Virus record (IMG/VR): IMGVR_UViG_3300024259_000010
Span: 1-64,000 of that record
Length of the DNA: 64,000 bases
Reading direction: 5' to 3' (one strand)
Part shown: positions 1 through 64,000 of the stretch, in pieces
Layout of the letters: every line of letters starts with the position of its first letter
Numbering within the stretch: position 1 is the first letter of the stretch
Translations under genes and position numbers: made by a program
The notes under the pieces: generated by a model
What the model was told of the DNA's origin: nothing
The model's database searches: none
The model's input: the letters and a program-made list of their open reading frames with translations, nothing else

Positions 1-328
1 TGCTTTACCTAAACCTTTATCAGCTTTCTTAATTCCTTTAAGAGCCAGACCAGGTAATGATCTATCAAACATCTTCTTACCGAATTTGCCAATAGCTTTA
101 CCAGCTTTAGATCCAGCGATCTTTCTAGCACCCATACCAACAAGACCACCAGTTGCTAAGAACTTACCAGTCTTTTTGAGAGCAGCTTTAGGATCATCAA
201 TTGCTTTACCTAAACCTTTATCAGCTTTCTTAATTCCTTTAAGAGCCAGACCAGGTAATGATCTATCAAACATCTTCTTACCGAATTTGCCAATAGCTTT
301 ACCAGCTTTAGATCCAGCGATCTTTCTA
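1..328. repeat. Exact 127-bp direct repeat (1-127 and 202-328, period 201 nt = 67 codons)
   Basis: Base-by-base comparison of the two copies. Confidence 0.95.
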
Positions 329-3300
329 CCAGCCATACCAACTAGTCCACCACCAAGAACAAATTTACCAAGTTTGGATTTACCAAGCTTAGAGTTTTTG
401 ATCTTACCAGCAATACCTCTAGCAGCCATACCAGCTAATCCACCAGTAGCCATGAATCCAGCGACCTTACCAAACTTAGTTTTCTTAAACTTAGCAAACG
501 CACCTTCATTTTCAATACCTTCTTCTTCAGCCTTCTGTCCAGCTTCCCACTCTTCTTTATCCTTAGATTCAACATCTTCAGGATTAAGTTTGCCATCAGC
601 TTTAGCAGTCATAAACTTGTTAGCCATATTTTCAGCTTCATCACGTTTACCAGCTTTGAATAAAGATTTGAATTTCTTAATGAATTTTTTAGATGCATTC
701 TTTTCAGTTAAAGTATCAACCCAGTTATCTAATTGTTGATCAGCGTAAGCACCAGCGGCCATCTTCTGAGCCTTCTCAGCTTTCTTACGAGCACGGCGCT
801 TCTTAAGTTTCTTAGCAAGTATAACACCACCTACAGCAACACCAGCAACAGCTAATGCAGGTAATAGGAATGGTGCGGCAGCAGCGGCAGCACCAGCAAT
901 GGCTGTACCAGCAGCAGCACCTGCTCCAGCAAGAGCAGTTCCAGCAGTAGCAAGACCTCCACCAATAGCACCAGCTCCAGGTATCATAGTAGCTAACCCT
1001 GCGGCTTTACTACCAAATCTACCAAGTGCCCCACCAATCTTTCCAAACTTACCTAGCTTACCAAGATTCTTGGCATTCTTACCAGCTTTCGCTAGCTTAG
1101 CAGCCTTCTTAAGTTTACGAGCATCATTCAAACCTTTGAGTGTATTACCAGTATCGATCGCTGCAGAGATACCCATACCAGCACTACCTATCTTACCTAG
1201 TAAACCAGGTTTGTTAGCTAGATTCTGCATACCACCTTTGAGCATACCTTTTGCATCAGTCATATTAGCAGGTACTTTAATTCCCCTACCTTCAGCCTTT
1301 GCCCGCATCTGATCTAAGTATGAACCTTTACGATGTACATCTTCTTCATAATCATCTTCAGCATCGTCAGCACTACCTTCATCATCCATAGGATTGGTTT
1401 TACTAGCAGTAACACCAGCACCAGCTTTACCTGTTGATCCAATAGTTGGAGAAGTTGTAGTAGGTTCACCTGTAGTTGCGCCTAACCGTGTGTTTAATAG
1501 TTCATACATAGTGGAATGGTTTTCATTAACGGCTGCAGTCAATTCTTCAACTTTAGCAGCAATACCTCCACTACCGAAACCCATATCACTTAGTTTGTCT
1601 TTAGCATATCCCATTGCTCCGAGACCTGCTTTACCTGCACCCTTAAGTATAGAGCCATAAACTCCAACACCACCAGACAACACATTAAGACCACTGCTTA
1701 GTAAACCACCAGCTCCAGCAAAAGCTCCACCTAGATCGATATGTATTCCACCACCTGCTCCATCATAAATGGATTTACCAGATACTGTAACTAGACCTTT
1801 TTCAATATCTTCTTCAGATACTAATACGTCTCCAGTTTCAGAATGAATAATAGGTGAGGTGATCTCAATTGTTTTCTTAAGTCTTTTTTTAGTCTCTGCA
1901 ACAAGACCATTCTTTTTCTGAACCTTAGCAGAAACTAGTGGACTACCAACTTTGACTTCATCTTTGATATATACATCGACAAAATTAGGTTGAACAGCTA
2001 AACCAGGAACTTTATCTACTAATGATTTAGCAAGACCGAATCCTCCTTTATAGAATTCTCCCATCATGTCTAAACCACTACCGGCTATATCACTACCACC
2101 TTTGGCTAATATACCAGCTAGATCTCCAAGTTTACCAACACCAGTTCCAAGAGCACTACCAATATGAGGAGCAGCTTGACCAGTTTTATCAGCAAGCCAT
2201 TTTCCAGCACCTTTAAGACCTTTACCATAAGTTGTAGCAACACCACCAATAGTTCGTCCAAGTTTTCCACCACCAGATTTAATACTATCTTTAGCACGTC
2301 TGGTAAGACTCTTAGTGATTTCCCACTTAGTATCTTTAATCATGTCGTCATCATCATAGCCTTCTAAACTTCCAGTTTTAGCGAATACTCTAAATGATTT
2401 ATGGAAACTCTTCATCTCTAGTAGTAATCTAGAACTACCAATAGTTTTATCTTGAACAGTACCGATTGCACCTAATGCCTGATCCTTTAAAGATACAGCA
2501 CCTTTTTTAAGACTATCAAAACCATACATGGATTTAATTGCCAAGGTTTCAGCCCCGGATGCAATCTTATCTCCAGCATACATTCCTTTAATCTGAGCTG
2601 TCTCTATACCAGATCTAGCTTTAGTCACATGACTGGATATATTCTTATCATAAAAGTCTTTAGATACGGTTCTATATTTAGTAAGCTTCTCTCTAACAGA
2701 TGCATTAGTAGCATCAACTGTTTTCATAAGTTTATCTTGGTCTTCTTCCGAGACAACCTTACTAATCTCTTTCATGATAACAGAGTTGATCTTTTTAACA
2801 CGATTGATAACAGATGGATCTTCATCTGGATCTAATTCAGCAGCTTTGTTTAATTCTTTTATTAAACTACCTACCTTCTTTTTAGATCTAGTTAGATCAG
2901 CTCTAAGTTCATCGGGAGTTTTGTTCAATTGAGTATCCACTGCATCAACTACTGATTTACCAGCACCTAATGCTTTGTCCTTAGCAGAGTTTCCAATACC
3001 AATAGCTTTTCGTTTAGCTGACATTCCAGCACTAGGCATAGGTCCAATAAAGTCAGGATCACTAGATGTGTTGCTATAAAGACCTTTCGCCTTTTTAACC
3101 CCTTGTTTAACACCATGTTTAGCTCTGTCAAATGTGTTTTTACCAGTACCCATGGCCATCTGTTTGATGGTCTGTTGTGGCATAGGTCCAACCATCTCAG
3201 GCATAGGTCCATAAAAATCACCAGAACTACTACCTGCAACATTAGAATACTCAGGTGTTTCAATTCTAATTGTCCCATCTGCATCAACAGAAATTGGAAC

Positions 3301-5442
3301 ATCACCAGATGCACCTGAAATATAAGATGCTAGATCTGATAGTAAGAATACATCTTTCTTAGCTAACTTACCAGCAGCGGTTTTAATACCGGATGGGATA
3401 TTCTGAGCAAATTTTGAATTGGTAAAATTCTCACGATCTTCTCGATAGATCATGCTTAAATCTTTTGTCTGTTGAGCTGCTCCACTTAGATAACTACCTG
3501 GATCATCAGAAAGAGAACTTTCTGCAATATTCAAACGTTCTTTATTGAGAGCATCTGTGGAAAACTGTCCACCATCTATATCATCAGCAAAAAGATTATA
3601 TGATCCAAATGTTTCCAATGTACTAGATAGTTTAGTTCTTAATGTATCATTAGCATGTGCATTATGAATACCATCATTGATAAAACTTATGTTTTCATTA
3701 TTTTTAGTACCATCAGGATTAAAATATAACGCCTTGATTAACTGGATAACTCCAATAGGGTCTTTAGTACCCTTCATCAATAATTTAATACCTCGTCCGG
3801 TCAGCTCTTCTGGTTTACTAGCAGCAGTTGCTTCTTTGATAACCCTTGCACTAATAGTAACACCATTGACAACAGCGTTGTTAATAACGATCAATAAATC
3901 TGCTTCTAATTCTTTATATGTGGATTCCTTGACAGTTGACGTCATTGCAGCTATACCTTTGATAGCACCCAATGATTCTACCATGGCTTGACCACGTTCT
4001 TCAGGAGCACCAAGCATAGATTCCATCACAGAAGCTTTAGCCTGAGTCATTGAAACGATTTTACGTTTCTTGGGATCATATGCTTCTATTTCAGTATCAG
4101 TACCAGTAACACTATCTCTAGTATTTTTAGCAATTTTAGATAACCATAGAGGTATGACTTCAACAATAGATTGACGAGTAGCGTTATCAAATACAGAGGC
4201 AGTTGCTCCTTCTTCAAATAATTGATTACCAACATCTACATGTGTCGTCTTCTTGGGTATCATGCTTCCGATTAATTTCAAAGCAATATTATCGGATTCA
4301 CTCAACGCATCGGCAAAGTCACGACCACCAGTTTTAATCTTACCTTGAACAGTTCTTGCTGTTCTATCGGCAACGTTAGCAATAGGTCTTATTTTATTAA
4401 GAGCAGATCTCCCACCGATCATACCAAGTATTGTACCAAGTGGACCACCGGCTTTCTCGCCTTTGCTTTTACCCATACCCAATTGATCAAAGTCGCCTTC
4501 CATGTCCCTTTCGACTTCCATGCTATCAATGAGCATATCGAGCATAGGAGCTAACTGTCCAATGTTATCAACCACATTTGATTTAAATCCTTTGGCAGCG
4601 CCTCCTACCATACCACTAATAGAATTAACACCAAGATCTGCAATCTTACCACGAACACTATGTTTTAAAAATTCAGCTGATTGTGCTTTTGCAACTTCAG
4701 GTAAGGCAGTGTTCTTACTAACAATAGCGATATTGTCTTCGAACGATTGTGCAAATACTTTCAATACACCAAGAGTTTCTTTAGAAGTATATAAGTGCAT
4801 ATACTTTAACTCAAGCATTTTCTTCATCCAGTCCTGCTGAGCAGAAACTGTATATTGATTTGAAAATTCTAACTGTGAGTTAATATTGGATAACATTCCA
4901 ATAGTGCTTCTATGTCTCAGTGAGTCACGGGCTTTGTCAACTAACTTATCAGCCCGAGCATGTTCATCTTTTGTCTTATTGGTACTAGCTATATTTGCAA
5001 ACATAGCTTCAGATGAAGCTCGTGCTACATTCTGTGCTTCAGAATATGCATCCTCAGCTTCAGCACCCGTTGATTCAGAAGAGGATTTGGAAAACTCTTC
5101 TAGCTTATTATACATGCCTTTTGGAATGAATCGTTTAGCAGTAGGTAAAGCAAATGCGGTAGCACGTTTTCCAACAATGGCAGCCTTACGTACTTCAGCA
5201 CGTAGTTCACCGAGTGATTCAACACCTATATCTTTTGCAGCACCTATGTCGCTTAATAACTCAGATGTATTAGGCATTGAACTTAAAATATGTTTACCAG
5301 CAGTTTTCATTCCAGCAGGTACACCTGCTTTAACTAAGTCTTTGGCATTGGAACCCAATCCCATTACTGGTTTTCTAGATTTAGGATCTATTGAATCAGA
5401 TGAATAATTACTGCTGAAATCATCAGCCATAAAACTATCCAT
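1..5442 (-). CDS. Large tail/tape-measure protein, phiKZ gp181-like (C-terminus beyond the window, >1814 aa)
   Basis: ATG at 5442 (alternative 5430). The frame was translated or spot-checked by hand to position 1 with no stop seen; it is absent from the ORF track because its stop is outside the window. Ala/Gly/Lys-rich, with FDNATRQSIVEVIPLWLSKI and VDVYIKDE segments resembling phiKZ gp181-type proteins, and a hydrophobic segment PFLLPALAVAGVAVGGVILA. Confidence 0.75.
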   Translation of the reverse strand, partial: MDSFMADDFSSNYSSDSIDPKSRKPVMGLGSNAKDLVKAGVPAGMKTAGKHILSSMPNTSELLSDIGAAKDIGVESLGELRAEVRKAAIVGKRATAFALPTAKRFIPKGMYNKLEEFSKSSSESTGAEAEDAYSEAQNVARASSEAMFANIASTNKTKDEHARADKLVDKARDSLRHRSTIGMLSNINSQLEFSNQYTVSAQQDWMKKMLELKYMHLYTSKETLGVLKVFAQSFEDNIAIVSKNTALPEVAKAQSAEFLKHSVRGKIADLGVNSISGMVGGAAKGFKSNVVDNIGQLAPMLDMLIDSMEVERDMEGDFDQLGMGKSKGEKAGGPLGTILGMIGGRSALNKIRPIANVADRTARTVQGKIKTGGRDFADALSESDNIALKLIGSMIPKKTTHVDVGNQLFEEGATASVFDNATRQSIVEVIPLWLSKIAKNTRDSVTGTDTEIEAYDPKKRKIVSMTQAKASVMESMLGAPEERGQAMVESLGAIKGIAAMTSTVKESTYKELEADLLIVINNAVVNGVTISARVIKEATAASKPEELTGRGIKLLMKGTKDPIGVIQLIKALYFNPDGTKNNENISFINDGIHNAHANDTLRTKLSSTLETFGSYNLFADDIDGGQFSTDALNKERLNIAESSLSDDPGSYLSGAAQQTKDLSMIYREDRENFTNSKFAQNIPSGIKTAAGKLAKKDVFLLSDLASYISGASGDVPISVDADGTIRIETPEYSNVAGSSSGDFYGPMPEMVGPMPQQTIKQMAMGTGKNTFDRAKHGVKQGVKKAKGLYSNTSSDPDFIGPMPSAGMSAKRKAIGIGNSAKDKALGAGKSVVDAVDTQLNKTPDELRADLTRSKKKVGSLIKELNKAAELDPDEDPSVINRVKKINSVIMKEISKVVSEEDQDKLMKTVDATNASVREKLTKYRTVSKDFYDKNISSHVTKARSGIETAQIKGMYAGDKIASGAETLAIKSMYGFDSLKKGAVSLKDQALGAIGTVQDKTIGSSRLLLEMKSFHKSFRVFAKTGSLEGYDDDDMIKDTKWEITKSLTRRAKDSIKSGGGKLGRTIGGVATTYGKGLKGAGKWLADKTGQAAPHIGSALGTGVGKLGDLAGILAKGGSDIAGSGLDMMGEFYKGGFGLAKSLVDKVPGLAVQPNFVDVYIKDEVKVGSPLVSAKVQKKNGLVAETKKRLKKTIEITSPIIHSETGDVLVSEEDIEKGLVTVSGKSIYDGAGGGIHIDLGGAFAGAGGLLSSGLNVLSGGVGVYGSILKGAGKAGLGAMGYAKDKLSDMGFGSGGIAAKVEELTAAVNENHSTMYELLNTRLGATTGEPTTTSPTIGSTGKAGAGVTASKTNPMDDEGSADDAEDDYEEDVHRKGSYLDQMRAKAEGRGIKVPANMTDAKGMLKGGMQNLANKPGLLGKIGSAGMGISAAIDTGNTLKGLNDARKLKKAAKLAKAGKNAKNLGKLGKFGKIGGALGRFGSKAAGLATMIPGAGAIGGGLATAGTALAGAGAAAGTAIAGAAAAAAPFLLPALAVAGVAVGGVILAKKLKKRRARKKAEKAQKMAAGAYADQQLDNWVDTLTEKNASKKFIKKFKSLFKAGKRDEAENMANKFMTAKADGKLNPEDVESKDKEEWEAGQKAEEEGIENEGAFAKFKKTKFGKVAGFMATGGLAGMAARGIAGKIKNSKLGKSKLGKFVLGGGLVGMAGRKIAGSKAGKAIGKFGKKMFDRSLPGLALKGIKKADKGLGKAIDDPKAALKKTGKFLATGGLVGMGARKIAGSKAGKAIGKFGKKMFDRSLPGLALKGIKKADKGLGKA

Positions 5443-5461
5443 ATTCTCTTCTTTAAACTTA

Positions 5462-6259
5462 TTATTTTTCATAAGTAATATCCATTATTACAAACTTAAA
5501 ATCACAAAATGCATTGAATACAATTTCAGTATTCTGCAATATCTGATCATCAGTTAATTTTTCGTCACCAGGCTTAACATCTTGCACTTCCTCAATAAAT
5601 GGAAATGTATGTAGTGATTTATGTACAAGTAATGTTCCAGCTTCTAGCAGAGGTTGAAATCTCCCGTGCTCCATAAACTTACCCAATTTATAGATAGACA
5701 TGTGGTCTAGGGTTGTTACAATCTCTTCACCATAATCATATATTTGGGGATCAGTTATAGTGATGTTCCAATATGACAATTCTTTTTTAAGACAAGCGAT
5801 TAATTTATCCTTACCTTCAAGTGACAATTTAACATCACCTGATCCGATGAATAGTTGAGGTACAACATTAGCATCACTACCCATTCTATTATTACCTAAA
5901 ACAGCATCGCCGAATTTAAAAAAGTATTTATAATAATCAGTAGGTGGGCTAATACGTTCTAGCTTTGCATGATTATCAGTGTCTTGCATAAATGCATATA
6001 TATCTTCATCTGTAAATTTTAGTTTAGGGAAATATTTCATAACTTTATCTTCTCTGCGATCATTATAATTCGACAGATTAGCTAGTAGATAATCATACTC
6101 TTCTTTGCTAGATATAAGACTCAATAATGCACCTATTCTAAAATCAAAAAAACAATCCAGATCAACATACAGCACACCTACTGGTGCAACTATATCTTCC
6201 ATTGCTGCACCGGCTATTGATTGTAATGAGGCTGCCACATCTCCAGACATTTTTTCCAT
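5462..6259 (-). CDS. Conserved phiKZ-like hypothetical protein
   Basis: ORF; GGAG RBS before ATG 6259; LYVDLDCFFDFRIGAL resembles a motif common in phiKZ-like phage proteins. Confidence 0.65.
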   Translation of the reverse strand: MEKMSGDVAASLQSIAGAAMEDIVAPVGVLYVDLDCFFDFRIGALLSLISSKEEYDYLLANLSNYNDRREDKVMKYFPKLKFTDEDIYAFMQDTDNHAKLERISPPTDYYKYFFKFGDAVLGNNRMGSDANVVPQLFIGSGDVKLSLEGKDKLIACLKKELSYWNITITDPQIYDYGEEIVTTLDHMSIYKLGKFMEHGRFQPLLEAGTLLVHKSLHTFPFIEEVQDVKPGDEKLTDDQILQNTEIVFNAFCDFKFVIMDITYEK

Positions 6260-6382
6260 AATTTCTCTCCGTTTTTTATCCATATAATGGGCTTTATTGA
6301 CATTTTTTAAAAACATAAATAATCATTTAATGTACTATAATTATAAAAATTTTTAGATTACAAAATATTAAAGGAGATTGTC

Positions 6383-6739
6383 ATGGATATTACAGAGGTA
6401 CAAGAAAAAGAATTATTAACAGATAGATTCACTAAACGTTATTCAAGTGTTAACTCACTTATTACATTTTTGATTGCTACCGATGATTATATTACAGTGG
6501 GCGATATTTTGGATGTTGTAAATAACCAAGGGCAGTTCGAATACTTGGACGACGCTGATATTGAAATGGTAGTAGGGTTTGATAAACCTGCTTCTGATAA
6601 CCAAGTTTTATTCGCATTAGTAGATCTTGAATCATGGGGTCTTATTGAAAATATTAAGACTATGGAAGATGGAGTGGAAGTTACTTACATTCGGTGGGGA
6701 ACTAATGATAAAGGTGAACTTCCTACTGTAGCTGAATAA
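6383..6739 (+). CDS. Hypothetical protein
   Basis: 118-aa ORF with AAGGAG RBS. Confidence 0.8.
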   Translation: MDITEVQEKELLTDRFTKRYSSVNSLITFLIATDDYITVGDILDVVNNQGQFEYLDDADIEMVVGFDKPASDNQVLFALVDLESWGLIENIKTMEDGVEVTYIRWGTNDKGELPTVAE

Positions 6740-6740
6740 T

Positions 6741-7070
6741 ATGAAATTTATAATTTGCACAATGATGGATGCTGAGCCGATGACAAAATCTGAGGCTCAG
6801 ATGAAAATCCACGGTAAAGAATTACCAAAGGATGTGTTAGATGAGGATGGGTATTTGGTTAGCTATCCTAATGATCTATCAACTTGGTATAACAAAGAGT
6901 CTTTCTTAAGAAAAGCTTTCCCATTGAATGATGGCGATATGATAACAACTGAGGATGTAAATAAGTTTCATGAAACCTCCACATATTTCACTGGAGATAA
7001 GACTATGACAACACATGTCTTAAATGTTATAATGAAATGGACGAGAGGCACATTGTTTAAAAATAAATAA
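6741..7070 (+). CDS. Phage hypothetical protein (AEPMT...GYLVxY..W domain)
   Basis: 109-aa ORF; motif resembles a widespread small phage domain. Confidence 0.65.
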   Translation: MKFIICTMMDAEPMTKSEAQMKIHGKELPKDVLDEDGYLVSYPNDLSTWYNKESFLRKAFPLNDGDMITTEDVNKFHETSTYFTGDKTMTTHVLNVIMKWTRGTLFKNK

Positions 7071-7128
7071 TTTTGATTAATAGTATACCTAGTATATATA
7101 AGTGGATATCTCATGTCTATTATAAGTA

Positions 7129-7136
7129 TATATTAC
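7129..7136 (+). promoter_or_regulatory. phiKZ-type early promoter TATATTAC
   Basis: Exact match to the published phiKZ early promoter consensus; intergenic, upstream of a plus-strand gene; one of 19 copies found. Confidence 0.8.
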
Positions 7137-7181
7137 TTTTTTGTATCAATGAATATAAACTATAATCAAAAGGATATCCGT

Positions 7182-7646
7182 ATGGATGACAATAAATTAA
7201 ATATTATTAAAGATGCGATTAAAACTGTTGTTGAAGCTGAAGTTGGAGTAGATGTTCTATATCCTATTTTATTTACTACTAAATTTGGTATTGATCGTAA
7301 AGTGGCTGCGCTTGCATACACTATGCGTGTTGATAAAGAAGAACTTGTTTCCATCTTACCTAAGCGTGCTGAAGGAGAAGGTGTTAATGCTAGAGCATCT
7401 ATTGCGGTTCTTGTGGAGCTAATCAGAAAAGCACGTGGTTTTGAACCTAAGCCTGCAAAGGTTAAGACAGATAAACCTACTGAGGAAAAACCAGTAACAC
7501 ATAAGTGTGACTGTGGTGCCTGTATGTGTGATAAGGATCATAAATCTCTTGGGGGAGATGATGACTCTATTGAAGAAGGTATTCCTCTGACCGCAGATAA
7601 TGCATCTTTACCAGAAGAAAAGGAAGCTGAACTTATTGCTGAATAA
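7182..7646 (+). CDS. Hypothetical early protein
   Basis: AAGGA RBS before ATG 7182; downstream of the promoter. Confidence 0.75.
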   Translation: MDDNKLNIIKDAIKTVVEAEVGVDVLYPILFTTKFGIDRKVAALAYTMRVDKEELVSILPKRAEGEGVNARASIAVLVELIRKARGFEPKPAKVKTDKPTEEKPVTHKCDCGACMCDKDHKSLGGDDDSIEEGIPLTADNASLPEEKEAELIAE

Positions 7647-7730
7647 ATATGTATGAACAGCCACCATTTAACCATATAAGATTGTCAAATAAATGTTTCA
7701 TAGAACAGGGGTGATTTAAGATAGAAAGTA

Positions 7731-7814
7731 GGCCGCATGGCGGAATGGCAGACGCAACGGTCTTAAAAACCGTTTTCTTCGGAAGTGTGAGTTCGACTCT
7801 CACTGTGGCTACCA
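7731..7814 (+). tRNA. tRNA-Leu(UAA)
   Basis: Acceptor GGCCGCA/TGTGGCT, D arm GCGGAATGGCAGACGC, anticodon arm ACGGT-CTTAAAA-ACCGT, long variable arm, TTCGA T loop, encoded CCA. Confidence 0.95.
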
Positions 7815-7819
7815 ACTAT

Positions 7820-7875
7820 CTTAAAATCTGTCGACTATTGCAGTCGTGTCGGTTCGATTCCGGCCTTGGGTACCA
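7820..7875 (+). pseudogene. Orphan 3' half of a second tRNA-Leu(UAA)
   Basis: CTTAAAA loop, variable arm, T arm GTCGG-TTCGATT-CCGGC, CTTGGGT-A-CCA; no matching 5' half nearby. Confidence 0.75.
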
Positions 7876-7893
7876 AAATGTTATTCTAGTTAA

Positions 7894-8384
7894 GTCGGAG
7901 CGTAACGTTATACATTAATTAGTAGCGATAGGACGCTAAGACAAAACTACGATGAAACTCACAAGCTGATAAACCAGAGTATATTCCTTTCTATGATTTG
8001 GAATGAATTGATACTAGATATGTCTGGTTGTTTTATCTATTACGATGATATCTTAAGATTGATTCGTGATGCATTTATTATAATCCTAAAGGATCTTATG
8101 ATAGATGTAAAGACCTGATCGCAGATCCAAAAGATGGGCGCGATTTGGGCAACCCAGCCAAGAATGCAACTGCTTGGTGTCGTTTGACTTAATAGACGGG
8201 TTATATACGTCATGTGTTGTGGTAACGGTTCTATGGACGCATAGACTGGTCGACGGTGGTTCCGGTTATAACCAAGGATTGAGAGGGAAGATGTGGGTGC
8301 CAATGTTATCAAGGATTATTGCAATACGTTGTAGTGATCAGATATTACGCATCATTCGAACACGCCCCTACCTCGCTCTCCGAC
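7894..8384 (+). ncRNA. Candidate ~490-nt structured ncRNA (RNA-A), family unassigned
   Basis: 5'/3' closing helix, many internal hairpins, terminator directly after; only weak short ORFs overlap. Confidence 0.6.
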
Positions 8385-8391
8385 CTTTTTA

Positions 8392-8428
8392 AATACTTCT
8401 ACCTCAATCGGGTAGGAGTATTCTTTTT
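8392..8428 (+). terminator. Rho-independent terminator
   Basis: TACTTCTACC/GGTAGGAGTA stem plus T-rich tail. Confidence 0.8.
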
Positions 8429-8467
8429 ATATCTGTTATCAAATTAATCAATAAATAAGGAAGAACA

Positions 8468-8725
8468 ATGGCTAAGAAGAAAGAACAAGGACCAAGAATT
8501 TCAGCATGTGGTACACATAAACACATGATCAATGAACGCTTAACTGAAGCTGTTATCAATGAAGGCAAGATCGTATGTAAAGACTCTAAAGGTTTTTATG
8601 TAACTACTGCTCGTGAAATTGATAGTGGTCTTATGGACCCTAATCGTCAGAAGTGTACTCGTGTGCGGGATAATGAACTCGCCGCTGAAGGTATTGTTAT
8701 CGGTACTACTCATAATGCAGATTAA
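8468..8725 (+). CDS. Hypothetical protein
   Basis: 85-aa ORF, AAGGAAG RBS. Confidence 0.75.
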   Translation: MAKKKEQGPRISACGTHKHMINERLTEAVINEGKIVCKDSKGFYVTTAREIDSGLMDPNRQKCTRVRDNELAAEGIVIGTTHNAD

Positions 8726-8843
8726 AGAAGTATGGGATAAATGCGCCCAAGAAGAAAAAGATAAGCTTTTTAAAATAGGATGGTTTTCTTTAATAGGAAT
8801 TCTTATTGCATGTGGTGCACTTGTTATATTTTACAAAGGATAG
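8715..8843 (+). CDS. Small membrane protein (42 aa)
   Basis: ATG 8715; hydrophobic segment GWFSLIGILIACGALVIF. Confidence 0.55.
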   Translation: MQIKEVWDKCAQEEKDKLFKIGWFSLIGILIACGALVIFYKG

Positions 8844-8846
8844 TTT

Positions 8847-9389
8847 ATGAAAATAGAAATACTCACACCATTATTAGTACGCTGTCGCCGATATGGAATC
8901 TCATTTGATTATGGATGGGATGATGAAACTGATACATACAGATTAAAGCTATTCATAAATAAGACTAAAGTATATGATACTGGTCCGACTATGGAAATAG
9001 AAGCTGGTGTGCAGGAAGCTATTAAACGCATTGATAAAGAAAATGAAAATGGTGATCTTAATAACCATACTAATGTTATCGATGCTACTATTAATGTAGA
9101 TAAAGAAGATTCTGAGTTATTCCACAAGATCAAGGAAACTATTGGATTCTTACTTGGTGTACCTGAGAAAAAGATTACATTGAAATCAAGTATCGTAGAA
9201 GATCTTAAAGCTAATTCATTGGATTCAGTTGAATTGATCATGCAGATTGAAGAAGACTTTGGTGTTACTATCTTGGATGAGGACGCTGTTAAAATTAAGA
9301 CAGTGGAAGATATCTATAATTGGGCGGTAGCATATGGCTCACCTAGTTGTCGAGTACTTGCTGTAACTAAGATAACCAAAATAGATTAA
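8847..9389 (+). CDS. Acyl carrier protein domain fused to an unknown N-terminal domain
   Basis: EDLKANSLDSVELIMQIEEDFGVTILDEDAVKIKTVEDI matches the AcpP consensus except DSL is NSL. Confidence 0.85.
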   Translation: MKIEILTPLLVRCRRYGISFDYGWDDETDTYRLKLFINKTKVYDTGPTMEIEAGVQEAIKRIDKENENGDLNNHTNVIDATINVDKEDSELFHKIKETIGFLLGVPEKKITLKSSIVEDLKANSLDSVELIMQIEEDFGVTILDEDAVKIKTVEDIYNWAVAYGSPSCRVLAVTKITKID

Positions 9390-9446
9390 TTAAGAATATG
9401 CAAATCTTGCTTTCAAAAAGTGAGTTTAATAATTTATATCCCTGAG

Positions 9447-9830
9447 TATAATAAGTTGGTTATGCGGATTGCTTGTTTGCGGTCGGCCTGCTTATAACTA
9501 ATTGGGGTATATAAAATCCATGATGTACCGGCGTATCCTTCGGGGTACATTACCCACGTCATGGTCTAGTATATTGATTACTTGTTATTGTAACCCATAC
9601 GAGGGTTATTAGAGTATACGGTATCATGTTGATGATTCCTTGCCTGAAGACGGGCAAGTGGAGACAGTACTAAACAATATGCAAACCAGTAAACAGTCTG
9701 GCAGAACGGGGAGCAACTAGCCCGCCAGATGAGGACCTATACATTATTTATAGGAGGGTCGGGAGCAGTGGCCTTTTAAATCACTATCATGAAAAACAAT
9801 GATAGCACTGCCACCAATTTATTGATTATA
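9447..9830 (+). ncRNA. Candidate ~385-nt structured ncRNA (RNA-B), family unassigned
   Basis: 11-bp closing helix (9450-9460/9813-9823), at least 7 internal stems, no ORF of 60 aa or more on either strand, terminator follows. Confidence 0.65.
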
Positions 9831-9870
9831 AGATACTACTGGATTGTCCAGTAGTATCTTATATATTTTT
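9828..9870 (+). terminator. Long hairpin terminator
   Basis: Perfect 16-bp IR ATAAGATACTACTGGA/TCCAGTAGTATCTTAT plus T-rich tail. Confidence 0.8.
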
Positions 9871-9893
9871 TAAAAATTAAAAAGGAGTATTAT

Positions 9894-10181
9894 ATGAAAT
9901 ATGTAATTGTAAATGATGGATGGGATACAGACCCAGTACCATGTGCTCATGTCTTCTCAGAAGAGATTGGTCACAAAATGGTTGTGGATATGAATACCCA
10001 AGTTATGAGCGCAGGTTTCTGTAATGTAGTGGACGGTCGAATGATTGTTCAAGTTGGTCGTCCTTCTGATTCATTAAATATTGGACCTGCACCTAATGAT
10101 GGAGATCTTCTAACAAAATTAATCCTCCAAGGCAAAGAGCCTATGGATATTGTACGTGAGCGAAGGGATGCTAATGAATAA
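9894..10181 (+). CDS. Hypothetical protein
   Basis: 95-aa ORF, AAGGAG RBS. Confidence 0.8.
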   Translation: MKYVIVNDGWDTDPVPCAHVFSEEIGHKMVVDMNTQVMSAGFCNVVDGRMIVQVGRPSDSLNIGPAPNDGDLLTKLILQGKEPMDIVRERRDANE

Positions 10182-10695
10182 AATAACTAAAATGAAATTA
10201 TGTGTATGGTGGTTCCATCGTGGTCAGAAATATGGTGAGTTGCCATACACATTCCACTTAAATCAATGTTTTGATAGACTACTTGGTTTACACTGTGTAG
10301 ACGTAGATCTACTATGTGCTATGCTTGGTCATGATCTATTTGAAGATACGAAATGTTATTATGCATTTGTTGAAAAACATTTTGGATATCGTGTAGCAGA
10401 GTTGATCAAGGGTATGACTAAGAGTCAAGGAGCTGATTATACGAAGTATGTCAAATCTATTACAAAGAGGACTGAATATCGTAAGGATGTTATGATCCTT
10501 AAAATGATTGATAATATTTGTAACCATACTAATAGTTACATGACTCGTGACCGTAGACGTATGACTAAGTATGAAGGTTCGTTAGGTATATTGCGAGAAA
10601 CATGTGATATGTTATTACATACCAAATCTATATCTGAAATGGATGCGTTACATCAGTTAATAGCGTCTATGGCAGTCCCGACAATTGAGGAATAA
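10174..10695 (+). CDS. HD-domain hydrolase, RelA/SpoT (Mesh1 / small alarmone hydrolase)-like
   Basis: HRGQKYGELPYTFH, GHDLFEDT and KMIDNICN match SpoT-type HD motifs. Confidence 0.8.
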   Translation: MNKITKMKLCVWWFHRGQKYGELPYTFHLNQCFDRLLGLHCVDVDLLCAMLGHDLFEDTKCYYAFVEKHFGYRVAELIKGMTKSQGADYTKYVKSITKRTEYRKDVMILKMIDNICNHTNSYMTRDRRRMTKYEGSLGILRETCDMLLHTKSISEMDALHQLIASMAVPTIEE

Positions 10696-10712
10696 ATTAA
10701 AGAAAGAAAAAT

Positions 10713-10952
10713 ATGAATGATCATGAAATTTTATTAAAACATTATACCATACGTAGAGGTAGTAATGTAATATTCTTTATAATGAATGGTATGTTCACAT
10801 TAGGGTTTGCATATTTATTACCTGCGATAACGGTTGAGTATAATCCAATCACACCATTACCATGTATGCTTGTATGTATATATTTTGGTATAAAGTATAT
10901 ATATACTAATCGTATATGTAAAGAATTAACGAATAAATTAAAAGGAATATAA
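10713..10952 (+). CDS. Membrane protein (2 TM)
   Basis: 79-aa ORF with two hydrophobic segments. Confidence 0.7.
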   Translation: MNDHEILLKHYTIRRGSNVIFFIMNGMFTLGFAYLLPAITVEYNPITPLPCMLVCIYFGIKYIYTNRICKELTNKLKGI

Positions 10953-10953
10953 T

Positions 10954-11358
10954 ATGAAAATTACTGGAGAAATGAAGTCCAAAATAGTATTTGGATTAAT
11001 TATATCAGTATGTGTATTAATTGGAGTATATTGTCTGATCAATATTAATCTCCCATCGAGTGATACTGTTATTTATCGTGTCTCAAACTTGGTAGAAGAA
11101 ACATCACGTGATGTATCATCTACTAGTCGTAAAGAAATTATCGACATGTATGAGATTGAATTAAATAAAGGCATTGCATTAGTTGAAGATATTATTGTCG
11201 AAGAGGAAGTAACCTTCTCTCACCGATGGAGATATAAGAGATTAATGGATAGACTTGAAACAGTTGATAAACTAGATCGACTATATATAGATCTTGCCAG
11301 TATGCAAGAATCAGTTTCTCATTGTAGGATTACGAGGAAACATGTTGAAAAAGAATAA
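10954..11358 (+). CDS. Membrane-anchored hypothetical protein
   Basis: 134-aa ORF with an N-terminal TM segment. Confidence 0.7.
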   Translation: MKITGEMKSKIVFGLIISVCVLIGVYCLININLPSSDTVIYRVSNLVEETSRDVSSTSRKEIIDMYEIELNKGIALVEDIIVEEEVTFSHRWRYKRLMDRLETVDKLDRLYIDLASMQESVSHCRITRKHVEKE

Positions 11359-11476
11359 ACAATCATGTGGTAGATGTGGTGGACAACTACCAAACCGATG
11401 TTATATCAATTAATATCAGATGGTGTCAAGTTCTGTATACCAAAGAAATATAAGTAATTCATTTAGTTTTTAAGTA

Positions 11477-11484
11477 TATATTAC
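11477..11484 (+). promoter_or_regulatory. Early promoter TATATTAC
   Basis: Exact motif, intergenic. Confidence 0.8.
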
Positions 11485-11525
11485 TTTATTGCAATCTGGA
11501 CATAACTTCAGAGGAGGAATAAATT

Positions 11526-11630
11526 ATGAGTAAATTATATGACGATGACCCATTGGACACTACTAATTATACACCATCTGACGATGACCGTCAAGATGAA
11601 CAACAAGATGGCGAAGACGCTTTGGATTAA
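11526..11630 (+). CDS. 34-aa acidic micro-protein MSKLYDDDPLDTTNYTPSDDDRQDEQQDGEDALD
   Basis: Strong GAGGAGG RBS right after the promoter; below the ORF-track cutoff. Confidence 0.65.
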   Translation: MSKLYDDDPLDTTNYTPSDDDRQDEQQDGEDALD

Positions 11631-12497
11631 ACTCGTTTGGGTGAGTATAAACCGATGTGGATCGGACTCTGTAAATCAAACAACAATATGTAAGTCACTA
11701 GTACACGGTATCATTCCAGTGAGTAGGTGGCTATAAACAGTTAGAAATATCTGTAGCTCGAAACTATGAGCAGAGCATATGTTGATGTATGTAAGAGTAG
11801 CTTATTAGGCCCAACAGCGTTGAGAGAAGAGTTACCTACCACTTACCTAGTGGATGGACGAACCTACCAGGTTCAAACTTCTCTCAGGATAAGAATCACC
11901 TATGTTGTGTTATGAACTGCCTGTACCTAATCGGGTGGATTGTAACATAACCTCTAATAACGTCGAAAGACTTGATCTATTATAGATCAACGGGAATAAC
12001 TAAGAGTAGGGGATAAGTCTGCTATAAGGACTCTTAGAAAAACCTGTGTCATCTTGATGCCTTATCGAGATGGTTGTGTGATGCTTTAACCGGGAGACTT
12101 AGAAGGAATATCTATGTCAGATCAGCAAGCGGTTAAGGTTTAAATATAGATGCTCATTAAGCACAAGGTGATAGCTTCATCTATGTGAGCAGTTGGTTAT
12201 TTCAAGAGTTGGAGTTTAGCGAGTTAGCACTTATCGTGTGAGCGTTTGCTCCAACCCTTGACCTATTTTATAAATCTCTTGATCTTTAATAATGATGTGG
12301 TACTTGTATACCAAATGTTTATGTCATTGTTATTGATCGGGCTCCACGTCTACGTCCTTTCATACTACGTAACGTCGGGTTAAGTAAACACAAAAAGAGA
12401 GAGTAAATCCTAGCCCTGGTTAGGTTGAGTCATCAGTGGATATTACAATAAGTTCTAAACATTGTAGTTGTGATATCCTGTTTCGGCACCTGATGAC
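11631..12497 (+). ncRNA. Candidate giant (~870 nt) structured ncRNA (RNA-C), family unassigned
   Basis: At least 15 stems with G-U pairs and nested multi-stem domains; no ORF of 60 aa or more from 11737 to 12590; ends in a terminator. Confidence 0.72.
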
Positions 12498-12526
12498 AAG
12501 AAACTTCTAATAGTTTCTTTTTTTTA
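12498..12526 (+). terminator. Rho-independent terminator
   Basis: AAGAAACT/AGTTTCTT plus poly-T. Confidence 0.75.
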
Positions 12527-12547
12527 ATTTCATGTGTTATTTAGGTA

Positions 12548-12555
12548 TATATTAC
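12548..12555 (+). promoter_or_regulatory. Early promoter TATATTAC
   Basis: Exact motif, intergenic. Confidence 0.8.
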
Positions 12556-12590
12556 TTTTATGAGAAAGCATTTTAAATGAAAGGAATACT

Positions 12591-12923
12591 ATGCGTAGAA
12601 AACATAAACTTAAATTACAAAGAAAATTCTCTATTATAGATAGATTATTATATCGTAAAGTATTTAACTGTAATGATTCCAAATTAGTACTTGTTGATAT
12701 GGTCACCGCATGTATTAAGTATCGTAGTGAAATATTGAAGTTATATAAACTGGCTAAGATACAATGTGATTATGAATTTACTATGGAGCAACCAGAATCT
12801 CTAGAAGGTCTATATAATGAATTATGTTATATATCAGATCGATTTGGATGCATACATCGTATACAATTGATGTTAAATACACCAGAGTACTATGATAATT
12901 TAAACACGATGTTGGAGGAATAA
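12591..12923 (+). CDS. Hypothetical protein
   Basis: 110-aa ORF, AAGGA RBS. Confidence 0.75.
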   Translation: MRRKHKLKLQRKFSIIDRLLYRKVFNCNDSKLVLVDMVTACIKYRSEILKLYKLAKIQCDYEFTMEQPESLEGLYNELCYISDRFGCIHRIQLMLNTPEYYDNLNTMLEE

Positions 12924-12925
12924 CT

Positions 12926-13255
12926 ATGTCATTAGTAACACCATATGTAGATGAGAAAACACAGAAGCTTCATATACTACGATCTCTAATAATGAATTAC
13001 TATGCTGTTGAAGGTCATGGTACAGGTGGTAGTTTACATATTGTACTAGATGATCATAATTACGAACGCACTCATATTAAATTCTGCCTGGATGAGGCTA
13101 AGAAATGTAAAGATCTTATGGGTATTGAAATAGCAACTCGTATGCTTGAGTTCTCTGATGAAGAGAATAAAGTATTGGTAGAAACAGGTTGGGAAATTGA
13201 TGAGTTAATAGGTAGTTCATATAAAGCAGCCTACATCATGGCATATAAGAAATAG
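12926..13255 (+). CDS. Phage hypothetical protein (GGSLHIVLDD motif)
   Basis: 109-aa ORF, GGAGG RBS. Confidence 0.75.
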   Translation: MSLVTPYVDEKTQKLHILRSLIMNYYAVEGHGTGGSLHIVLDDHNYERTHIKFCLDEAKKCKDLMGIEIATRMLEFSDEENKVLVETGWEIDELIGSSYKAAYIMAYKK

Positions 13256-13269
13256 AAAGTATTGAATAG

Positions 13270-13773
13270 ATGGAAATAAAGATACACTACGATTTTACAG
13301 ATGGTACTGAACTTAGTTATGTAGAAGGTCTTGAAGCTATTGATTTAAATCTAAGCTTTACTACTAACTGCTTTGAGTTCTTTACCTCTGATAGATCATG
13401 TGAAGTGATTGTAGAGAAAGCCAGTGGTCGTTATATATCTATGCAGGAAGTTCTTGCTAATGATAATTTTTATACACGTAAGCATATTCGTAAGGCACAT
13501 AACCTACGCAAGATGTTAGTAGCTGGTGGTTTTAAATGGAAGGGTGATATAATTTCCCCTAACCAACAGATGATAAATACTATAGACCCTCTTATACTTA
13601 ATCAGTTTAACGATACAGAAGGACGTGGATTGAAAGACCATGAGATTGGTGCATTGGTAAATGTATTATCTATACATCTTAGTAAGTATATTAAGTTGGG
13701 TTTCTTACGAGAAGCTATATCAACTGTAACTAAGAAGTTTCTTAATGACACAGGACTTAGATATAACAATTAA
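13270..13773 (+). CDS. Phage hypothetical protein
   Basis: 167-aa ORF. Confidence 0.75.
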   Translation: MEIKIHYDFTDGTELSYVEGLEAIDLNLSFTTNCFEFFTSDRSCEVIVEKASGRYISMQEVLANDNFYTRKHIRKAHNLRKMLVAGGFKWKGDIISPNQQMINTIDPLILNQFNDTEGRGLKDHEIGALVNVLSIHLSKYIKLGFLREAISTVTKKFLNDTGLRYNN

Positions 13774-13784
13774 AGGAAACACCA

Positions 13785-14372
13785 ATGATACAAAGTATTA
13801 CATTTGCAAAGGAACTCTTTTGTTTCAAAGTAGGAGATTCATATGACTTCAAACCATTAACATTATTGGTCGGAGATCAAGGGTGTGGTAAAAGCACTAT
13901 ACTGAATCTATTGGGTAAGCAAGGTATGTATGGTAGTACGCAAATGGTAAACATTGAAGTTGGTAAGAATGACAATGGTTTCATTCACCATGATTTTGAA
14001 ATGGCTAGTCATCGTACTAATACTAGCGGACCAAATCCATACTCACCTGATTACAATGACCAGTTGATTAGAATGATTGATTCTAAGTCTATGTCTCACG
14101 GTGAAGCCACTAAGGTTTCCTTTGAAGATTTTGATAGAATTGAAACAGATATTCTTATATTGGATGAACCCGATATGTCACTGTCTATGCGAAGTGTACA
14201 TATGTTAGTGGAACATGTTAAACGATGGATTGATTCAGGTAAGCAAGTTATCTTGAGTTGTCATCATCCGTATCTTATAGAAGCTTTTGATGAAGTATTA
14301 TCCTTGGAACATAAACAATGGATGTCATCTAAAGAATTTATAGAATCACATAATTTAAAGATGGACCTGTAG
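13785..14372 (+). CDS. ABC/AAA-type ATPase
   Basis: Walker A GDQGCGKS, signature-like SHGE, Walker B ILILDEP, H-loop SCHH. Confidence 0.88.
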   Translation: MIQSITFAKELFCFKVGDSYDFKPLTLLVGDQGCGKSTILNLLGKQGMYGSTQMVNIEVGKNDNGFIHHDFEMASHRTNTSGPNPYSPDYNDQLIRMIDSKSMSHGEATKVSFEDFDRIETDILILDEPDMSLSMRSVHMLVEHVKRWIDSGKQVILSCHHPYLIEAFDEVLSLEHKQWMSSKEFIESHNLKMDL

Positions 14373-14439
14373 CTCAGTTGGTCAGAGCAGGACACTCATA
14401 ATGTCTTGGTCGGGGGTTCAAGTCCCTCCGGGTCCACCA
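14363..14439 (+). tRNA. tRNA-Ile2(CAU) (lysidine type; elongator Met not excluded)
   Basis: Acceptor GGACCTG/CGGGTCC, anticodon arm GGACA-CTCATAA-TGTCT, overall pattern like E. coli ileX, encoded CCA. Confidence 0.9.
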
Positions 14440-14632
14440 ACTTTTAGACAACACTAAGTATCGGCGAGAGAACGGTGTGGGGGAACAACACTATATAAGT
14501 GCCCTCTGTCTATTTCAATTTTATTGATAATACTAATCCAAACTTCAAATATATAAAAAAGAGAGATAGGGTTAGGTTACATGAAACGAAAGGTATAAAA
14601 CTAAATCAATAAATAGAAACAAAGGAAACAAC

Positions 14633-14935
14633 ATGAGCGAACAAACAAAGAAATACCCACGACATCATATCACACTCAGCGACGGATCTTTATTATCATT
14701 ATCTGTTAATAAGAATCCGATACCTGATTGGGAACATATTGTGGAGGCATTTCCTAAAATCGTAAATACTGTAACTTTGGGAGAACTTGTCAAGAGGATT
14801 GATGATATCAATACCGACACGGTAGAGTATCACAATACTATTGATGAGGCTACTGATAAGTTCACTGGTGCAGGTGAAGAATATTACCTGTACACTGATT
14901 CATGTGATCGTCAACAACGCGTTGACGTGAGTTAA
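14633..14935 (+). CDS. Hypothetical protein
   Basis: 100-aa ORF, AAGGA RBS. Confidence 0.75.
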   Translation: MSEQTKKYPRHHITLSDGSLLSLSVNKNPIPDWEHIVEAFPKIVNTVTLGELVKRIDDINTDTVEYHNTIDEATDKFTGAGEEYYLYTDSCDRQQRVDVS

Positions 14936-14942
14936 TCAAAAC

Positions 14943-14976
14943 GTAGTCACTCTCCCTTAATTGGGAGAGTGACTAC
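14943..14976 (+). terminator. 14-bp hairpin, probable terminator
   Basis: GTAGTCACTCTCCC/GGGAGAGTGACTAC. Confidence 0.6.
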
Positions 14977-15001
14977 ACCTATTTAATCGAATGGAGATAT
15001 T

Positions 15002-15262
15002 ATGTTAGAAGACGGATTGGGTATACGAATACTAGATAATCCATTCACTGGTAAGAAAATAATAAGTATACCAAAGAGTAGGCAAAGAGCCAAACGCATA
15101 AATGCAATATATATGTGTGAGCGTGCTATTATAATGGGTGGACATTCTTATTATGTAAATGCTTATACAGCTATGCAAGAAGCGGGTATGCAAAAGTGGC
15201 CGTTTACAGAACAAGAAGAAAATGAACTTTTAGAAAGAGATCAAATAAAGGCAAATATATGA
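15002..15262 (+). CDS. Hypothetical protein
   Basis: 86-aa ORF, GGAG RBS. Confidence 0.75.
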   Translation: MLEDGLGIRILDNPFTGKKIISIPKSRQRAKRINAIYMCERAIIMGGHSYYVNAYTAMQEAGMQKWPFTEQEENELLERDQIKANI

Positions 15263-15357
15263 AAAAGAAAATAGAAAGTAAAATTATTCCTGATAATAAA
15301 ATGCCAACAACTGATAAATCTGAAGACGAAGAAGAAGAAAAATAAGGGAGTATTAAT

Positions 15358-15498
15358 ATGTGTAAAGTAGATGATGGTAGAAAAGATGATGACTGTCGAA
15401 CATGTGGTGATGACAAAAGTAATAACTATACAAGCCAGTCTGGTAATAGTGTCTGTGGTTGCGGCACTCCAAGTCACACAGATAGTAAAGGTAAATAA
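15358..15498 (+). CDS. Small Cys-rich protein (46 aa)
   Basis: GGGAG RBS; contains CRTC and CGCG. Confidence 0.55.
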   Translation: MCKVDDGRKDDDCRTCGDDKSNNYTSQSGNSVCGCGTPSHTDSKGK

Positions 15499-15501
15499 GT
15501 T

Positions 15502-15681
15502 ATGGCAACAAATCCAGTAGGTAAGGGAACAAAGACGATTGGTTTGAATATGTCTAAGAAGATGGCAACGACTCTTGAGAAACGAGCTGCTTCTATGCAT
15601 ATCTCCACCAGTAAGTACTGTAAGATAATCTTACAGCAATGGATCGACTCTGGTAAAAAGTTGACCCTTAAAGAAGATTAG
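15502..15681 (+). CDS. Ribbon-helix-helix-like DNA-binding protein (59 aa)
   Basis: MATNPVGKGTKTIGLNMSKKMATTLEKRAASMHISTSKYCKIILQQWIDSGKKLTLKED shows the RHH strand-helix-helix pattern. Confidence 0.7.
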   Translation: MATNPVGKGTKTIGLNMSKKMATTLEKRAASMHISTSKYCKIILQQWIDSGKKLTLKED

Positions 15682-15693
15682 CTTCTATGATAT

Positions 15694-15719
15694 AGGCACC
15701 TTCGGGTGCCTTATTTTTT
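15694..15719 (+). terminator. Rho-independent terminator
   Basis: GGCACC-TTCG-GGTGCC plus T tract. Confidence 0.85.
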
Positions 15720-15755
15720 CACACATACTATCTATTATATAAATAGGAGATTATT

Positions 15756-16121
15756 ATGGAAGACAATGAATATTTATATCATTACAACGCAGTGGTAACG
15801 GGTGTCTACGATGGTGACACTATTACGGTAGATATAGATCTAGGAATGGACACGTGGCGTAAAGGTGAGAAAATTAGATTAGCTAGAATCAATACACCTG
15901 AAGTTAGAGGTAAAGAACGACCTGAAGGAATTAAATCTAGAGATTGGTTACGCAAACGTATTCTTGGGCGACATATCATGCTTGAAACCAAGCGTGATAA
16001 GAAAGGCAAGTACGGTCGGTACATTGCGGAGATCTGGGTACATGAAGAAGATCTTGCTACCTTCATTAATATTAACGATGAGTTAGTAATTGAGAAACTA
16101 GCAGAGTACGTTGAATATTAG
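15756..16121 (+). CDS. Thermonuclease (SNase-like)
   Basis: VYDGDTITV, IRLARINTPE, DKKGKYGRYIAEI. Confidence 0.88.
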   Translation: MEDNEYLYHYNAVVTGVYDGDTITVDIDLGMDTWRKGEKIRLARINTPEVRGKERPEGIKSRDWLRKRILGRHIMLETKRDKKGKYGRYIAEIWVHEEDLATFININDELVIEKLAEYVEY

Positions 16122-16133
16122 AAAAGAGAATTT

Positions 16134-16346
16134 ATGCAAAGAAAAGTCCTTACAATCGGTGGGTTTTGTACTAACAAAACTTGTCCTTTCTGTGGTGGAG
16201 ACCCAGTGGTCATAACCGGTGATAATAAGAAGAAACATATTGAATGTATAAACAGACATGGATCATGTCCTATGAACATGCGAACTAAGAAACATAAGTT
16301 AGAACGTGAGTGTCGTAAGGAATGGAACACGAGATTTTACCCGTAG
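16134..16346 (+). CDS. Lar-like restriction alleviation / Zn-ribbon protein
   Basis: CPFCGG...C...C...WNTR pattern. Confidence 0.6.
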   Translation: MQRKVLTIGGFCTNKTCPFCGGDPVVITGDNKKKHIECINRHGSCPMNMRTKKHKLERECRKEWNTRFYP

Positions 16347-16480
16347 TCTATATAACGACTTTATAAATGCAGGAGTGTAAGTTGATCCTTATTACCTCTG
16401 AATTTCTACAAACATATAACACTTCGGTTATATGGTTATATGGACTACGACTTTTTAATAAAAAGTTATATAGGAAGTCA

Positions 16481-17041
16481 ATGGATAAAAAAGAATTATT
16501 TAACAGTAATGGATATAGAGGGAAAAAAGGTAATGATAAAACATTGGACCAATTCTGTAATAATATTATTGGTTTAATAGGACATGATATTACGGTATTA
16601 GAGGTTGGATCTTACATGGGTCATTCCGCAGCTTATTTTGATAAATACTTTAGCTTTGTGTTTTGTGTAGACCCATGGTTTCATCCTAAAAACCAATATA
16701 ATAACCGTCATATACAATTAGCAGAAGAGATCTTTGATGATAGGATCACTCCAACTATTATAAAATGTAAAGGTCTATCTGAAGATATTGTCAAGGAATT
16801 TTCTGACAATTCCATTGATCTGATATATATTGATGCACAGCATGACTATGAATCAGTTACTCAAGACATTGGTTTATGGCTTACAAAATTAAAGAAAAAT
16901 GGAATAATGAGTGGGCATGATTATAATTTCTATCATAAAGATGTGGTCCGTGCTGTAGATGAATGCTTTGGAGTACCAACAGTATTACATGGTCATAATT
17001 GGCTTATTGTCGATCCTCATAGTAAATATAAAAAACTTTAA
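16481..17041 (+). CDS. Class I SAM-dependent methyltransferase (Methyltransf_24-like)
   Basis: VLEVGSYMGHS, IDLIYIDAQHDYESV, GIMSGHDY. Confidence 0.88.
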   Translation: MDKKELFNSNGYRGKKGNDKTLDQFCNNIIGLIGHDITVLEVGSYMGHSAAYFDKYFSFVFCVDPWFHPKNQYNNRHIQLAEEIFDDRITPTIIKCKGLSEDIVKEFSDNSIDLIYIDAQHDYESVTQDIGLWLTKLKKNGIMSGHDYNFYHKDVVRAVDECFGVPTVLHGHNWLIVDPHSKYKKL

Positions 17042-17123
17042 GGCACACGGATAAGGGTTGAGCATTTAAAAGGACAGAGCTGAAATAGGCCGACCAACCA
17101 AACTCCGTATTAATTAAAATAGT

Positions 17124-17168
17124 AATATACTACACTCCCTATTACGGGGAGTGTAGTATATTTTTTTA
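17124..17168. terminator. Bidirectional terminator hairpin at a convergent junction
   Basis: 16-bp IR between convergent genes; loop ATTAC is the reverse complement of the GTAAT loop of the other copies. Confidence 0.8.
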
Positions 17169-18035
17169 TTACAGCGCTGCTGCTAAGATAAATAATTGTT
17201 CCAACTCTTCTTGAGTTTTACCTAATACTTGTCTAATAGACTCAACTAGAGGATTACCAAGATTAACTTCTTGTTTATATTCCCATTGAGTTAATGCGAT
17301 TTCACGTTCAACTACATCTTCAATAGAAGTAATAGCAGTAGTAACATCTGATGGCATAATACCAATCTGAATGAGACCAAGTCTAAACTGTACCATAGAT
17401 ACTACTTGAGGAATATACACATGTTCAATTTCTTCAGCAATAACATTCTTTTGTCCAGGTGAAGTAATACCGTTGTACAATTCTACATCTTCAGCATACA
17501 AAGCCACAATACGTTCATGTTGACCCTGCGACACTCCCTGTTTCTCAACTGGGGTAGGCAAACTAACTAATTCAATATCATCAGAAAAATCTAAATCAGT
17601 TTTTAATTGACCAAGATCTTCTGGGAATTTGTATAGACCAATCGATCCGCTTTCTAAATAATCAGACTGCTTTTCGAATGCCTTATGTTCTGGTTCAAAT
17701 GATGCTTCCAGTGTATCGAGTACAGTATTGATATCTTCAATGCCATATTCGGCACATGCTGATAAGAAGCGATCCACTGGATTACGAACCAACATAATGG
17801 TAGAAGATGCATTTTCCTTTTCAATAGTTGGACACATCCATTGTACACGTGTATTGCCAAGAGTTTTACCCTCTGGTAGATGAAGCCCACCTGAAGGCTT
17901 TGGATTGTAAATCTTTTCACTAATTACTGGATGAAATGATTTGATGATAGCTCTTGCAATTGTTTCAGATCCCGATTTAGGATTAAGAATAACTGCGACA
18001 TTATTTGCATTTAAATATATTTTTTCCATTTTCAT
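17169..18035 (-). CDS. Sulfotransferase-like domain fused to a C-terminal phage tail-associated domain
   Basis: 5'PSB-like NPKSGS, 3'PB-like VRNPVDRFLSA; C-terminal PQVVSMVQFRLGL...WEY...LEQLFILAAAL domain. Confidence 0.7.
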   Translation of the reverse strand: MKMEKIYLNANNVAVILNPKSGSETIARAIIKSFHPVISEKIYNPKPSGGLHLPEGKTLGNTRVQWMCPTIEKENASSTIMLVRNPVDRFLSACAEYGIEDINTVLDTLEASFEPEHKAFEKQSDYLESGSIGLYKFPEDLGQLKTDLDFSDDIELVSLPTPVEKQGVSQGQHERIVALYAEDVELYNGITSPGQKNVIAEEIEHVYIPQVVSMVQFRLGLIQIGIMPSDVTTAITSIEDVVEREIALTQWEYKQEVNLGNPLVESIRQVLGKTQEELEQLFILAAAL

Positions 18036-18041
18036 TTACCT

Positions 18042-19010
18042 CTAATTAGTTACTTCCCAACCCTTATTTTGGGCTATAGTTACATCACATCCTGCAGACC
18101 CTGGATTGTTCATAATTTGTAGTTTACCATTTCCATAGTCTCCACCTAATGATACAGCATCTGGAAGATCGTCCATTAGTTGATTAAGTGTATCAATGTC
18201 CAATCCGTTACCGTTTAAATATACAGCAATTACATAACCAGATCCGTTAGATACATTACCAATCGCTACTACATCAGTTAGACTTACTGATGTAAGATTG
18301 GGACAATTACTTATATTCACCCCTTGTACTTCTGTAATATTGCTAATTGTAATAGATTCTAGATTGGCATTATCTTGGACATTAAAATGGTTGACTATAT
18401 TTTTATCTGACAATTCTAGTTCCGTTATTGCATTACAGTAGCGAATCTCTATATATTCCATATCAGTAGGCAACTCACTAAAATCAATAGTTTCCAAGTT
18501 CTCACATTGTAGTTTAATAAAATCGAGAGACTCTTGTCCAGAAAGATCGATATTGGATAATGCACCTGTTGTTATTAAGTCTAATGATTCCAATGGTATA
18601 GTATTGATATGCAACTCAGATATACTCATGGCAGATATTTCTAATTTTGTGATAACATCTGCTTGGACAAGGTTTGCTGCATCTAAAGCATAAATATACA
18701 ATGGCTGTGCTGTTAAGCCATAAGCACTGTCTAGCGAAGCGCTGTGTATTTGCTGCCCATCCACATCGGTAACAACACCCTTGTATTCATATGCTAATGA
18801 ACCAGCGGTGGTGTTTTTAAATATATAATCTACGCTCGTCGGTTCGACATATCTACCTGCAATGATTTTGATTACGTTAGGTGGTGGTAAAGATGATGCT
18901 CCACCTCCACCGCCTCCACCAGGTGCTTCTTCTGATAGTACTTCAACTCCTGCTATCTTTACTTTGGCTCCTTGTTCCATCTCAAGGTCACCGCTTATTT
19001 TCATAGTCAT
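18042..19010 (-). CDS. Leucine-rich-repeat protein, probably virion/tail-associated
   Basis: LxxLxLxxN/C repeats and a poly-Gly linker; on the late-gene strand. Confidence 0.7.
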   Translation of the reverse strand: MTMKISGDLEMEQGAKVKIAGVEVLSEEAPGGGGGGGASSLPPPNVIKIIAGRYVEPTSVDYIFKNTTAGSLAYEYKGVVTDVDGQQIHSASLDSAYGLTAQPLYIYALDAANLVQADVITKLEISAMSISELHINTIPLESLDLITTGALSNIDLSGQESLDFIKLQCENLETIDFSELPTDMEYIEIRYCNAITELELSDKNIVNHFNVQDNANLESITISNITEVQGVNISNCPNLTSVSLTDVVAIGNVSNGSGYVIAVYLNGNGLDIDTLNQLMDDLPDAVSLGGDYGNGKLQIMNNPGSAGCDVTIAQNKGWEVTN

Positions 19011-19057
19011 GATATTATTCTTTCTTTTAAATTAATATTTTAGTTAATAAGTTATGA

Positions 19058-19354
19058 TTAGTCTTCTGTCCACAACACCTGTTCTACCCAGTTGGTAGTA
19101 GATGCTTTAAACACTTGGAGACTAACACCATTGGTAACAGATACCAAGCGAGCAGCTTCTCCAATGTATACGGTAACAGTATCACCTGATTTAGTGGAAG
19201 TAATACCACTTGTAACAAGACGACCAGTATGAGCGCTAACTACTGGAACGTCATTGGGTTTAAGTGCAACCCCTTTAACGTTACGAACCTGTGCATAAGC
19301 ACCGATAGCAATAGAGCAAATTAATAATGTGAATAATCTAATTTTCTTCTTCAT
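19058..19354 (-). CDS. Signal-peptide protein, paralog of 47943-48722
   Basis: MKKKIRLFTLLICSIAIGAYA signal; shared PVVSAHTGRL motif. Confidence 0.75.
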   Translation of the reverse strand: MKKKIRLFTLLICSIAIGAYAQVRNVKGVALKPNDVPVVSAHTGRLVTSGITSTKSGDTVTVYIGEAARLVSVTNGVSLQVFKASTTNWVEQVLWTED

Positions 19355-19422
19355 AGTTATATCCTTTTCTTTTTAATGAACCTACATATAATGTTTGGCG
19401 ATATCGATATAAATTATAAGTA

Positions 19423-19430
19423 TATATTAC
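19423..19430 (+). promoter_or_regulatory. Early promoter TATATTAC
   Basis: Exact motif, intergenic. Confidence 0.8.
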
Positions 19431-19469
19431 TTAACTGGTATATGAATTTAAAACTAACTAAGGAATAAT

Positions 19470-20150
19470 ATGGAAAATAAAATAGATTCAGTTGTAACAT
19501 TTGAAGAGATTCGTGAAACGTTTTCAAACTTCTTACCAGATAATACAATCCTTGTTTTAACAGGTTTAGCATTTGATGATGAAGGTGGTATGTACCCATG
19601 TATATCAACCACTGTTAATATCAAACTTCATCGTGTTATGATCAAAGCTTTATATGAACAGAAAATGAATGAAGATGAACTTCGATTATGGGAAGAGTTC
19701 AGTATTGGCATATCAAAAGATGGTGGTAAGATTGAATATGATGCTAGTAAATTAAATGAATATCTCGACACTGTTAGCTCACAATTAGTATATCGTATAT
19801 TTGTTATATCTGAAAATGGGGCAACAGTTATATTTGAAAACATGAAGAAGGAATTACTACCGAGTGTTTATAAAATACTAGAAGAACATATGGATAGAAA
19901 TGAATATAGTTTTACACAAGTTGGTAATATCAATGAGCAGATAAATGAAGTCAAAACAGAAGAAGATAAAATTCTAGAGGATACAATTGTAGGGATTGCA
20001 AATACTACTGAAGATCTTGAGTTCCAATCTTTCTGTCAAGAAACATTACGATCTGATAATCCAAAAGAACACTTGGTTAATCATTACACAGAAGGTATTA
20101 ATAAAGAATGGTGTTTAGAGATGTGTCCTACTCTAGATGAACATGTTTAA
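19470..20150 (+). CDS. Hypothetical acidic protein
   Basis: 226-aa ORF, AAGGA RBS. Confidence 0.8.
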   Translation: MENKIDSVVTFEEIRETFSNFLPDNTILVLTGLAFDDEGGMYPCISTTVNIKLHRVMIKALYEQKMNEDELRLWEEFSIGISKDGGKIEYDASKLNEYLDTVSSQLVYRIFVISENGATVIFENMKKELLPSVYKILEEHMDRNEYSFTQVGNINEQINEVKTEEDKILEDTIVGIANTTEDLEFQSFCQETLRSDNPKEHLVNHYTEGINKEWCLEMCPTLDEHV

Positions 20151-20163
20151 ATAAGGAGAAGAT

Positions 20164-20349
20164 ATGTTACAATATTTACTTTTATCATTAGCATTGGTAA
20201 GTCTCGTATACCAATTCTATTTCACATTTGTATCAGTTCACATGAAACGTTATATGAATCATTGGAACATGGGTTCTGTCTTAGTAGTATTAGGATGGGT
20301 TGTTTGGGGAATCGTAAACATTAAAGTGATAGAGGTATGTTGGCCATGA
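20164..20349 (+). CDS. Small membrane protein
   Basis: 61 aa, 2 TM segments, AAGGAG RBS. Confidence 0.7.
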   Translation: MLQYLLLSLALVSLVYQFYFTFVSVHMKRYMNHWNMGSVLVVLGWVVWGIVNIKVIEVCWP

Positions 20350-20906
20350 GTAAAACAAATCATGTACAGAAAGAAATATTGAGTGGTAACACTGGTCCTA
20401 TAATGTTTCCATGTCTTGAGATAATTGACACAAAGGAATCATTTGATCTGCCTAAACCCAAAAATTCTGGTGTAACAATATCACCAGAAGAATTGTTCCA
20501 ATGGTTATTATCATTTAAGTTTACTATTAGTATTGATAAAGATAATACAAGTTGTATAAATTCTGATATGGTATATGGTAGATATGTACCAGAAGGAATA
20601 TGCCCTAATGATAAAGTAGCAATTGATAAGTACTTCAAATCTATAGAACATATTACGTATCACTTCAAGGATACAGTGATGCGGTTATATGATAGTGTAT
20701 TAAACAGGGTCATTAAAGAATGTGAATTTCAGATCATGGATCAGCGTATGTTATACTACATTGTAGATCAGTTTAAACACTTTGAGCGTATGTTGGAAAT
20801 TGAACATCGTGTAAATGTAGTACAGTGGTTAGAGATTAATTATGGTAGATTGTCATCATGGAACCCAAAGCCAAATAATATTGAGATTGATGTAATTTAT
20901 AATTAA
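20346..20906 (+). CDS. Hypothetical protein
   Basis: ATG overlaps the upstream stop (ATGA). Confidence 0.75.
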   Translation: MSKTNHVQKEILSGNTGPIMFPCLEIIDTKESFDLPKPKNSGVTISPEELFQWLLSFKFTISIDKDNTSCINSDMVYGRYVPEGICPNDKVAIDKYFKSIEHITYHFKDTVMRLYDSVLNRVIKECEFQIMDQRMLYYIVDQFKHFERMLEIEHRVNVVQWLEINYGRLSSWNPKPNNIEIDVIYN

Positions 20907-20933
20907 TAGTTCTCGATAATTATATAGACTTTT

Positions 20934-21198
20934 GATTTATAATGTGCGTTAGGTGGATAGTGAGTTCGATAAACAACCGCCCGCACGTGTGTATCCGGCA
21001 CAACACCTAGAGTTTGAAATAATAACTCGTTCCTGTACCATATTACGAAATGTATATGGTGGGCTAGTACGAAACCTTATTGAGAATTCAGTAAGGCCAG
21101 ATACCAGTAAAGCATGGAAATGGGGGTACTATAAACGTATCAGTTAAACGGATAGTGGAAGGTTGCCTAAGGGTAGTAATCCCACCGCATTATAAATC
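20934..21198 (+). ncRNA. Candidate ~265-nt structured ncRNA (RNA-D), family unassigned
   Basis: Perfect 11-bp closing helix plus a second helix GGTGG/CCACC; at least 4 internal hairpins. Confidence 0.65.
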
Positions 21199-21219
21199 AG
21201 ATTATGTAATGGAGAAATT

Positions 21220-21435
21220 ATGCCAACTATATATGAGTTCAGTGAAGAGGAATGGTGTCGTACGACAAACCGTCCAGTAGACGAATGTCCTTTCTGTACT
21301 AACGAAGCATGTAATAAATGTGGAGCTGGTTTAGGTGGTACATCTGATGAAAACTGTACACATGATGTTGTGGAAAGACATGAAGGTACAGTTAAAGAAC
21401 TTGATAACCCATATTATAAAGTAATAATGAAGTAA
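21220..21435 (+). CDS. Small Cys-rich protein
   Basis: CPFC and CNKC; GGAG RBS. Confidence 0.7.
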   Translation: MPTIYEFSEEEWCRTTNRPVDECPFCTNEACNKCGAGLGGTSDENCTHDVVERHEGTVKELDNPYYKVIMK

Positions 21436-21463
21436 TAAATAGAATGTATTGCGAAAGTATAAT

Positions 21464-21769
21464 ATGAAAAAAGATATATATGATTTTTATCCATGTAACT
21501 GGGGTTCAGAAAATAATGATCCAGTTATGTGGACTAAACGTGACATGAAAAAATTAGGAAGAGAAATCTTTAAGATGATTGGTAACCAGCCATTGACCAA
21601 ATTATCTTTTATAGATTCAGGTACACATACAATTGATAATATACCTACACCGTATATTAAAATGGAAATAGTAAAAGATGGTAATCTATGTTTCCCATTT
21701 ATGATCAGGCAAACGATGGATATCCGTAGACGATTAGATGATATCCGAATTCACTTTGTAAAAAAATAA
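21464..21769 (+). CDS. Hypothetical protein
   Basis: ORF in an operon context. Confidence 0.7.
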   Translation: MKKDIYDFYPCNWGSENNDPVMWTKRDMKKLGREIFKMIGNQPLTKLSFIDSGTHTIDNIPTPYIKMEIVKDGNLCFPFMIRQTMDIRRRLDDIRIHFVKK

Positions 21770-21789
21770 ACAATAAGGAAACAAAAACT

Positions 21790-22266
21790 ATGAAGATGGA
21801 AATCTTTGAATTAGGTAAAACAGTTAAAGATAAAGTTACTGGAATGGAAGGACATCTTAGTCATGCTTTAATTAACCCAGAACATACTACATATATTTTC
21901 CAACCTAAAGAGGTTCTAGAATCCTCTGGTAAGATGGCAGAAAGCATCCATATACCTGGATGGCGTGTTGTTGGTGGTAAGAAGATTACAGGTGAAGTCC
22001 CAATTGAGATTCTTGGGAAGACAGTTACTGACACAACACTTGGTGTTAAGGGAATTGCATTGCAGATCTCAATTCATATTAATAAATGCGTTCATGTGTG
22101 GGTACAACAAAAAGGTGCTACTGCATCATTTGAAGAGTATCACCAGCATGATTGTTATATTGATAACTTAACAGGCAAATGTATGAAGGGTAATAAGATC
22201 CTCGAATTTGTTAAAGAAGTTAAATCTACACCACGTAGTCCAGCTTCACAATCTTATGTTGTATAA
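21790..22266 (+). CDS. Hypothetical protein with an internally duplicated small beta domain
   Basis: ELGKTVKDKVTGMEG and ILGKTVTDTTLGVKG. Confidence 0.7.
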   Translation: MKMEIFELGKTVKDKVTGMEGHLSHALINPEHTTYIFQPKEVLESSGKMAESIHIPGWRVVGGKKITGEVPIEILGKTVTDTTLGVKGIALQISIHINKCVHVWVQQKGATASFEEYHQHDCYIDNLTGKCMKGNKILEFVKEVKSTPRSPASQSYVV

Positions 22267-22273
22267 ATAGAAG

Positions 22274-22306
22274 AAGATACTTGGGTAAAACCAAGTATCT
22301 TTTTTT
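22274..22306 (+). terminator. Rho-independent terminator
   Basis: AAGATACTTGG/CCAAGTATCTT plus poly-T. Confidence 0.85.
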
Positions 22307-22325
22307 ATCATTCTTATTACAGATA

Positions 22326-22333
22326 TATATTAC
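22326..22333 (+). promoter_or_regulatory. Early promoter TATATTAC
   Basis: Exact motif, intergenic. Confidence 0.8.
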
Positions 22334-22369
22334 TTTATTGAATCAATAAATTTTAAATAAAGGAATGAT

Positions 22370-22576
22370 ATGAAATACAAAGTAATCACAGTCACAAATA
22401 ATGTAAATGAATATCCGCAATATAGAAAGTCCACATTAGAACATCCAGAGTTAGTTGATCTAATCTGTGATGAGTGTGCTACATTCGTCGTAGATGAGAC
22501 TAATCAATATTGGCCTGCCGATGAGTTCTTCGCTATGGCTGATAATAACGTGGTAGAATTTGAAACAAAAGATTAG
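22370..22576 (+). CDS. Hypothetical protein
   Basis: 68-aa ORF, AAGGA RBS. Confidence 0.7.
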   Translation: MKYKVITVTNNVNEYPQYRKSTLEHPELVDLICDECATFVVDETNQYWPADEFFAMADNNVVEFETKD

Positions 22577-22587
22577 GATTATAGTTT

Positions 22588-22938
22588 ATGATGTCATTAA
22601 GGAAGATGGAACAACGACCTTCACCGGGTGAGAATGTGCATGTTACTGTGCAGAAAGGCGGTAGAGAACGAAGTAAGATGCGATTTACCATTAGTGGTAG
22701 AAAACTCTGTAAAGACAATGAACACAAGTTGTACTTAAAACATCGTGTGAGACTAAGGGTTATCATTAACGACATTGGTCCTATTATAGAATATCAAGAC
22801 AATGGCCCACACAGGCTTAATGTAGGCGGTTCAGGCGATATTACAATATCACTTGGGTTAACCAAAGTATGTGCTATTGGTACACATTTAACAATTGTAA
22901 ATATCTGTGATGAGCATATACAATTAAAAGAAGTTTAA
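22588..22938 (+). CDS. Hypothetical protein
   Basis: 116-aa ORF; exact start uncertain. Confidence 0.65.
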   Translation: MMSLRKMEQRPSPGENVHVTVQKGGRERSKMRFTISGRKLCKDNEHKLYLKHRVRLRVIINDIGPIIEYQDNGPHRLNVGGSGDITISLGLTKVCAIGTHLTIVNICDEHIQLKEV

Positions 22939-22947
22939 GGAGAAATT

Positions 22948-23268
22948 ATGATAGCTAATGCGATTATATTGAGCAGATATGATTTATCACCAAAGTCCAA
23001 AGATGTTAAACTAGAAGATCTTAGATGGCAGGATGTATCTGGATCAGTATTGTCCAAACAGGATTTTATGGAACAACGTTGTATCTTATTTATAGATAAA
23101 GATGGTAAAGTCCTTGTTATGAAAAAGAAGGCATATCAACTTTCAGGACATATATACGATTCTATGGAACATATGGCTGCTGATCCATTAATACAGGATA
23201 TGGCAATAGATAACCGTATACCTATGATTAAACCTATGGAGAATGTGGATGCCGAATCTGATAGTTAA
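22948..23268 (+). CDS. Hypothetical protein
   Basis: 106-aa ORF, AAGGAG RBS. Confidence 0.75.
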   Translation: MIANAIILSRYDLSPKSKDVKLEDLRWQDVSGSVLSKQDFMEQRCILFIDKDGKVLVMKKKAYQLSGHIYDSMEHMAADPLIQDMAIDNRIPMIKPMENVDAESDS

Positions 23269-23491
23269 AGTTGGAGATAAGAATAAACATTTAAAGGTAC
23301 CAGATGATTGGTATCTTGTTATTATTGGTAAATGTAAAGCCGGTGATAAATTTGCGAACCTACAGACATTTGAATGGCATGAAGTTGAAGAAGATGATAT
23401 TGGTTTGGATAATACAGATTTTGAAGTTCTAATTCGAGAGAATGAATCTGCTGTATTAGCTAGATCAATAGCTTGCCCAGGATCTAAATAA
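23243..23491 (+). CDS. Hypothetical protein
   Basis: 82-aa ORF, GGAG RBS. Confidence 0.65.
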   Translation: MWMPNLIVKVGDKNKHLKVPDDWYLVIIGKCKAGDKFANLQTFEWHEVEEDDIGLDNTDFEVLIRENESAVLARSIACPGSK

Positions 23492-23510
23492 AAAATAAAG
23501 GAAATAATAA

Positions 23511-24065
23511 ATGATGAAAATAATTGTATATTTGACAATGAAGTTTGTAAATACACCAATGCTTATTGACACTGGTATATTGATAACGAGTCCTGGTAAA
23601 AAGAACTTTGAAGATATCTCGGATATGGGTCGTAAGTATGACATGCAATCCCATTCGATTAAGTTAGTACCGGCTGGTGAGAAACTAGTATTGGCCACTG
23701 GTTCACTCGAAGAAGAGTTGGATGTTGATGATAAAGAGGATATGGAATTCGTTGTTCCACATCGACATCATAGTGCTAAAATTTATGCACGTGGTCCATT
23801 GTTGAAACATTTATTGTTGCAAACAGTAACTGAATCCGATAAGCATTCAACTCACCTGAAGATCGGTGACTCTGCTTATAGTATTGGGTATACGTTCGAA
23901 GATGAAGAACTTGCTAAAGTGGAAGTAGGTAAAACATTCCCTGAAGAACTTGCTGATAAAATAGTAGAGTATTACGATACATCAAGTGTAAGTATGAGTG
24001 TGCATCTATATATTACATCTGGTAGAACAGTTGGTTCTTACATGAAAAACCTTGGTAGTATCTAG
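23511..24065 (+). CDS. Hypothetical protein
   Basis: 184-aa ORF, AAGGA RBS. Confidence 0.75.
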   Translation: MMKIIVYLTMKFVNTPMLIDTGILITSPGKKNFEDISDMGRKYDMQSHSIKLVPAGEKLVLATGSLEEELDVDDKEDMEFVVPHRHHSAKIYARGPLLKHLLLQTVTESDKHSTHLKIGDSAYSIGYTFEDEELAKVEVGKTFPEELADKIVEYYDTSSVSMSVHLYITSGRTVGSYMKNLGSI

Positions 24066-24117
24066 AGTTAGTACCAATATCCCCTGATTATATTATGTAG
24101 AATAGTATAATTAGGGG

Positions 24118-24408
24118 ATGATAGATATGAGTAAAACAAAGAACGTTTTTTTCAAATGTCGAGATTTCCCGTTTGCTGTATTAGGAAAACGAAAACTTGT
24201 GTCAGAAAAACATATGGGTAAAACCTATAAACATTATGAGTATGTAGTAGAACAACCAGATGGTACCTCTCGTTCATATACTCAAGCACAAGTATGTCAG
24301 TGTTCACCAGTATTTATATTACGTGGTGTTTTGTTATCCACAGCGTATTGGGGAAATAAGAATAGGGGAAAATATTATGAAGGTAAAAGAACTTGTGAAG
24401 AGTGCTAA
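24118..24408 (+). CDS. Hypothetical basic protein
   Basis: 96-aa ORF. Confidence 0.6.
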   Translation: MIDMSKTKNVFFKCRDFPFAVLGKRKLVSEKHMGKTYKHYEYVVEQPDGTSRSYTQAQVCQCSPVFILRGVLLSTAYWGNKNRGKYYEGKRTCEEC

Positions 24409-24697
24409 ATTCTGGGTAATTTCATTAAGTATGTTATGTGGTGCATCAGTGGTACTTGCAAGCTATGTAGTATTGCCAGAGCGCGTTGAAGAATGTGAAA
24501 CTAAGATTGAAGAAGTTGAAGTTGAATCAGACGATACTTGTAATAAAGTTGAATTAATGGCTCAACGTATTGACGATTATGTAGTTGCTCAAGAAAAAGT
24601 AGAGAAGGAACGCGATAAGCGTTATGATCAACAAATGCAACATCAGAATAAGCAGAATGATATGATGTGGAAAGTATTAGATCGAGTAACTAAATAA
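24377..24697 (+). CDS. Membrane-anchored coiled-coil protein (holin/spanin-like topology)
   Basis: N-terminal TM followed by a charged helical tail. Confidence 0.6.
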   Translation: MKVKELVKSAKFWVISLSMLCGASVVLASYVVLPERVEECETKIEEVEVESDDTCNKVELMAQRIDDYVVAQEKVEKERDKRYDQQMQHQNKQNDMMWKVLDRVTK

Positions 24698-24767
24698 TTG
24701 ATAAAATCATTTAATGAGAGGCTAGACCTACGGGTCTGGTCTCTTGTTATTTTAACGGAGAAAAATA

Positions 24768-25607
24768 ATGTGTGATGCAGATATGGACCCAGAAGAACGG
24801 GAACGGCAGATTGAAGAAGCGCGTATCTTATCGCTAGATGAGATCCGAATGGCTAAACTATATCGTATACCTAAAGTGGGCGATAGAGTTATGTTCCTAC
24901 GAACATTGAAAAAAGGAACATCTCCAGATTCATTGTATCGTAAAAACGAGTACGGTACAGTTACTGGTCTTAATAATGAATACGGTATATGGGAAATTAA
25001 GAAAGACCTCAGTGATGATCCAGTGGGATGCTCACGTCAATGGTTCCAATTAACTGAAGACTCAGAAGTTGACTATTTGGTATATCCAAAGTTTTATCAG
25101 AAAAGACACTGTGTATGTGAGAATACTCGTGCTGACAGACTCGGACATTATCATACTGTAGAGTACTGTATTGGATGTGGTAGAATCAAAGATATTGGTA
25201 TCAACACCGATGATAATATTAAGTGGCTTAACATAATACCACTTAGTCTTAATCATTTAGGATATGGTAAACACAATTGGAAAATTGTAGCCGCTGCTCA
25301 TCGTAGTAAAGTATCTGGTATGGTAATCGTAGGTGTTAGACACTTTGATCATCATATCCGAGCAATGGCATTTGCAATAGGTGGTACGCCCATTGGTAAA
25401 TGTGTTGACTTTGAAAAGCATGTTGGTAACGATAACACTATGGTGTTTCCTGAAGATTGGAAATTTTCTGATCAAGGATTCGTAGATAACTTTGGAACGT
25501 ATATTGATCGTGAACAAGGTTGGATAATTGCATCTATAGCCAAACAAATAATCGCTCGTGGATTCGGCGGTGATGGTACATACTTGTATAGTGAAAATAT
25601 TCACTAA
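24768..25607 (+). CDS. Phage hypothetical protein with a conserved C-terminal domain
   Basis: IVAAA...GVRHFD...DQGFVD...LYSEN pattern seen in phage proteins; GGAG RBS. Confidence 0.75.
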   Translation: MCDADMDPEERERQIEEARILSLDEIRMAKLYRIPKVGDRVMFLRTLKKGTSPDSLYRKNEYGTVTGLNNEYGIWEIKKDLSDDPVGCSRQWFQLTEDSEVDYLVYPKFYQKRHCVCENTRADRLGHYHTVEYCIGCGRIKDIGINTDDNIKWLNIIPLSLNHLGYGKHNWKIVAAAHRSKVSGMVIVGVRHFDHHIRAMAFAIGGTPIGKCVDFEKHVGNDNTMVFPEDWKFSDQGFVDNFGTYIDREQGWIIASIAKQIIARGFGGDGTYLYSENIH

Positions 25608-25873
25608 ACTAAAGAGAGTCTTCGGACTCTTTTTTTAAGGAGAGATAAATGGAATTTTGTCATAAAGTAAAACCGGTTAGACAACGGTGAATTAGTTGTA
25701 AGTTAGGAATGATTATGCCAAGTGTATGTAATGGTTGTGGATGTAAAGAGAACTGTAGTTTCTTTATCGCATTCCCAGATAACCAAAAACAAAACTGTAA
25801 CACTAGAGAGTCTTTTGATTCTCTAATTGAAAAAAATAAATAGTAAGGAAATCTTACCAGTAGTAAGAAGGAA

Positions 25874-26728
25874 ATGATTATGAATATTGATGAAGTGTAT
25901 TGCGACATGCTCCGTAAGATTATTGCGGATGGAATTACTAAAGAAAACCGTACAGGTGTAACTACTAAGTCTATTAGTGGATATATGCTTGAGTACGATA
26001 TGGCAAATGGATTCCCGTTGCTTACAACTAAGAAAATGGCGTGGAAGACTCTTCGTGTTGAGCTTGAAGGATTCATTAAAGGTGTTACTAACAAACAATG
26101 GTTTACTGACCGTGGGTGCAATATCTGGAATGAATGGTGTAATCCTCAGAAGGTTGCTTATGGACATGATGAAGAGACTCAAGCTAAGATGAAAGCTGAA
26201 GATGATCTTGGTGTTATCTATGGATCACAATGGCGTAACTTCAATGGTGAAGATTGTGACCAGTTGGCTATTGCTATTGATAAACTTAAGAACAATCCCG
26301 AGTGTCGTCGTAATATTGTTATGGCTTGGAATCCTCTTAAGCTTGATCAGATGGCTTTAGTGCCTTGCCACTTCGGTTTCCAACTATTAGCTAATAACGG
26401 TACACTAGATTTACTATGGAGTCAGCGTAGTTGTGATAGCTTCCTCGGGATTCCTTTTAACATTGCCTCTTATGGTTTGCTACTAGAGCTTATTGCTAAA
26501 GAGTGTGGATTAAAAGCCGGTAAGCTTATTGGATTCCTCGGTGATGTACATATCTATGAAAACCATATGGATGTCATTGAAGAGCAACTTAATCGTAAAC
26601 CCCTCACTGCGCCTACATTGAATCTTAATGGTGATCTGTATAACAGTATCTTTGATTGGGAATGGGATCATGCTACTCTATTGGGATATGATTGTCATCC
26701 TGCACTAAAGGGTGCTGTAGCCGTATAA
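25874..26728 (+). CDS. thyA: Thymidylate synthase
   Basis: NRTGVTT, FPLLTTKK, LVPCH, QRSCDSFLGIPFNIASY, GDVHIYENH. Confidence 0.98.
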   Translation: MIMNIDEVYCDMLRKIIADGITKENRTGVTTKSISGYMLEYDMANGFPLLTTKKMAWKTLRVELEGFIKGVTNKQWFTDRGCNIWNEWCNPQKVAYGHDEETQAKMKAEDDLGVIYGSQWRNFNGEDCDQLAIAIDKLKNNPECRRNIVMAWNPLKLDQMALVPCHFGFQLLANNGTLDLLWSQRSCDSFLGIPFNIASYGLLLELIAKECGLKAGKLIGFLGDVHIYENHMDVIEEQLNRKPLTAPTLNLNGDLYNSIFDWEWDHATLLGYDCHPALKGAVAV

Positions 26729-26874
26729 TGAAAAAGATGGTTAGATTAGACGATGATGATATTAATGCATTGAAGAATGTTATTGAAATAGCACGAACCG
26801 AGTCGTGTGATGGAGAAGCTGATTCAGTTCAAGATATCATTAACCGTTATAATGAAGCACCGGAATGGAAATAA
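26728..26874 (+). CDS. Small hypothetical protein
   Basis: ATG overlaps the thyA stop; 48 aa. Confidence 0.55.
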   Translation: MKKMVRLDDDDINALKNVIEIARTESCDGEADSVQDIINRYNEAPEWK

Positions 26875-26877
26875 GAT

Positions 26878-27360
26878 ATGATTGGATTAGTTGCTAGAAG
26901 CATAAACAATGTGATCGGGAAAGATGGAGAACTCCCTTGGAAGTGTAAAGGTGATCTGAAGTTCTTTAAAAAGATGACTATGGGTAAAGATATTTTAGTT
27001 GGTAGATCAACTTGGGAAAAATTACCAGACTTAGCAGGTAGGCATGTATTTGTATTATCATCTAAACGCATACCAACCTTTACTAGATCTCATACATGCT
27101 TATCGATAAAGGAAGTTCCTGATAGTGTGATTGTATGTGGTGGTGCTAATGTCTACTCTCAGTTATTATCGGAGTGTGATATTATATATGTTACCACTAT
27201 TCGAAATGTTGTAGAAGGCGATACTCATTTCAATGAAGATTGGTTAAAGAATCATAAGGCCGCAGATGTTGTTGAGAATCATGAAGATTACTATATTACA
27301 CGGTATGTGAAACAAGATGAAGATCCACATAGATTCTTTGATTCAACAAATAAATTATAG
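26878..27360 (+). CDS. folA: Dihydrofolate reductase
   Basis: VIGKDGELPW, DLKFFKKMTMGK, VGRSTW, GG, GDTHF. Confidence 0.96.
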   Translation: MIGLVARSINNVIGKDGELPWKCKGDLKFFKKMTMGKDILVGRSTWEKLPDLAGRHVFVLSSKRIPTFTRSHTCLSIKEVPDSVIVCGGANVYSQLLSECDIIYVTTIRNVVEGDTHFNEDWLKNHKAADVVENHEDYYITRYVKQDEDPHRFFDSTNKL

Positions 27361-27425
27361 GTAAACCATAAATCATTTTATCCCACCGGATACTAGAATC
27401 AAGGAAATCTACATTTAAATTAATA

Positions 27426-27468
27426 ATAAGACACTACACCGTAATGGTGTAGTGTCTTATATTTTTTT
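27426..27468. terminator. Bidirectional terminator hairpin at a convergent junction
   Basis: ATAAGACACTACACC-GTAAT-GGTGTAGTGTCTTAT. Confidence 0.85.
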
Positions 27469-28123
27469 ACTTAATCTTAATGCCAATCATATTGCTGTCA
27501 TTATCACCACTGTAGGTATCTACTTCACATGTGATACCATTTATTATTTTGGTATAAACACCTTTAACAACTTGTTCATCTACTTTAGATCGTAAGAATC
27601 TTTTACGCTTAACAGTTTTTTCTTTCCATCCATTTTCTACAAGTTTTTTACCTGCCACAACATCAATGTTATTAATAAATTTGGATGCTTTTTTAGAATC
27701 ATCATCCGATTCATAGTCTCTGTCTTCACCATACATAGCGTCTTTATTCCAGCTATATTGTGCTATGGTAAAATATTCAAAGTCCCAATAATCATCCTCT
27801 TCATTCTTATCAAAAAAAGAGGCTTCAAATCCCCAGTTTTTTAAATCATCAGCATTGTGGTTCTTAATGAAAGACTTTATAGTAGATGCTAATTTACCTG
27901 CTTCCTTTGAAACTTCACTGATAGTTTTCTTATCATCATTTTCCACTATATCTTCAACACAGATGATTATTTTTTTAACTGACATATTTTTAGTCATACT
28001 TAAGAACACACTATCCCGTTGTAGAAAATCTACAATGGTCTCTGGATGGTCGCATTCTTTCATGGTATTTAATGCCTCACGTAACACACCCATGCCTATT
28101 GTCTTATACGTAACTTCATCCAC
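27467..28123 (-). CDS. Hypothetical protein
   Basis: 218-aa ORF, GGAG RBS. Confidence 0.75.
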   Translation of the reverse strand: MDEVTYKTIGMGVLREALNTMKECDHPETIVDFLQRDSVFLSMTKNMSVKKIIICVEDIVENDDKKTISEVSKEAGKLASTIKSFIKNHNADDLKNWGFEASFFDKNEEDDYWDFEYFTIAQYSWNKDAMYGEDRDYESDDDSKKASKFINNIDVVAGKKLVENGWKEKTVKRKRFLRSKVDEQVVKGVYTKIINGITCEVDTYSGDNDSNMIGIKIK

Positions 28124-28181
28124 AACGCTCTCCTTTTTTTAAAATCTATTCATATAATAGTATAAATTAAGGAATATAAAT

Positions 28182-28580
28182 ATGAAAACGATTTTTACAA
28201 ACGGATGTTTTGACATGATACATGCAGGACATGTTCGTTTATTAGTACATGCAAAATCTTTAGGTGATAAACTTGTAGTTGGTATTAATTCAGATGAGTC
28301 AGTAAGACGAATCAAAGGTCCCGGTCGACCATATCAATCACAAGAGGATCGTAAGTTTGTTTTAGAACAATTTGCCTTTGTAGATGAGGTAATTATTTTT
28401 AAAGAAGACACTGAGTATAAAACACTTGAGAGACTTATGCCAGATGTAACCGTTAAAGGTTCTGAGTGGAAAGGTATTCTTGATGTACCAGAAGGTATTG
28501 ATATTGAATATTATGATATAGGATGTGTAATATCCAAATTATCATCATCAGCATATATTAATGATAAGAAGAGGAACTGA
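28182..28580 (+). CDS. Cytidylyl/adenylyltransferase (RfaE domain II / TagD-like)
   Basis: NGCFDMIHAGH, VGINSDESVRRIKGPGRP. Confidence 0.92.
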   Translation: MKTIFTNGCFDMIHAGHVRLLVHAKSLGDKLVVGINSDESVRRIKGPGRPYQSQEDRKFVLEQFAFVDEVIIFKEDTEYKTLERLMPDVTVKGSEWKGILDVPEGIDIEYYDIGCVISKLSSSAYINDKKRN

Positions 28581-28582
28581 TT

Positions 28583-29326
28583 ATGAAATTTGGTAAAGTA
28601 GAAGTACCTGACAGTCTCAATAAAAGTGGTAAAGCTAAATGGGGGGCTACATTCGGCGGAACACCTTCATGTGAAAAAGTACACCATGAAAAAGGTAAAA
28701 TGATCTGCCCTATTAACTTAGATCAAACTGATGTAACAGCCAAGAATTATAAATCAGGATCATGTGGTGGATTTCCATTGATACATGCTGCTGCAACAAT
28801 ATCACCTAGTAACCCACAACCACGTTCTGATCTAACTGAGGAAGATGCTTTTGCGGTATTACGCAGAGCACAAGAGATTGATTGCAGAGAGGGTAGTGAT
28901 TATCTAGGTATTATGAACATTCGATATATTATGCAAGCTGGTATCGATTTAGGATATATCAGTCGTTATATTGAACTTAGAACCTTTGATGAAATGGTTG
29001 ATGCTCTTGAATATGTCGGACCAGTTGTTCTAGGTGTCACCATGTTCCCCGGAATGTCACAACCTGATAGTTTCAACTATATTGGAGTACTTGGCAAAAG
29101 ATGGAAAAAGAATATGAAGAGACATGCATTCTGCGCTATAGGTAACAGAACGTGGTCTAAGAAAAACTTTTGGAGTTTCGACTGGAATTGGAATTGTACC
29201 TTCATTAAGAACTCATGGCCTAGATGGGGCAAGTTCGGGGAGGTTATGATTGGCAATGGATGTCTTAAATGGTTATTTAAAAAAGGGTATGTACAAGCGT
29301 ATTTGCCAATAGTATCGGAAGGTTAG
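28583..29326 (+). CDS. Papain-like (C1A) cysteine peptidase
   Basis: LDQ...GSCGGF, HAFCAIG, IKNSW...WG..G catalytic pattern. Confidence 0.8.
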   Translation: MKFGKVEVPDSLNKSGKAKWGATFGGTPSCEKVHHEKGKMICPINLDQTDVTAKNYKSGSCGGFPLIHAAATISPSNPQPRSDLTEEDAFAVLRRAQEIDCREGSDYLGIMNIRYIMQAGIDLGYISRYIELRTFDEMVDALEYVGPVVLGVTMFPGMSQPDSFNYIGVLGKRWKKNMKRHAFCAIGNRTWSKKNFWSFDWNWNCTFIKNSWPRWGKFGEVMIGNGCLKWLFKKGYVQAYLPIVSEG

Positions 29327-29328
29327 TC

Positions 29329-29532
29329 ATGGGACTATTTGGAAAAAAGAAAAAGATATCACAGGTTGAAAAAGTAACTACTCCAGTGGATACAACACAA
29401 TATATTTGCAATGGATACGATCCTACAATATGTGATGTGAAAAGACCAGGGTGTAAACATAAAGCTCCACATAGTAATTGTGAATATGCTGGATGTACTA
29501 TTGTTGAATCCGCTAAATGTAAAAAAGTATAA
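29329..29532 (+). CDS. Small Cys-rich protein
   Basis: 67-aa ORF. Confidence 0.65.
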   Translation: MGLFGKKKKISQVEKVTTPVDTTQYICNGYDPTICDVKRPGCKHKAPHSNCEYAGCTIVESAKCKKV

Positions 29533-29556
29533 TTTAACCCATTAATTATTTGGAAC

Positions 29557-29564
29557 TATATTAC
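29557..29564 (+). promoter_or_regulatory. Early promoter TATATTAC
   Basis: Exact motif, intergenic. Confidence 0.7.
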
Positions 29565-29741
29565 AAATATAGAGACTTAAATTTAAGAAAGGTTTACCAT
29601 GATGTTTACAGATTGGACAGCTGAAGATCCTCGATATTTTTATTTACGAGGTGTTGTATATGGGTTTGTATTTTGTTTAATGTTAACAAAAGTATTTATA
29701 CCAATCATTATTATGAAATGGAATGAGAGGAAAAAGAAGTC

Positions 29742-30422
29742 ATGTTGATTGTTGTTGAAGGACCGGACATGAGTGGTAAGTCCACTATTGCAAAAAAGTT
29801 ATATGAAAAAATGGTTGGGTTGTATGGTGAAGATAAAGTAATCCTTACACGAGAACCAGGTGGATCAGAAACAGGTGAAGCTATTCGTGGTGTACTTGCT
29901 GCTGGATTAGATATGGGTGACAAATGTGAGTTGCTTTTATTTGAAGCAGCGCGTGCTGAGTTTGTACGTAAAGTATTGAAACCTCATTTGGAAGAAGATA
30001 AGATTGTTATCACCGACAGATTCTTCCATTCAACTATTGCGTATCAAGGATTCGGAAGAGAACTTGGTTGTGAGATGATTAATGAGTTGAACTTATATGC
30101 TCTTGATGATATTGGTAAATATAAAAATGTTACGTTAATCAATATGTTAACATTAGAAGAAGCCGATACACGTTCTGATCGTAACAAAGATGAAGACGTT
30201 GGTGGATTCGATAAAGCAGGTCGTGAAATCAAAGAACGTATCTTTGATGGTTATGGTGTTATGGCGCATGATATCTCTGTTCTACATCAAGGTTATAAAT
30301 CTGATAATGTACATCGTATCAATGCTGCATTACCACCTAATGATCACTTCAATCAAGTGGTTGATATATTACGACCGTATGTTGATGTATGGTCATCTGA
30401 ACGTGGGTTGCCAGGTATCTGA
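29742..30422 (+). CDS. tmk: Thymidylate kinase
   Basis: VEGPDMSGKST, TREPGG, ITDRF, AYQG. Confidence 0.95.
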   Translation: MLIVVEGPDMSGKSTIAKKLYEKMVGLYGEDKVILTREPGGSETGEAIRGVLAAGLDMGDKCELLLFEAARAEFVRKVLKPHLEEDKIVITDRFFHSTIAYQGFGRELGCEMINELNLYALDDIGKYKNVTLINMLTLEEADTRSDRNKDEDVGGFDKAGREIKERIFDGYGVMAHDISVLHQGYKSDNVHRINAALPPNDHFNQVVDILRPYVDVWSSERGLPGI

Positions 30423-30425
30423 TAA

Positions 30426-30620
30426 ATGAAGACCGTAATAGTCGACAATAGAACTAATAAGATTATATTAGCGTATAATAGTATGGAACCCACTCCCACA
30501 AAAGGACAGACTATGTCCCTTAATATAGGGAATAATGATATTACTATTAGGGTTATTAAAATAGGTTACTCAAATCATTTTAATAATCCAACCGCTAATA
30601 TACTAGCAGAAAGATTATAA
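30426..30620 (+). CDS. Hypothetical protein
   Basis: 64-aa coupled ORF. Confidence 0.6.
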   Translation: MKTVIVDNRTNKIILAYNSMEPTPTKGQTMSLNIGNNDITIRVIKIGYSNHFNNPTANILAERL

Positions 30621-30805
30621 TGTATAAATATAAGTTAACAACAACTGGGTGGTGGTTTGACTCTAAGGCTGGTGTAACTTATAATGAATGTTACATAATG
30701 GCTGATGAGTATATTGCAACAGGTGAGGCATACTTATTTGTAAAAAATAAAAAGGTTATATTCGAGATAACCAAATGCATGGTAGATATTGAAGAAATAA
30801 ATTAA
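30620..30805 (+). CDS. Hypothetical protein
   Basis: 61-aa coupled ORF. Confidence 0.6.
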   Translation: MYKYKLTTTGWWFDSKAGVTYNECYIMADEYIATGEAYLFVKNKKVIFEITKCMVDIEEIN

Positions 30806-30815
30806 AAGGAAAAGT

Positions 30816-31178
30816 ATGAAGAAAAGAGAAATAGGATTGTTCTGTATTATTATGTGCGCTTTGTCATTAATGTTATTAGGGGGGACTACTAATAATTGTA
30901 CAGATGAGTATAAGCCATATTATTTAACTACTAATAATGAAAACATCTCACCTGAAATTAATTGCAATGCAGATATATTAGTTATTGATACTAACGTATG
31001 TTATAATATTTTAATAGAAGTAGAATCACCACAGTATTTGATTATTGGTGATGGTATTATTAAGATCCATTGTGATACTGGTGAAGTTGAGATCGCTGCT
31101 GGTTATGATTTATCAGAAGCTTCTCTAGAGTTCTGGACTGCTATATCAAAAGCGTATCCAGAAATGTTTGGAAAGTGA
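30816..31178 (+). CDS. Exported/membrane hypothetical protein
   Basis: N-terminal signal-like segment. Confidence 0.7.
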   Translation: MKKREIGLFCIIMCALSLMLLGGTTNNCTDEYKPYYLTTNNENISPEINCNADILVIDTNVCYNILIEVESPQYLIIGDGIIKIHCDTGEVEIAAGYDLSEASLEFWTAISKAYPEMFGK

Positions 31179-31405
31179 AGAAGAAAGAACATAGACATTA
31201 TCAACCGGGTAGTGATCCTAGAAGTTGGAAATACTTTGAACCAAAGAAGTCTGGTAAGTTAAAAGCATATTGTAAAGAGTGTGGTAACATGATAATGCAA
31301 GGTGAAGACGTCTGTACTAAATGTAAATGTACAGAGTTTGTACAAAGCTCTCCTAAACAAGCAACAGTTGGACCACAGAAAGTCATATATTTAAGAGGAC
31401 CGTAA
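31175..31405 (+). CDS. Zn-ribbon protein
   Basis: CKEC and CTKC. Confidence 0.65.
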   Translation: MKKKEHRHYQPGSDPRSWKYFEPKKSGKLKAYCKECGNMIMQGEDVCTKCKCTEFVQSSPKQATVGPQKVIYLRGP

Positions 31406-31421
31406 TTAAAAAAGGAATAAA

Positions 31422-32033
31422 ATGGATATTACAAATATAACCCCACTATTTGCAATTGGGTTAATAGGTTTAGTAGTAGGTTTAAATACTGTTGCTAAGT
31501 TTATCAAACAACATCGTATTGATGTATCAGGTTCTGAGCGAATGAATCTGATAGACAATCTAACTAGAGCATCACATTGGTATAGTGAATCGCCAGAGGC
31601 ATTCTTAGCTATTCAAGCTATGGTTGATCAAATGATCGGTGGTGGTGTACATAATAATCAAGATGATGGTAGAGTTAAATGGCGCAAAGATGTTATTCAA
31701 GAGAAACAACGTCGTATTGATGAGTTTCCTCGGCAGTGTCCTGAACATCGTTACACTATCTTTAATGGTAACATGATGGAAGTGGATAAACAGTATCAAC
31801 ATTATGATGAAGAACATGCCATTAGATCGTTCTTATTGGAATGTAGGAATGAGATACCTGGACTTTCACAAGCTATGACTGTTGTTACTCCAACTAATGA
31901 AACTTTAGAAAATGAAGGTATCATAACTATTGAAGGAGTTTGTGATAAAGGATTTGAACAAGGTTGGAACTATGTTCAGAAACAAGGTTACGTATGTCTC
32001 CGTATGGAATTCAAAGAACTGGATGCGGCATGA
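31422..32033 (+). CDS. Membrane-anchored hypothetical protein
   Basis: 203 aa, AAGGA RBS. Confidence 0.75.
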   Translation: MDITNITPLFAIGLIGLVVGLNTVAKFIKQHRIDVSGSERMNLIDNLTRASHWYSESPEAFLAIQAMVDQMIGGGVHNNQDDGRVKWRKDVIQEKQRRIDEFPRQCPEHRYTIFNGNMMEVDKQYQHYDEEHAIRSFLLECRNEIPGLSQAMTVVTPTNETLENEGIITIEGVCDKGFEQGWNYVQKQGYVCLRMEFKELDAA

Positions 32034-32389
32034 TAAGAAGTAGATTGCATATAACATTGATGTCATTATTAATGTTTATTAAATGTCGTTACATCAGTCA
32101 GTTATTATGTAGAAATCATGACTGGCATGACCTACCTTGTAAGTGGCCTGAAAATGCTTCGAGAGCATGTATCAAATGTGGATTACAACAAGAACAAATA
32201 TTTACATTGTTTGAACATATCTGGGTTAAGAGACAGAAACGAGTGATTCCTAATATAGAAATTACAACTGTCGACGACTCAGTTTATGTTCCTTGTAATG
32301 ATACTACGTTTGGGATAAAGACAGAGACAGGACCACCTACACCCATTACCAATCCTAAGGTCGTGGAGAAAATATTTACTGAGAGATAA
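32030..32389 (+). CDS. Hypothetical protein
   Basis: ATGA overlap; CRNHDW...CIKC motif. Confidence 0.65.
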   Translation: MIRSRLHITLMSLLMFIKCRYISQLLCRNHDWHDLPCKWPENASRACIKCGLQQEQIFTLFEHIWVKRQKRVIPNIEITTVDDSVYVPCNDTTFGIKTETGPPTPITNPKVVEKIFTER

Positions 32390-32390
32390 T

Positions 32391-32555
32391 ATGAAGATAT
32401 GGAATTGTGGTCATTATACTGAAGAGGGTGCAGGGGATCGATGTATTGATTGTATTCGGGATAATATAGAGCTGAAGCCAAGTGGTATGGATAATACACA
32501 TTTGGTGAGGAGTGCTGACAAAAAGCTTAGAAACAAAAGGAAAAAAAGACGATGA
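32391..32555 (+). CDS. Small hypothetical protein (54 aa)
   Basis: Fills the gap between coupled ORFs. Confidence 0.5.
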   Translation: MKIWNCGHYTEEGAGDRCIDCIRDNIELKPSGMDNTHLVRSADKKLRNKRKKRR

Positions 32556-32830
32556 CACAACAAATTATATTTGAAGCTATTATGACAGGTGTTCTATTAG
32601 CTGCAATAGTATCATCATGTATTATAACACTTGGTTTGATCTGGGGGTTAATAGCTGGCCTTGCATGGATAGCTGGTTGGTTATATTCATTTGTACGATA
32701 TCACCACACAGCTATATGTGTTAAGATACGTAACTTTAAACTAGATATGAAACATCCTAGAATAAATACATGTAGTGATGTTTCCCTTAAAGATCATACA
32801 CATGTAGCAGGGAGTGAACATGGCCGATAA
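32552..32830 (+). CDS. Membrane protein
   Basis: Long hydrophobic N-terminal half. Confidence 0.7.
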   Translation: MTQQIIFEAIMTGVLLAAIVSSCIITLGLIWGLIAGLAWIAGWLYSFVRYHHTAICVKIRNFKLDMKHPRINTCSDVSLKDHTHVAGSEHGR

Positions 32831-33404
32831 AGAATTAGAAAAAAGAGTTGAAAGATTAGAGAAAACACTTGGTACTTTAATTGGATGGTTACAAGTTGAA
32901 CTAGGTGAGCATAATTGTAAAGCATTGCTTGATGTATTATATCCACCGGAAGTTGTTGTACATTCACATAAACTAAAAGTTGGACCTGAATCAAAAGCTG
33001 TACTTGGACCAGATGATAAGTTGCCAAAGGAATGGAGTGATAAACAAATTATGTCTCCATCTACAGATGATATACTCAATGAAGATCCTATACCTCAATG
33101 GGCAAGTGATCTTATTAAGATAGGGTGGAATATTGCTAGGAATTGTAATAGTCAGGAAGAAGCTGTAAATCGGTTACATACAACTATTATTGAAATAGAA
33201 ACTGTTAATGGACGGAAAGCCCCTGAAGGTAAATGTCCTGATTGGGCAATCGGTGAGATGGCTAATACATATAAGGTATTATCACGTACTGGTGGTATAT
33301 CTCAATTAGAATCATTCTCTATCTTTGGGCGTATGGTTGATCGATTGGGCTATGGTCGTACTGATAATAATCCTTCACTAACACCTATTCCTGTGGATGA
33401 TTAA
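32820..33404 (+). CDS. Hypothetical protein
   Basis: GGAG RBS before ATG 32820. Confidence 0.75.
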   Translation: MADKELEKRVERLEKTLGTLIGWLQVELGEHNCKALLDVLYPPEVVVHSHKLKVGPESKAVLGPDDKLPKEWSDKQIMSPSTDDILNEDPIPQWASDLIKIGWNIARNCNSQEEAVNRLHTTIIEIETVNGRKAPEGKCPDWAIGEMANTYKVLSRTGGISQLESFSIFGRMVDRLGYGRTDNNPSLTPIPVDD

Positions 33405-33421
33405 ATAAACGAGGTGTTAAA

Positions 33422-33691
33422 ATGGGTGAAGCCAAACGTCGGGGATCGTATGAACAACGTAAAGCAGTTGCTATTGAGAACGTTCAGATAAAACGTGAAC
33501 GTGAAGCTCAAGCTGAGATTGAACGTCGTATCAATATGACTCCGGAAGAAAAGAGAAGAGAAGTTTATGTACAAAAGAAGCTTGCTGCTGTAATGGGTAT
33601 GTTAGGAGCATTTGGAGGATTTGGCCAAACTAATCATTTGTACCATAAGAGTAATCCACCACCTAATATACCAAGGTCTCGTGATTATTAA
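33422..33691 (+). CDS. MGEAKRR-start small protein
   Basis: GAGG RBS; this N-terminus is common among phage proteins. Confidence 0.75.
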   Translation: MGEAKRRGSYEQRKAVAIENVQIKREREAQAEIERRINMTPEEKRREVYVQKKLAAVMGMLGAFGGFGQTNHLYHKSNPPPNIPRSRDY

Positions 33692-33718
33692 CATATGTGA
33701 TTCTTTATATTTCAGATA

Positions 33719-33726
33719 TATATTAC
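33719..33726 (+). promoter_or_regulatory. Early promoter TATATTAC
   Basis: Exact motif, intergenic. Confidence 0.8.
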
Positions 33727-33763
33727 ATTATTAGATAATCTAATTTAACCAAAGGAGTAAAGT

Positions 33764-34057
33764 ATGAAAAAAGTTATTGATCAGAAAATATTGGAAGAGA
33801 CAAGTACCAGTGGATTACAGATGTCTATTGATACTGCATTGAAAGATGGGTTTGAAATGGTTGGTACAATGCAAGTTGTACAATCATATAAGTCGCCTCA
33901 TAACTTCCAGGATGTACCACCTCGATATACGCAACAGATGGTAAAATTTGATGCGGGCCCGTCCCTCGTAGAACTTAACAACATTCTGAAACAACGTGGT
34001 CAACCTATTGTAACAGAGAAAGACATTAAGAACCAAAGAGGTCAATCACATGTTTGA
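33764..34057 (+). CDS. DUF1737-like protein
   Basis: LQMSIDTALKDGFEMVG...YTQQMVK pattern. Confidence 0.6.
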   Translation: MKKVIDQKILEETSTSGLQMSIDTALKDGFEMVGTMQVVQSYKSPHNFQDVPPRYTQQMVKFDAGPSLVELNNILKQRGQPIVTEKDIKNQRGQSHV

Positions 34058-34502
34058 GGTAACAGTGTTCATGGAGAAGATCGGGCTTTACAAGAAGCTC
34101 GATGATGCTATATATGTTCTTGTCAAAACTGTCAAAGATGCTATCAGAGATGGCAATGGGAACAAGATGGCATTAGAACAAGCCACATGGGTTCATGACC
34201 TCGATTCACCACTACCTATCGGATTTTATAAGTGTGTTGATAAAGCACATGAGATCGGTGGTATTTTAAATGAGCAAGGTGATCTGATTGTAAGACCAGA
34301 TCCTAAATCACATATGCCAAACAAAAATGAAGCAGTTTGTTATGTGTGTAAACGTATCCATGATATAAGCACTTATGGTAGAGTGTTTGTCACGATAGAT
34401 AATAAAACTGTATGTAGAGATCACGCTGGTGTTGAGAAAGCATTGGCAAAAGAAATTCACAAAGAGTACCAGAACAACTGGGAAGAGATAAGGAATAAAT
34501 AG
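34050..34502 (+). CDS. Hypothetical protein
   Basis: 150 aa; CYVC...CRDH. Confidence 0.75.
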   Translation: MFEVTVFMEKIGLYKKLDDAIYVLVKTVKDAIRDGNGNKMALEQATWVHDLDSPLPIGFYKCVDKAHEIGGILNEQGDLIVRPDPKSHMPNKNEAVCYVCKRIHDISTYGRVFVTIDNKTVCRDHAGVEKALAKEIHKEYQNNWEEIRNK

Positions 34503-34503
34503 T

Positions 34504-34803
34504 ATGAAATGCGGTGGTATATATGATACATGTGGGGATAGATGTCCTGAGTGCGTAAGATTCGAAGATGACTGTGATGGCCATCCTGGGTTTTATATGA
34601 ATGATAATAGTGTCTGGACTAGAGACGAGAGTGTAGATGTTATTAATGAAGAAACAAGACAAGCCGTTGAATTGAAAAACGGTGACATTTGGGTACCTCC
34701 ACTAACTGTATCACAAGCACATGCAGAACATATTGTTGAATCAAATCCTTCTATTACTAATATGAAAGAACTTGATAAACTTGCTACAGCTACAAGTGAA
34801 TAA
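34504..34803 (+). CDS. Hypothetical Cys-rich protein
   Basis: 99-aa ORF. Confidence 0.7.
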   Translation: MKCGGIYDTCGDRCPECVRFEDDCDGHPGFYMNDNSVWTRDESVDVINEETRQAVELKNGDIWVPPLTVSQAHAEHIVESNPSITNMKELDKLATATSE

Positions 34804-34811
34804 ATAATAAG

Positions 34812-34844
34812 AAAAGAAAGGGTGTAAAAACCCTTTCTTTTTTT
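34812..34844 (+). terminator. Terminator (near-duplicate at 35297-35330)
   Basis: AAAAGAAAGGGT-GTAAAA-ACCCTTTCTTTT. Confidence 0.85.
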
Positions 34845-34866
34845 GTAGTTCATTCCTTTATAAGTA

Positions 34867-34874
34867 TATATTAC
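34867..34874 (+). promoter_or_regulatory. Early promoter TATATTAC
   Basis: Exact motif, intergenic. Confidence 0.8.
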
Positions 34875-34915
34875 TTTTATAGTTAAACTGATTTAAATAA
34901 ATAAAGGAGAATATA

Positions 34916-35278
34916 ATGAGTACAGATAAGAAGATGGTGAAAGCAGTATTTATCCCAACGTGTCCCGCATTAGATCGTAGTTATTTTGACGACCTTCCTG
35001 ATGACATGAAAGAAATGTATACATCCACCTCAGCTAAGCGTATCAGTCGTCTTGCTGGTATTGGTGGTATTGATATGGTCAATGGTGTTATCAAAGAAGG
35101 TGACAAAGGGATTGTGGTTGACTGGGTCATGGAAGTAGATGGTAAGCATGTAAACATTACAGATATTAATATTAATGTGTATGGTAAAGCAGAGTACATG
35201 ACATTACCAGCTTATCTTAAGTTGGATTATTTTAATTCTATCAAAGAAGATGGTGTTAAGATGAATGTATGGATCTAA
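34916..35278 (+). CDS. Hypothetical protein
   Basis: 120 aa, AAGGAG RBS. Confidence 0.8.
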   Translation: MSTDKKMVKAVFIPTCPALDRSYFDDLPDDMKEMYTSTSAKRISRLAGIGGIDMVNGVIKEGDKGIVVDWVMEVDGKHVNITDININVYGKAEYMTLPAYLKLDYFNSIKEDGVKMNVWI

Positions 35279-35296
35279 ATATTGATCTATCACAAG

Positions 35297-35330
35297 AAAA
35301 AGAAGGGGTGTAAAAACCCTTTCTTTTTTT
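35297..35330 (+). terminator. Terminator
   Basis: Same family as 34812. Confidence 0.8.
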
Positions 35331-35355
35331 ATCGTTTCTCATTATATCTCAGGCA

Positions 35356-35363
35356 TATATTAC
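35356..35363 (+). promoter_or_regulatory. Early promoter TATATTAC
   Basis: Exact motif, intergenic. Confidence 0.8.
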
Positions 35364-35485
35364 ATATATAGTAATCTACTAGTAATGAACAAATTGTGTA
35401 TGTTAAGAGTTAATATGTATTAATAATAAGATTAACATAACCTTAACAAAAATCCTAGGAGTTAATCCCTAGGTAGGAGAACACA

Positions 35486-35932
35486 ATGGACACAGCACTT
35501 GGTAGTAAACTCATGGAATACGTAGCCCTCACCGATGGTTATATGTTTCAGGAACGACTGGAAGTAGTAGGAGTTACGTTATTTGAAAACCGTTCATTCG
35601 GGAAACATCTAACTAACCTTGCTAGGAAACTCCAGGTAGCAATCGATCTTCCAAATGATGATCGTGTACACCAATCTTTTCATGGTGGACCTGCTACGGT
35701 TGATGCGTATCGTGCTATTAATAAGCACTTAATGAAACATCTTAATGATTGGGTGACGCAAAAGTCCGATCATGTAGATGTTGATGGTACACCATGTCAC
35801 TCACATGAGGAAGTCATGGATGTAGCTTTTATGAAGTTAATAGGCAATAGATGTTGTAGGGAAGATTCACTCAACCTTGCAATAGATACGGTCGATGCTT
35901 TAAACGAGCTGAAGTCACTCATTAATCTTTAA
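35486..35932 (+). CDS. Hypothetical protein
   Basis: 148 aa, AGGAG RBS. Confidence 0.8.
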   Translation: MDTALGSKLMEYVALTDGYMFQERLEVVGVTLFENRSFGKHLTNLARKLQVAIDLPNDDRVHQSFHGGPATVDAYRAINKHLMKHLNDWVTQKSDHVDVDGTPCHSHEEVMDVAFMKLIGNRCCREDSLNLAIDTVDALNELKSLINL

Positions 35933-35951
35933 CATTAGAAAGGATGTTAAA

Positions 35952-36392
35952 ATGAATATGTTCAAACCTGTACGTCATGCAATTCAGCATGTCTTGAAGG
36001 ATAGCCCTATCGGTGGTGAATGGGCTATAGTAGTTGTCTCAATATGGGGTAACATTGAGTTGATGTATTCCACTGGAATGTCAACCGGTGAAGCTCATGG
36101 GCTTCTAACAATCGATGATCGTTGTAAAGCTAAACCTGATTCACTTCAGGAACTTGCCGCACCGATCTCCGATCGCATTGGTGAATTGAATCTTGACAAC
36201 CTTGATGGGGTTGCTGAGTTCATCGATGAATTGAAGGAAATTGCTTACTATCGGATAATCCGATTAAGTAGAGATACTATCTCTACAAGAAGTAAATTTC
36301 TCTTTGATGAGGATGATGCGAATAAGCTTCACGCTGATGTACTTAAATGTATATCAAATTCGCATACTTCACGAGATTATATTAAAATATAA
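35952..36392 (+). CDS. Hypothetical protein
   Basis: 146 aa, AAGGA RBS. Confidence 0.8.
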   Translation: MNMFKPVRHAIQHVLKDSPIGGEWAIVVVSIWGNIELMYSTGMSTGEAHGLLTIDDRCKAKPDSLQELAAPISDRIGELNLDNLDGVAEFIDELKEIAYYRIIRLSRDTISTRSKFLFDEDDANKLHADVLKCISNSHTSRDYIKI

Positions 36393-36444
36393 TCTCAAAC
36401 TAAAAGAACTTTCGGGTTCTTTTTTTTCATTTATCTTATGGATA

Positions 36445-36452
36445 TATATTAC
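36445..36452 (+). promoter_or_regulatory. Early promoter TATATTAC
   Basis: Exact motif after a UUCG terminator. Confidence 0.8.
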
Positions 36453-36494
36453 ATTAATGTATTGTAAATAAAACATTTATTGAAAGGGATGTTT

Positions 36495-37094
36495 ATGAAA
36501 GTTAATCACAATGTATTTGAATTAAGAAATTTCTGCTTACCGTATTATGAAAAGAATGATGCAGGTCATGACATCAGACATGCTGATCGTGTAGCAGAAG
36601 AAGTTGGTTATATTGCAGCATTATGTAACTGTGATCCAAACATGACAGAGCTTGCATTATATGCGGCTTACTTACACGACACACAGGTTCATGTGGATAG
36701 AGAGAGTCATCATCTTCTAGGTTATGATTTTATTATGAAGAATCCTGATATTCCAGTCCTTAAAGAAATGTCTCTTGTTAAGAGAAATATGATAGGTCGA
36801 GCTGTACTTGAACATCGTGCATCTAGAATTGAAGATTTCTATACGTCGGATGTTTCTATCTTATTAGCATGTGCTGATAAAGGTCGTCCTAACTATAAAG
36901 AATCTCGTAGACGCTGTACTGCTTATAATGAAGAACAAGGTCTGAAAGGTTTTGAATTAGGTTGTGCTGTAACTAAACATCTGAGAGAGAAGTATGGTAC
37001 AGGAGGATATGCTAAGTATCCAGAGTTGTATCACGAAATCTATTCAGTGCAGTTACGTGAATTTCAAGAAAAGATTGATAATTGGAGAAGTTAA
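36495..37094 (+). CDS. HD-domain phosphohydrolase
   Basis: AGHDIRH, AAYLHD, EHRAS, LACAD. Confidence 0.85.
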   Translation: MKVNHNVFELRNFCLPYYEKNDAGHDIRHADRVAEEVGYIAALCNCDPNMTELALYAAYLHDTQVHVDRESHHLLGYDFIMKNPDIPVLKEMSLVKRNMIGRAVLEHRASRIEDFYTSDVSILLACADKGRPNYKESRRRCTAYNEEQGLKGFELGCAVTKHLREKYGTGGYAKYPELYHEIYSVQLREFQEKIDNWRS

Positions 37095-37095
37095 T

Positions 37096-37311
37096 ATGAG
37101 CGTGGAAATAATTGATCCCGATGGGGTATTAGATCTAAAGTTCAAGTGTCCTAAGTGTGGTAGTTCCAAATTCGGAACAGGTGAGATAGATGATAAGAGT
37201 ACTGGGTATTGCCATGGTGATATAAACGATAGAATGAAATGTCGTTATACATGGGAACGTCCAAAGGATGACGATAAAGTTTTTGTCAAGAAAGATAAGT
37301 CAGATGAATGA
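37096..37311 (+). CDS. Small Zn-ribbon protein
   Basis: KCPKCG...C...C. Confidence 0.65.
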   Translation: MSVEIIDPDGVLDLKFKCPKCGSSKFGTGEIDDKSTGYCHGDINDRMKCRYTWERPKDDDKVFVKKDKSDE

Positions 37312-37711
37312 TGAATCCAAGAAGAAGATTAAAGTATTAGTACTTGGCACAGCACATGACATGCATAGTAAGATAATTGAAGCTATCTCTTCTATTAAGG
37401 ATGAACCTGAAATTATATTTAGGGATAATATTAAGGAAGCAGAACTTCTGGAACTGAAACCTGATTATGCATTCTTTGATAGATTCAATGGTGAGATATC
37501 TGAGTCTTTAAAGAAACATATGGGTGGAGAGAAAGAAGACCTTGTAACCCCACGTGACTTTGATAGCACTCCATCTGAAATGACATTGACATGTGACAAT
37601 GCACGGATACAAGATGATAATGATATCTTAGAGGATTCCACTGCTTACTTGCGTAACTTTAATAATAAGAAAAAGAAGAATCATAACTTTAAGAAAAAAG
37701 GAAGACGATGA
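37304..37711 (+). CDS. Hypothetical protein
   Basis: Coupled ORF. Confidence 0.7.
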   Translation: MNDESKKKIKVLVLGTAHDMHSKIIEAISSIKDEPEIIFRDNIKEAELLELKPDYAFFDRFNGEISESLKKHMGGEKEDLVTPRDFDSTPSEMTLTCDNARIQDDNDILEDSTAYLRNFNNKKKKNHNFKKKGRR

Positions 37712-38358
37712 AATTTAATTTTGTATTAGATATTAGTAACACTGTATTACAATGTGGTAGGGTAAAAATGGCACCACTTACAAGTATTGAAGTACTTGTA
37801 GCGGATGGTTTTACTATGCATATTAATAGTGGTAATATTACACACATTGAACAGAGTAATGACAGACCGTCTATTGTAACTGGTAACCATTGTGTTGCAC
37901 GTTGTATTGTTGATTTCAATCATGCAACATTTCACAATATGTTATGGATGGTAAAGAATCTCCTTGGTAAAGAATTTGAAGAGTGTGATAATACTGTTTC
38001 AAGAATAGTATTACAATTATCTGATGATGAATATATCCATATGCTACAGCATTTTGTAGACACTAAATACATTGGAGAGTTTATCCCCGATTATGGTAAT
38101 GTGTATCGTGATAGAATCAAATTGATTTTCCAGAACTTTGATTTCTACCTAAATGATAGAGATCATCATGTGGCAGTAGTTGAACATGAGGTACCTATTG
38201 ATTATAATGGTACCAAATTAAATGAGTTTATAGAAGAGGCAACTTCACATATGAGTGATCCATTATCACCATTGTTTATCATTCCTTCTAAGAACTTTAA
38301 CCGCTGGGATCTTATGAACCAGATTCGTGATAACTGTGAAAAGGAAGAAACAACATGA
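37708..38358 (+). CDS. Hypothetical protein
   Basis: 216 aa, ATGA overlap. Confidence 0.8.
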   Translation: MKFNFVLDISNTVLQCGRVKMAPLTSIEVLVADGFTMHINSGNITHIEQSNDRPSIVTGNHCVARCIVDFNHATFHNMLWMVKNLLGKEFEECDNTVSRIVLQLSDDEYIHMLQHFVDTKYIGEFIPDYGNVYRDRIKLIFQNFDFYLNDRDHHVAVVEHEVPIDYNGTKLNEFIEEATSHMSDPLSPLFIIPSKNFNRWDLMNQIRDNCEKEETT

Positions 38359-38744
38359 CATGTGTAAATGAAAAAGATTATGTAAGGGGTCAGTCATTTG
38401 GTTCTATCGTCCCAGTAGATGAGAATGGTAGAAGAGTTACACGAACTAAAATTACTCACCCATATTCATATGCTGGGTTTGTACAAGAACGTGTTCTCCC
38501 TCAGGAAGAAGCTACTGCTACAGTTTATACTGACAGGCTTCTTGAGTGGGATTATGACTTAACTCGTAAATTACAGAAAGAACATTTTGGTAATGATGGT
38601 GACTACTACGACAAGAGAAGCGCTGCCAAGATCCAAGAGTTCCTTCGTGAACGTTTAACACGACCTACTATTGAAGTAGTATGTGTTATGGAATATTGTA
38701 ATCAATCAACTGGTTATCCAACATGGAGAATCGACTATAAATAA
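38355..38744 (+). CDS. Phage hypothetical protein
   Basis: 129 aa, ATGA overlap. Confidence 0.8.
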   Translation: MTCVNEKDYVRGQSFGSIVPVDENGRRVTRTKITHPYSYAGFVQERVLPQEEATATVYTDRLLEWDYDLTRKLQKEHFGNDGDYYDKRSAAKIQEFLRERLTRPTIEVVCVMEYCNQSTGYPTWRIDYK

Positions 38745-39039
38745 TCCATTCCTTAGTTATTATTATATGTGACTTTTACAAATAATAGTAATTTTGAATG
38801 GATTGATTATGTGGACGAAAAAGGAAAAGATATATTTGTCATTTATGTGGACACTTATATTAGTAGGCGGTATATATTTAATAGTGAGATGTTATGAGAT
38901 TTCCAAGGCTGAATCTTGGGAAGCATTACAATCGGAGGTTTCTAAATAAATATAATATCCATAGGGTATAGAGCATTTGCTATATACCCTATTTTAAATT
39001 TAATATCATCAAGTATGAATAAAAAGGAAAATAAGTAAA

Positions 39040-39531
39040 ATGATTATAAGATCTGATAATCCAATTGTAAATGTCATTAATAACAATAAAGGATTTAAAA
39101 CTTTTGGTGAAATTATGGTTGCAGTGGCATCACATAAAACAGCCAAGATTGAAAAATGGCGTATGTCATGTGATATGCCTAATGTGGATATCGAGATTCA
39201 TGTTAATCCTGATTGGTCTGATAAGTTTGAAATGAAACCTATCCAGTGTAAATATATGATGGATGGTGAAATGCAAGATGTTGAATTACAATCTCTTGTG
39301 TCAAGTGTTATTGACCCGTTTGAATTTCCTAATGGTACAGAGTTGAAAGATAACGAGATGTTCATGGAAATGATCAAAGCCCATGTTGAATATCTCAAAC
39401 AGTTCTCAATCTTCTTTGATGAGATTGTGGATATCGAATGCCCGTTTGTTAATGAAAATGCAATGGGTGAATTCTGTAGTGCATTGCGGATATTCCTGGA
39501 CTTTGACTACGTCCGTGGAATGGGACATTAA
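39040..39531 (+). CDS. Hypothetical protein
   Basis: 163 aa. Confidence 0.75.
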   Translation: MIIRSDNPIVNVINNNKGFKTFGEIMVAVASHKTAKIEKWRMSCDMPNVDIEIHVNPDWSDKFEMKPIQCKYMMDGEMQDVELQSLVSSVIDPFEFPNGTELKDNEMFMEMIKAHVEYLKQFSIFFDEIVDIECPFVNENAMGEFCSALRIFLDFDYVRGMGH

Positions 39532-39592
39532 ACGACATTATATAGTAACTTTATATAAAAGTAAACAGCCTAAATATAAAAAGGAAAAAGAA

Positions 39593-39769
39593 ATGAGTCT
39601 AGGTGGTCAGTTAAGAAAAGGTGATGTATTGTTGTGCTTCCATCCTACGTGCCCTAAGTGCATTAGTAAAGATGGTATCTGTACTATTGGTACACCCAAG
39701 TGTCGTGACATTGTCAAAACAGTTAAAGAAGGCATAGCTCTTAAAGAAAAAATAGAAGCTATGGCATGA
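39593..39769 (+). CDS. Small Cys-rich protein (58 aa)
   Basis: AAGGA RBS. Confidence 0.6.
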   Translation: MSLGGQLRKGDVLLCFHPTCPKCISKDGICTIGTPKCRDIVKTVKEGIALKEKIEAMA

Positions 39770-39821
39770 TATTTTAAAAATATAAATCGTAATATTATAA
39801 AGATTTAAATAGTACGATATT

Positions 39822-39899
39822 GCCCCGGTAGCTCAGTTGGATAGCAGCAACGGCCTTCTAAGCCGTAGGTCACTGGTTCGAGTCCAGTTCGGGGTACCA
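39822..39899 (+). tRNA. tRNA-Arg(UCU)
   Basis: Acceptor GCCCCGG/TCGGGGT, anticodon arm ACGGC-CTTCTAA-GCCGT, TTCGA T loop, encoded CCA. Confidence 0.93.
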
Positions 39900-39967
39900 A
39901 AATATTATGCTAAGTATATATACCTTCTAACGAGGGTATATATATTTTTTTATAAAAAGGAGTTATA

Positions 39968-40717
39968 ATGATTGTAGATATTTTTTGTAGAACATGTGAT
40001 AAAGATGTTAAATGGTTAGAGTTGTCATTACCTTCATGGATTCATTTTTTTAAAGGATATAGATCTATAAAGATTGTTGGTATTGAAAATGAATGTTGTA
40101 AAATTAAACGAATATGTGATATGTATAATGTTGAATTTGTACCAGATAATAATAGTGCCGTTATTCAAGATGGTAACATTAATCATCAGTATTCTAAATT
40201 ATGTGCCGATTTATTAACTGATGCATCATATGTGTTATTTATGAATAGTGTTACATTCTGCTATGAAGAGATTGATATTAATACGCATATTATAAATGAC
40301 AAGCCTATAGTTCAGTATTGTAACTGGGATAAAAGATTTAGGGGATATGTTTGGTGTAAACCAACTTGTGAATTTATGAAAATAGATACGCCTTATAATT
40401 TTATGTGTAATATGCCGTTTATATATCCAACAAGTGTGATACGTGACACACGTAAATATATAGAAGATGTTAATTGTAAAAAGTTAGTTGATCTATTAAA
40501 AAATGTGAAAGAAAGTATTGGTGGTGTTAGTGAATATAATTTATTAGGTTGTTATGCTTATCTATTTTGTAACGATATGTTTAATTGGATAAATATAGTT
40601 GAAGATAATGAGATATTTACTGGATTACACGATTTTTTTAAATTTGGTAGCTTAAACCAAATAAAAGAATTTAATTATGTATCTATAGAAGAAAGAGAAT
40701 CAGAACATGGATATTAA
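39968..40717 (+). CDS. Glycosyltransferase-like protein (DUF6492-like, DxD degenerate)
   Basis: IFCRTCDKD..WL, QYSKLCAD, VLFMNSV and SEYNLLG patterns; family call from recall. Confidence 0.55.
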   Translation: MIVDIFCRTCDKDVKWLELSLPSWIHFFKGYRSIKIVGIENECCKIKRICDMYNVEFVPDNNSAVIQDGNINHQYSKLCADLLTDASYVLFMNSVTFCYEEIDINTHIINDKPIVQYCNWDKRFRGYVWCKPTCEFMKIDTPYNFMCNMPFIYPTSVIRDTRKYIEDVNCKKLVDLLKNVKESIGGVSEYNLLGCYAYLFCNDMFNWINIVEDNEIFTGLHDFFKFGSLNQIKEFNYVSIEERESEHGY

Positions 40718-41207
40718 AAAACCTAATGATATACAAGTAGGAATACATGTAGAATCAAAACAAGCTATATGTGATCAACGTATATTACATGTAGCTAGTG
40801 ATATTGCTGGGTGGAGTAAAAATAGAAAACGCAAAGTTGGATGTGTTATTACTAATGATAGAGGTGATGTAGTGTCCACAGGATGTAATGGATTTCCTAG
40901 AGGTATTGATGATAATATTGAAGAACGCCATATATCACCATTAAAACATCTATTTGTTGAACATGCAGAACGCAACGCTATTTATAATGCCGCTGCTGCT
41001 GGATCAGCCGTGAGAGACTGTACTCTCTATTCCACATTATACCCATGTGCCGAATGCGCTAAAGCTATTATACAATCTAGTATTAAAAGACTTGTGACTT
41101 ATCCACCTGATTGGGATGATAAAAGATATAAAGAATCATTTGCTGTATCAAAACAAATGTTCGATGAAGTTGGAATTGAGATAACCTTCTATGACGTACC
41201 TCAGTAA
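40707..41207 (+). CDS. dCMP deaminase
   Basis: KVGCVI, GCNGFPRG, HAERNA, PCAECAKAIIQ. Confidence 0.95.
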   Translation: MDIKKPNDIQVGIHVESKQAICDQRILHVASDIAGWSKNRKRKVGCVITNDRGDVVSTGCNGFPRGIDDNIEERHISPLKHLFVEHAERNAIYNAAAAGSAVRDCTLYSTLYPCAECAKAIIQSSIKRLVTYPPDWDDKRYKESFAVSKQMFDEVGIEITFYDVPQ

Positions 41208-41217
41208 ATTATAAGCA

Positions 41218-41225
41218 TATATTAC
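41218..41225 (+). promoter_or_regulatory. Early promoter TATATTAC
   Basis: Exact motif, intergenic. Confidence 0.8.
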
Positions 41226-41261
41226 CTTATTGAATAAACTAAATTTAAATAAGGAGAATAT

Positions 41262-41468
41262 ATGAAACTTACAGGTGAGTATGTCTGTCGCCGTGAAGGA
41301 TTCCTTCACTATGTTATTTTACTCGAAGTGATTAATAACAACAGTAAGGGATATATGCAATTAAGCAAGATCCCAAGTCGTGTATTAGCCGATCCTGATA
41401 ATGCAGATGCATGTCAGTTGATATTATGTACCGCTGTAAAAGAAGCTAGAAGTAAAGGATTACTATGA
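41262..41468 (+). CDS. Hypothetical protein
   Basis: 68 aa, AAGGAG RBS. Confidence 0.75.
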   Translation: MKLTGEYVCRREGFLHYVILLEVINNNSKGYMQLSKIPSRVLADPDNADACQLILCTAVKEARSKGLL

Positions 41469-41791
41469 GTAAACAATTAGATTTATTTCAGAAAGAAGTT
41501 CCTAAGCCAGAGGTTGTTATTAGTGATGAACAATTCATTGCCAATAAGGACAAGCCTTATAATTGGGACCCTGCTCTTAAACGTGTTCGTGAAATAACAT
41601 TTGCCAGCACTGTACCTATGCGTGAAGCGATTCACCAAGTGGCAGTTGAATTTGATGTAGATCATCATGACCTAGCTAAGGTTATGAATCATCGTAGTCA
41701 GGAAAGTAAAAAGATTGCTAAGTCCATTAAGGACAGAAACAATCATCTACCACAATGGCGTCTTGATCAAATTCAAAATGAAGACGATTAA
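41465..41791 (+). CDS. Hypothetical protein
   Basis: 108 aa, ATGA overlap. Confidence 0.75.
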   Translation: MSKQLDLFQKEVPKPEVVISDEQFIANKDKPYNWDPALKRVREITFASTVPMREAIHQVAVEFDVDHHDLAKVMNHRSQESKKIAKSIKDRNNHLPQWRLDQIQNEDD

Positions 41792-41900
41792 TTTAAAAAC
41801 GCTGATGATTAGAGATAGTCGGTCAGCCCGTCCCATAAAAACTGACGGTCATAGGTAAAATTGTAGGTGAGTAGTTGCCCTACTACAAAAATAAAGAAGA

Positions 41901-41932
41901 AGAGAGAGTGATGATCAACTCTCTCTTTTTTT
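41901..41932 (+). terminator. Rho-independent terminator
   Basis: AGAGAGAGT/ACTCTCTCT plus poly-T. Confidence 0.8.
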
Positions 41933-41997
41933 TCATTATCTTTATAAACATATATTATTTAAATGTAAGCCAATCGCAATTATTTATAAGGGAGCAG

Positions 41998-42435
41998 ATG
42001 AAACAGAAGATAGAGAATCACACAACGTATATATTAGATAAGATCGATCAACTATCACATGACTGTATGTATAGTCCAGTAGTAACGATGGATGACATAC
42101 GATTCGGAGAATATTTAGCACAAGTATCACTTTCTTTAGAACAGAACATGGATCTGTACTTAGGTACAGTAGAGTTTGGTCAGACAGAAGAAATTGAACC
42201 AGAATATGCATTGAAACTACAAGCGATGCAAACAGTATACCGCGCTTGCTCAAGAGTAGGTGGAAGTATACGAATATATAACTTAACTGACGATAACGTT
42301 ATGATTAATAAGTTATATTCTTATTTGAACATATCTTGTTTAGGTCTTGATCTAAATGAAGTTCGGATAGAAAAAATAGAAATAGATAAGAAGATAACAT
42401 ATATCCAAATTACAAATTTAAGGGAAAAACTATGA
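41998..42435 (+). CDS. Hypothetical protein
   Basis: GGGAG RBS before ATG 41998. Confidence 0.7.
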   Translation: MKQKIENHTTYILDKIDQLSHDCMYSPVVTMDDIRFGEYLAQVSLSLEQNMDLYLGTVEFGQTEEIEPEYALKLQAMQTVYRACSRVGGSIRIYNLTDDNVMINKLYSYLNISCLGLDLNEVRIEKIEIDKKITYIQITNLREKL

Positions 42436-42854
42436 TAACTACTGGTAAACAAATAAGACCATTTAAATTAAACTTTAAGACTGATACGCCTATTGCTCAA
42501 TCGAGTACTGGCGCAACATTAATATATCCAAAACATGTAATGGCATCAGCTATCAAACAAGAATTCGTTGGTGGTAAGTTAGCTATCTATTCTCAATTTG
42601 ATCAGAACTCTTTACAGATGTCTGAGAAAGTATCTGTTGCCGATGCACAGATGCAACATCTTATTGGATATGTTGAAGAGTTCAAAATAGAAGAAGATGG
42701 TACAGTTAACTTCAATGCTGATTGCTCCCATACAATTCTACAGATAGATACTGATGAAGTATATGCTATCACTATGATAGGAACACCTGATACAGGACCA
42801 GTTCGAACTGTACAGAATGTTAAAATTGTATGTTTAGTTTTATCTAAGAAATAA
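42432..42854 (+). CDS. Hypothetical protein
   Basis: 140 aa. Confidence 0.75.
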   Translation: MITTGKQIRPFKLNFKTDTPIAQSSTGATLIYPKHVMASAIKQEFVGGKLAIYSQFDQNSLQMSEKVSVADAQMQHLIGYVEEFKIEEDGTVNFNADCSHTILQIDTDEVYAITMIGTPDTGPVRTVQNVKIVCLVLSKK

Positions 42855-42855
42855 T

Positions 42856-43311
42856 ATGAGTAAACATGAATGTGTAGGTGAGATATTTGGGAGGATAGAT
42901 GAATTTGATTCCTCTTTGAATATGGTAACATATGTGGTAGGAGAATCACCTAGTCTATCAGCAGCAGAAAAGTTAAGTGTTCTTAGTGTTATAGAATATA
43001 TTAAGAAAGTTAACAGAGCATTAGGAAGTGATATTTATAAATCTAAATTTGTAAGTATTAAAGAAGAAGACTTTGATCATATGAGATCTCTCACAGAAAC
43101 TTTCGGATTAGATCTATCTGATGAGTTTGTAGACTTCTACTCACTACCATCTATTTATATCAATGAATGTCGTGTCCGTGCAAGAGCAGTTGAGAGATCG
43201 TTTTTAAAACATGTAAAAATTAGGAAATTAGATATTGATGAGAAGTTACTAGACTTTATCAATGAGATAAATAGATTGCTATTTTTAATAGCATGTGATT
43301 TAAATAAATAA
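42856..43311 (+). CDS. PduO-type cob(I)alamin adenosyltransferase-like protein (divergent)
   Basis: GRIDEFDSSL, CRVRARAVER and FINEINRLLFLIA align with the PduO motifs GtvDElns, aRtvcRRAER and yLNRLSDllF. Confidence 0.65.
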   Translation: MSKHECVGEIFGRIDEFDSSLNMVTYVVGESPSLSAAEKLSVLSVIEYIKKVNRALGSDIYKSKFVSIKEEDFDHMRSLTETFGLDLSDEFVDFYSLPSIYINECRVRARAVERSFLKHVKIRKLDIDEKLLDFINEINRLLFLIACDLNK

Positions 43312-43326
43312 AACATAAGGGTTATA

Positions 43327-43638
43327 ATGACGCAAGAACAGAATAAATTCACAGATCAACAATATAAAGACTGGACTGATTATATTGAAACGATCACACA
43401 AACACAAATTAGAACACATGTTGCTAAACTACTCTGGTGGGTTATGTTTTCAGATTGTCCAAATAGACCTGATTATAAACAAGATAAGTGGGTGGAGTGG
43501 AAGTGTGAATTCATAAACACACCATTGGTAGATTATCTCAGTACGGTAACACATCACCTAATGACAATGTGTGCACCTGCACGTGTAATATCACATGCAA
43601 AGAAAACACTTAGGCAAATACCTACCAAAGGGGGATAA
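43327..43638 (+). CDS. Hypothetical protein
   Basis: 103 aa. Confidence 0.7.
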   Translation: MTQEQNKFTDQQYKDWTDYIETITQTQIRTHVAKLLWWVMFSDCPNRPDYKQDKWVEWKCEFINTPLVDYLSTVTHHLMTMCAPARVISHAKKTLRQIPTKGG

Positions 43639-43973
43639 TGAACACATCTTATTTTGCAATAGCTTCTAAAGATCCTAATGCAGTATCTATATCACTAGTG
43701 TCACCTAAGTTTGCAAAAGGGATACGTGAGTATAAGAAACTAGCACCCACTTCTGAGTTATTATTTAAGATAAAGAATAAATATATAACGCATGAAGAAT
43801 ATGAAGAAATTTATAATGAAGAGGTGTTGGGATTATTAGACCCTGTGGAAGTATATGCAGAATTAGGCCCAGATGCAATCATATGTTGCTGGGAAAAATC
43901 TAGCTTCTGTCATCGACATATTGTTGCACGTTGGCTAGAACATAATTTAGGAATAGAAATAACTGAAAAATAA
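43638..43973 (+). CDS. DUF488-family protein
   Basis: TSYF, LAPT..LL, CWEK..FCHRHIVA.WL. Confidence 0.8.
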   Translation: MNTSYFAIASKDPNAVSISLVSPKFAKGIREYKKLAPTSELLFKIKNKYITHEEYEEIYNEEVLGLLDPVEVYAELGPDAIICCWEKSSFCHRHIVARWLEHNLGIEITEK

Positions 43974-43991
43974 AAGGAAGCTCCAATAAGA

Positions 43992-44384
43992 ATGAAAAAA
44001 GTAATAATAGAAACACGTAAAGGCAATGTATTGTATTTACACTTCCCAACTAAATCTATCTTGAAAGTAGACAAAGTAGAGATTGAAGAAAAGTTGAAAG
44101 ACTTTATGGGAATCGTTATCACCTCTCCGTCCCATGAACGTCTATCAGGGCGTCATATGCAAATTGTTAAGACTGCTACCCGTATTGCAAAATCTACAGG
44201 TAAGCATATTAAAACAATCCTAACTCAACACAAACATGCTATTAATGTAAATGGGGTTGTGTACCATACTTATATGTTGATCAATGAAGATGTATTTAAA
44301 GATATCACATGTGAATTAACAGAAGGTGTGTTGCAAGTTCTAGAAGAAGAACAAGGTGTTACAGACGTATCACCATTTGAATAA
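43992..44384 (+). CDS. Hypothetical protein
   Basis: 130 aa. Confidence 0.75.
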   Translation: MKKVIIETRKGNVLYLHFPTKSILKVDKVEIEEKLKDFMGIVITSPSHERLSGRHMQIVKTATRIAKSTGKHIKTILTQHKHAINVNGVVYHTYMLINEDVFKDITCELTEGVLQVLEEEQGVTDVSPFE

Positions 44385-44500
44385 AGACGTAAGATATACT
44401 AGATGGGTTAATTCCCATCTAGTATATTAATTTTCACCTTATATGATATTAAAGTATTTGTTGAAATCATATTACGAAAGAAATAAATAAAAGGAATAAT

Positions 44501-46204
44501 ATGAAAAGTAAATGGATATTTAAAAGCCCCCCTATAGAAGATGTAGATATGGTGTGTAAGCTAACAGGTATGCCTCATCCAATCGCTAAACACTTAGCAA
44601 GCATTGGAATGACCACCAATGAAAAGTTAGAAGAATACTTACATCCTAACTACTCTAAACTTCTAGACCCGTTTGATATTCCAGTGATGGAAGATGCATG
44701 TACTAGAATTTGGAAATGTATTTTGGAGAATAAACTCATCTTAGTATATGGAGATTATGATGTAGATGGTATTACATCGTCTGCTTTACTAACACGAGCA
44801 CTTAAGAAACTTAATGCTAATGTAGATGTATTTGTACCATCTAGGAAAGATGGATATGGATTCTCCATTCCAACTATGGAAAAGGTATTAAAAGATTTAG
44901 ATCCAACATTAGTGATAACAGTTGACTGTGGTATTAATTCTAAAGACACTGCTGATTTCTTAGAATCAAAAGGTATTGATGTTATTATTACAGATCATCA
45001 TGAACCTGATGAAACAGTAGCCCTTCCTCATTTGATCATTAACCCTAAACTCTTTGACATCCCAAGAATCTTGAATATGTCTGGAGCCGGTGTAGCGTTT
45101 AAATTAGTCCAAGGAATATTGGACTTTGGTCGACGCTATAAGCACGCTGGGTCGTTTGAGACTGACTGCCTTGACTTCATTGATATTGCCACTCTAGGAA
45201 CTGTTGCAGATATTGTACCACTCCAAGAAGAGAATCGTATTATTGCTAATGAAGGTCTTAAGGTAATGCCTACGACTAAGAATCCAGGTATTAAAGCATT
45301 GTTAAATCTTTGCGGACTCTATGATAAAGTAGATGCCTCAAATATTAGTTTCAAGCTTGCACCTAGAATCAATGCCGTTGGACGCATGGGTAATCCTCGT
45401 AAAGCATTAGATCTGTTATTGACTGATGATATTTGTGTAGCTAACCAACTTGCTATTGAGATTGATAATCTTAATATTGAGAGACGTATTTTAACTACAT
45501 CTATCGAACAAGAAGCGTTGAAGTATATTGATAAGAATATTGATATTGCTAAAACACGTAGTATTGTTGTGGTTGATAAATGGGATGATGGTGTGTTAGG
45601 TATTATTGCATCTCGTATTACAGAGAAATATAATATCCCAGCTATTGTTATGACGTTGGATGAAGAGAAAGGTGTTGCTAAAGGATCATGTCGTAGTGTT
45701 GACCAAATCAGTATCCTTGATGGACTGAACATGTGTAGTGATTTACTTACACGTTTTGGTGGACATAAATACGCGGCTGGATTAGAACTACCTATTGCGA
45801 ACTTAGAAGAGTTTACCAAGAAGATTGATATTGCTATTAGAACACAAGTGCCTGATAATGTTATCCTTGAACCTAAGATTAAAGTAACCTCATTGATTGA
45901 AGAGTCCGATGTTAACTGGGACTTCATTGAAAATGTAAATAAACTTGAACCATTTGGTTATGATAATCAAGAACCTAGATGGTGTTTGAAAGAAGTAAAG
46001 ATTATTTATTCTAAGTTAATTAATGATAAACATCTGCAATTAACATTAGATATAAATGGTAAACCTGTGAAAGCTATTATGTTTAATTACAACGTAGCTA
46101 TTGATTCGGGAACATATGTTGATCTAGTATTCTACCTTAAGGAGAATAACTGGAAAGGTAATATGTCTATCCAACTACACATTATTGATTTAGATATTGT
46201 TTAA
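44501..46204 (+). CDS. recJ: Single-stranded-DNA-specific exonuclease RecJ
   Basis: GDYDVDG, ITVDCG, TDHHE, LGTVADIVPL, APRINAVGR, GSCRS, GGHKYAAG. Confidence 0.97.
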   Translation: MKSKWIFKSPPIEDVDMVCKLTGMPHPIAKHLASIGMTTNEKLEEYLHPNYSKLLDPFDIPVMEDACTRIWKCILENKLILVYGDYDVDGITSSALLTRALKKLNANVDVFVPSRKDGYGFSIPTMEKVLKDLDPTLVITVDCGINSKDTADFLESKGIDVIITDHHEPDETVALPHLIINPKLFDIPRILNMSGAGVAFKLVQGILDFGRRYKHAGSFETDCLDFIDIATLGTVADIVPLQEENRIIANEGLKVMPTTKNPGIKALLNLCGLYDKVDASNISFKLAPRINAVGRMGNPRKALDLLLTDDICVANQLAIEIDNLNIERRILTTSIEQEALKYIDKNIDIAKTRSIVVVDKWDDGVLGIIASRITEKYNIPAIVMTLDEEKGVAKGSCRSVDQISILDGLNMCSDLLTRFGGHKYAAGLELPIANLEEFTKKIDIAIRTQVPDNVILEPKIKVTSLIEESDVNWDFIENVNKLEPFGYDNQEPRWCLKEVKIIYSKLINDKHLQLTLDINGKPVKAIMFNYNVAIDSGTYVDLVFYLKENNWKGNMSIQLHIIDLDIV

Positions 46205-46347
46205 GATGGATAAGAATATAGAAGTAGTGGCTTGGTAGTGTTTCTCATGTGGTCAACGTGCTACAGATAGTGAGATCTGTTTTGGATGTAATGAACCAAA
46301 TATCCAGCCACAGCATAAATGAATATTAAAAGGAGTACAGAATTAAA

Positions 46348-47886
46348 ATGGAAGAAGTTAAGAACATTGTAGAAGTCGAATCATTGTCAGAACTAAAGAT
46401 TCTTGTCAATGGAAAAAAGCATGTTGTAGTAAAGTTATGGGCACCTTGGTGTGGTCCTTGTAAAACCTTTGCACCTATTGTAAACAAAGTTAACAGTGAA
46501 CTCGAATTAGACGTAAGTATTGTTGGAGTAGATGTTGATGCTGTCCCGATTGTTGCGGCTGTGTATGGAGTACGTAGTATTCCTACTCTACTAATGTTTG
46601 AAGATGGCGAATGTAGGAAACAGATTCAAGGTATAGTTCCTGAGCACCAGCTCAAAGAACTTATCGCTGATTTTGTTAATGGTGTAGAAGAAGAATTAAC
46701 TGAGGAGGTACAAGTTGAAAAACCCATTGATACAGTTGAAACTGAAGTTGAAGTCGCTACAGAGAGTCAGACAGATGAGAAGGGAACGCACCAAGATGAT
46801 GATGAATCGGATGTGGTTGGAGAATTAGAAGAAGCTCCATCTATTCCTGAAGAAGTCGTCGAGGCTGAAGTACCAGGTGATAGTGAACCACCATCGGTGA
46901 AGCAGGAAGGATCTATCTTTGCCGCCTCTCCCGATGCAACATTAGTTACTGAAGAAACTCCAGGTATTGGTAAGGTGACTGCTATTGAACGTGGTGATGA
47001 AGGAACTGTATTAGATGTGCCCAATCAAGAGCAAGGGACTGTGTCAGATGTTAAGGTTGAAAACAGAGCATTGACTGAAAAAGAGATACAGGAAGAACTT
47101 GATGCTGTTAAGCCTATTGATGTTGTAATACACCCTGAGTTGCTTACTAAAGATGAGGTAGTGGAAGAAGCAGTTGCCACTAGTGATCGTGTTAAGCAAA
47201 CCTCACCAGGTATTGTATTACCTACTGAAGATGAAACAGTTCTTGAATGTCCTATCCAAGATTGTGCCTATAATGAAGCTTGTGAATGTGCATTTGCTGA
47301 AGCTACTATTCAGACTATTGCACCACCATGTGGTAATGTACCGAATGAATGTCCTGCAGTAATTAATAATACCTCAGATCAAGAAAAATCACTACCACCT
47401 GATCAAGATTGGAATGAAGAAAAAGATATTGATGTAGATCGTCGTCATAATCATTTCAAGATTAAAGCAACAGCTGCACATGTTCACGCTATGTATCAAG
47501 ATCATGAACACTATCATGAAGGCGATGCTGGATTGGATCTATTCATTGCTGAAGATCAGATTATCCCAGTTGGTCTTGGTAACAAGATTGATCTATGTAT
47601 TGTCTGTGAACCGGAAGATGGTATTGCATATGAGCTATGGCCTCGTAGTAGTATCTCTAAGACTCCTCTCCGTCTTGCCAATAGTATTGGTTTGATTGAT
47701 GGTGGTTACCGTGGACACATCATGGCTGTGGTTGATAACTTTGGTCCAGTTGGCTATGAGATTAACGCTGGTACTCGTTTGTTCCAACTTGTTGCTGCTG
47801 ATAAGATGCCTATTACATTTGAGATGGTAACTGAAGTATCAGAGACCGCTCGTGGTACAGGTGGGTTCGGTAGTACTGGAGCTTAA
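46348..47886 (+). CDS. dut: Thioredoxin - acidic linker - Cys-rich module - dUTPase fusion
   Basis: N-terminal WAPWCGPC; C-terminal AGLDL, PRSS, GLIDGGYRG, QLV, RGTGGFGSTG; a single 512-aa ORF. Confidence 0.92.
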   Translation: MEEVKNIVEVESLSELKILVNGKKHVVVKLWAPWCGPCKTFAPIVNKVNSELELDVSIVGVDVDAVPIVAAVYGVRSIPTLLMFEDGECRKQIQGIVPEHQLKELIADFVNGVEEELTEEVQVEKPIDTVETEVEVATESQTDEKGTHQDDDESDVVGELEEAPSIPEEVVEAEVPGDSEPPSVKQEGSIFAASPDATLVTEETPGIGKVTAIERGDEGTVLDVPNQEQGTVSDVKVENRALTEKEIQEELDAVKPIDVVIHPELLTKDEVVEEAVATSDRVKQTSPGIVLPTEDETVLECPIQDCAYNEACECAFAEATIQTIAPPCGNVPNECPAVINNTSDQEKSLPPDQDWNEEKDIDVDRRHNHFKIKATAAHVHAMYQDHEHYHEGDAGLDLFIAEDQIIPVGLGNKIDLCIVCEPEDGIAYELWPRSSISKTPLRLANSIGLIDGGYRGHIMAVVDNFGPVGYEINAGTRLFQLVAADKMPITFEMVTEVSETARGTGGFGSTGA

Positions 47887-47894
47887 TTAAATTA

Positions 47895-47940
47895 AATATA
47901 AGATACTACACCGTAATGGTGTAGTATCTTATATTTTTTT
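47895..47940. terminator. Bidirectional terminator hairpin at a convergent junction
   Basis: 18-bp IR with GTAAT loop. Confidence 0.85.
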
Positions 47941-47942
47941 AT

Positions 47943-48722
47943 TTAATCAGCAACAACAGTAACTGTATATACAACACCGTTATCGGTAAACTTAAGAACT
48001 CCACCTACCACAGATAGTGTATCTTCTGCATTAAGCTCAACATCACCAGGTGCAGTAGCAGTATCAACATAAGCCTTAACAGACTCAGCACTAGCTACAT
48101 TAGAATCAGTAGCAGTAGCCATAGTATCGTCATCAATGATAGTAACTAGACCAGTAACTGCCGTAGATAAATCCTCCGCTACTGTAACAGGTGGGCCATA
48201 TGGTCCTTGTTCAGTTTCTCCATTTCCAATCGCGAAACCCGCCTGTGTAAGATCTATGTCGGTGTGTCTTGCCCAATCCCCAACTTTAGAGCCTAGCGTG
48301 TCACTAACATACCATCTATCAGTCGCCCACCAGAATGTCTTCGTAGCCCCTACGTAAACATTTTCCCCATTATACTGAGTCTCGGCTGTAGGGTATACAC
48401 CTGCTGGTATTCTAGCGTCACCGCCTGTTACAACAATACCAATAGTTTGTCCTCCCACAGCAGCTGCTGGTGTAGCATCAGTGATAGCTGTCTCTAAAGC
48501 ATTAGACACAACTAGGTCTGCTGCAATATATGCATCTGCAGTAGCTACAACGTTAGTAAGTTCTGCAAGATCAACCCCTGATGAGATCAACCGACCAGTA
48601 TGTGCGCTAACAACTGGGATATCACCTGGTACAAGCCTAATCCCTTTAATATTTCTAGTTTGCCCCATGGCACCACCTGCGATTAAGCAAGCTAATGTAA
48701 TTAGTAATCCTGTCTTCTTCAT
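47943..48722 (-). CDS. Signal-peptide-bearing, Thr/Ala/Val-rich protein (virion fibre-like)
   Basis: MKKTGLLITLACLIAGGAMG signal; PVVSAHTGRL shared with 19058-19354. Confidence 0.7.
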   Translation of the reverse strand: MKKTGLLITLACLIAGGAMGQTRNIKGIRLVPGDIPVVSAHTGRLISSGVDLAELTNVVATADAYIAADLVVSNALETAITDATPAAAVGGQTIGIVVTGGDARIPAGVYPTAETQYNGENVYVGATKTFWWATDRWYVSDTLGSKVGDWARHTDIDLTQAGFAIGNGETEQGPYGPPVTVAEDLSTAVTGLVTIIDDDTMATATDSNVASAESVKAYVDTATAPGDVELNAEDTLSVVGGVLKFTDNGVVYTVTVVAD

Positions 48723-48822
48723 AATTATAACCTTTCCTATTCCCACATACTCATACGTCAGTGTCGAGTATTATATGTCTCATATAATGATTCTTTATAT
48801 ATTTAATTTTTTTCATCATTGA

Positions 48823-49515
48823 ATGGGTAAAGTAAAGGATGATTCTACTATGATAAAACTAGTCAAAAAATATTTATTTAGACGCAAGATAGGGCAAGTT
48901 CTCGTAATAAAAGATTGTAAGATTGTTAGTAGACCACAATCTATATTCTTTAATAAGCATACTAAGATGCTGTATAAAAACATAATAGGTAAAGATACTA
49001 TATTAGTATTAGACTTTAAAACTTTTAATAAACTTGAGAGGAATCATATAGATAACTTAAGCTGTAAAGTTGCAGTACTAATAAGTCAGTCACAAAAGAT
49101 AGATTCCGATCTGTACCCAAATATATTGTTTATAGATAACATAGGTAAGATTTTAGATCTCCATTTAGTATTTAGTTCTAAAATTAGAAGTGTGGTCATT
49201 TATGGTTCTAATGATTTTATGCTAGCTACTACACATATGGCCAAGCGTATATTCATAACAGATATGAATGATTCTTTTATTGTATTAGAAGACATAGGTA
49301 AGTTTGCAGGTAGAGACTATATTGAAAAAAGATTATATAACCCATTTGTATACTTTAAATACACTACAACAAAAGTATTTAAAACAGATCCTATATTAGA
49401 TTCAGATAGACCACCTATAGTATCCTATATGTTAAAGAGGGGCTTTAAAGATTTCCTATTTAATAAAACTAAAGTTACAGATTTCAGATTAGCAGATCAA
49501 TTCAATCTCATCTAA
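48823..49515 (+). CDS. Degenerate DHFR-fold protein
   Basis: Segment order ILVLDFKTFNKL / VAVLISQS / VVIYGS / KRIFITDM parallels DHFR; NADPH motifs altered. Confidence 0.5.
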   Translation: MGKVKDDSTMIKLVKKYLFRRKIGQVLVIKDCKIVSRPQSIFFNKHTKMLYKNIIGKDTILVLDFKTFNKLERNHIDNLSCKVAVLISQSQKIDSDLYPNILFIDNIGKILDLHLVFSSKIRSVVIYGSNDFMLATTHMAKRIFITDMNDSFIVLEDIGKFAGRDYIEKRLYNPFVYFKYTTTKVFKTDPILDSDRPPIVSYMLKRGFKDFLFNKTKVTDFRLADQFNLI

Positions 49516-49525
49516 ATTATAAATA

Positions 49526-49533
49526 TATATTAC
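49526..49533 (+). promoter_or_regulatory. Early promoter TATATTAC
   Basis: Exact motif, intergenic. Confidence 0.75.
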
Positions 49534-49603
49534 GAATATGTAGGTTGTTTTAGTAAACATTATATAGTCGAATTAAAATTAACTTACGTATTGGGGGATA
49601 AAG

Positions 49604-50260
49604 ATGAGAGAAATGGTTGACGCAATAGCAAAATCGATGGTGTACTCTGTAGCTAAGAGAATGGATTATACACAGAAAAACTTATTCAAAAAAAATAGAT
49701 CTAAAATTATTTTAGCTGTTCTTTATAAAGACTTTGATGTAATTCTTAGTTTTACTAAAACACAGTTTAAACAATATTGTAGACTATGGTCTGAAGGTGA
49801 TTACAATGGTAGTCAGCCAACTCTCGATGGAAGAAGAATAGTATTTGTATTCTCATTATATGGATTAAAATACATTGCCAGTGTTCCACAGAAAACATTT
49901 GACACAAGAATATGTGATTACTCACAAGAGTTATTACATGATCTATATAATTTCTATGTGGATAAAACAAATGATGAAACTACTATTGTCTATGATGATA
50001 TAGTGGGTATCTATGAACAGTATGTTGTATTTGGAGCTACCTGTGGCACTTCTAAAAAATTCATATATTTCACAAGTCTTGGGGAAGATGATTATACGAT
50101 CGAACAACCTTATGATTTAATTTCTAGTAAATTATTAAAATCCGATATATCTCTTAATATAAAAATATGTAAGATGTATCCAAAGTTTTTTGCTAAATAT
50201 CAAAACCATGTTCTGTATAGACCAATGGTAAAAGTATTTGGTAAGTTGAGTAAAAAATAA
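49604..50260 (+). CDS. Hypothetical protein
   Basis: 218 aa. Confidence 0.75.
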   Translation: MREMVDAIAKSMVYSVAKRMDYTQKNLFKKNRSKIILAVLYKDFDVILSFTKTQFKQYCRLWSEGDYNGSQPTLDGRRIVFVFSLYGLKYIASVPQKTFDTRICDYSQELLHDLYNFYVDKTNDETTIVYDDIVGIYEQYVVFGATCGTSKKFIYFTSLGEDDYTIEQPYDLISSKLLKSDISLNIKICKMYPKFFAKYQNHVLYRPMVKVFGKLSKK

Positions 50261-50294
50261 CATTAACAATAACACATGCAAATAGAGGAGTACC

Positions 50295-51080
50295 ATGCTT
50301 AAGACGAACGTAGATGTATTAGCTGAAACAATCACCGGAGCTATCAAGCACGAGGATATGACAGCGTATATAGGAACAAAGGGTGTATCAACAACCCGTT
50401 ATATTTTATTCACAAAAGGTGATGAGAAATTGTTGTTTCATAATATTAATGAATTGGTTGTACAATATTGTATCATGAAGAAGGATAATAACATTGTTGG
50501 TATTATCCGTCAACTAGTTGAAAATTGGGTAAACGGTGGAAAGCCTAATCCTATCAACGTATGCGATATGGTTATATCAGTTGTATTTAGCGCATTGCTA
50601 AAAGAATGTAAAGACCTACCAGAAGATAAATCTGAAAAGATTTTACAAACATGTAAAATTCTTGCTGGTACAAACCCAAGAAATCTTAAATCAATTGTAG
50701 ATGCATTTGCTCTATACACCTCGGGATGTTTCGACACCCGTATTGTACAAGGACGTGCTAATAACTATTTGAATTATCCAGATAGTCGTAACAAATTTGA
50801 TGCAAGAGGATTCTGTGCAGACACAACTATTCCTGTGTTTGGTATCATCAAAGATCAGCGTATTCGTTTCCCTAAGGAAATTCCAGCTGCTTTTGATATC
50901 AAGACTGAACATGGTGAAGACATTGAACGCATTTCTAAGGATCTTGCAGTTGAACCTATTGTACTCATGTATGCATGTGTTATTGTTAATAAGCATAATA
51001 CCATAGAATTCCTATGTGATGAGTATAATGTCTGTACACCAGCGGATGAAAATAAATTAAAAGAACTGATGAATCTTTAA
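50295..51080 (+). CDS. Hypothetical protein
   Basis: 261 aa, GAGGAG RBS. Confidence 0.85.
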   Translation: MLKTNVDVLAETITGAIKHEDMTAYIGTKGVSTTRYILFTKGDEKLLFHNINELVVQYCIMKKDNNIVGIIRQLVENWVNGGKPNPINVCDMVISVVFSALLKECKDLPEDKSEKILQTCKILAGTNPRNLKSIVDAFALYTSGCFDTRIVQGRANNYLNYPDSRNKFDARGFCADTTIPVFGIIKDQRIRFPKEIPAAFDIKTEHGEDIERISKDLAVEPIVLMYACVIVNKHNTIEFLCDEYNVCTPADENKLKELMNL

Positions 51081-51243
51081 ATTTAAAGTAATAGAATGAA
51101 TATACACATTACCATAATATAGAATGTTTTTCATTACGACATTTCTTGTTTGTTGGTATATATGTTCCTTCTTATATACTTATGTCATATATCAATTAGC
51201 TTGTACTCCGAGTTGATATATAGACAGTCCGCTCGTTGAGCGT

Positions 51244-51292
51244 CCTACACGTACTAGCTTAATTGCTAGTACGTGTAGGTTTTTCTTTTTTT
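51244..51292 (+). terminator. Rho-independent terminator
   Basis: 15-bp IR CCTACACGTACTAGC/GCTAGTACGTGTAGG plus poly-T. Confidence 0.85.
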
Positions 51293-51314
51293 GTAGTTCA
51301 ATGTTCTACAGGTA

Positions 51315-51322
51315 TATATTAC
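51315..51322 (+). promoter_or_regulatory. Early promoter TATATTAC
   Basis: Exact motif, intergenic. Confidence 0.8.
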
Positions 51323-51359
51323 TTTAATGTATTAGCTAATTTAAACAAAGGAGTTATAT

Positions 51360-51629
51360 ATGGAAAAGGTAAATATTACTATTGAAACTGGTTCAGTCAC
51401 AACCACCGATTTATATATGGAACCATCGCATAAAGTGATGGAGGTAGCACAGAAGCTATCTATTGCATATCCTGGTTGCACTGTTAATGTGCAGTTGTTT
51501 GTCAGGATTCGTCGATCATACAAAGATGGTGAGATCGTATCAAGTCGCCCTGACTTAACTGAGTTCTACACAGATGTCTCGGAAGAGGATAAGTGGACCT
51601 GGTCGATGTTTGGACAGGAAAAGGAATAG
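51360..51629 (+). CDS. Hypothetical protein
   Basis: 89 aa, AAGGAG RBS. Confidence 0.75.
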   Translation: MEKVNITIETGSVTTTDLYMEPSHKVMEVAQKLSIAYPGCTVNVQLFVRIRRSYKDGEIVSSRPDLTEFYTDVSEEDKWTWSMFGQEKE

Positions 51630-51838
51630 GTAATCTGGGGTCTAACCAACCCCTAATAATTTTCTCACATAAGTATAATAATAAATAAGGAGATAGCAAT
51701 GAATAAGGTATATACTAATGAGTCCACAACAGATCAAGTACTAGATAGTCTATTAGACGCTTTTCTAGGAAGTATCTGGAAGTAAGAAAAATAAATAATC
51801 TTGGGGGAGATTATTTTTTTTCATTCTTATTATAAGTA

Positions 51839-51846
51839 TATATTAC
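51839..51846 (+). promoter_or_regulatory. Early promoter TATATTAC
   Basis: Exact motif, intergenic. Confidence 0.8.
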
Positions 51847-51890
51847 TTTTTTGTATCAATGAATCTAATTTAAACTAAGAAAGGTAATTT

Positions 51891-52307
51891 ATGAGTTGTT
51901 CAACATACGTAATTATAGCCAATGTATTCTACATGATTAGTGTAATATCTGCTGTAGCGGTAGTAATCTGGTTAATTATAACAAGTAGTAAAACCAGTAA
52001 GCGTAGTTGTGTAGTACGTTCTGTTTCTGTTTCATTCTTAACTATAGCTTTCTCATGTTTTAGTATTTCAATAACAGCTAATACACATTGTAAAGAAATC
52101 ATATTAGACTGTTCAGATGACTGGACGGTATTTGTAAGTAATGATTCATCTATAGATATGTATAAACAGAAATATGTTTTAGCTGCAATATCTGTACTTG
52201 AATTTGAAGCTAATGGAGACGCATTGATCATAGTAGATAGTATAACACGATTCAGAGATTCATGTGAAATTGCACAGTATAACACAGACCGTTTATATAA
52301 CTTTTAA
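51891..52307 (+). CDS. Membrane protein (2 TM)
   Basis: 138 aa. Confidence 0.7.
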   Translation: MSCSTYVIIANVFYMISVISAVAVVIWLIITSSKTSKRSCVVRSVSVSFLTIAFSCFSISITANTHCKEIILDCSDDWTVFVSNDSSIDMYKQKYVLAAISVLEFEANGDALIIVDSITRFRDSCEIAQYNTDRLYNF

Positions 52308-52324
52308 ACTTAAGGGATAATAGT

Positions 52325-52453
52325 ATGACAAATGAAGTAATTACAGTAGCAACAGAAGCCGTACAGAATAGTGAAGCCATTGGTTGGCCTGCAGCTATTA
52401 TGTGGTCTTGTATTGCATTTTCAGTAGCATATGTATTAGGTAAACTATTTTAG
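52325..52453 (+). CDS. Small membrane protein (42 aa)
   Basis: GGGA RBS; one TM segment. Confidence 0.5.
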   Translation: MTNEVITVATEAVQNSEAIGWPAAIMWSCIAFSVAYVLGKLF

Positions 52454-52517
52454 TATGAAGTAATATCTTTTTGGGGTTTATAATAATAAACAAACTTAAC
52501 CCCGAAAGGAAAGTCTC

Positions 52518-52835
52518 ATGAGAGAATCTTCGTATTATCAGGAATCCGCAATGCAAAGTGAATCATCTACCAATGGTTCATTATACAACATGGTCATCGA
52601 ATCGCATACTGAGTATAAAGGCACACATTGTGTAGTACTTGCAAAGTATGCGAATCATAGTAACTTTGGTGGACTTAAATTAATGGTCCTCAAAGGAACT
52701 GGAGTTCCACCATTCAACCAAGATCCGCACTTCTTTGAAGATGCGCGAGTACTTGCACGGTTCATACCAACTGACAAGGGTATGGAAATGGCAAAGTTAT
52801 TTGCCGAAGCACTAGATCTCCAAAAACCTTGGTAG
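52518..52835 (+). CDS. Phage hypothetical protein
   Basis: 105 aa; DPHFFED..VLARFIPT..G motif. Confidence 0.75.
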   Translation: MRESSYYQESAMQSESSTNGSLYNMVIESHTEYKGTHCVVLAKYANHSNFGGLKLMVLKGTGVPPFNQDPHFFEDARVLARFIPTDKGMEMAKLFAEALDLQKPW

Positions 52836-52879
52836 ATCTAATCATGGGGTGTTAATACCACCCCTTACAATTTTAAAAC

Positions 52880-53308
52880 GGGCCTGCCTGGTTTCGACAG
52901 TACAATGGAATTCATAACTACAAGTAGAGGATGATCGTCGGCCTCTTTAAACATCGGTCAACAATTAGTTGGAACGAAAGTGATCAACTTCCCTAGTGCT
53001 CGCGCTCTTGCAGCGTAATCACGTCCCTTTTAATTAAGGGAGGGCTTGAGGATACCTAGAATTCTCTGGGATGAAGTATCTTCTAACTTAGGTATACCCA
53101 AAGAGGTGTGCTTAATACAATTAAGCAGAGAGCCCTATAGCAGCAATGCTATTTAAATAGTTAGGATCACTATATGGAAAAGAGATCTGAGTGTGAGTAG
53201 TGCTGTATATACTATTTGGTTTACTAGTAAAGTAAAACTAGGTAAAAACTTGTAACAACGTTATGTTGGAAATTATATTGGACGAGGGTTCGACTCCCTC
53301 CAGGTCCA
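52880..53308 (+). ncRNA. ssrA: tmRNA; tag (A)GTKVINFPSARALAA at 52971-53018
   Basis: 5' GGGCCTGCCTGGTTTCGACAG; 3' GGACGAGGGTTCGACTCCCTCCAGGTCCA with a G3-U wobble; P2 pairings TACAAGT/ACTTGTA and ATAAC/GTTAT; internal ORF ending ALAA-stop. Confidence 0.95.
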
Positions 53309-53390
53309 AATCCACAATAATTACTGCCTCCACGCGGCGTGGGTTGGATACTATACTTAGGTATAGGCTAAATGTAATAAGAAAGGAATA

Positions 53391-53909
53391 ATGATGAGTA
53401 AGATTAATGATACTGTTGTTATAGCATATACTAAAGGGTATAGAGTGCTTGATAATGGTGTTGTTAAAAGCCACATGGGTACTCTAAGAAAAACTATAAA
53501 CCATGGTGGGTATGAGAAGGTTAATGTAGATATTGGTAACAGTAAAAAGTTTCCAGTACCTGTACATAAACTTCAAGCCTACCAGAAGTTTGGAGAAGAG
53601 GTATTCCATGAAGATGTGCAAGTTAGACATCTAGATGGTGACTCAACGAACAATGAATCAGACAATATATCAATAGGATCGGCAAGTGATAATGCTATGG
53701 ACAAACCAGAATCATTGAGAAAATCACAAGCTCGTAGAGCAAGTCATTCCAGTAAAGATATTATATCGGTTGAAACTTGGCTTATGGTTGACGAGCATCA
53801 ACGTGGTGGATGTAGCTACAGTGAACTGTCATTGATATTCGGTATATCTAAATCTACATTATCATATCACTATTCACAAACTGCTAAGCGAACAGCATTG
53901 TCTGCTTAG
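53391..53909 (+). CDS. HNH homing endonuclease with C-terminal HTH
   Basis: VHKLQAY, VRHLDGDSTNN...N...GSASDN; C-terminal SYSELSLIFGISKSTL. Confidence 0.88.
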   Translation: MMSKINDTVVIAYTKGYRVLDNGVVKSHMGTLRKTINHGGYEKVNVDIGNSKKFPVPVHKLQAYQKFGEEVFHEDVQVRHLDGDSTNNESDNISIGSASDNAMDKPESLRKSQARRASHSSKDIISVETWLMVDEHQRGGCSYSELSLIFGISKSTLSYHYSQTAKRTALSA

Positions 53910-53985
53910 TCCACCATCTTCTCTCCTTGTATCCTTCTCCTGTCCTTTGAGGCAGTGCTAGGATTGGAGAGAGTCTTATTTTAAT

Positions 53986-54127
53986 GGATGAGTGACAGAA
54001 GTAATGTAGGCAAGCCGGATAGTGACCGGACAGTACCAGACGGTACCAATCAAAAATAGATTGATTGAGTTGAAGCCGCTAGTAATCGGTTCTAGTATGT
54101 AGGTGTCAAATCCTACCTCATCCATCA
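53986..54127 (+). ncRNA. tRNA-like RNA with an expanded multi-hairpin anticodon domain (142 nt)
   Basis: Acceptor GGATGAG/CTCATCC plus A, D-like ACA/TGT, variable arm CTAG/CTAG, T-like GTAGG-TGTCAAAT-CCTAC; three hairpins replace the anticodon loop. Confidence 0.6.
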
Positions 54128-54260
54128 CTTTTAATAAGGAATAATTTGAATAGAATAAAATATAGATCACGTGTGTGGTCATACTATTCAGAATGCTGGC
54201 AGTACATTAATGCTGCTATTGTAAATAACCTAGCCGTGTGGTTAGGAGAAATGAGGAAGA

Positions 54261-54815
54261 ATGAAGAAGGAAACAGGTACTAAATTAAACATGATGAGTG
54301 ATGATAATATACTCAGTGTCAACTCACCGTTGGGACGTGTAGGTGGACCATACGTAGTAATTCATAAAGATGTGAAAGAACGTTGGGCATTAGTGGCCAT
54401 GGCGTTCGATGATAACCCAACTCTCGGTATGAGATGGTTCTGGGGATCAGGCGGGAGTCCGTTTGCACGTCAAGCTACGTGGTTCATCATACCAAAGGAC
54501 TTACATAATTCAATGCTTGACAGATTGTGTTCATCAGTTAGTATGAAACAACAGGTGGTTGATTTCTTATGTAATAAGATCCCAGGTAAAGAACTTAAAT
54601 CATTTTACAATGATAAAATTACACCAATCCCAAGATCATTAGCAGATCTTGTAGCGGATGGGTCGATGATACCCATACCCCAAGTCTCGTGGCTTGGAAA
54701 ATGTATTACTTGTGGGGCAGAAGTGCATCAGCAATGTAACTATGATTCTCCAACCGATCCTGGAATGGCAATAGAGACTGGTAACTATATACACAAAGAA
54801 CGTGAATATAAATAG
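54261..54815 (+). CDS. Hypothetical protein
   Basis: 184 aa; GMRWF and W...P motif. Confidence 0.75.
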   Translation: MKKETGTKLNMMSDDNILSVNSPLGRVGGPYVVIHKDVKERWALVAMAFDDNPTLGMRWFWGSGGSPFARQATWFIIPKDLHNSMLDRLCSSVSMKQQVVDFLCNKIPGKELKSFYNDKITPIPRSLADLVADGSMIPIPQVSWLGKCITCGAEVHQQCNYDSPTDPGMAIETGNYIHKEREYK

Positions 54816-55034
54816 AAGGGATTATTATGCCTACAGGATTTGAAAGATGTACGCGAAGAAAGCAAACATGGAAAAACATGGACCGTCACCAACGGAAAGC
54901 GTTTCATCGTGAGAATAGATGTAGAGAAATCGAAGGATTACCTTTACTCAAAAAACCCTAAGTAATTAGGTTGGTGGAATATAACCTCGTCCGATGGACA
55001 CCGGTTATCCCTTCTAATATTAACGTATTAGTTT

Positions 55035-55085
55035 ATAAGTACATGCGTAGCATTATGCTACGCATGTACTTATTATAATTTTTTT
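55035..55085 (+). terminator. 17-bp hairpin terminator
   Basis: ATAAGTACATGCGTAGC/GCTACGCATGTACTTAT. Confidence 0.75.
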
Positions 55086-55107
55086 GTAGATCAATCCTTT
55101 ATGGATA

Positions 55108-55115
55108 TATATTAC
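55108..55115 (+). promoter_or_regulatory. Early promoter TATATTAC
   Basis: Exact motif, intergenic. Confidence 0.8.
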
Positions 55116-55217
55116 ATCCATAGAGAAGTGAATTAAAAGCATATCCTTCTTCATCACAAGTGTGATCAGCTGAAAAGCGAAATTGGTGTATATGTCACTA
55201 CAAGTTTAATAAGGAGA

Positions 55218-55595
55218 TTGATAATGAGTGTATTAAATACAATGAAGAAAATGATTGAGATTGCTAAAAAAGGATCAGATGAGCTGGTGGATTTACATGA
55301 TAACTTTTACCCCAATTATGTAGACGGAGTTGTTGAATACAGAAATGTGATTCTGAATTATATTCGGGATAATATTGAAGAGATAATTTCAGCCAGTGAG
55401 GTCACTCAGAGTATCTCTACTAATAACCAGAACTGTTTGGTTGGAGGTGGGGAGGTTGATAGTGAGACCATCATGCTCTGGGAAGATGAGAATAGTACTA
55501 GTTATATAAAACTCAAACGAGGATGGTCTGGGTTGGAATGTAGCTGGGATTGGAAGATCGTAGGTGCTTATTATGGCACACTATTCTCGTATTAA
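55218..55595 (+). CDS. Hypothetical protein
   Basis: 125 aa, AAGGAG RBS. Confidence 0.75.
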   Translation: MIMSVLNTMKKMIEIAKKGSDELVDLHDNFYPNYVDGVVEYRNVILNYIRDNIEEIISASEVTQSISTNNQNCLVGGGEVDSETIMLWEDENSTSYIKLKRGWSGLECSWDWKIVGAYYGTLFSY

Positions 55596-55667
55596 ATAAA
55601 AGAGGAACCCTAACGGGTTTCTTTTTTTTATTACATTATATGTACTAATATATGTTAAGGAGTTACT

Positions 55668-56096
55668 ATGGCCAAGAGAAAAAAGAAACCTGTACATCCA
55701 GTAACTGGGTTAACTAAAGTTCAAACCAATCAGAGATGTAAAGCCGCTATGAGACAGGTGTGGCGTAAAACATCCCGTGCTAAATGCATACGTGATAATA
55801 GATTTCCTCACCCAGACCCTACTTCAAGTTTTACATATGCTGTTCCATGTGCTCACTGTCCTAAGATAATGGGGCAGAGTGAGAAGATAATGTACATTAC
55901 AAAAAAAGGAAGACGACGGAGAAGGGGAGCATATGATGTTAACCATATTACCGATACAACAATGCCACCTGTTAATGACATAGTTACAGACCTAGGCCCA
56001 TATGCAGATGAGTTATTACATACACCAGTTGAGATAGTATGCCCAGAGTGTCATGCTAAGATTACTGCTGAACAACGTAAGTTAAAATTTGGATAA
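55668..56096 (+). CDS. Zn-binding HNH-like endonuclease
   Basis: CAHC...DVNH...CPECHAKIT; AAGGAG RBS. Confidence 0.55.
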   Translation: MAKRKKKPVHPVTGLTKVQTNQRCKAAMRQVWRKTSRAKCIRDNRFPHPDPTSSFTYAVPCAHCPKIMGQSEKIMYITKKGRRRRRGAYDVNHITDTTMPPVNDIVTDLGPYADELLHTPVEIVCPECHAKITAEQRKLKFG

Positions 56097-56154
56097 TATA
56101 AAAGAGAGGCCCCTAACAGGGTTTCTCTTTTTGTTATTCAGGATATTTCAGATA

Positions 56155-56162
56155 TATATTAC
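56155..56162 (+). promoter_or_regulatory. Early promoter TATATTAC
   Basis: Exact motif, intergenic. Confidence 0.8.
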
Positions 56163-56200
56163 TTTATTGATATGTAATCAAAGAGGAAAGGAATATAATT

Positions 56201-56623
56201 ATGGACAATGAGTATAAACAGATAATAGATAAATTTTCTAAGAGTTATAATAACTCCACGCGAGCTTTTATAATGTTCGTGTTATTATTTGCAACAAAAC
56301 ACGTACCTGGTACAAATCAAGACGGGTGTGAGTTATTGACATTGATGGAAAAGCTTAATGAGTTATATCTCGGTAGGGAAAGATCTAACGGAAGCTGGGT
56401 ATCTTTAAAACGACTCGATAAAGTAGATTTTGATATAAAAGTTCTATTTGAGAAATTAAAAATATCGTTTGGTAATATGTATTCCACAATAACCTGTGAT
56501 GATAAGGAATTTACTAATGATAACCTTGTTCTCATATTGGGTACCATATATGGTAAAGATTGCTTCGAGTTGGATCTAACGAATATGGACAAAGCATGGC
56601 CCGTTACAACTGACCCATCATAA
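56201..56623 (+). CDS. Hypothetical protein
   Basis: 140 aa. Confidence 0.75.
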   Translation: MDNEYKQIIDKFSKSYNNSTRAFIMFVLLFATKHVPGTNQDGCELLTLMEKLNELYLGRERSNGSWVSLKRLDKVDFDIKVLFEKLKISFGNMYSTITCDDKEFTNDNLVLILGTIYGKDCFELDLTNMDKAWPVTTDPS

Positions 56624-56674
56624 CAAGAAGAGAAACCCGTTGGGGTTTCTTTTTTTTCATCTTAGATATAAACA

Positions 56675-56682
56675 TATATTAC
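56675..56682 (+). promoter_or_regulatory. Early promoter TATATTAC
   Basis: Exact motif, intergenic. Confidence 0.8.
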
Positions 56683-56721
56683 TTATATAGATATACTATT
56701 TAAAATTAAAAGGAGTTGAAT

Positions 56722-56964
56722 ATGAATGAGGAACTTAAAAAATATCTCTTAGAGAAAATGAAAGATGGTGTTGCTCGATTTGATACATGGGGTGGTACTA
56801 AGGGTAAAGAATTATATAAGTTGTTAAAAGATGAAAAGTTAATTGACATAGATGGTACAATATTCACAGTATCACATACTAATCGTGGTGGTATGGGTAT
56901 GGGTGCTTATCCAAATTCAATTACAGTCACACAAGTTGATCCATCTAAAGCAACTAAAGTATGA
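56722..56964 (+). CDS. Hypothetical protein
   Basis: AAGGAG RBS. Confidence 0.75.
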   Translation: MNEELKKYLLEKMKDGVARFDTWGGTKGKELYKLLKDEKLIDIDGTIFTVSHTNRGGMGMGAYPNSITVTQVDPSKATKV

Positions 56965-57021
56965 ATAATTAAAAAGAAGAGCCATTACAGCTCTTCTTTT
57001 TTTTCATCTTAGTTATAAACA

Positions 57022-57029
57022 TATATTAC
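57022..57029 (+). promoter_or_regulatory. Early promoter TATATTAC
   Basis: Exact motif, intergenic. Confidence 0.8.
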
Positions 57030-57088
57030 TTCTATGTACTGATTTTTAATAAACAAATAAGTTTATACTATACGTTATAAAGGAGTAT

Positions 57089-58675
57089 ATGAAAAAAGAA
57101 GAAGGTGAAGTAGATATCAATCTTCTTGTACCATTTTATTTAATGAGTTCATTCTTATATTACAAAGAGGACCTAAGTCCCCTAACTGATCATAAGTATG
57201 ATATGCTATGTAAGAAACTCCTGAAGCATTGGGATGACATTGAGCATCAGCATAAGAAGTATATAGATAAAGAAGCACTTAGTTCTGGAACTGGTTACTA
57301 CATCAATTGGGATGAGTTGCCATCTAGGATAAAAGGCGGTGCAAAGCATTGGTATGAGGTAGCTAGGTCAGAAATGCCTAGTTTGAATAAATTTATAAAA
57401 AAAGGAAAGTCTATGAATGATGGACAACAGGTGTTTGTATTATCATGTGGTGATATGGATAGCATTATGGCTTCAAAGATTATTTGCAAAGCCATCCCAG
57501 GGAGCATACATCTTGCTGCCTCCAGAAAACAAATAGATGTCCCAAATGGTTCTCTAATATATTTAGTGAGACCTTACATGGGTTATCGTAGAATTTGTGA
57601 TCTCTTACATAATTATGAAGTACGTCTAATTGATTACGATGTGAGTGATGAATATAAGTCGAAAGATCTTCTTGAATCAAATGGTTGTAAAACTACTTGG
57701 GTTAAGACCAAAGAGAATGTTCTATCAGAAGTTGTCTGGGATATGTTCTTCAATGGTAAAGAGAAGCCAGAGATTATCAAACATGTTCGTGATTACATGA
57801 AATGGGAATTCCAAATAGAAAACACATTAGCTATTCATTATGGGTATGAGTTGATCATACCTAAGTTTGGCTCAAATAGCTCTGTGTTTGGTAAGCTTTT
57901 GGATAACGACGTAGATGCTCTAAATCATCTCAAGGCAGGTGGTCTGGAAATAAAAGGGTACGTAGACTTCGTTAATTCAGAGTTATTAAAAGAACTTGGA
58001 TTTTCAGCAACTATAGATGGACGACCAGTTATCTGTGCAAATATTGCTGGAGTGAATTCACTATTCTTTAATGTGGATGGAACTCAAATAGATTCATATG
58101 ATATTGCTCAGACATTTTATTATGTACCAGCTAACAATATGGTCCACAGTGCTATCTATGCTATCTCAGATGATATCGATGTGGGTAAGCTAGCATCAGA
58201 TCATTTTCAAGGTGGTGGTAATAGAGGAGCTGCTGGTTTCAATACTAGAGGATTACCATTTGATAAGATTGAAGCTGAGACTATGGGCACTACAGATTAT
58301 GAAGGTATGATCAAAGCTTCAATTAAATCATCTAACATTATTCAGTATGTTAAATCTAAAATACATGGATGGCCTCGTAATACGTTCTATGGAACATGGA
58401 GAGGTATGTCTGCAGTATTTTACAACACACCATTCTTAATTGGTACCGACTTCTTTGAGAAGATGGATACTCGTGGTTGTGATGTACGAGTAACATTCTG
58501 TATGTTAGGTAATGGACATTATCGAATTGCATGTAAAGGTAAAGATGGGTTCCCATTGCCTGATGAATTCGGTAAGAAGGTTGATGCATATTCAATTGAG
58601 ACACTCCCTGAATTAGTTCACGCTACATTCACTAAGGGTGAAATCAAGAAAGATATGTTTTTCGAGAAATCATAA
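57089..58675 (+). CDS. LigA-Ia-like N-terminal domain fused to a degenerate DHH/DHHA1 phosphoesterase
   Basis: SFLYYKEDLSPLTDHKYDML resembles the NAD-ligase Ia module; GDMDS, LIDYD (for IDHH), VRDYMKWEF, GGGNRGAAGF. Confidence 0.65.
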   Translation: MKKEEGEVDINLLVPFYLMSSFLYYKEDLSPLTDHKYDMLCKKLLKHWDDIEHQHKKYIDKEALSSGTGYYINWDELPSRIKGGAKHWYEVARSEMPSLNKFIKKGKSMNDGQQVFVLSCGDMDSIMASKIICKAIPGSIHLAASRKQIDVPNGSLIYLVRPYMGYRRICDLLHNYEVRLIDYDVSDEYKSKDLLESNGCKTTWVKTKENVLSEVVWDMFFNGKEKPEIIKHVRDYMKWEFQIENTLAIHYGYELIIPKFGSNSSVFGKLLDNDVDALNHLKAGGLEIKGYVDFVNSELLKELGFSATIDGRPVICANIAGVNSLFFNVDGTQIDSYDIAQTFYYVPANNMVHSAIYAISDDIDVGKLASDHFQGGGNRGAAGFNTRGLPFDKIEAETMGTTDYEGMIKASIKSSNIIQYVKSKIHGWPRNTFYGTWRGMSAVFYNTPFLIGTDFFEKMDTRGCDVRVTFCMLGNGHYRIACKGKDGFPLPDEFGKKVDAYSIETLPELVHATFTKGEIKKDMFFEKS

Positions 58676-58704
58676 CTATTGTGTAACTCAATAATATACA
58701 GGTA

Positions 58705-58712
58705 TATATTAC
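58705..58712 (+). promoter_or_regulatory. Early promoter TATATTAC
   Basis: Exact motif, intergenic. Confidence 0.8.
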
Positions 58713-58796
58713 TTATATAGAATTGAACCAATAACGTAATTAACTGTTAGAGAAATTATGATAGTTATCAAAGATGGAAATAAGGAGAGTATAGTC

Positions 58797-59096
58797 ATGA
58801 GTGAAGTAGAAAAAGAACAAGAAGAAGTTACTTCTGAAGAAGAAGTGGTTGAAGAAGAAATCATCGAAGAAGAAGTTGTAGAAGTAGTCGCTGAAGAAAC
58901 ACCGGTTGAAGTAGCAGATAATAAGACTGTGGCCAAGGTACCGTTTAAAGAACGGGTATCGGAAGTTGCTTCAACTGCTAAATATGCAGTTTCGGATTCG
59001 TATGTAAAGCATCCAAAAGTATGGAAGACTGTTGGGCTTTGCGCACTCGTAGGAACATGTGCCTTCTTAGGTGCGCGTGCTGGTTCTGATGATTAA
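58797..59096 (+). CDS. Acidic protein with a C-terminal membrane anchor
   Basis: AAGGAG RBS; Glu-rich N-terminus; C-terminal TM. Confidence 0.75.
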   Translation: MSEVEKEQEEVTSEEEVVEEEIIEEEVVEVVAEETPVEVADNKTVAKVPFKERVSEVASTAKYAVSDSYVKHPKVWKTVGLCALVGTCAFLGARAGSDD

Positions 59097-59110
59097 GTCA
59101 GATGAATTAA

Positions 59111-59155
59111 AATATAAGACACACTCGTAATGAGTGTGTCTTATATTTTTTTATT
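59111..59155. terminator. Bidirectional terminator hairpin at a convergent junction
   Basis: 16-bp IR with GTAAT loop. Confidence 0.85.
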
Positions 59156-59158
59156 CAA

Positions 59159-60643
59159 TTAAGCAAATTCTACAAAGTACTTAGAAATGAACTTAGTAAT
59201 AATTTCAGCATAGACTTTAACAGTAGATTCATCTACGAGGTCTTGGTCAACAGTTTTATTATTATTAAGAACTTCATTATATTTTGCACCTAGCTTATGA
59301 TAGAGTTCTTCAACCATAGTATCTTTATGCATGACCTTAAGGAGTACACCATATAAGACATCATGTAATGGAGTCTTATTGATAACCATCTTACCGGCAG
59401 CGTATGCAATATCGTCATACATATCTCTGCTGTTAAATTCTTTAACATGATTAGATAGTACAACAGATACAGTACGTACCATAATATCATTTTGTTTAGC
59501 AGTAACATATTTTTCATCTTCAGCAGAAGAGTTAGCATATGTATCAGCAACACGTTCTTTACTACTAGTAAGTTTTTCAACAGTCAAACCAATCTTAGAG
59601 ATAGGTAAGTTACTATTAACAACAGTGCGATGTTTCACAACATCTTCATCTGTAATACCAGCAGCGGTTGCTTTGGTAGCAACATCAGGATTCTTCAATC
59701 CATTAGAGAACAATACAGTATCGTTATAAGTATACAAACGATGATGATATACGAAGTAAGCACAGATATCTAAAACAGATGAAAGAATCTTAACATTACC
59801 ATTGATAGCGTCTGGATCAAACCCAGCTCCAACAATAGCACCTTCTGCATCTGTAAGACAAGGTCCATACTTATTAACTACATCCATACATTTGTACATA
59901 GCTTTATCAGTAGAAGGTTGGTCAACAATCGTGCTTTTAGTTTCTGAAACTAATGCATTTAAACCAGTACCTTTTGTCAGATGTGACAACACTGCTGTAA
60001 CAGATTCTGTATCATGTCCTTTTTCAAGTAATGATGTAGCGATCTTCTGTTTTGATTCTTCATCGATAACAAGTTGTCCAGTAGTAACACCACTGAGCAT
60101 TCTAGGAAGATATCTACTACATGATACTTTAAATTTGTATTCAGCAGATAGATCACCAGAATCAATAACAGTTTCTTCAACACCATTGATAACAGATGCA
60201 CTGTCACCAACTGTTGCCAAAGCACTGAAGTCATATGACTCTAATGCAAAGTCTACGGATTCACCTTCTGAAGCTTTTGCAAGTTTAGGGTCTAAAGCAA
60301 TACGTCTATTATATTCTTCATTAATACCACCTTGAAGAGTTTCCACAGTATTGTGCAATTCTTTAAGGGAGGTAATACCATCTGTAATTTTTTCTTCAAA
60401 AGAAGTTGCCACAGTTGATATAACACCAACTAGTGATTCTTTGTCAGCTTCGGTGAATGAATCCAACCAAGCTGTAACTTGTTCTAATTCGGTACCGCCT
60501 TCAACTGCTGCAGTATCTGCTGGAATATTTTTCAATAATTCAGCATATAGATTACTACCTTGCTTAAAACTGATGTCTGGAAGAGCTTCAGCTTTAACGG
60601 AACTCAGAATGTGATTTTTAATAAATTCAAAATTAATCATCAT
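59159..60643 (-). CDS. phiKZ-like virion structural protein
   Basis: 494-aa ORF next to the baseplate gene on the late strand; assignment by context and general resemblance. Confidence 0.6.
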   Translation of the reverse strand: MMINFEFIKNHILSSVKAEALPDISFKQGSNLYAELLKNIPADTAAVEGGTELEQVTAWLDSFTEADKESLVGVISTVATSFEEKITDGITSLKELHNTVETLQGGINEEYNRRIALDPKLAKASEGESVDFALESYDFSALATVGDSASVINGVEETVIDSGDLSAEYKFKVSCSRYLPRMLSGVTTGQLVIDEESKQKIATSLLEKGHDTESVTAVLSHLTKGTGLNALVSETKSTIVDQPSTDKAMYKCMDVVNKYGPCLTDAEGAIVGAGFDPDAINGNVKILSSVLDICAYFVYHHRLYTYNDTVLFSNGLKNPDVATKATAAGITDEDVVKHRTVVNSNLPISKIGLTVEKLTSSKERVADTYANSSAEDEKYVTAKQNDIMVRTVSVVLSNHVKEFNSRDMYDDIAYAAGKMVINKTPLHDVLYGVLLKVMHKDTMVEELYHKLGAKYNEVLNNNKTVDQDLVDESTVKVYAEIITKFISKYFVEFA

Positions 60644-60645
60644 GA

Positions 60646-60810
60646 TTAGCCTGCCTTTTCACTAAGGGTTGTAGATACTGTTTCAGCAACAGATCCCTGT
60701 AGATTCTTTGATGAATCTAAAGATATATTTTTATTTGATCCCAAAGCTTTTGAAACAATAGCATGAACTACTACGTTTGTAAAAACTGAAATTTTATTTA
60801 CTTTGCTCAT
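60646..60810 (-). CDS. Small hypothetical protein (54 aa)
   Basis: GGAG RBS before ATG 60810. Confidence 0.6.
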   Translation of the reverse strand: MSKVNKISVFTNVVVHAIVSKALGSNKNISLDSSKNLQGSVAETVSTTLSEKAG

Positions 60811-60905
60811 TTTTTCTCCAATATTAACATTAAAATAGAATAGATAGTACATACTCACATATAATGATAAGATATGTACTATCTATTTATACAATAAATA
60901 CCTGA

Positions 60906-63900
60906 TTACAGATCGCCTTCTGCATCAACTATTAAGAATTGGAAACCAATATCACGGTCGATTTCGATCACACCAGTATTGGAATTATAAACAAGAATAT
61001 GTTTAAGATTCAATACAGTACCGTCATCTACATGTACCAATGTTTGGTCTTCCATATTTGAATTAAGTCCGAATGTATCTACAGATTTTACAAAATGTCC
61101 GAGCTGACTAGTAATAGCATCTGCTATCTGAGTTAACGCGAAAATATTATTAACTGTATATTCATCTACAATCTTAACAATAGTTTGCCTGATTGAATGT
61201 AAGATCTTATCGTCTCCAATAACACGTCGTACTACAAATAATTTAAAGTGAATACTAAACTCTAAATCAAATTGTGTTATGAATGGTGAACTTACTTTGA
61301 AGTCTGCTTTTCCAATAGATTTACTTGGTCTATAATAAATATCAGTATTAGGGATCAACCTCGGTTTAGAAGTTGCCACAACACCACAGTTATCAAGAAT
61401 AAGCTGTTTCATTGAATTAACATATTCCTCAGTACTTTCATAATTAGCATATGAATTTAGATCACCATATAAAATACGTTTATTAATATGGATCATATAC
61501 ACACGATAATATGTTTCTCTACTTAGTTGAACAGGTGTTAAATCTGATAATGTTTTAACATTACCTTTGATAGACTCATATACAGGAGGTGATACAATCT
61601 TTGTCACTGGTCCAGTAAAGCCTAGTGTCAGTATAACATCTCTTACCAATTGACTACTATCAATATCAACGGGTTTAGATATAGATATATCAGCTGCCCC
61701 ACCAGTATCATCACCTGCTTGACCAGCATCAATAGTGAATGTAGTATCATCTATTACAATTACAGAACTTACATATTCCCCATCTGGTAGATCATCAGTA
61801 TTAGTAGAGCTTGCAACCGTTAATGTATCACCTGTTGTTAAAAAATGATCAGCTAATGTAAATGTAACGGTATTACCAGATGAAGCAAATGGTACAGCAA
61901 GTCCTGTAAATGGTGTTTCATTAGATAGATCGCTTCTATTTAATACAACAAACTGTGATAAGTCAATACCATTATTATCCAGTATACCTGTAGCTTCATA
62001 TTTAAATGAAATTGTATACGTAGGTTCACCTTCCGAGTCAGGATATCTAAATGGAGCCCATCCAAATTTAGGTGGTACCATGATACCACCATCATTGGCT
62101 TCAGCAGGAGCAGATGTTAATGGTACCCCAGACTCTTTTAAATACCATGTATCAGTATCAAAGGTTAATGTAAAGTTACCAGATACCCATTCAGGTAATC
62201 CGCCATTTAAAGCAAACGTGAAGTCTGTAACATGTGTATTGAATGCATAATTATCTAACGTAATGATACGTGGAAATGCACGTATTAAAGAGTTAGCTAC
62301 GATATTATTATCTAATTCAATATAACCGTAATAATCTTCTCCAACATCGATCTTTGTTATCTTTACAATCTCTCCAGTACGAGAGATTTCAAAGTCTTCA
62401 AGATATGATACACCGTCTTCATCTGGTCTATACATATATTGACCAACTTGTTTTATCTTAATAAAGTCAGCACCAGATCCAGGATCGTATAAAACAAGAG
62501 AACCATTAGTATCTCTAAGATAACTGTCAGTTGAATATTTTTGATTTATATTATCGGGATAAGTCTCAAATTCATGCTGATCATATGAAATATCAACAGC
62601 AGTGAACAGCTCTTTAATAGTAGACCCGAATTTTACATTTAGATTATAAATAGACAATGTCTCAAATCCAATAGTAGCACTAGTTGTCAAATATTCATTA
62701 TCTATTCCATCTAAGGTGGGAATAATAGAACCATTGAGCAATAGTGATATTGTGATATCATCATTAAGTCTAATAAACCCAGTTACACTATTTTCAAACT
62801 TAAACTGAATGAGTTCGGGAGTGTTTATCCAACCATTAGTTTCAAGTTCAATATCATAAGTATATAACCCATTTTCATCAAATACAGCATCAACACCAGT
62901 ATCATTATTATTCTTAAAAACAGTATTATTAAGTTTATTAACAGTAGATGCAACCACAGCAACATTAGTAGGTACTAATGGAGTAGGCAGTTCTTGTGCA
63001 TATGATGCTTTAACTTCAACACTAATAATATATTTCAAAATAGAAGTATTGCGATCACCAGCATCGGCATCAACTATTTCCATACGTTCGGCATTAATTA
63101 CAACATTGTTAATTGACAGTTGTATTTCAGCAGCAGCCTCTGCAACAAAATCTCTATTAATAATCTCTGGTGATTCTAAATCAAATGTTTCACCAAATGG
63201 TATATTATTTATAGTTGATACTTTATTATAGAAAGGATTGTATGTATATGTACTATTATTAAGATCATCAATAAATGCTTGTTGTGTTAGTGGGTTTTCT
63301 TTTTTGCTCTCCAATAATAACACTTCCGCATCACTCATCGGTTTAGCAATATCAGTATCTTTATTATAAAGGTACATAACATCAGGTGTCATTAGAAATG
63401 ATCCATCACGATATCGTCTAATATTTTTAATTTTATAATCATTACCAGATTCAATATCAGAAGTACGTAAAAGTGTTGTAATATCACCAGATGGTACAAT
63501 AGCACCTTTAACATCTCTAAGTTCTTTATAGCATAAATAAATTCTAGATGTAATACCATCTTTAAACTTACTAACTTTCATTCCAACATTAAGATCTTCA
63601 AAGTAGCCAACTAAATCCATAGGTGTGATTAACAATTCATCATTAAACGTATCATAAATAACACGGCGACGTAGATTAGTATAATCCATTCCAACACTAC
63701 CACCAATAATACGTTGATCAATTATCCCAATGTTAATATTATTTCTATTGGTTAACATAGATGAATATTTATCAGTACTTTCAACACCAGTAAGTGGGAA
63801 CTTGGCTGGAATTAATGCACCTGCTAATGGAGAAGTATCGATATCTACCTCACCTTTAGTAGCTAGAATTTCAATCTTGAGTTTATTACCTAACTGATCC

Positions 63901-64000
63901 TGTGTCATATATACAAATGGGATAGCTAGTTTGATAGACTTAGTTTCCTGCATAACCGTAACAATAGCTGTTGGCACATCCTCAGAATCTACATCATAAA
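60906..64000 (-). CDS. Baseplate wedge-like protein, phiKZ-type (N-terminus beyond the window, >1030 aa)
   Basis: Frame stays open to the window end; IEILATKGEVDID, GGSVGMDYTNLRRRVI, LITPMDL and DGITSRIY segments are typical of jumbo-phage wedge proteins. Confidence 0.7.
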   Translation of the reverse strand, partial: YDVDSEDVPTAIVTVMQETKSIKLAIPFVYMTQDQLGNKLKIEILATKGEVDIDTSPLAGALIPAKFPLTGVESTDKYSSMLTNRNNINIGIIDQRIIGGSVGMDYTNLRRRVIYDTFNDELLITPMDLVGYFEDLNVGMKVSKFKDGITSRIYLCYKELRDVKGAIVPSGDITTLLRTSDIESGNDYKIKNIRRYRDGSFLMTPDVMYLYNKDTDIAKPMSDAEVLLLESKKENPLTQQAFIDDLNNSTYTYNPFYNKVSTINNIPFGETFDLESPEIINRDFVAEAAAEIQLSINNVVINAERMEIVDADAGDRNTSILKYIISVEVKASYAQELPTPLVPTNVAVVASTVNKLNNTVFKNNNDTGVDAVFDENGLYTYDIELETNGWINTPELIQFKFENSVTGFIRLNDDITISLLLNGSIIPTLDGIDNEYLTTSATIGFETLSIYNLNVKFGSTIKELFTAVDISYDQHEFETYPDNINQKYSTDSYLRDTNGSLVLYDPGSGADFIKIKQVGQYMYRPDEDGVSYLEDFEISRTGEIVKITKIDVGEDYYGYIELDNNIVANSLIRAFPRIITLDNYAFNTHVTDFTFALNGGLPEWVSGNFTLTFDTDTWYLKESGVPLTSAPAEANDGGIMVPPKFGWAPFRYPDSEGEPTYTISFKYEATGILDNNGIDLSQFVVLNRSDLSNETPFTGLAVPFASSGNTVTFTLADHFLTTGDTLTVASSTNTDDLPDGEYVSSVIVIDDTTFTIDAGQAGDDTGGAADISISKPVDIDSSQLVRDVILTLGFTGPVTKIVSPPVYESIKGNVKTLSDLTPVQLSRETYYRVYMIHINKRILYGDLNSYANYESTEEYVNSMKQLILDNCGVVATSKPRLIPNTDIYYRPSKSIGKADFKVSSPFITQFDLEFSIHFKLFVVRRVIGDDKILHSIRQTIVKIVDEYTVNNIFALTQIADAITSQLGHFVKSVDTFGLNSNMEDQTLVHVDDGTVLNLKHILVYNSNTGVIEIDRDIGFQFLIVDAEGDL

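What the first reader, a model, noticed from the sequence alone, without database searches (positions are those of the whole stretch)
9447..9862. RNA-B: ~385-nt RNA with an 11-bp closing helix between the ACP gene and a long terminator
AATAAGTTGGT (9450-60) pairs with ACCAATTTATT (9813-23). Internal stems: ATGTACC/GGTACAT (9523-50), AACCC/GGGTT (9592-607), TTGCCTG-AAGA-CGGGCAA (9640-57), CTGG+CGGG/CCCG+CCAG (9698-728), CCTATA/TATAGG (9736-54) and GCAGTG/CACTGC enclosing CTATCAT/ATGATAG (9765-811). There is no ORF of 60 aa or more over about 500 bp. The size is RNase-P-like but the GAGGAAAGUCC core is absent.
Basis: partly seen in the sequence, partly recalled or inferred. Interest (0 to 1): 0.75.

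Follow-up and report, generated by a model that had tools for sequence, protein, structure and literature searches.

The report
Orphan structured non-coding RNA in phage
A 440-base stretch with no gene in it, lying between an acyl-carrier-protein gene and a strong transcription terminator in an uncultured marine phiKZ-like giant phage, probably makes a folded RNA of unknown function, but it has no relatives anywhere, so this could not be tested by comparison.

Summary
Window 9390-9893 is truly non-coding. All six frames are full of stops, no ribosome-site-led ORF lies on the + strand, and no protein family matches. A 17-bp intrinsic terminator (9827-9863 plus a T-run) ends it. A diverged relative keeps that hairpin through two compensatory double changes.

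The body is GC-rich: 0.44, against 0.35 for genes and 0.28 for intergenic DNA. It folds better than shuffles on the + strand only (z -2.1 to -4.1; - strand about -0.6). This is about 1.9 SD beyond this genome's coding background.

Five local hairpins are robust.

No Rfam family matches. The genome has no RNase P core in the region, no reverse transcriptase and no TnpB.

No homologue or paralogue turned up in phage, viral, metagenome or genome collections, or in the three nearest relatives. No RNA-seq run was listed as holding it.

The host genome is a distant phiKZ-like jumbo phage. RNA-B sits in an early operon, in the stop-codon-to-terminator slot where this phage otherwise keeps tRNAs.

Best reading: a stable, terminator-capped non-coding RNA or structured 3' UTR. 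This is plausible but unproven, and of moderate interest.

The parts
8847..9389 (+). Upstream gene: 180-aa protein with an orphan N-terminal ~90 aa and a C-terminal acyl-carrier (PP-binding) domain. RNA-B begins at its stop codon.
   Evidence: PF00550 E 1e-9 and phrog_5934. An exhaustive HMMER search finds only ACP-domain matches and no orthologue.
9390..9446 (+). AT-rich spacer after the ACP stop. It holds a small hairpin (9406-9424) and a direct repeat, TGAGTTTAATAATTT (9421) / TGAGTATAATAAGTT (9443), carrying -10-like boxes. No terminator and no phage-type promoter lie here.
   Evidence: The sigma-70 scan finds no + strand promoter.
9450..9460 (+). In longer transcripts it pairs locally with 9485-9495 instead.
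9518..9564 (+). Hairpin domain: a 9-bp outer stem, 2 bp, then a 6-bp stem capped by a cUUCGg tetraloop (9533-9548).
   Evidence: Pair probability 0.96-1.00 in all four contexts; MFE helices.
9579..9616 (+). Hairpin: 5 bp plus 7 bp (GTAACCC/GGGTTAT) with a 6-nt loop.
   Evidence: p 0.89-1.00.
9636..9662 (+). Hairpin: 3 bp plus 8 bp (CTTGCCTG/CGGGCAAG), loop AAGA. A strain variant carries an extra G after 9659.
   Evidence: p 0.96-0.98. The indel comes from run X4 (table 4).
9663..9695 (+). A/C-rich linker, mostly unpaired or weakly paired in the alternative folds.
9696..9730 (+). Hairpin: 7 bp (GTCTGGC/GCCAGAT), a 5' bulge, 3-4 G-C pairs and a ~10-nt loop.
   Evidence: p 0.83-0.89 for the outer part and ~0.6 for the inner part.
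9734..9760 (+). Ambiguous segment: either a local hairpin (CCTATA/TATAGG or GACCT/GGGTC) or the 3' strand of a long-range helix with 9483-9506.
   Evidence: p 0.1-0.4; alternative MFEs.
9765..9811 (+). Two-tier hairpin: 6 bp plus 7 bp. The 13-nt internal loop is on the 5' side only, so the 3' strand is continuous. It is followed by C and ACCA (9813-9816), which gives a tRNA-minihelix-like look. This was not tested.
   Evidence: p 0.68-0.91 for the outer stem and 0.99 for the inner stem; sequence.
9813..9823 (+). In the diverged relative L039, positions 9816 and 9822 differ; the partner arm was not available.
9827..9873 (+). Intrinsic terminator: a 17-bp perfect hairpin, loop TTG, then TATATTTTTT. 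It is the 3' boundary of the unit.
   Evidence: dG -22.8. L039 keeps it through 9829/9861 T-A to A-T, 9842/9848 G-C to A-T and 9838/9852 A-T to G.T.
9894..10181 (+). Downstream gene (95 aa, no family). Its ribosome site begins 18 nt after the terminator stem, and no promoter lies between them.

Best explanation
RNA-B is a non-coding, folded RNA segment made as the 3'-terminal part of an early transcript of a marine phiKZ-like jumbo phage.

Proposed route. Transcription starts at a phage TATATATTAC-type promoter upstream; the nearest is at about 7129. It runs through the ACP gene, continues without a stop signal into 9390-9826, and ends at the hairpin plus U-tract at 9827-9873.

The ~440-nt stretch folds co-transcriptionally into a chain of stable local hairpins rather than one globule closed by an 11-bp helix. 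I propose that the terminator hairpin protects the 3' end, and that the segment persists either as the 3' UTR of the ACP message or, after cleavage, as a free ~380-480-nt stable RNA. That RNA would act in trans early in infection, most plausibly by binding protein as a scaffold or decoy.

Shown: the stretch is non-coding; it has the strand, composition and excess strand-specific structure described; the terminator is real and maintained; no internal terminator or promoter separates it from the ACP gene; and it occupies the slot this phage otherwise gives to tRNAs.

Inferred: that it is transcribed, that it is stable or processed, and what it does.
For: 1. Non-coding. Stops break all six frames. 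No SD-led ORF lies on the + strand. No Pfam or PHROG match was found for any stop-free piece. A natural 1-nt insertion after 9659 occurs in another seawater sample.

2. Composition. Body GC is 0.438, against 0.350 +/- 0.039 for genes, 0.277 +/- 0.069 for 141 intergenic gaps, and 0.408 for the phage's own tmRNA.

3. Structure. + strand z is -3.05 to -4.08 (500 shuffles) and -3.15 for 9390-9826. The - strand gives -0.5 to -0.7. The tmRNA control gives -3.47 and the ACP coding sequence +0.17. 21 of 129 MFE pairs are G.U. Five hairpins keep p of 0.6 or more in four different contexts.

4. Position. In this genome the median distance from a + strand stop codon to the next intrinsic terminator is 17 nt (41 cases). 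The outliers are 746 nt (holds tRNA-Leu), 384 nt (holds tRNA-Arg), 432 nt (small ORFs with ribosome sites) and 438 nt (RNA-B).

5. Terminator. It is kept by compensatory changes in relative L039.

6. Transcription context. More than 40 copies of a TATATATTAC motif lie 45-50 nt upstream of start codons. The motif equals the published phiKZ promoter consensus TATATTAC (PMC7058600). The phage encodes RNAP beta- and beta'-like proteins. The copies flanking RNA-B are at 7129 and 11477, so RNA-B lies inside a promoter-to-promoter unit.

7. Precedent. phiKZ-like phages do make small non-coding RNAs (PMC11512511).
Against: No transcript evidence: none of the listed RNA runs holds the stretch.

No covariation: every copy recovered is 100% identical. 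No homologue was found by blastn against 50,697 phage records, by 18-31-mers in IMG/VR, JGI metagenomes and GTDB genomes, or in the three nearest relatives by blastn or by a covariance model of 9516-9664.

The folding excess is only about 1.9 SD beyond the genome's own coding windows. The body alone ranks 911 of 4958 in a composition-regressed genome scan.

No dedicated promoter was found.

The overall architecture is unstable: two folds within 5 kcal/mol differ in all long-range helices.

The strains seen are nearly clonal everywhere outside 9770-10700, so the identity of RNA-B across samples says nothing about selection.
Confidence: 0.45

Rival explanations
1. RNA-B is a purely cis-acting element: a long structured 3' UTR or attenuator. 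It either shields the ACP message from 3'-to-5' decay or tunes how much transcription reads through the 9827-9863 terminator into the promoter-less downstream genes (9894-11358).
For: No promoter motif lies between the terminator and the next ribosome site, so the downstream genes need read-through. Several body segments are complementary to the terminator's arms: 9682-9691 with 9837-9846, 9491-9502 with 9821-9832, and 9567-9575 with 9830-9838. The internal loop 9772-9781 is 9/10 complementary to the downstream ribosome-site region 9876-9885.
Against: Terminators followed directly by a ribosome site with no promoter are common in this genome and carry no long leader. Examples are 15694, 39915, 69433, 90177, 151300 and 207058. 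So read-through does not need a 440-nt element. By my estimate, the complementarities are short, AT-rich and within chance expectation. No fold replaces the 17-bp hairpin (p 0.95-0.97). No known riboswitch or leader family matches. In L040 the homologue of the downstream gene sits behind unrelated coding DNA, with no such element.
Confidence: 0.25
2. RNA-B is a functionless spacer: a decayed remnant of a gene, intron or RNA gene, or a recombination scar, in a fast-evolving early region. Its hairpins and GC content would be leftovers or chance.
For: It is an orphan, with no homologue or paralogue at any level. It lies in a region with unusually many ORF-free gaps (1661-2163, 3992-4344, 7815-8467, 11737-12590). 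That region is also rich in strain-level indels and cassette replacement (table 5). The folding excess is modest against the genomic background.
Against: Typical spacers in this phage are 27-28% GC and about 110 nt long, whereas this one is 44% GC and 440 nt. The structure excess is strand-specific. No trace of a protein family remains in any frame. No Rfam family is hit even at E <= 10. No strain contig lacks the region: no joint skips it.
Confidence: 0.22
3. RNA-B is a diverged member of a known RNA class: RNase P RNA, a group I or II intron, tmRNA, ROOL/GOLLD, a riboswitch, a retron msr-msd, or a TnpB/IscB guide RNA.
For: Its size resembles RNase P RNA or tmRNA. The end-to-end inverted repeat resembles retron a1/a2 repeats. 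It lies near tRNA genes, as ROOL and GOLLD often do (my own knowledge).
Against: No Rfam 15 family reaches even E = 0.05 in the body with permissive filters; the hits listed lie on the terminator hairpin. No RNase P CR-I motif is present. The genome has no reverse transcriptase and no TnpB zinc-ribbon domain. The flanking ORFs are complete genes with their own stop and start, so there are no exons to join.
Confidence: 0.04

Closest known systems
Small non-coding RNAs of phiKZ-like jumbo phages (11 sRNAs mapped in 201phi2-1 by ONT-cappable-seq, one conserved in phiKZ, EL and PA3; PMC11512511)
   Same: Same broad phage group: TATATTAC-type promoters and phage multisubunit RNAP. They are non-coding transcripts bounded by intrinsic terminators, some beside tRNA genes, and of unknown function.
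   Different: Those RNAs were filtered to under 250 nt. Most come from 5' UTRs by premature termination, and all have mapped 5' and 3' ends. RNA-B is about 380-480 nt, lies 3' of a coding gene, has no mapped ends and shows no sequence similarity to any record searched.
Stable RNAs 'species 1' and 'species 2' (bands C and D) of phage T4, encoded in and co-transcribed with the tRNA gene cluster (my own knowledge; not checked in a paper here)
   Same: Phage-encoded stable RNAs of unknown function that share transcription units with tRNAs and are released by processing.
   Different: The T4 RNAs are about 120-140 nt and partly tRNA-like, and their existence is shown biochemically. RNA-B is three times longer, is separated from tRNA-Leu by a terminator and two genes, and is untested.
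ROOL and GOLLD large ornate RNAs (Rfam RF03087, RF01998)
   Same: Large structured non-coding RNAs found in phages and prophages, often near tRNA genes, with no known function (my own knowledge).
   Different: They are about 580 and 800 nt and are defined by extensive covariation. RNA-B is shorter and matches neither model, even at E <= 10. It has no family at all.
3'-UTR-derived bacterial sRNAs that share the mRNA's intrinsic terminator (e.g. CpxQ, SroC; my own knowledge)
   Same: The layout is the same: coding gene, non-coding tail, then one shared terminator. The RNA can be released by endonuclease cleavage without a promoter of its own.
   Different: Those sRNAs are 50-150 nt and act through a short seed together with Hfq or ProQ. 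RNA-B is far longer, is mostly paired, and no target is known.

Membership tests
Bacterial RNase P RNA | Conserved P4 core, including the CR-I sequence GAGGAAAGUCC | tested here: not met
   No match in 9390-9893 with up to 2 mismatches. The 12 matches elsewhere in the window equal chance.
Bacterial RNase P RNA | Match to the Rfam RNase P covariance models | tested here: not met
   No hit at gathering score, at E <= 10 on 9300-9950, or at E <= 1 on 1-15000.
Group I / group II self-splicing intron | Match to the catalytic-core models, and interruption of a gene whose exons join in frame | tested here: not met
   No Rfam hit. The ACP ORF ends with its own stop after a complete PP-binding domain. 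The next ORF has its own ribosome site and start codon behind a terminator.
ROOL / GOLLD / HEARO / OLE large bacterial and phage RNAs | Match to the family covariance model | tested here: not met
   No hit at E <= 10 with permissive filters.
Retron msr-msd RNA | Flanking inverted repeats (a1/a2), with an adjacent reverse transcriptase gene | tested here: not met
   An end-to-end inverted repeat exists (9450-60 / 9813-23). But no RVT_1 domain occurs anywhere in the 236-kb genome, and the neighbours are an ACP, a 95-aa protein and an HD-domain protein.
TnpB / IscB guide (omega) RNA | Adjacent or overlapping TnpB or IscB nuclease gene | tested here: not met
   No Cas12f1-like/TnpB zinc-ribbon domain in the genome. 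No HEARO hit.
Riboswitch / transcription attenuator | A known aptamer, and an alternative pairing that competes with the terminator | tested here: not met
   No aptamer family matches. The terminator keeps p 0.95-0.97 in every fold, and only short AT-rich complementarities to its arms exist.
Rho-independent (intrinsic) terminator (for 9827-9873) | G+C-containing hairpin immediately followed by a U-tract, with the hairpin maintained in evolution | tested here: met
   17-bp stem with 5 G-C pairs, a 3-nt loop and then a T-run. Two compensatory double substitutions and one wobble-compatible change are seen in L039.
Structured non-coding RNA in general | Covariation supporting the helices across homologues | not testable with these tools
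   No diverged homologue of the body could be obtained. L039 reaches only the last 9 nt.
Structured non-coding RNA in general | A transcript of defined ends | not testable with these tools
   No RNA run was listed as holding the stretch.

The most novel reading that the evidence does not exclude
RNA-B would be the first seen member of a new class of large (~400 nt) structured RNAs made early in infection by phiKZ-like jumbo phages. It would be one of several in an 'RNA island' of this marine phage, alongside the ORF-free stretch after tRNA-Leu (7815-8391) and a promoter-driven ~1-kb transcript with almost no coding content (11490-12527). It would have a specific tertiary fold and a trans-acting role in host takeover or counter-defence.
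Probability: 0.2. Interest if true: 0.65.

Novelty: new member of a known kind. Interest (0 to 1): 0.4.

Why it matters
Giant phiKZ-like phages run their own transcription and build a nucleus-like compartment. Their RNA biology is barely mapped, and the non-coding RNAs described in them so far are under 250 nt.

A 400-nt folded RNA expressed from an early operon would be a new kind of player in host takeover. It would also add to the short list of large bacterial and phage RNAs with no known function.

The practical value today is smaller. This is a well-delimited candidate with clear boundaries and five testable hairpins, in a phage that also shows at least one further long non-coding transcript unit. 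Without relatives or expression data it remains a lead, not a finding.

Tried and rejected
Homologue searches, all negative:
- blastn of 9390-9893 against 50,697 phage records.
- A 31-mer and an 18-mer against IMG/VR.
- An 18-mer against JGI metagenomes. It returned only the own record plus chance hits inside sulfatase genes.
- A 21-mer against GTDB genomes.
- Self-blast of the whole genome. Only look-alikes of the terminator hairpin appeared, at about 27420-27468 and 47887-47940.

Neighbour-gene routes:
- The ACP protein and the 95-aa protein have no relatives among 5.8 billion proteins.
- An exhaustive HMMER search with the ACP protein gives only ACP-domain hits. The contexts of P0003 and P0007 are unrelated bacterial DNA.
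- The HD protein gave one diverged relative. Its contig (L039) stops 9 nt into RNA-B. Its cluster mate L040 has different upstream DNA.
- A profile of the HD proteins found nothing in IMG/VR.

Relatives found through the phage RNAP beta subunit (G001-G003, 71/39/37% identity) hold no RNA-B. This was tested by blastn and by a covariance model of 9516-9664; the one weak blastn hit lies inside a gene.

Other copies of the same phage (L004, L005, and runs X2, X4 and X5) are identical.

Rejected readings:
- Small protein genes.
- A pseudogene.
- A tRNA with an intron. ARAGORN found only tRNA-Leu and one implausible call.
- A MITE or repeat. The element is single-copy.
- A replication origin. There are no iterons, and the skew minimum at 4-6 kb simply follows gene orientation.
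- A T4-like phage. There is no Gp23 and no Terminase_6 domain.

The shared 10-mer ACGGTATCAT between RNA-B and the 11.7-kb region is within chance expectation by my estimate.

Full report
WHERE THE WINDOW COMES FROM

The window is the first 64 kb of a 235,833-bp IMG/VR virus record. The record derives from seawater metagenomes. The genome is 34% G+C and about 90% coding, and most of its genes lie on the + strand. It carries three tRNAs and a tmRNA in the window.

A motif search of my own over the intergenic DNA found a strongly enriched element. TATATTAC, usually as RYATATATTACWT, occurs more than 40 times on the + strand, 45-50 nt upstream of start codons. It is often preceded by GTAGTTCA and by a terminator. 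TATATTAC is the published promoter consensus of phage phiKZ, and close variants are given for 201phi2-1 (PMC7058600, Table 2).

The genome also encodes two RNA polymerase beta-like ORFs and a beta'-like ORF. Its 1022-aa protein matches virion structural proteins of phiKZ-like Serratia, Klebsiella, Ralstonia and Vibrio jumbo phages at 23-27% identity. It has no T4-type capsid or terminase domains. I conclude that this is a distant, uncultured marine relative of the phiKZ-like jumbo phages.

THE OBSERVATION

The gap between the ACP-domain ORF (8847-9389; PF00550) and the next ORF (9894-10181) is 504 bp. Several results show it to be non-coding:
- Stops break all six frames.
- No Shine-Dalgarno-led ORF of 10 aa or more lies on the + strand.
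- None of ten stop-free pieces matches Pfam or PHROGs.
- A 1-nt insertion after 9659 is tolerated in another sample.

The terminator at 9827-9863 has 17 perfect pairs and a T-run. A diverged relative, ENA contig L039, was found through a 71%-identical HD-domain protein. It keeps the hairpin through two compensatory double substitutions (9829/9861 T-A to A-T; 9842/9848 G-C to A-T) and one A-T to G.T change (9838/9852). Only the apical pair is lost. The terminator is therefore real and under selection.

THE FOLD

Five hairpins are stable in every sequence context I tried, with pair probabilities of 0.6-1.0:
- 9518-9564, capped by a cUUCGg tetraloop
- 9579-9616
- 9636-9662
- 9696-9730
- 9765-9811

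CCTATA/TATAGG is marginal.

The headline 11-bp closing helix depends entirely on where the ends are put. Its probability is 0.98 for 9447-9826 and 0.00 for 9390-9875, 9460-9875 and 8847-9875, and forcing it costs 5.1 kcal/mol. In the longer contexts the 5' arm pairs locally with 9485-9495, and the region becomes a chain of four domains.

No promoter would place a 5' end at 9447-9450. The only -10-like box (9447-9452) would start the RNA inside the 5' arm. The nearest phage-type promoters are at 7129 and 11477.

IS THE FOLDING MORE THAN CHANCE?

Against dinucleotide shuffles, the + strand gives:
- z = -2.1 for 9440-9830
- z = -3.05 for 9447-9826, and -4.08 with pair span limited to 70 (500 shuffles)
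- z = -3.15 for 9390-9826

The - strand gives -0.5 to -0.9. As controls, the phage tmRNA gives -3.47 and the ACP coding sequence +0.17. Sixteen percent of the predicted pairs are G.U, which explains the strand asymmetry and argues for RNA-level rather than DNA-level structure. Most other long gaps in this genome are structured on both strands, because they hold palindromic terminators.

Two cautions apply:
- 40 random coding windows of the same length average z = -1.0 +/- 1.14 on the sense strand, and one of them is below -3.15. The strand difference seen for RNA-B is matched or exceeded by 3 of the 40.
- A composition-regressed sliding-window scan ranks the body without the terminator only 911th of 4958. 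The true tmRNA does no better in that scan.

The thermodynamic evidence is therefore suggestive, with an empirical p of roughly 0.03-0.05. It is not decisive.

COMPOSITION AND POSITION

The body has 43.8% G+C. This is 2.3 SD above both the genes (35.0 +/- 3.9%) and the intergenic gaps (27.7 +/- 6.9%), and above the tmRNA (40.8%).

Among 41 intergenic + strand terminators, the median distance from the preceding stop codon is 17 nt. The large outliers hold tRNA-Leu (746 nt), tRNA-Arg (384 nt), small ribosome-site-led ORFs (432 nt) or RNA-B (438 nt). RNA-B thus sits where this phage otherwise puts RNA genes.

WHAT IT IS NOT

- No Rfam 15 family reaches its gathering score in the window, except the tmRNA and the tRNAs.
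- With permissive filters and E <= 10, the best-scoring hits fall on the terminator hairpin; the few in the body are weak, with E above 1.
- The region has no RNase P core motif.
- The genome has no reverse transcriptase and no TnpB domain.
- ARAGORN with introns allowed finds nothing relevant.
- There are no iterons or tandem repeats, and the element has no second copy in the genome.

THE SEARCH FOR RELATIVES

This search took most of the effort and failed.
- The body has no blastn match in 50,697 phage records.
- It has no exact 18-31-mer match in IMG/VR, JGI metagenomes or GTDB genomes, beyond the own record and chance hits in sulfatase genes.
- The ACP and 95-aa neighbours are orphans.
- Other assemblies of the same phage are 100% identical.
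- Strain contigs from other seawater runs are identical over 9265-9687. They differ at positions that the tool did not print.
- Three relatives found through the RNAP beta subunit (71%, 39% and 37% identity) hold neither RNA-B nor an ACP orthologue. This was tested by blastn and by a covariance model of 9516-9664.
- L039 begins only 9 nt before the end of RNA-B. There, positions 9816 and 9822 in the 3' arm of the proposed closing helix differ, but the 5' arm was not available.
- L040 carries the homologue of the downstream gene behind unrelated coding DNA. This weakly argues against RNA-B being a dedicated leader for that gene.
- No RNA-seq run was listed as holding the stretch.

INTERPRETATION

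The best-supported reading is as follows. RNA-B is transcribed with the ACP gene as the tail of an early transcript. It folds into a string of stable hairpins and ends at a maintained intrinsic terminator. It persists either as a structured 3' UTR or, after cleavage, as a free stable RNA.

Its function is unknown. I favour a trans-acting, protein-binding role, at about 0.45. The rivals are:
- a purely cis role in message stability or terminator read-through (about 0.25);
- a functionless remnant in a fast-changing early region (about 0.22);
- a diverged member of a known class (about 0.04).

Internal terminators followed directly by a ribosome site are common in this genome and carry no long leader. 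This lowers the attenuator reading.

COMPARISON WITH WHAT IS KNOWN

phiKZ-like phages are known to make small RNAs. Eleven of under 250 nt were mapped in 201phi2-1, one of them conserved across genera (PMC11512511). Early phiKZ dRNA-seq predicted only one sRNA, which could not be confirmed by Northern blot (PMC8244752).

RNA-B is larger than these, lies 3' of a gene and shares no sequence with them. From my own knowledge it resembles, in layout only, the T4 stable RNAs of the tRNA cluster, terminator-sharing 3'-UTR-derived sRNAs, and the phage-associated ROOL and GOLLD RNAs. It fails the only testable membership criterion for ROOL and GOLLD.

I file it as a new, orphan member of the general kind 'phage-encoded structured non-coding RNA'. 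It is not yet verified.

VERDICT

The claimed closing helix should be dropped. The candidate is real enough to deserve a transcript test, but its present interest is moderate (0.4).

Noticed in passing
whole genome; window examples at 7129, 11477, 12548, 19423, 22326, 33719, 34867, 51315, 51839, 56155: More than 40 copies of a promoter-like motif (GTAGTTCA, then ~10 nt, then TATARRYATATATTACWT) lie 45-50 nt upstream of start codons, usually just after a terminator. The core equals the published phiKZ promoter consensus TATATTAC. With the RNAP beta-like ORFs (G000 209366-210277, 226326-227036) and the beta'-like ORF (167921-168082), this marks the record as a distant marine phiKZ-like jumbo phage.
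   Followed up: partly
window 11460-12527: A phage-type promoter (core at 11477) drives a unit of about 1 kb. It holds only a 34-aa very acidic ORF (11526-11630), followed by ~890 nt with no ORF, and ends at a terminator (~12499-12527) just before the next promoter (12548). The ORF-free part shows + strand-specific excess structure (z -4.3 and -3.9, against -0.9 and -2.6 on the - strand) and has no Rfam hit. It is a second and larger candidate non-coding RNA.
   Followed up: partly
window 7815-8422: After tRNA-Leu(UAA) (7731-7814) come ~580 nt without a credible ORF, at 40-48% GC, ending in a strong terminator (8392-8422). The first part (~7845-7878) looks like the T-arm plus acceptor 3' strand plus ACCA of a tRNA, but ARAGORN does not call it. 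Run X2 has a variant lacking 7894-8003. The folding excess is weak (z -1.6).
   Followed up: partly
window 9765-9816: The last hairpin of RNA-B has a continuous 13-nt 3' strand (7 + 6 bp stacked; the 13-nt loop is on the 5' side only). It is followed by C and ACCA, which is the topology of a tRNA acceptor/T-arm minihelix with an encoded CCA, though without a T-loop consensus. This could be chance (about 5% by my estimate).
   Followed up: no
window 9770-10700 and 10702-11350: Strain-level mosaicism. Contigs from other seawater runs are identical to the window nearly everywhere else, but differ by 6-16% from about 9770 to 10576. They replace 9925-10039 with 157 other bases, and one lacks 10703-11349. 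The ENA relative L039 carries an extra small ORF between the 95-aa and HD-domain gene homologues. The break begins inside the 3' end of RNA-B.
   Followed up: partly
window 9827-9863, 27426-27460, 47897-47933: Three long terminators share the same design and about 75% sequence identity (ATAAGAYACTAC ... GTAGTRTCTTAT). Several others in the genome begin TAAGA and end TCTTA. This looks like a family of related terminator hairpins.
   Followed up: no
window 8847-9116: The N-terminal ~90 residues of the ACP-domain protein match nothing in an exhaustive HMMER search of 1.84 billion representatives. Only the ACP domain (residues ~85-160) has relatives.
   Followed up: partly
window 52880-53309: The phage encodes its own tmRNA (Rfam 100 bits; tag peptide GTKVINFPSARALAA by ARAGORN). 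Like RNA-B, it has no phage-type promoter immediately upstream.
   Followed up: no
L040 1-438: In a JGI contig, the homologue of the 95-aa protein is the C-terminal part of a longer ORF of at least 145 aa that runs off the contig. This suggests a fusion or a different upstream module in that lineage.
   Followed up: no

What the first reader, a model, noticed from the sequence alone, without database searches (positions are those of the whole stretch)
11631..12526. Giant (~870 nt) densely structured non-coding RNA behind a phage early promoter
About 850 bp of a gene-dense phage genome has no ORF of 60 aa or more on either strand, yet it is packed with stems. Examples: CCGAT/ATCGG (11652-65), TTGATCTA/TAGATCAA (11972-90), CTAAGAGT/ACTCTTAG (12000-37), CATCTTGAT/ATCGAGATG (12050-72), CTTTAACCG/CGGTTAAGG (12084-138), ATAGATG/CATCTAT (12146-84), nested TCAAG+GTTGGAG/CTCCAAC+CTTGA (12202-61), and GTCATCAG/CTGATGAC enclosing further stems (12429-97). 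Mismatches are mostly G-U on the + strand, as expected for an RNA fold. It is bracketed by TATATTAC (11477) and a terminator (12498). Established: the large ornate RNAs GOLLD (~800 nt) and ROOL occur in phages near tRNAs. Inference: this is a new or highly divergent giant phage ncRNA. I see no hallmark of group I/II introns, RNase P or GOLLD.
Basis: partly seen in the sequence, partly recalled or inferred. Interest (0 to 1): 0.9.

Follow-up and report, generated by a model that had tools for sequence, protein, structure and literature searches.

The report
Expanded pistol ribozyme heading orphan RNA
A 0.9-kb gene-free stretch of a giant phage genome is a real promoter-to-terminator RNA unit; its first third is an unusually expanded pistol self-cleaving ribozyme, predicted to cut loose a ~640-nt hairpin-rich RNA with no known relatives.

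Summary
Positions 11737-12529 are the longest ORF-free gap in the window, and every frame is full of all three stop codons. The + strand folds far better than shuffles (z -6.1, against -2.1 for the - strand). The unit is bracketed by a phiKZ-type early-promoter motif (11475) and a hairpin plus U8 terminator (12498-12526).

It is not one uniform new giant RNA. Positions 11631-11893 are a pistol self-cleaving ribozyme (Rfam RF02679) that Rfam misses because two insertions split it: 148 nt between the linker and P2, and 48 nt inside P3. A covariance model of the 3' half, trained only on pistols from other phage contigs, hits exactly 11801-11893 (22.1 bits, E 5e-4 over 64 kb). P1 and the linker match Rfam's model, and the P1 loop pairs 6/6 with the pseudoknot partner. 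The predicted cut lies between G11888 and A11889.

The ribozyme starts right after the stop codon of a 34-codon acidic ORF. Cleavage would release a ~638-nt RNA (11889-12526) made of about a dozen stable hairpins (z about -4.8). That RNA has no Rfam, protein or DNA relative. Only near-identical phage strains were found, so covariation cannot be tested and its function stays open.

The parts
11475..11484 (+). phiKZ-type early-promoter-like motif TATATATTAC; the transcription start is expected at or just after its end
   Evidence: There are 15 exact copies, all on the + strand, against 0.75 expected. Copies sit 36-42 nt upstream of SD-led start codons and often about 20 nt after a terminator U run. 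phiKZ early promoters are an AT-rich conserved element with 31-40 nt 5' UTRs (PMC8244752).
11526..11630 (+). 34-codon ORF encoding an acidic peptide, preceded by AGGAGG; its TAA stop abuts the first base of the ribozyme
   Evidence: ORF list. It was called as a gene in every assembly. It is identical in strain B. It has no PHROG hit. Translation itself is not shown.
11631..11646 (+). Pistol P1 hairpin: ACUCG / UGAGU (G11635-U11642 wobble) with the 6-nt loop UUUGGG at 11636-41
   Evidence: Rfam Pistol local hit at 11631-11664, 16.7 bits. The 19-nt P1+linker pattern gave 77 matches in IMG/VR, 64 of them followed by a canonical pistol core. All 10 loci tested pass Rfam's Pistol threshold.
11647..11652 (+). 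Pistol A-rich linker AUAAAC
   Evidence: It matches Rfam consensus AUAAA. The same AUAAAC-C form is seen in the Rfam-verified pistol L047.
11653..11800 (+). 148-nt insertion between linker and P2: hairpin 11653-64 plus a branched domain closed by 11666-70/11794-98
   Evidence: Fold (z -1.82, weak). No Rfam hit or DNA relative. No other pistol in viral contigs, metagenome contigs or genome contigs has a 135-165 nt insertion here.
11801..11804 (+). Pistol P2 5' strand CUUA
   Evidence: Model R2 alignment, all four pairs standard.
11805..11819 (+). Pistol catalytic junction: UUAGG (G11808 = purine 32, G11809 = G33), pseudoknot partner CCCAA(C)A at 11810-16, and GCG at 11817-19 (G40, C41, G42 equivalents)
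   Evidence: R2 alignment to consensus UUAAGCC..G.AGCG. These columns are invariant or nearly so in 30 real pistols. Residue roles come from PMC6154101. The pseudoknot is 6/6 Watson-Crick with C11815 bulged, as in the verified pistols L047 and L071.
11820..11887 (+). Pistol P3: a 10-bp stem (11820-29 / 11878-87, closing U-G) enclosing a 48-nt two-hairpin insertion
   Evidence: R2 alignment. The same helix appears in the unconstrained MFE and centroid folds. Long P3 inserts occur in verified pistols L024, L029 and L088.
11888..11889 (+). Two-nucleotide P3-P2 junction G|A: the predicted self-cleavage site (2',3'-cyclic phosphate on G11888, 5'-OH on A11889)
   Evidence: The junction position comes from the R2 alignment. 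Cleavage in this junction and its strictly conserved length are from PMC4604425. A GA junction occurs in 6 of 52 parsed pistols, including four Rfam-verified ones (L077, L088, L024, L051). Cleavage itself is inferred.
11890..11893 (+). Pistol P2 3' strand UAAG
   Evidence: R2 alignment. The P2-like helix is also in the MFE fold.
11894..12497 (+). Orphan structured RNA: about a dozen stable local stem-loops, for example 11904-51, 11973-89, 11990-12047, 12049-73, 12202-61, 12281-338, 12346-75 and the three-way junction 12429-97
   Evidence: Pair probabilities of 0.9 or more for 117 bp. z -4.85 and -4.70. No Rfam match. No Pfam or PHROG match in any open piece. No DNA relative. Strain B differs at 3 sites, all structure-compatible.
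12498..12526 (+). Intrinsic terminator: an 8-bp A/U-rich stem, a 6-nt loop and a U8 run
   Evidence: P 0.96. It has the same architecture as 17 other hairpin + U-run sites on the + strand. The tool's G+C-rich scan missed it.
12546..12555 (+). Next early-promoter motif, which starts the following unit (110-aa gene at 12591)

Best explanation
The region is one early transcription unit of a divergent phiKZ-like jumbo phage, running from about 11485 to about 12526 (roughly 1,040 nt). It has three parts.

(1) A 34-codon acidic ORF.

(2) Directly after its stop codon, a pistol self-cleaving ribozyme (11631-11893). All core elements are present, but it is expanded about four-fold by a 148-nt insertion between the linker and P2 and a 48-nt insertion in P3.

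(3) About 600 nt of densely hairpinned non-coding RNA ending in an intrinsic terminator.

Once the P2 3' strand is transcribed, the P1 loop (11636-41) pairs with 11810-16. The GCG/purine pocket then forms, and the 2'-OH of G11888 attacks the phosphate to A11889. That yields a ~400-nt 5' fragment (ORF plus ribozyme, with a 2',3'-cyclic phosphate) and a ~638-nt 3' fragment carrying a 5'-OH end and a terminator hairpin.

Other phage pistols sit between two cistrons. Here the downstream 'cistron' is a non-coding structured RNA, so the ribozyme most likely serves to release and end-define that RNA and to uncouple its fate from the small mRNA.

What is shown: the non-coding nature, the unit boundaries by motif, the presence and arrangement of the pistol core elements, and the excess of local structure. 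What is inferred: transcription, catalytic activity despite the insertions, stability and any function of the 3' product.
For: Pistol 5' part: Rfam RF02679 aligns to 11631-11664 (P1 and the AUAAA linker, 16.7 bits). The P1+linker pattern gave 77 matches in IMG/VR. Of these, 64 are followed within 110 nt by a canonical pistol core, and all 10 loci tested pass Rfam's Pistol gathering score.

Pistol 3' part: model R2 was trained on 33 pistol 3' halves from other contigs, with the window excluded. It hits 11801-11893 end to end at 22.1 bits, E 1.5e-5 in 2 kb and 4.9e-4 over the whole window on both strands. The next best hit is 10.8 bits. All 12 modelled pairs are standard. Control: eight loci with chance 5'-pattern matches (64.7 kb) give no R2 hit at E<=1.

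Pseudoknot: 35 of 39 distinct real pistols have a 6/6 Watson-Crick loop-junction match across 11 different loop sequences. The window also has 6/6, with the same 1-nt bulge as the verified pistols L047 and L071.

Catalytic residues: the purine-32, G33, G40, C41 and G42 equivalents are present (roles from PMC6154101). The cleavage junction has the right length, and GA junctions occur in real pistols.

Context: in 28 of 46 pistol loci an ORF of 50 or more codons stops within -10 to +1 nt of P1, as here. In 24 of 46 a gene starts within 150 nt downstream.

Unit boundaries. Non-coding nature. Structure of the 3' part. The three strain-B substitutions are G-U to A-U, G-U to G-C, and one loop change.
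Against: The complete ribozyme scores far below Rfam's gathering threshold (16.7 against 34.5 bits). No pistol with an insertion between linker and P2 was found elsewhere, so it is unknown whether the fold tolerates it. The element could be a crippled relic.

The junction is GA, not the usual GU. The insertion itself is only weakly structured (z -1.82).

There is no expression data. For the 3' RNA there is no covariation: every other copy is 99.7-100% identical, and that low divergence extends into the neighbouring gene, so it is not specific to the RNA. Other tiles of this genome fold as well. Only local hairpins are confidently predicted, not a global architecture.
Confidence: 0.6

Rival explanations
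1. The whole ~870 nt folds as a single giant ornate ncRNA (GOLLD/ROOL-like in lifestyle). The pistol-like segment is an integrated structural domain or an inactive relic, so the RNA acts uncut.
For: There is one promoter and one terminator, with no internal promoter motif. Strong + strand-specific folding holds for the full length. The unprecedented 148-nt insertion and GA junction could have inactivated catalysis. The phage carries tRNAs and a tmRNA, as many GOLLD/ROOL hosts do.
Against: Every catalytic and structural core element of pistol is intact, including the pseudoknot. That is not expected for a relic drifting neutrally. There is no match to GOLLD, ROOL, OLE or raiA even at E<=10. Long-range helices joining the two parts are low-probability.
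Confidence: 0.15
2. The 600 nt after the ribozyme has no function of its own. It would be a long structured 3' tail or spacer, for example a barrier to 3' exonucleases or an insulator between early units, or simply tolerated sequence.
For: No homolog exists anywhere. Only local hairpins are predicted. The phage's + strand is generally structure-biased, and other tiles reach z below -5. Both flanking genes are orphans too, and this early region is mosaic between strains.
Against: Gene-dense phage genomes rarely keep 600 nt of useless sequence. This is the largest gap in 64 kb. Two consecutive 300-nt halves each fold better than all 200 shuffles. GC is raised relative to the flanks. After ribozyme cleavage the tail could no longer protect the upstream mRNA.
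Confidence: 0.2
3. The gap is a decayed protein-coding gene (the former downstream cistron of the pistol), or it hides small translated ORFs.
For: Pistols normally precede a gene. Short ORFs of 27-52 codons exist here.
Against: There are 23-31 stops per frame, of all kinds. No Pfam or PHROG similarity was found in any open piece of 32 aa or more. The short ORFs lack convincing SD sequences and lie inside stable helices. The excess structure is strand-specific. The region is identical in four assemblies, with no frameshift polymorphism.
Confidence: 0.05

Closest known systems
Pistol self-cleaving ribozyme (Rfam RF02679; Weinberg 2015, Harris 2015)
   Same: The P1 hairpin has a 6-nt loop, followed by an AUAAA linker. 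P2 and P3 are present, with the UUA(R)GCC...AGCG junction carrying the purine-32/G33/G40/C41/G42 equivalents. There is a 6-bp loop-junction pseudoknot and a 2-nt P3-P2 junction. The element is in a phage, directly after a stop codon.
   Different: A 148-nt insertion separates the linker from P2; none was found in any other pistol examined. P3 carries a 48-nt branched insert. The junction is GA, not GU. The total length is 263 nt instead of about 60-100. The Rfam score is below threshold. It is followed by about 600 nt of non-coding RNA rather than a gene. The host is a phiKZ-like jumbo phage rather than the Firmicutes-type phages where pistols are usually reported.
GOLLD and ROOL large ornate RNAs of phages and bacteria
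   Same: These are large (about 600-800 nt), non-coding and highly structured RNAs, phage-borne, in genomes that also carry tRNAs. Their function is unknown.
   Different: There is no covariance-model match even at E<=10. No conserved long-range architecture or family of homologs can be shown. This RNA is preceded by a self-cleaving ribozyme and a small ORF in the same unit.
Pseudoknot-type hammerhead ribozyme (PMC11300833)
   Same: The secondary-structure connectivity is almost identical to pistol: a hairpin loop pseudoknotted to a junction, with two further helices.
   Different: The hammerhead core (CUGANGA ... GAAA) is absent from 11631-11893, and the junction carries the pistol signature instead. 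The only CUGAUGA (12490-96) is a paired stem strand with no helix II.
Intercistronic self-cleaving ribozymes in phage and bacterial operons (twister, hammerhead, twister-sister, pistol)
   Same: The ribozyme is placed between the stop codon of one cistron and the next functional element. The proposed role is processing polycistronic transcripts into parts with different fates (PMC6765202).
   Different: Here the released 3' part is not an mRNA.

Membership tests
Pistol ribozyme (RF02679) | P1 hairpin with a 6-nt loop followed by the conserved A-rich linker | tested here: met
   The Rfam alignment at 11631-11652 is nearly identical to consensus. The same 19-nt pattern marks verified pistols in IMG/VR.
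Pistol ribozyme (RF02679) | P2 and P3 helices framing the conserved junction UUA(R)GCC...(A)GCG | tested here: met
   Independent model R2 hits 11801-11893 over its full length, 22.1 bits, E 4.9e-4 over 64 kb on both strands with filters off. All 12 pairs are standard. The negative control is clean.
Pistol ribozyme (RF02679) | Six-base-pair pseudoknot between the P1 loop and the P2-P3 junction | tested here: met
   UUUGGG (11636-41) pairs with CCCAA-A (11810-16, C11815 bulged), 6/6 Watson-Crick. The same bulge occurs in the Rfam-verified L047 and L071. 35 of 39 real pistols are 6/6.
Pistol ribozyme (RF02679) | Catalytic nucleotides: purine 32, G33-C41 pair, G40, G42 (env25 numbering) | tested here: met
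   G11808, G11809, G11817, C11818 and G11819 align to the invariant columns. Residue roles are from PMC6154101.
Pistol ribozyme (RF02679) | Strictly two-nucleotide P3-P2 junction holding the scissile bond (usually G-U) | tested here: met
   The length is 2 (G11888, A11889). The identity is GA rather than GU. GA occurs in 6 of 52 parsed pistols, four of them Rfam-verified. The length rule is from PMC4604425.
Pistol ribozyme (RF02679) | Scores at or above Rfam's gathering threshold as one contiguous motif (operational criterion) | tested here: not met
   16.7 bits against 34.5. The 148-nt insertion forces a local alignment of the 5' part only. L053, with a 24-nt insert, only just passes at 35.2 bits.
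Pistol ribozyme (RF02679) | Mg2+-dependent site-specific self-cleavage | not testable with these tools
   This needs an in vitro transcription and cleavage assay.
GOLLD / ROOL / OLE / raiA large ncRNAs | Match to the family covariance model | tested here: not met
   No hit at gathering threshold over the window. No hit at E<=10 over 11400-12700 or in three sub-windows.
Group I / group II introns, RNase P RNA | Match to the family covariance model, and interruption of a host gene for introns | tested here: not met
   No Rfam hit at E<=10. The flanks are a complete small ORF and a terminator, not exon halves.
Hammerhead ribozyme (including the pseudoknot type) | Conserved core CUGANGA ... GAAA around a three-way junction | tested here: not met
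   The core is absent from 11631-11893. The CUGAUGA at 12490-96 is a stem strand with no helix II before GAAA. No Rfam hit.

The most novel reading that the evidence does not exclude
The 3' cleavage product (11889-12526) is the founding member of a new class of large structured phage RNAs. It would be made as a ribozyme-released, 5'-OH-ended molecule from an early transcript of a phiKZ-like jumbo phage. The 148-nt domain inserted into the pistol core would act as a control module, making release conditional on a signal such as translation of the abutting small ORF, a ligand or a protein.
Probability: 0.25. Interest if true: 0.8.

Novelty: new variant of a known kind. Interest (0 to 1): 0.55.

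Why it matters
The biological role of phage-borne self-cleaving ribozymes is an open question (PMC6765202). In this locus a pistol ribozyme does not precede a gene. Instead it sits between a tiny ORF and a 600-nt structured non-coding RNA inside a cleanly delimited early unit. That gives a concrete hypothesis to test: the ribozyme acts as a maturation device for a large ncRNA.

The locus also shows that a pistol core may tolerate, or be regulated through, a 148-nt insertion at a position not known to accept one. Standard Rfam scans miss such split ribozymes, so comparable cases may lie hidden in other 'orphan' intergenic regions.

If the ribozyme turns out to be inactive and the tail inert, the locus is merely an oddity of one uncultured phage.

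Tried and rejected
- **Known RNA families.** Rfam at gathering threshold over the whole window, and at E<=10 over four sub-ranges, gave only chance-level hits (mir-977, snoRNAs, RydC, KCNQ1OT1) apart from the partial Pistol match.
- **Stop-codon recoding.** Rejected, because all three stop codons are dense in all frames.
- **Pseudogene or small proteins.** No Pfam or PHROG hit in any open piece, each searched separately.
- **DNA similarity.** No blastn match in 50,697 phage records. nhmmer and blastn against all fetched loci found nothing.
- **Homologs by synteny.**
  - Flanking proteins of 110 aa and 134 aa have no relatives among 5.8 billion proteins.
  - Viral-contig scans with three neighbouring proteins returned only this contig and one 38%-identical locus without synteny.
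  - The closest AAA-ATPase relatives sit on contigs that are too short or lose synteny upstream.
- **Exact-protein look-ups.** These gave four identical copies plus strain B with only 3 substitutions, so no covariation test was possible.
- **Other split pistols.** A gapped-pattern search for pistols with a 135-165 nt insertion found only this contig in viral contigs and metagenome contigs, and nothing in genome contigs.
- **Alignment and model details.** The MAFFT alignment of pistol 3' halves was unusable at the 3' end, so the model was bootstrapped from three equal-length sequences. With default filters that model misses the window hit; filters had to be switched off.
- **Rejected look-alikes.** The hammerhead-like CUGAUGA at 12490 is a stem strand. 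A second weak pistol-core-like hit at 12153-89 scored 8 bits (E about 10 over the window). A linker-like CUAUAAACAG at 11733 has no partner hairpin. The loop 11924-31 is complementary to 11804-09, but that is at chance level.
- **Not run.** The 34-aa ORF is too short for the homology search.
Full report
**Source and setting**

The window is the first 64 kb of IMG/VR contig IMGVR_UViG_3300024259_000010 (235.8 kb). Its large proteins find only 23-27% identical matches in Serratia, Klebsiella, Ralstonia and Vibrio jumbo phages, so it is a very divergent phiKZ-like jumbo phage. It carries three tRNAs and a tmRNA.

The decamer TATATATTAC occurs 15 times, always on the + strand, against 0.75 expected. 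Copies lie 36-42 nt upstream of SD-led start codons and often about 20 nt after a hairpin + U-run terminator. This matches what is published for phiKZ early promoters: an AT-rich conserved element, a T-rich stretch upstream and 31-40 nt leaders (PMC8244752). That the motif resembles the phiKZ early consensus is my own recollection, and I could not find the exact letters in the papers read.

**Check of the observation**

- All six frames over 11500-12600 hold 23-31 stops, of all three kinds.
- With a 50-aa cut-off, 11737-12529 is the longest ORF-free gap in the window.
- A 65-aa ORF (11539-11736) overlaps the start of the region in another frame. It also overlaps the well-initiated 34-codon ORF (11526-11630) and was not called by any gene caller.
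- The 896-nt + strand folds at -268.8 kcal/mol, z -6.1, against z -2.1 for the - strand.
- In 240-nt tiles the values are -0.45, -5.5, -3.5 and -2.1, against a genome-wide + strand background of -1.1 +/- 1.6.
- The promoter motif at 11475, the terminator at 12498-12526 and the next promoter at 12546 delimit a self-contained unit.

**What the 5' third is**

At E<=10 the only Rfam lead was a local match of the Pistol model to 11631-11664, covering P1 and the AUAAA linker and skipping 37 model positions. Reading on, 11801-11893 looked like the missing core, and I tested this independently.

A P1+linker pattern gave 77 matches at 75 places in IMG/VR. In 64 of them a canonical core follows (UUA[A/G]G, the reverse complement of the P1 loop, then GCG), with a P3 hairpin, a 2-nt junction and P2 after it. 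All ten loci I passed to Rfam are Pistol at gathering threshold.

From these foreign sequences I built a covariance model of the 3' half only (P2-junction-P3-junction-P2).

- With filters off it hits 11801-11893 on the + strand over its full length: 22.1 bits, E 1.5e-5 in 2 kb and 4.9e-4 over the whole window. The runner-up scores 10.8 bits.
- Eight loci that match the 5' pattern by chance contain no such hit.
- The pseudoknot, which neither model scores, is 6/6 Watson-Crick between UUUGGG (11636-41) and CCCAA-A (11810-16) with C11815 bulged. Verified pistols L047 and L071 have the same one-base bulge. Among 39 distinct pistols, 35 are 6/6 across 11 different loop sequences.
- The residues equivalent to purine 32, G33, G40, C41 and G42 of the crystallised env25 pistol are G11808, G11809, G11817, C11818 and G11819 (PMC6154101).
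- Pistol cleavage occurs in the strictly 2-nt junction between the 3' strands of P3 and P2 (PMC4604425). Here that is G11888|A11889, and GA junctions occur in 6 of 52 parsed pistols.

I therefore take 11631-11893 to be a pistol ribozyme.

What is unusual:

- 148 nt (11653-11800) are inserted between the linker and P2. They form a hairpin plus a branched domain whose ends are brought together by helix 11666-70/11794-98.
- P3 carries a 48-nt two-hairpin insert.
- The nearest precedent is a 24-nt hairpin inserted next to P2 in L053, which only just passes Rfam.
- A gapped pattern for 135-165-nt insertions finds only this contig in viral contigs and metagenome contigs and nothing in genome contigs.

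Whether the ribozyme is active with these insertions cannot be computed.

**Context of pistols**

In 28 of 46 distinct pistol loci an ORF of 50 or more codons stops within -10 to +1 nt of P1. In 24 of 46 an SD-led gene starts within 150 nt after P2, at a median of about 33 nt. Pistols are therefore typically intercistronic, which fits the published idea that such ribozymes split polycistronic RNAs (PMC6765202). Here P1 starts at the base after the TAA of the 34-codon ORF, so the upstream side is typical. No gene follows on the downstream side.

**The downstream 600 nt**

The stretch 11894-12497 folds into about a dozen local stem-loops. Some 117 bp have pair probability of 0.9 or more, and all span 70 nt or less. 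The two halves give z -4.85 and -4.70, with 0 of 200 shuffles as good. Long-range closing helices differ between folds and have low probability, so a global 'ornate' architecture is not supported by thermodynamics alone.

- No Rfam family matches.
- No open piece in any frame matches Pfam or PHROGs.
- Nothing similar exists in 50,697 phage records or in any fetched locus.

**Relatives**

The same phage is present, base for base over the RNA, in JGI, ENA and Logan assemblies. A second strain, from three ENA samples (L093-L096), has a different gene block upstream. Its nearby HD-domain gene is 9.3% diverged, yet it differs at only 3 of about 1,070 positions from the promoter to the terminator.

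The three changes are:

- G11919A, converting a G-U pair to A-U in the 11917-38 stem;
- T12020C, converting G-U to G-C;
- T12014C, in a tetraloop.

All three are compatible with the predicted structure. This is far too few changes for a statistical test. The downstream gene is equally conserved (1 difference in 598 nt), so the low divergence reflects a shared recent block, not selection on the RNA.

The flanking 110-aa and 134-aa proteins have no homolog among 5.8 billion proteins. The nearest AAA-ATPase relatives lose synteny or sit on short contigs. Covariation analysis is therefore impossible with the data reachable here.

**Mechanism proposed**

The virion RNA polymerase of the phage would start at about 11485. 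Ribosomes may translate the 34-codon acidic peptide. The pistol folds once 11890-93 is made and cuts at 11888/11889. This leaves a ~400-nt mRNA and ribozyme fragment with a cyclic phosphate, and a ~638-nt 5'-OH RNA that ends in the terminator hairpin.

I consider pistol identity about 0.9 likely, activity about 0.6, and an autonomous function of the 3' RNA about 0.4-0.5.

Because P1 abuts the stop codon, a terminating ribosome would cover P1. Translation could therefore delay pseudoknot formation and cleavage. This is speculation, although it would apply to many pistols.

**Verdict**

The claim of a new giant RNA family is unproven for the rest.

The finding is best filed as a new architectural variant of the pistol ribozyme coupled to an orphan structured RNA. 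It is of moderate-to-good interest, mainly because it offers a testable case for what phage self-cleaving ribozymes do.

Noticed in passing
window 52880-53309: The phage encodes its own tmRNA (Rfam 100.3 bits; ARAGORN tag peptide GTKVINFPSARALAA), plus tRNA-Leu(taa) at 7731-7814, tRNA-Met(cat) at 14363-14439 and tRNA-Arg(tct) at 39822-39899.
   Followed up: no
window 15028-15091: Two assemblies of the same phage (ENA L005 and JGI L006) differ at 11 sites in 20 kb. Ten of these are packed into this 64-nt patch inside an 86-aa ORF, making it a local hypervariable spot.
   Followed up: no
window 10220-11441 compared with L093-L095: A second strain has the HD-domain gene 9.3% diverged, with the differences clustered. 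It replaces the 79-aa and 134-aa genes with a different 103-aa gene, whose 3' end survives in the window as the 27-aa ORF 11374-11457. This shows mosaic recombination just upstream of the RNA unit.
   Followed up: partly
window 1661-2117, 3319-3676, 3992-4344, 9390-9893, 54880-55217; tiles at 51231, 52431, 35151, 14751: These are further ORF-free gaps of 250 nt or more, and 240-nt tiles whose + strand folds as well as the finding does (z -5.5 to -6.5). They may hold other RNA elements or terminators.
   Followed up: no
window, 18 sites on the + strand (e.g. 22276-22306, 34816-34844, 51796-51821): Terminator-then-promoter cassettes recur: a hairpin plus a run of 6 or more U, followed about 20 nt later by TATATATTAC. 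This gives the early region a modular unit structure.
   Followed up: partly
L054, L075, L067, L083, L033; L077:7008-7070; L053:1094-1496: In other phage contigs pistols come in tandem, two or three copies 0.4-0.7 kb apart. One lies inside a tRNA array (L077), and one lies 230 nt from a twister-sister ribozyme (L053).
   Followed up: partly
L009-L012: A 44%-identical homolog of the window's small AAA ATPase (13785-14372) sits inside a Cas gene cluster (Cas_CT1975, Cas5d, CRISPR_assoc families) on phage-like contigs.
   Followed up: no
window 11733-11742: A second linker-like motif, CUAUAAACAG, lies inside the pistol insertion. It hints that the insertion may have arisen by partial duplication. 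No matching P1 hairpin accompanies it.
   Followed up: partly
window 8847-9389 and 10150-10695: An acyl-carrier-like protein (PP-binding) and an HD_4-domain protein are encoded just upstream of the finding, in the early region.
   Followed up: no

What the first reader, a model, noticed from the sequence alone, without database searches (positions are those of the whole stretch)
17169..18035. Sulfotransferase domain fused to a phage tail-associated domain in a late-strand island
The N-terminal ~200 aa has both PAPS-binding motifs (PKSGS; RNPVDRFLS). The C-terminal ~80 aa resembles the small domain found beside tail-fibre genes. It is co-oriented with an LRR gene and a signal-peptide gene. Inference: the virion carries or assembles with a sulfotransferase or sulfo-glycan-binding module, fitting a host with sulfated surface polysaccharide, or it sulfates virion glycans.
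Basis: partly seen in the sequence, partly recalled or inferred. Interest (0 to 1): 0.65.

Follow-up and report, generated by a model that had tools for sequence, protein, structure and literature searches.

The report
Sulfotransferase-like tail-fibre accessory protein
A marine jumbo phage encodes, right after a leucine-rich-repeat receptor-binding gene, a protein that joins a compact sulfotransferase-type domain to a tail-fibre-chaperone-type domain; it belongs to a large, undescribed viral family that usually sits behind fibre genes, which hints that phages may sulfate or otherwise mature their fibres with such enzymes.

Summary
Window 17169-18035(-) is a real 288-aa ORF. Residues 1-200 carry a 5'-PSB-like loop (NPKSGSET) and a 3'-PB motif (RNPVDRFLS). 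They model with high confidence (pLDDT 92.7) as a sulfotransferase fold: the 16 best solved-structure matches are all sulfotransferases. Residues 205-288 match phrog_6034, a domain of ~160-aa proteins encoded directly after tail-fibre genes in five cultured phages.

The protein is not an orphan. A full HMMER scan found 210 cluster representatives. They are either stand-alone N domains or N domains fused to interchangeable C domains: the phrog_6034 type, DUF4376 (the domain of proven Alteromonas tail-fibre chaperones), Phage_tail_APC and others. In about two thirds of viral loci the gene follows, within 0-15 nt, a fibre or adhesin gene, often an LRR protein with the same C-terminal cap as the window's.

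My best reading is a fibre-docked accessory enzyme or chaperone that acts during assembly. Two caveats apply. The family's conserved His (128/148) is Ala in this protein, so it may bind PAPS without transferring sulfate. Nothing shows that it is in the virion or that the host has sulfated glycans. I found no paper describing this fusion. I rate it a new variant of known kinds, of moderate to high interest.

The parts
17169..18035 (-). CDS of the two-domain protein (P0001, 288 aa; a second in-frame ATG at codon 3 gives the 286-aa form on record)
17436..18035 (-). N-terminal compact sulfotransferase-like domain (residues 1-200)
   Evidence: Model pLDDT 92.7. VIA-align: the top 16 chains are all sulfotransferases, best HS 6-OST 5t03 Z 8.4 and HS 2-OST 3f5f Z 7.8, over residues 11-196. 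ESM Atlas viral PF03567 cluster: TM 0.73, rmsd 2.7. 210 relatives.
17961..17984 (-). 5'-phosphosulfate-binding (PSB) loop NPKSGSET with Lys20
   Evidence: In the family, K 132/148 (+8 R), G22 103, S23 121.
17757..17789 (-). 3'-phosphate-binding (PB) strand-turn-helix VRNPVDRFLSA with Arg84 and Ser92
   Evidence: R84 145/148, P86 142, F90 146, S92 134. This is the only stretch that Pfam PF03567 aligns in this protein.
17679..17681 (-). Ala119 at the position of the family's conserved His (HF..Q motif). His117 lies two residues upstream.
17172..17423 (-). C-terminal helical domain (residues 205-288) of the phrog_6034 type, shared with small proteins encoded after tail-fibre genes
18042..19010 (-). 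Upstream partner gene: 322-aa LRR protein with a short N-terminal segment, a Gly7 linker, a low-confidence beta region, an LRR solenoid (~130-322) and a conserved C-terminal cap (..IAQNKGWEV..)
19058..19354 (-). First gene of the island: 98-aa protein with an N-terminal signal-peptide-like segment
17124..17162 (.). 16-17 bp G+C-containing hairpin with T-runs on both strands. It is a bidirectional terminator-like site that closes the island and the convergent methyltransferase gene.

Best explanation
The gene encodes a tail-fibre accessory protein with two parts. It is translated in one operon directly after an LRR-tipped receptor-binding protein. The C-terminal helical domain is of the kind carried by small proteins encoded behind fibre genes, and I infer that it docks the protein onto the newly made fibre in the infected cell. 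The N-terminal domain is a minimal PAPS-type (Sulfotransfer_2-like) sulfotransferase fold. In the family as a whole I infer that it uses host PAPS to sulfate the fibre, or something attached to it, during maturation. In this member the donor-binding residues (Lys20, Arg84, Ser92) are kept but the family's conserved His is Ala. It may therefore bind PAP(S) and the fibre without efficient transfer. Shown by computation: the ORF, both domains, the fold, the family, the gene order and the repeated fusions. Inferred: binding to the LRR protein, action in the cytoplasm, the acceptor, and activity.
For: Fold and motifs; BFVD matches to phage 'sulfotransferase family' proteins. 25/148 relatives hit PF03567, 2 hit PF00685 and 1 hits PF13469. 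The donor-binding residues are conserved across 148 divergent viral sequences (about 30% identity), which argues for selection on PAPS binding. Fibre link: the gene starts 6 nt after the LRR gene. In about 24 of roughly 36 distinct IMG/VR and other loci, the homologue lies 0-15 nt behind a co-oriented 277-1045-aa gene. Those upstream genes carry LRR, collagen, Laminin_G_3, fn3, phage tail repeat, Mtd_N or BppL_N domains, or hit tail-fibre, baseplate or minor-tail PHROGs. Ten of them are LRR proteins sharing the window protein's C-terminal cap. Chaperone link: the same N domain is fused to at least two unrelated C domains. One is the phrog_6034 type (23+ clusters). The other is DUF4376 (30 clusters, best E 1e-21). 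Phage_tail_APC occurs once, and there are several further types. DUF4376 is the domain of the experimentally required tail-fibre chaperone gp27 of Alteromonas phage V22 and of gp9 of phage A5 (PMC7289586, PMC10579305). In phiM5 the phrog_6034-type gene follows the host-binding fibre and, unlike its neighbours, is not flagged as found in the particle proteome.
Against: Ala119 replaces the His kept in 128/148 relatives and in nearly all viral-locus homologues. A few relatives have also lost Lys20 or Arg84, so catalysis is not universally needed. This protein is below Pfam's PF03567 cut-off (19 vs 22 bits, only 20 residues aligned). Foldseek against PDB gave no match at E<=1e-3, and the VIA Z-scores (8.4-5.5) are middling on that tool's own scale. 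No sulfated phage fibre is known to me. The phage encodes no APS kinase, so it depends on host PAPS. The C-domain type does not track the LRR partner: LRR genes are followed by phrog_6034-type, DUF4376-type and stand-alone forms. No binding evidence was obtained.
Confidence: 0.55

Rival explanations
1. Pseudo-enzyme chaperone. The sulfotransferase fold is only a scaffold, or a nucleotide-sensing body, of a tail-fibre chaperone or transient cap. No sulfate is ever transferred, at least in this member.
For: Ala119 stands in place of the conserved His. Some relatives have degenerate PSB/PB motifs: P0063, P0097 and P0127. The position and the C domains are typical of fibre chaperones.
Against: Lys20, Arg84, Ser92 and the His are conserved across most of a very divergent family. 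That is hard to explain without ligand binding or catalysis. Stand-alone N domains without any chaperone-type domain occupy the same position.
Confidence: 0.25
2. Host-surface modifying enzyme. The protein sulfates host envelope glycans or their precursors inside the infected cell, for superinfection exclusion or to prevent progeny being trapped. It lies next to the receptor-binding gene for the same reason that seroconversion genes lie next to tailspike genes in temperate phages (the analogy is from my own knowledge).
For: Its closest solved folds are carbohydrate sulfotransferases, HS 6-OST and 2-OST. Phage sulfotransferases are usually filed as auxiliary or moron genes (phrog_3347), and their function is called unclear (PMC10580990).
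Against: Repeated fusion to fibre-chaperone-type domains and near-zero intergenic distance to fibre genes in lytic-type contigs point to the fibre itself. There is no membrane anchor or signal peptide on this protein.
Confidence: 0.12
3. One reading: the protein is a virion component at the fibre tip that binds sulfated host glycans, or carries enzyme activity into adsorption.
For: DUF4376 chaperones have been proposed to stay on fibres as transient caps (PMC10579305). A catalytically weakened sulfotransferase fold could act as a sulfo-ligand binder.
Against: PAPS is an intracellular donor, so catalysis at the cell surface is implausible (established biochemistry). The phiM5 homologue of the C domain is not flagged in the particle proteome. 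There are no data on the host or its glycans.
Confidence: 0.08

Closest known systems
DUF4376 tail-fibre chaperones of Alteromonas phages (V22 gp27, A5 gp9)
   Same: They are encoded immediately downstream of the fibre gene, and the conserved domain is C-terminal. Thirty clusters of the present family carry exactly this Pfam domain behind the sulfotransferase-like domain.
   Different: The window protein's own C domain is of the phrog_6034 type and shows no detectable relation to DUF4376 (hhalign probability 0.2%). The Alteromonas chaperones have short N-terminal parts (DUF4376 begins at residue 92 of 195 in gp27 and 138 of 239 in gp9), and the papers report no enzyme-like domain in them.
Small post-fibre proteins of cultured phages (phrog_6034: Curvibacter P26059A_0029, Sinorhizobium phiM9 gp137/138, phiM5 gp21, PBC5 orf15, Microcystis Mae-JY30)
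   Same: The C-terminal ~80 aa are homologous (E 1e-13 to 1e-24 with the family HMM; 29-38% identity). The position after a fibre gene is the same.
   Different: They are ~160 aa, with an unrelated ~80-aa N-terminal part instead of a ~200-aa sulfotransferase-like domain. All are annotated as hypothetical.
Phage 'sulfotransferase family' proteins (Prochlorococcus P-SSM7, Synechococcus ACG-2014f and S-T4, Roseobacter SIO1 gp5.1, Ralstonia phiRSL1) and the viral PF03567 cluster of the ESM Atlas
   Same: They share the compact ~190-240-aa fold (BFVD E 1e-4 to 1e-2; Atlas TM 0.73).
   Different: Sequence similarity to them was too low for tblastn. They have no chaperone-type C domain, and I did not check whether they lie beside fibre genes.
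Sulfotransfer_2 carbohydrate sulfotransferases (HS 2-OST 3f5f, HS 6-OST 5t03; HNK-1ST/CHST type)
   Same: They share the PSB Lys, the RxP....S PB motif, a C-terminal Q...Y..D helix and the overall fold. The review PMC11625862 defines the class by the PSB Lys/Arg, the PB Ser and the sheet architecture.
   Different: The window domain is about 195 aa against 250-300 aa, so the substrate-binding inserts are missing. It has no membrane anchor. No catalytic base is identified, and the score is below the Pfam cut-off.
Bacterial operons predicted to hydroxylate and sulfate collagen-like or T4 tail-collar proteins (Iyer et al. 2010, PMC2938197)
   Same: A sulfotransferase is genetically linked to a fibre-like, sometimes collagen-like, protein proposed as its substrate. 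In L008 the homologue sits between two collagen-LRR genes.
   Different: Those are cellular operons with 2OG dioxygenases and PAPS synthetases. The present family lacks these partners and was found almost only in viral contigs.

Membership tests
PAPS-dependent sulfotransferases (Sulfotransfer_2-like) | PSB loop with catalytic Lys/Arg after the first strand | tested here: met
   Lys20 in NPKSGSET follows strand 13-16.
PAPS-dependent sulfotransferases (Sulfotransfer_2-like) | 3'-phosphate-binding strand-turn-helix with Arg and Ser (R-x7-S) | tested here: met
   Arg84 ends strand 78-84 and Ser92 lies in helix 86-96.
PAPS-dependent sulfotransferases (Sulfotransfer_2-like) | Sulfotransferase alpha/beta fold | tested here: met
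   The top 16 VIA-align rows are all sulfotransferases, Z 8.4-5.5 over residues 11-196. Atlas TM 0.73 to a viral PF03567 cluster. Foldseek against PDB was only weak.
PAPS-dependent sulfotransferases (Sulfotransfer_2-like) | Pfam PF03567 gathering score | tested here: not met
   19.0 bits against a cut-off of 22, E 0.0016, residues 74-93 only. 25 of 148 relatives match at E<=0.01, best 3.5e-7.
PAPS-dependent sulfotransferases (Sulfotransfer_2-like) | Catalytic base (His or Glu) | tested here: inconclusive
   The only family-wide conserved His (128/148) is Ala119 here, with His117 nearby. Position 65 is Gln here and Q or H in the family. In PF03567 the base lies in non-conserved regions (PMC11625862). 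No residue-level superposition was available.
PAPS-dependent sulfotransferases (Sulfotransfer_2-like) | PAPS binding and sulfate transfer | not testable with these tools
   Needs biochemistry.
Tail-fibre chaperone / assembly proteins | Encoded directly downstream of, and co-oriented with, the fibre or RBP gene | tested here: met
   6-nt gap after the LRR gene. The same order holds in about two thirds of related loci.
Tail-fibre chaperone / assembly proteins | Domain shared with proteins in that position in cultured phages (phrog_6034 type) | tested here: met
Tail-fibre chaperone / assembly proteins | DUF4376 domain (the V22 gp27 type, the only one of these with experimental proof) | tested here: not met
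   No PF14301 hit for this protein. hhalign probability 0.2% between the two C-domain types. Thirty sister clusters do carry it.
Tail-fibre chaperone / assembly proteins | Binds the fibre and is needed for its folding | not testable with these tools
   Needs co-expression and pull-down.

The most novel reading that the evidence does not exclude
A widespread, almost exclusively viral family of receptor-binding-protein-dedicated sulfotransferases. They are tethered by swappable chaperone domains and post-translationally sulfate tail-fibre tips, for example the conserved Tyr of the ..IATAKGY.. cap of LRR fibres. That would add a new kind of virion modification that tunes host recognition. The window's pair, with Ala for the His and Trp for the Tyr, would be a member that has lost the reaction.
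Probability: 0.25. Interest if true: 0.85.

Novelty: new variant of a known kind. Interest (0 to 1): 0.62.

Why it matters
Phage sulfotransferases are annotated often, but their role is openly called unclear (PMC10580990). This analysis gives them a testable context. A large viral family of minimal sulfotransferase-fold proteins is tied, by gene order and by repeated domain fusion, to receptor-binding proteins and their chaperones. If the enzymes act on the fibres, sulfation would be a new virion modification that affects host range. If they are inert, they are a new class of fibre chaperone built on an enzyme fold. Either way the pairs (LRR fibre plus partner) are small, soluble-looking and easy to express. 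They also define a recurrent LRR-tipped fibre type in marine and other environmental phages.

Tried and rejected
- **Word-index protein searches.** Searches with the whole protein, with the N domain and with the LRR protein found only the proteins themselves. The full HMMER scan was needed.
- **PDB by sequence.** The single-protein search and two profile searches gave nothing significant. The only hits were chance centrin matches and a 3'-PB-only match to SgdX2.
- **NCBIfam.** Nothing meaningful.
- **Nearest cultured phages.** Megablast of the 8 kb around the gene and tblastn of N domains against cultured phages gave no match.
- **The search for related loci.** It failed with the 148-sequence alignment. 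It worked with a 24-sequence subset.
- **Cellular genomes.** The genome-contig scan gave one weak hit. It used a single peptide pattern, so absence from cellular genomes is only indicative.
- **Complex prediction.** LRR protein (residues 40-322) with the whole protein: no verdict, score 0.00, controls not run (after two busy errors). This is not evidence for or against binding.
- **Shared late-promoter motif.** None was evident by eye upstream of the minus-strand genes.
- **Host inference.** A RecJ-like gene gave only ~35% matches to Firmicutes phages, which is uninformative.
- **Tree of N domains.** It is poorly resolved (18 of 142 branches well supported), so I use only the lower bound of at least 9 changes for each main C-domain type.
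- **Read mapping.** Only short low-depth contigs were found. One 209-nt contig from a metatranscriptome lies inside the gene, which does not prove transcription.

Full report
**1. What is there**

The window is the first 64 kb of a 235,833-bp IMG/VR virus record. The record is 91% complete and about 35% G+C. Seawater metagenomes hold the stretch around the finding.

The ORF at 17169-18035 on the minus strand is real and encodes 288 aa. It is the last of three co-oriented genes:
- a 98-aa protein with a signal-peptide-like N terminus (19354-19058);
- a 322-aa LRR protein (19010-18042);
- the ORF itself, which starts 6 nt after the LRR stop, behind a GAGG ribosome site.

A 16-17-bp hairpin with T-runs on both strands (17124-17162) closes the island and the convergent methyltransferase gene at 16367-17041. 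The island lies on the strand of the large tail-fibre gene at 1-5472 (phrog_3201). It is surrounded by plus-strand genes, and further along that strand are genes for a RecJ-like exonuclease, a thioredoxin-dUTPase fusion and a DHH phosphoesterase. 'Late' expression is therefore plausible but not shown.

**2. The N-terminal domain**

Direct family scans are weak. PF03567 (Sulfotransfer_2) scores 19 bits against a cut-off of 22, and only residues 74-93 align. phrog_3347 (galactose-3-O-sulfotransferase) gives E 0.0076. Word-index searches found only the protein itself, so the full HMMER scan was justified.

That scan returned 210 representatives at E<=1e-3 and 76 at <=1e-10. The alignment of 148 of them (A1) has these features:
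- a consensus N.K.GSSS loop;
- VRDPVERFRSA;
- HF.PQ;
- a C-terminal LT..Q..RV...YA.D..L helix;
- Lys20 in 132/148 (Arg in 8 more), Ser23 in 121, Arg84 in 145, Pro86 in 142, Phe90 in 146, Ser92 in 134, and Gln172, Tyr180 and Asp183 in nearly all.

Scanned one by one, 25 members hit PF03567 (best E 3.5e-7), 2 hit PF00685 and 1 hits PF13469.

With this alignment AlphaFold2 gives a confident model, pLDDT 92.7 and pTM 0.79. An exhaustive structural comparison with 48,161 PDB representatives puts sulfotransferases in all of the first 16 places over residues 11-196. The best are heparan sulfate 6-OST (Z 8.4, 158 residues aligned, rmsd 3.8) and 2-OST (Z 7.8). These Z values are middling by the tool's own calibration. 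Foldseek against PDB gave only weak rows, although those rows were enriched in sulfotransferases.

Two further comparisons remove reasonable doubt that this is a compact sulfotransferase fold with the donor-binding residues. The ESM Atlas search finds a purely viral cluster, 92% PF03567, at TM 0.73 and rmsd 2.7 over residues 3-190. BFVD finds phage 'sulfotransferase family' proteins.

By the criteria of a recent review, three features define the class: the PSB Lys/Arg, the PB-helix Ser and the sheet architecture (PMC11625862). All three are met.

**3.

The family has one conserved His, in HF.PQ, present in 128/148 members and in nearly every homologue from viral loci. In this protein it is Ala119, with a one-residue insertion and His117 two residues upstream. 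The closest relatives keep the His.

Whether this His is the catalytic base is not known. In PF03567 enzymes the base lies in non-conserved regions, and I had no residue-level superposition. A few relatives have also lost Lys20 or Arg84. The activity of this particular member is therefore doubtful. The strong conservation elsewhere argues that the family at large binds PAPS.

**4. The C-terminal domain**

Residues 205-288 match phrog_6034 (E 7e-17) and phrog_14311. tblastn against 50,697 phage records finds the domain in the C-terminal halves of ~160-aa proteins in these phages:
- Curvibacter P26059A, directly after 'tail fiber protein';
- Sinorhizobium phiM9, two tandem copies after the gp12-like tail-collar protein;
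- Sinorhizobium phiM5, directly after the 'putative host-binding tail fiber', and, unlike its neighbours, not flagged as detected in the particle proteome;
- Sinorhizobium PBC5, orf15;
- Microcystis Mae-JY30, one gene beyond the putative tail fibre.

A profile of the domain scores these proteins at 1e-13 to 1e-24. BFVD adds more small phage proteins, one of them named tail-fibre-assembly-like. The function of the domain is inferred from position only.

**5. The fusion is a family trait**

Of the representatives, about 59 are stand-alone N domains (up to about 235 aa) and about 81 carry a C-terminal extension. The extensions fall into separate sequence clusters:
- 30 of the DUF4376 type;
- 23 of the phrog_6034 type, plus a related trio;
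- groups of 5, 4, 3 and 2;
- 11 singletons.

The two main types are unrelated by profile-profile comparison (probability 0.2%). Pfam confirms DUF4376 in 30 members (best E 1e-21), and Phage_tail_APC and Gp6_C-III in one each.

[quoted passage not shown] It is also the domain of gp9 of phage A5, and these chaperones were proposed to act as transient fibre caps (PMC7289586, PMC10579305).

On a poorly resolved tree of the N domains, well-supported branches alone force at least 9 gains or losses for each main C-domain type. The enzyme-like domain has therefore been joined to fibre-chaperone-type domains many times.

**6. Gene order**

Fifty IMG/VR loci and two metagenome contigs were examined with a crude ORF caller. 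In about 24 of roughly 36 distinct loci, the homologue lies 0-15 nt (sometimes overlapping) behind a co-oriented gene of 277-1045 aa.

The 24 upstream proteins carry these features:
- LRR families (at least 6 members, best E 3e-21);
- Laminin_G_3 (4) and fn3 (3);
- collagen, phage tail repeat, Mtd_N, BppL_N and F5/8-type-C domains;
- hits to tail-fibre, central-fibre-J, minor-tail, baseplate-wedge and virion-structural PHROGs.

Ten are LRR proteins that share with the window's LRR protein a C-terminal cap (..GNPG...D.PSIATAKGYTV.G; in the window ..NNPGSAGCDVTIAQNKGWEV). The L007 partner aligns with the window protein at E 4e-7. In L008 the homologue sits between two collagen-LRR genes, an unmistakably fibre-like architecture.

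The window LRR protein models as a solenoid over residues ~130-322 (pLDDT 80-97). Its weak PDB matches are nearly all LRR domains.

The family was found almost only in viral sequence. The Atlas clusters are 85-100% viral, and one pattern-limited scan of 185,579 species genomes gave a single weak hit. The phage has one copy of the gene and no APS kinase.

**7. Interpretation**

The best-supported reading is a fibre-associated accessory protein that acts inside the infected cell. The chaperone-type domain, or in stand-alone forms the enzyme-like domain itself, engages the receptor-binding protein. The sulfotransferase-like domain binds host PAPS and, in most members, probably transfers sulfate to the fibre or to something on it.

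Extracellular catalysis is implausible because PAPS is intracellular. 'Host with sulfated polysaccharide' has no evidence either way.

The rivals are a pure pseudo-enzyme chaperone, which is favoured for this member by Ala119, and a host-glycan modifying enzyme placed next to the RBP gene. A prediction of sulfated collagen-like or tail-collar proteins in bacterial operons exists (PMC2938197). I found no paper that links a sulfotransferase with a tail-fibre chaperone.

One speculative observation (n=1) deserves a record. The His-bearing enzymes are paired with caps reading KGY (KGH in one lineage), while the window pair has Ala for the His and Trp for the Tyr.

**8. Verdict**

This is a new variant that combines two known kinds, phage sulfotransferase-family proteins and tail-fibre chaperones. 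It is backed by a family-wide pattern and is directly testable by co-expression, PAPS binding and mass spectrometry.

Noticed in passing
window 19058-19354(-) and 47943-48746(-): The 98-aa first gene of the island shares its first 51 residues with the N terminus of a 267-aa minus-strand protein 29 kb away (57% identity, E 1e-18). The shared part is a signal-peptide-like segment followed by ..PVVSAHTGRL..SG.. This is a shared leader or anchor module on two otherwise different proteins.
   Followed up: partly
window 52880-53308(+); also 7731-7814, 14363-14439, 39822-39899: The phage encodes a tmRNA (tag GTKVINFPSARALAA) and tRNA-Leu(taa), tRNA-Met(cat) and tRNA-Arg(tct).
   Followed up: no
window 17261-17280: One low-depth contig from another seawater sample differs at 5 bases within 20 nt. 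All five changes are non-synonymous but conservative (E252D, Y253F, K254N, N258D, L259I) and lie in the C-terminal domain. This may be a microdiversity hotspot or a second strain.
   Followed up: partly
L043 4815-5865, L044/L045 4977-6027: Some viral contigs carry two tandem stand-alone sulfotransferase-like genes (177 and 175 aa) behind one 420-aa tail-type gene. The second copy has Asn in place of the PB Ser.
   Followed up: no
window 16367-17041(+): A Methyltransf_24 (PF13578, E 8.5e-17) gene converges on the island and shares its terminator hairpin. PHROGs labels its relatives DNA methyltransferase.
   Followed up: no
window 46348-47886(+): A 512-aa protein joins an N-terminal thioredoxin-type domain (residues 4-114) and a C-terminal dUTPase (389-511). 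The ~270 aa between them are unassigned.
   Followed up: no
window 1-5472(-) and 60906-63977(-): Very large minus-strand genes lie at both ends of the window. One is a tail-fibre protein of more than 1824 aa (phrog_3201). The other is a 1023-aa protein of phrog_3248 (unknown function).
   Followed up: no
proteins P0063, P0097, P0127 (relatives, not in the window): A few family members have lost the PSB Lys and/or the PB Arg/Ser while keeping the C-terminal Q..Y..D helix. They look like decayed, probably non-catalytic copies.
   Followed up: no
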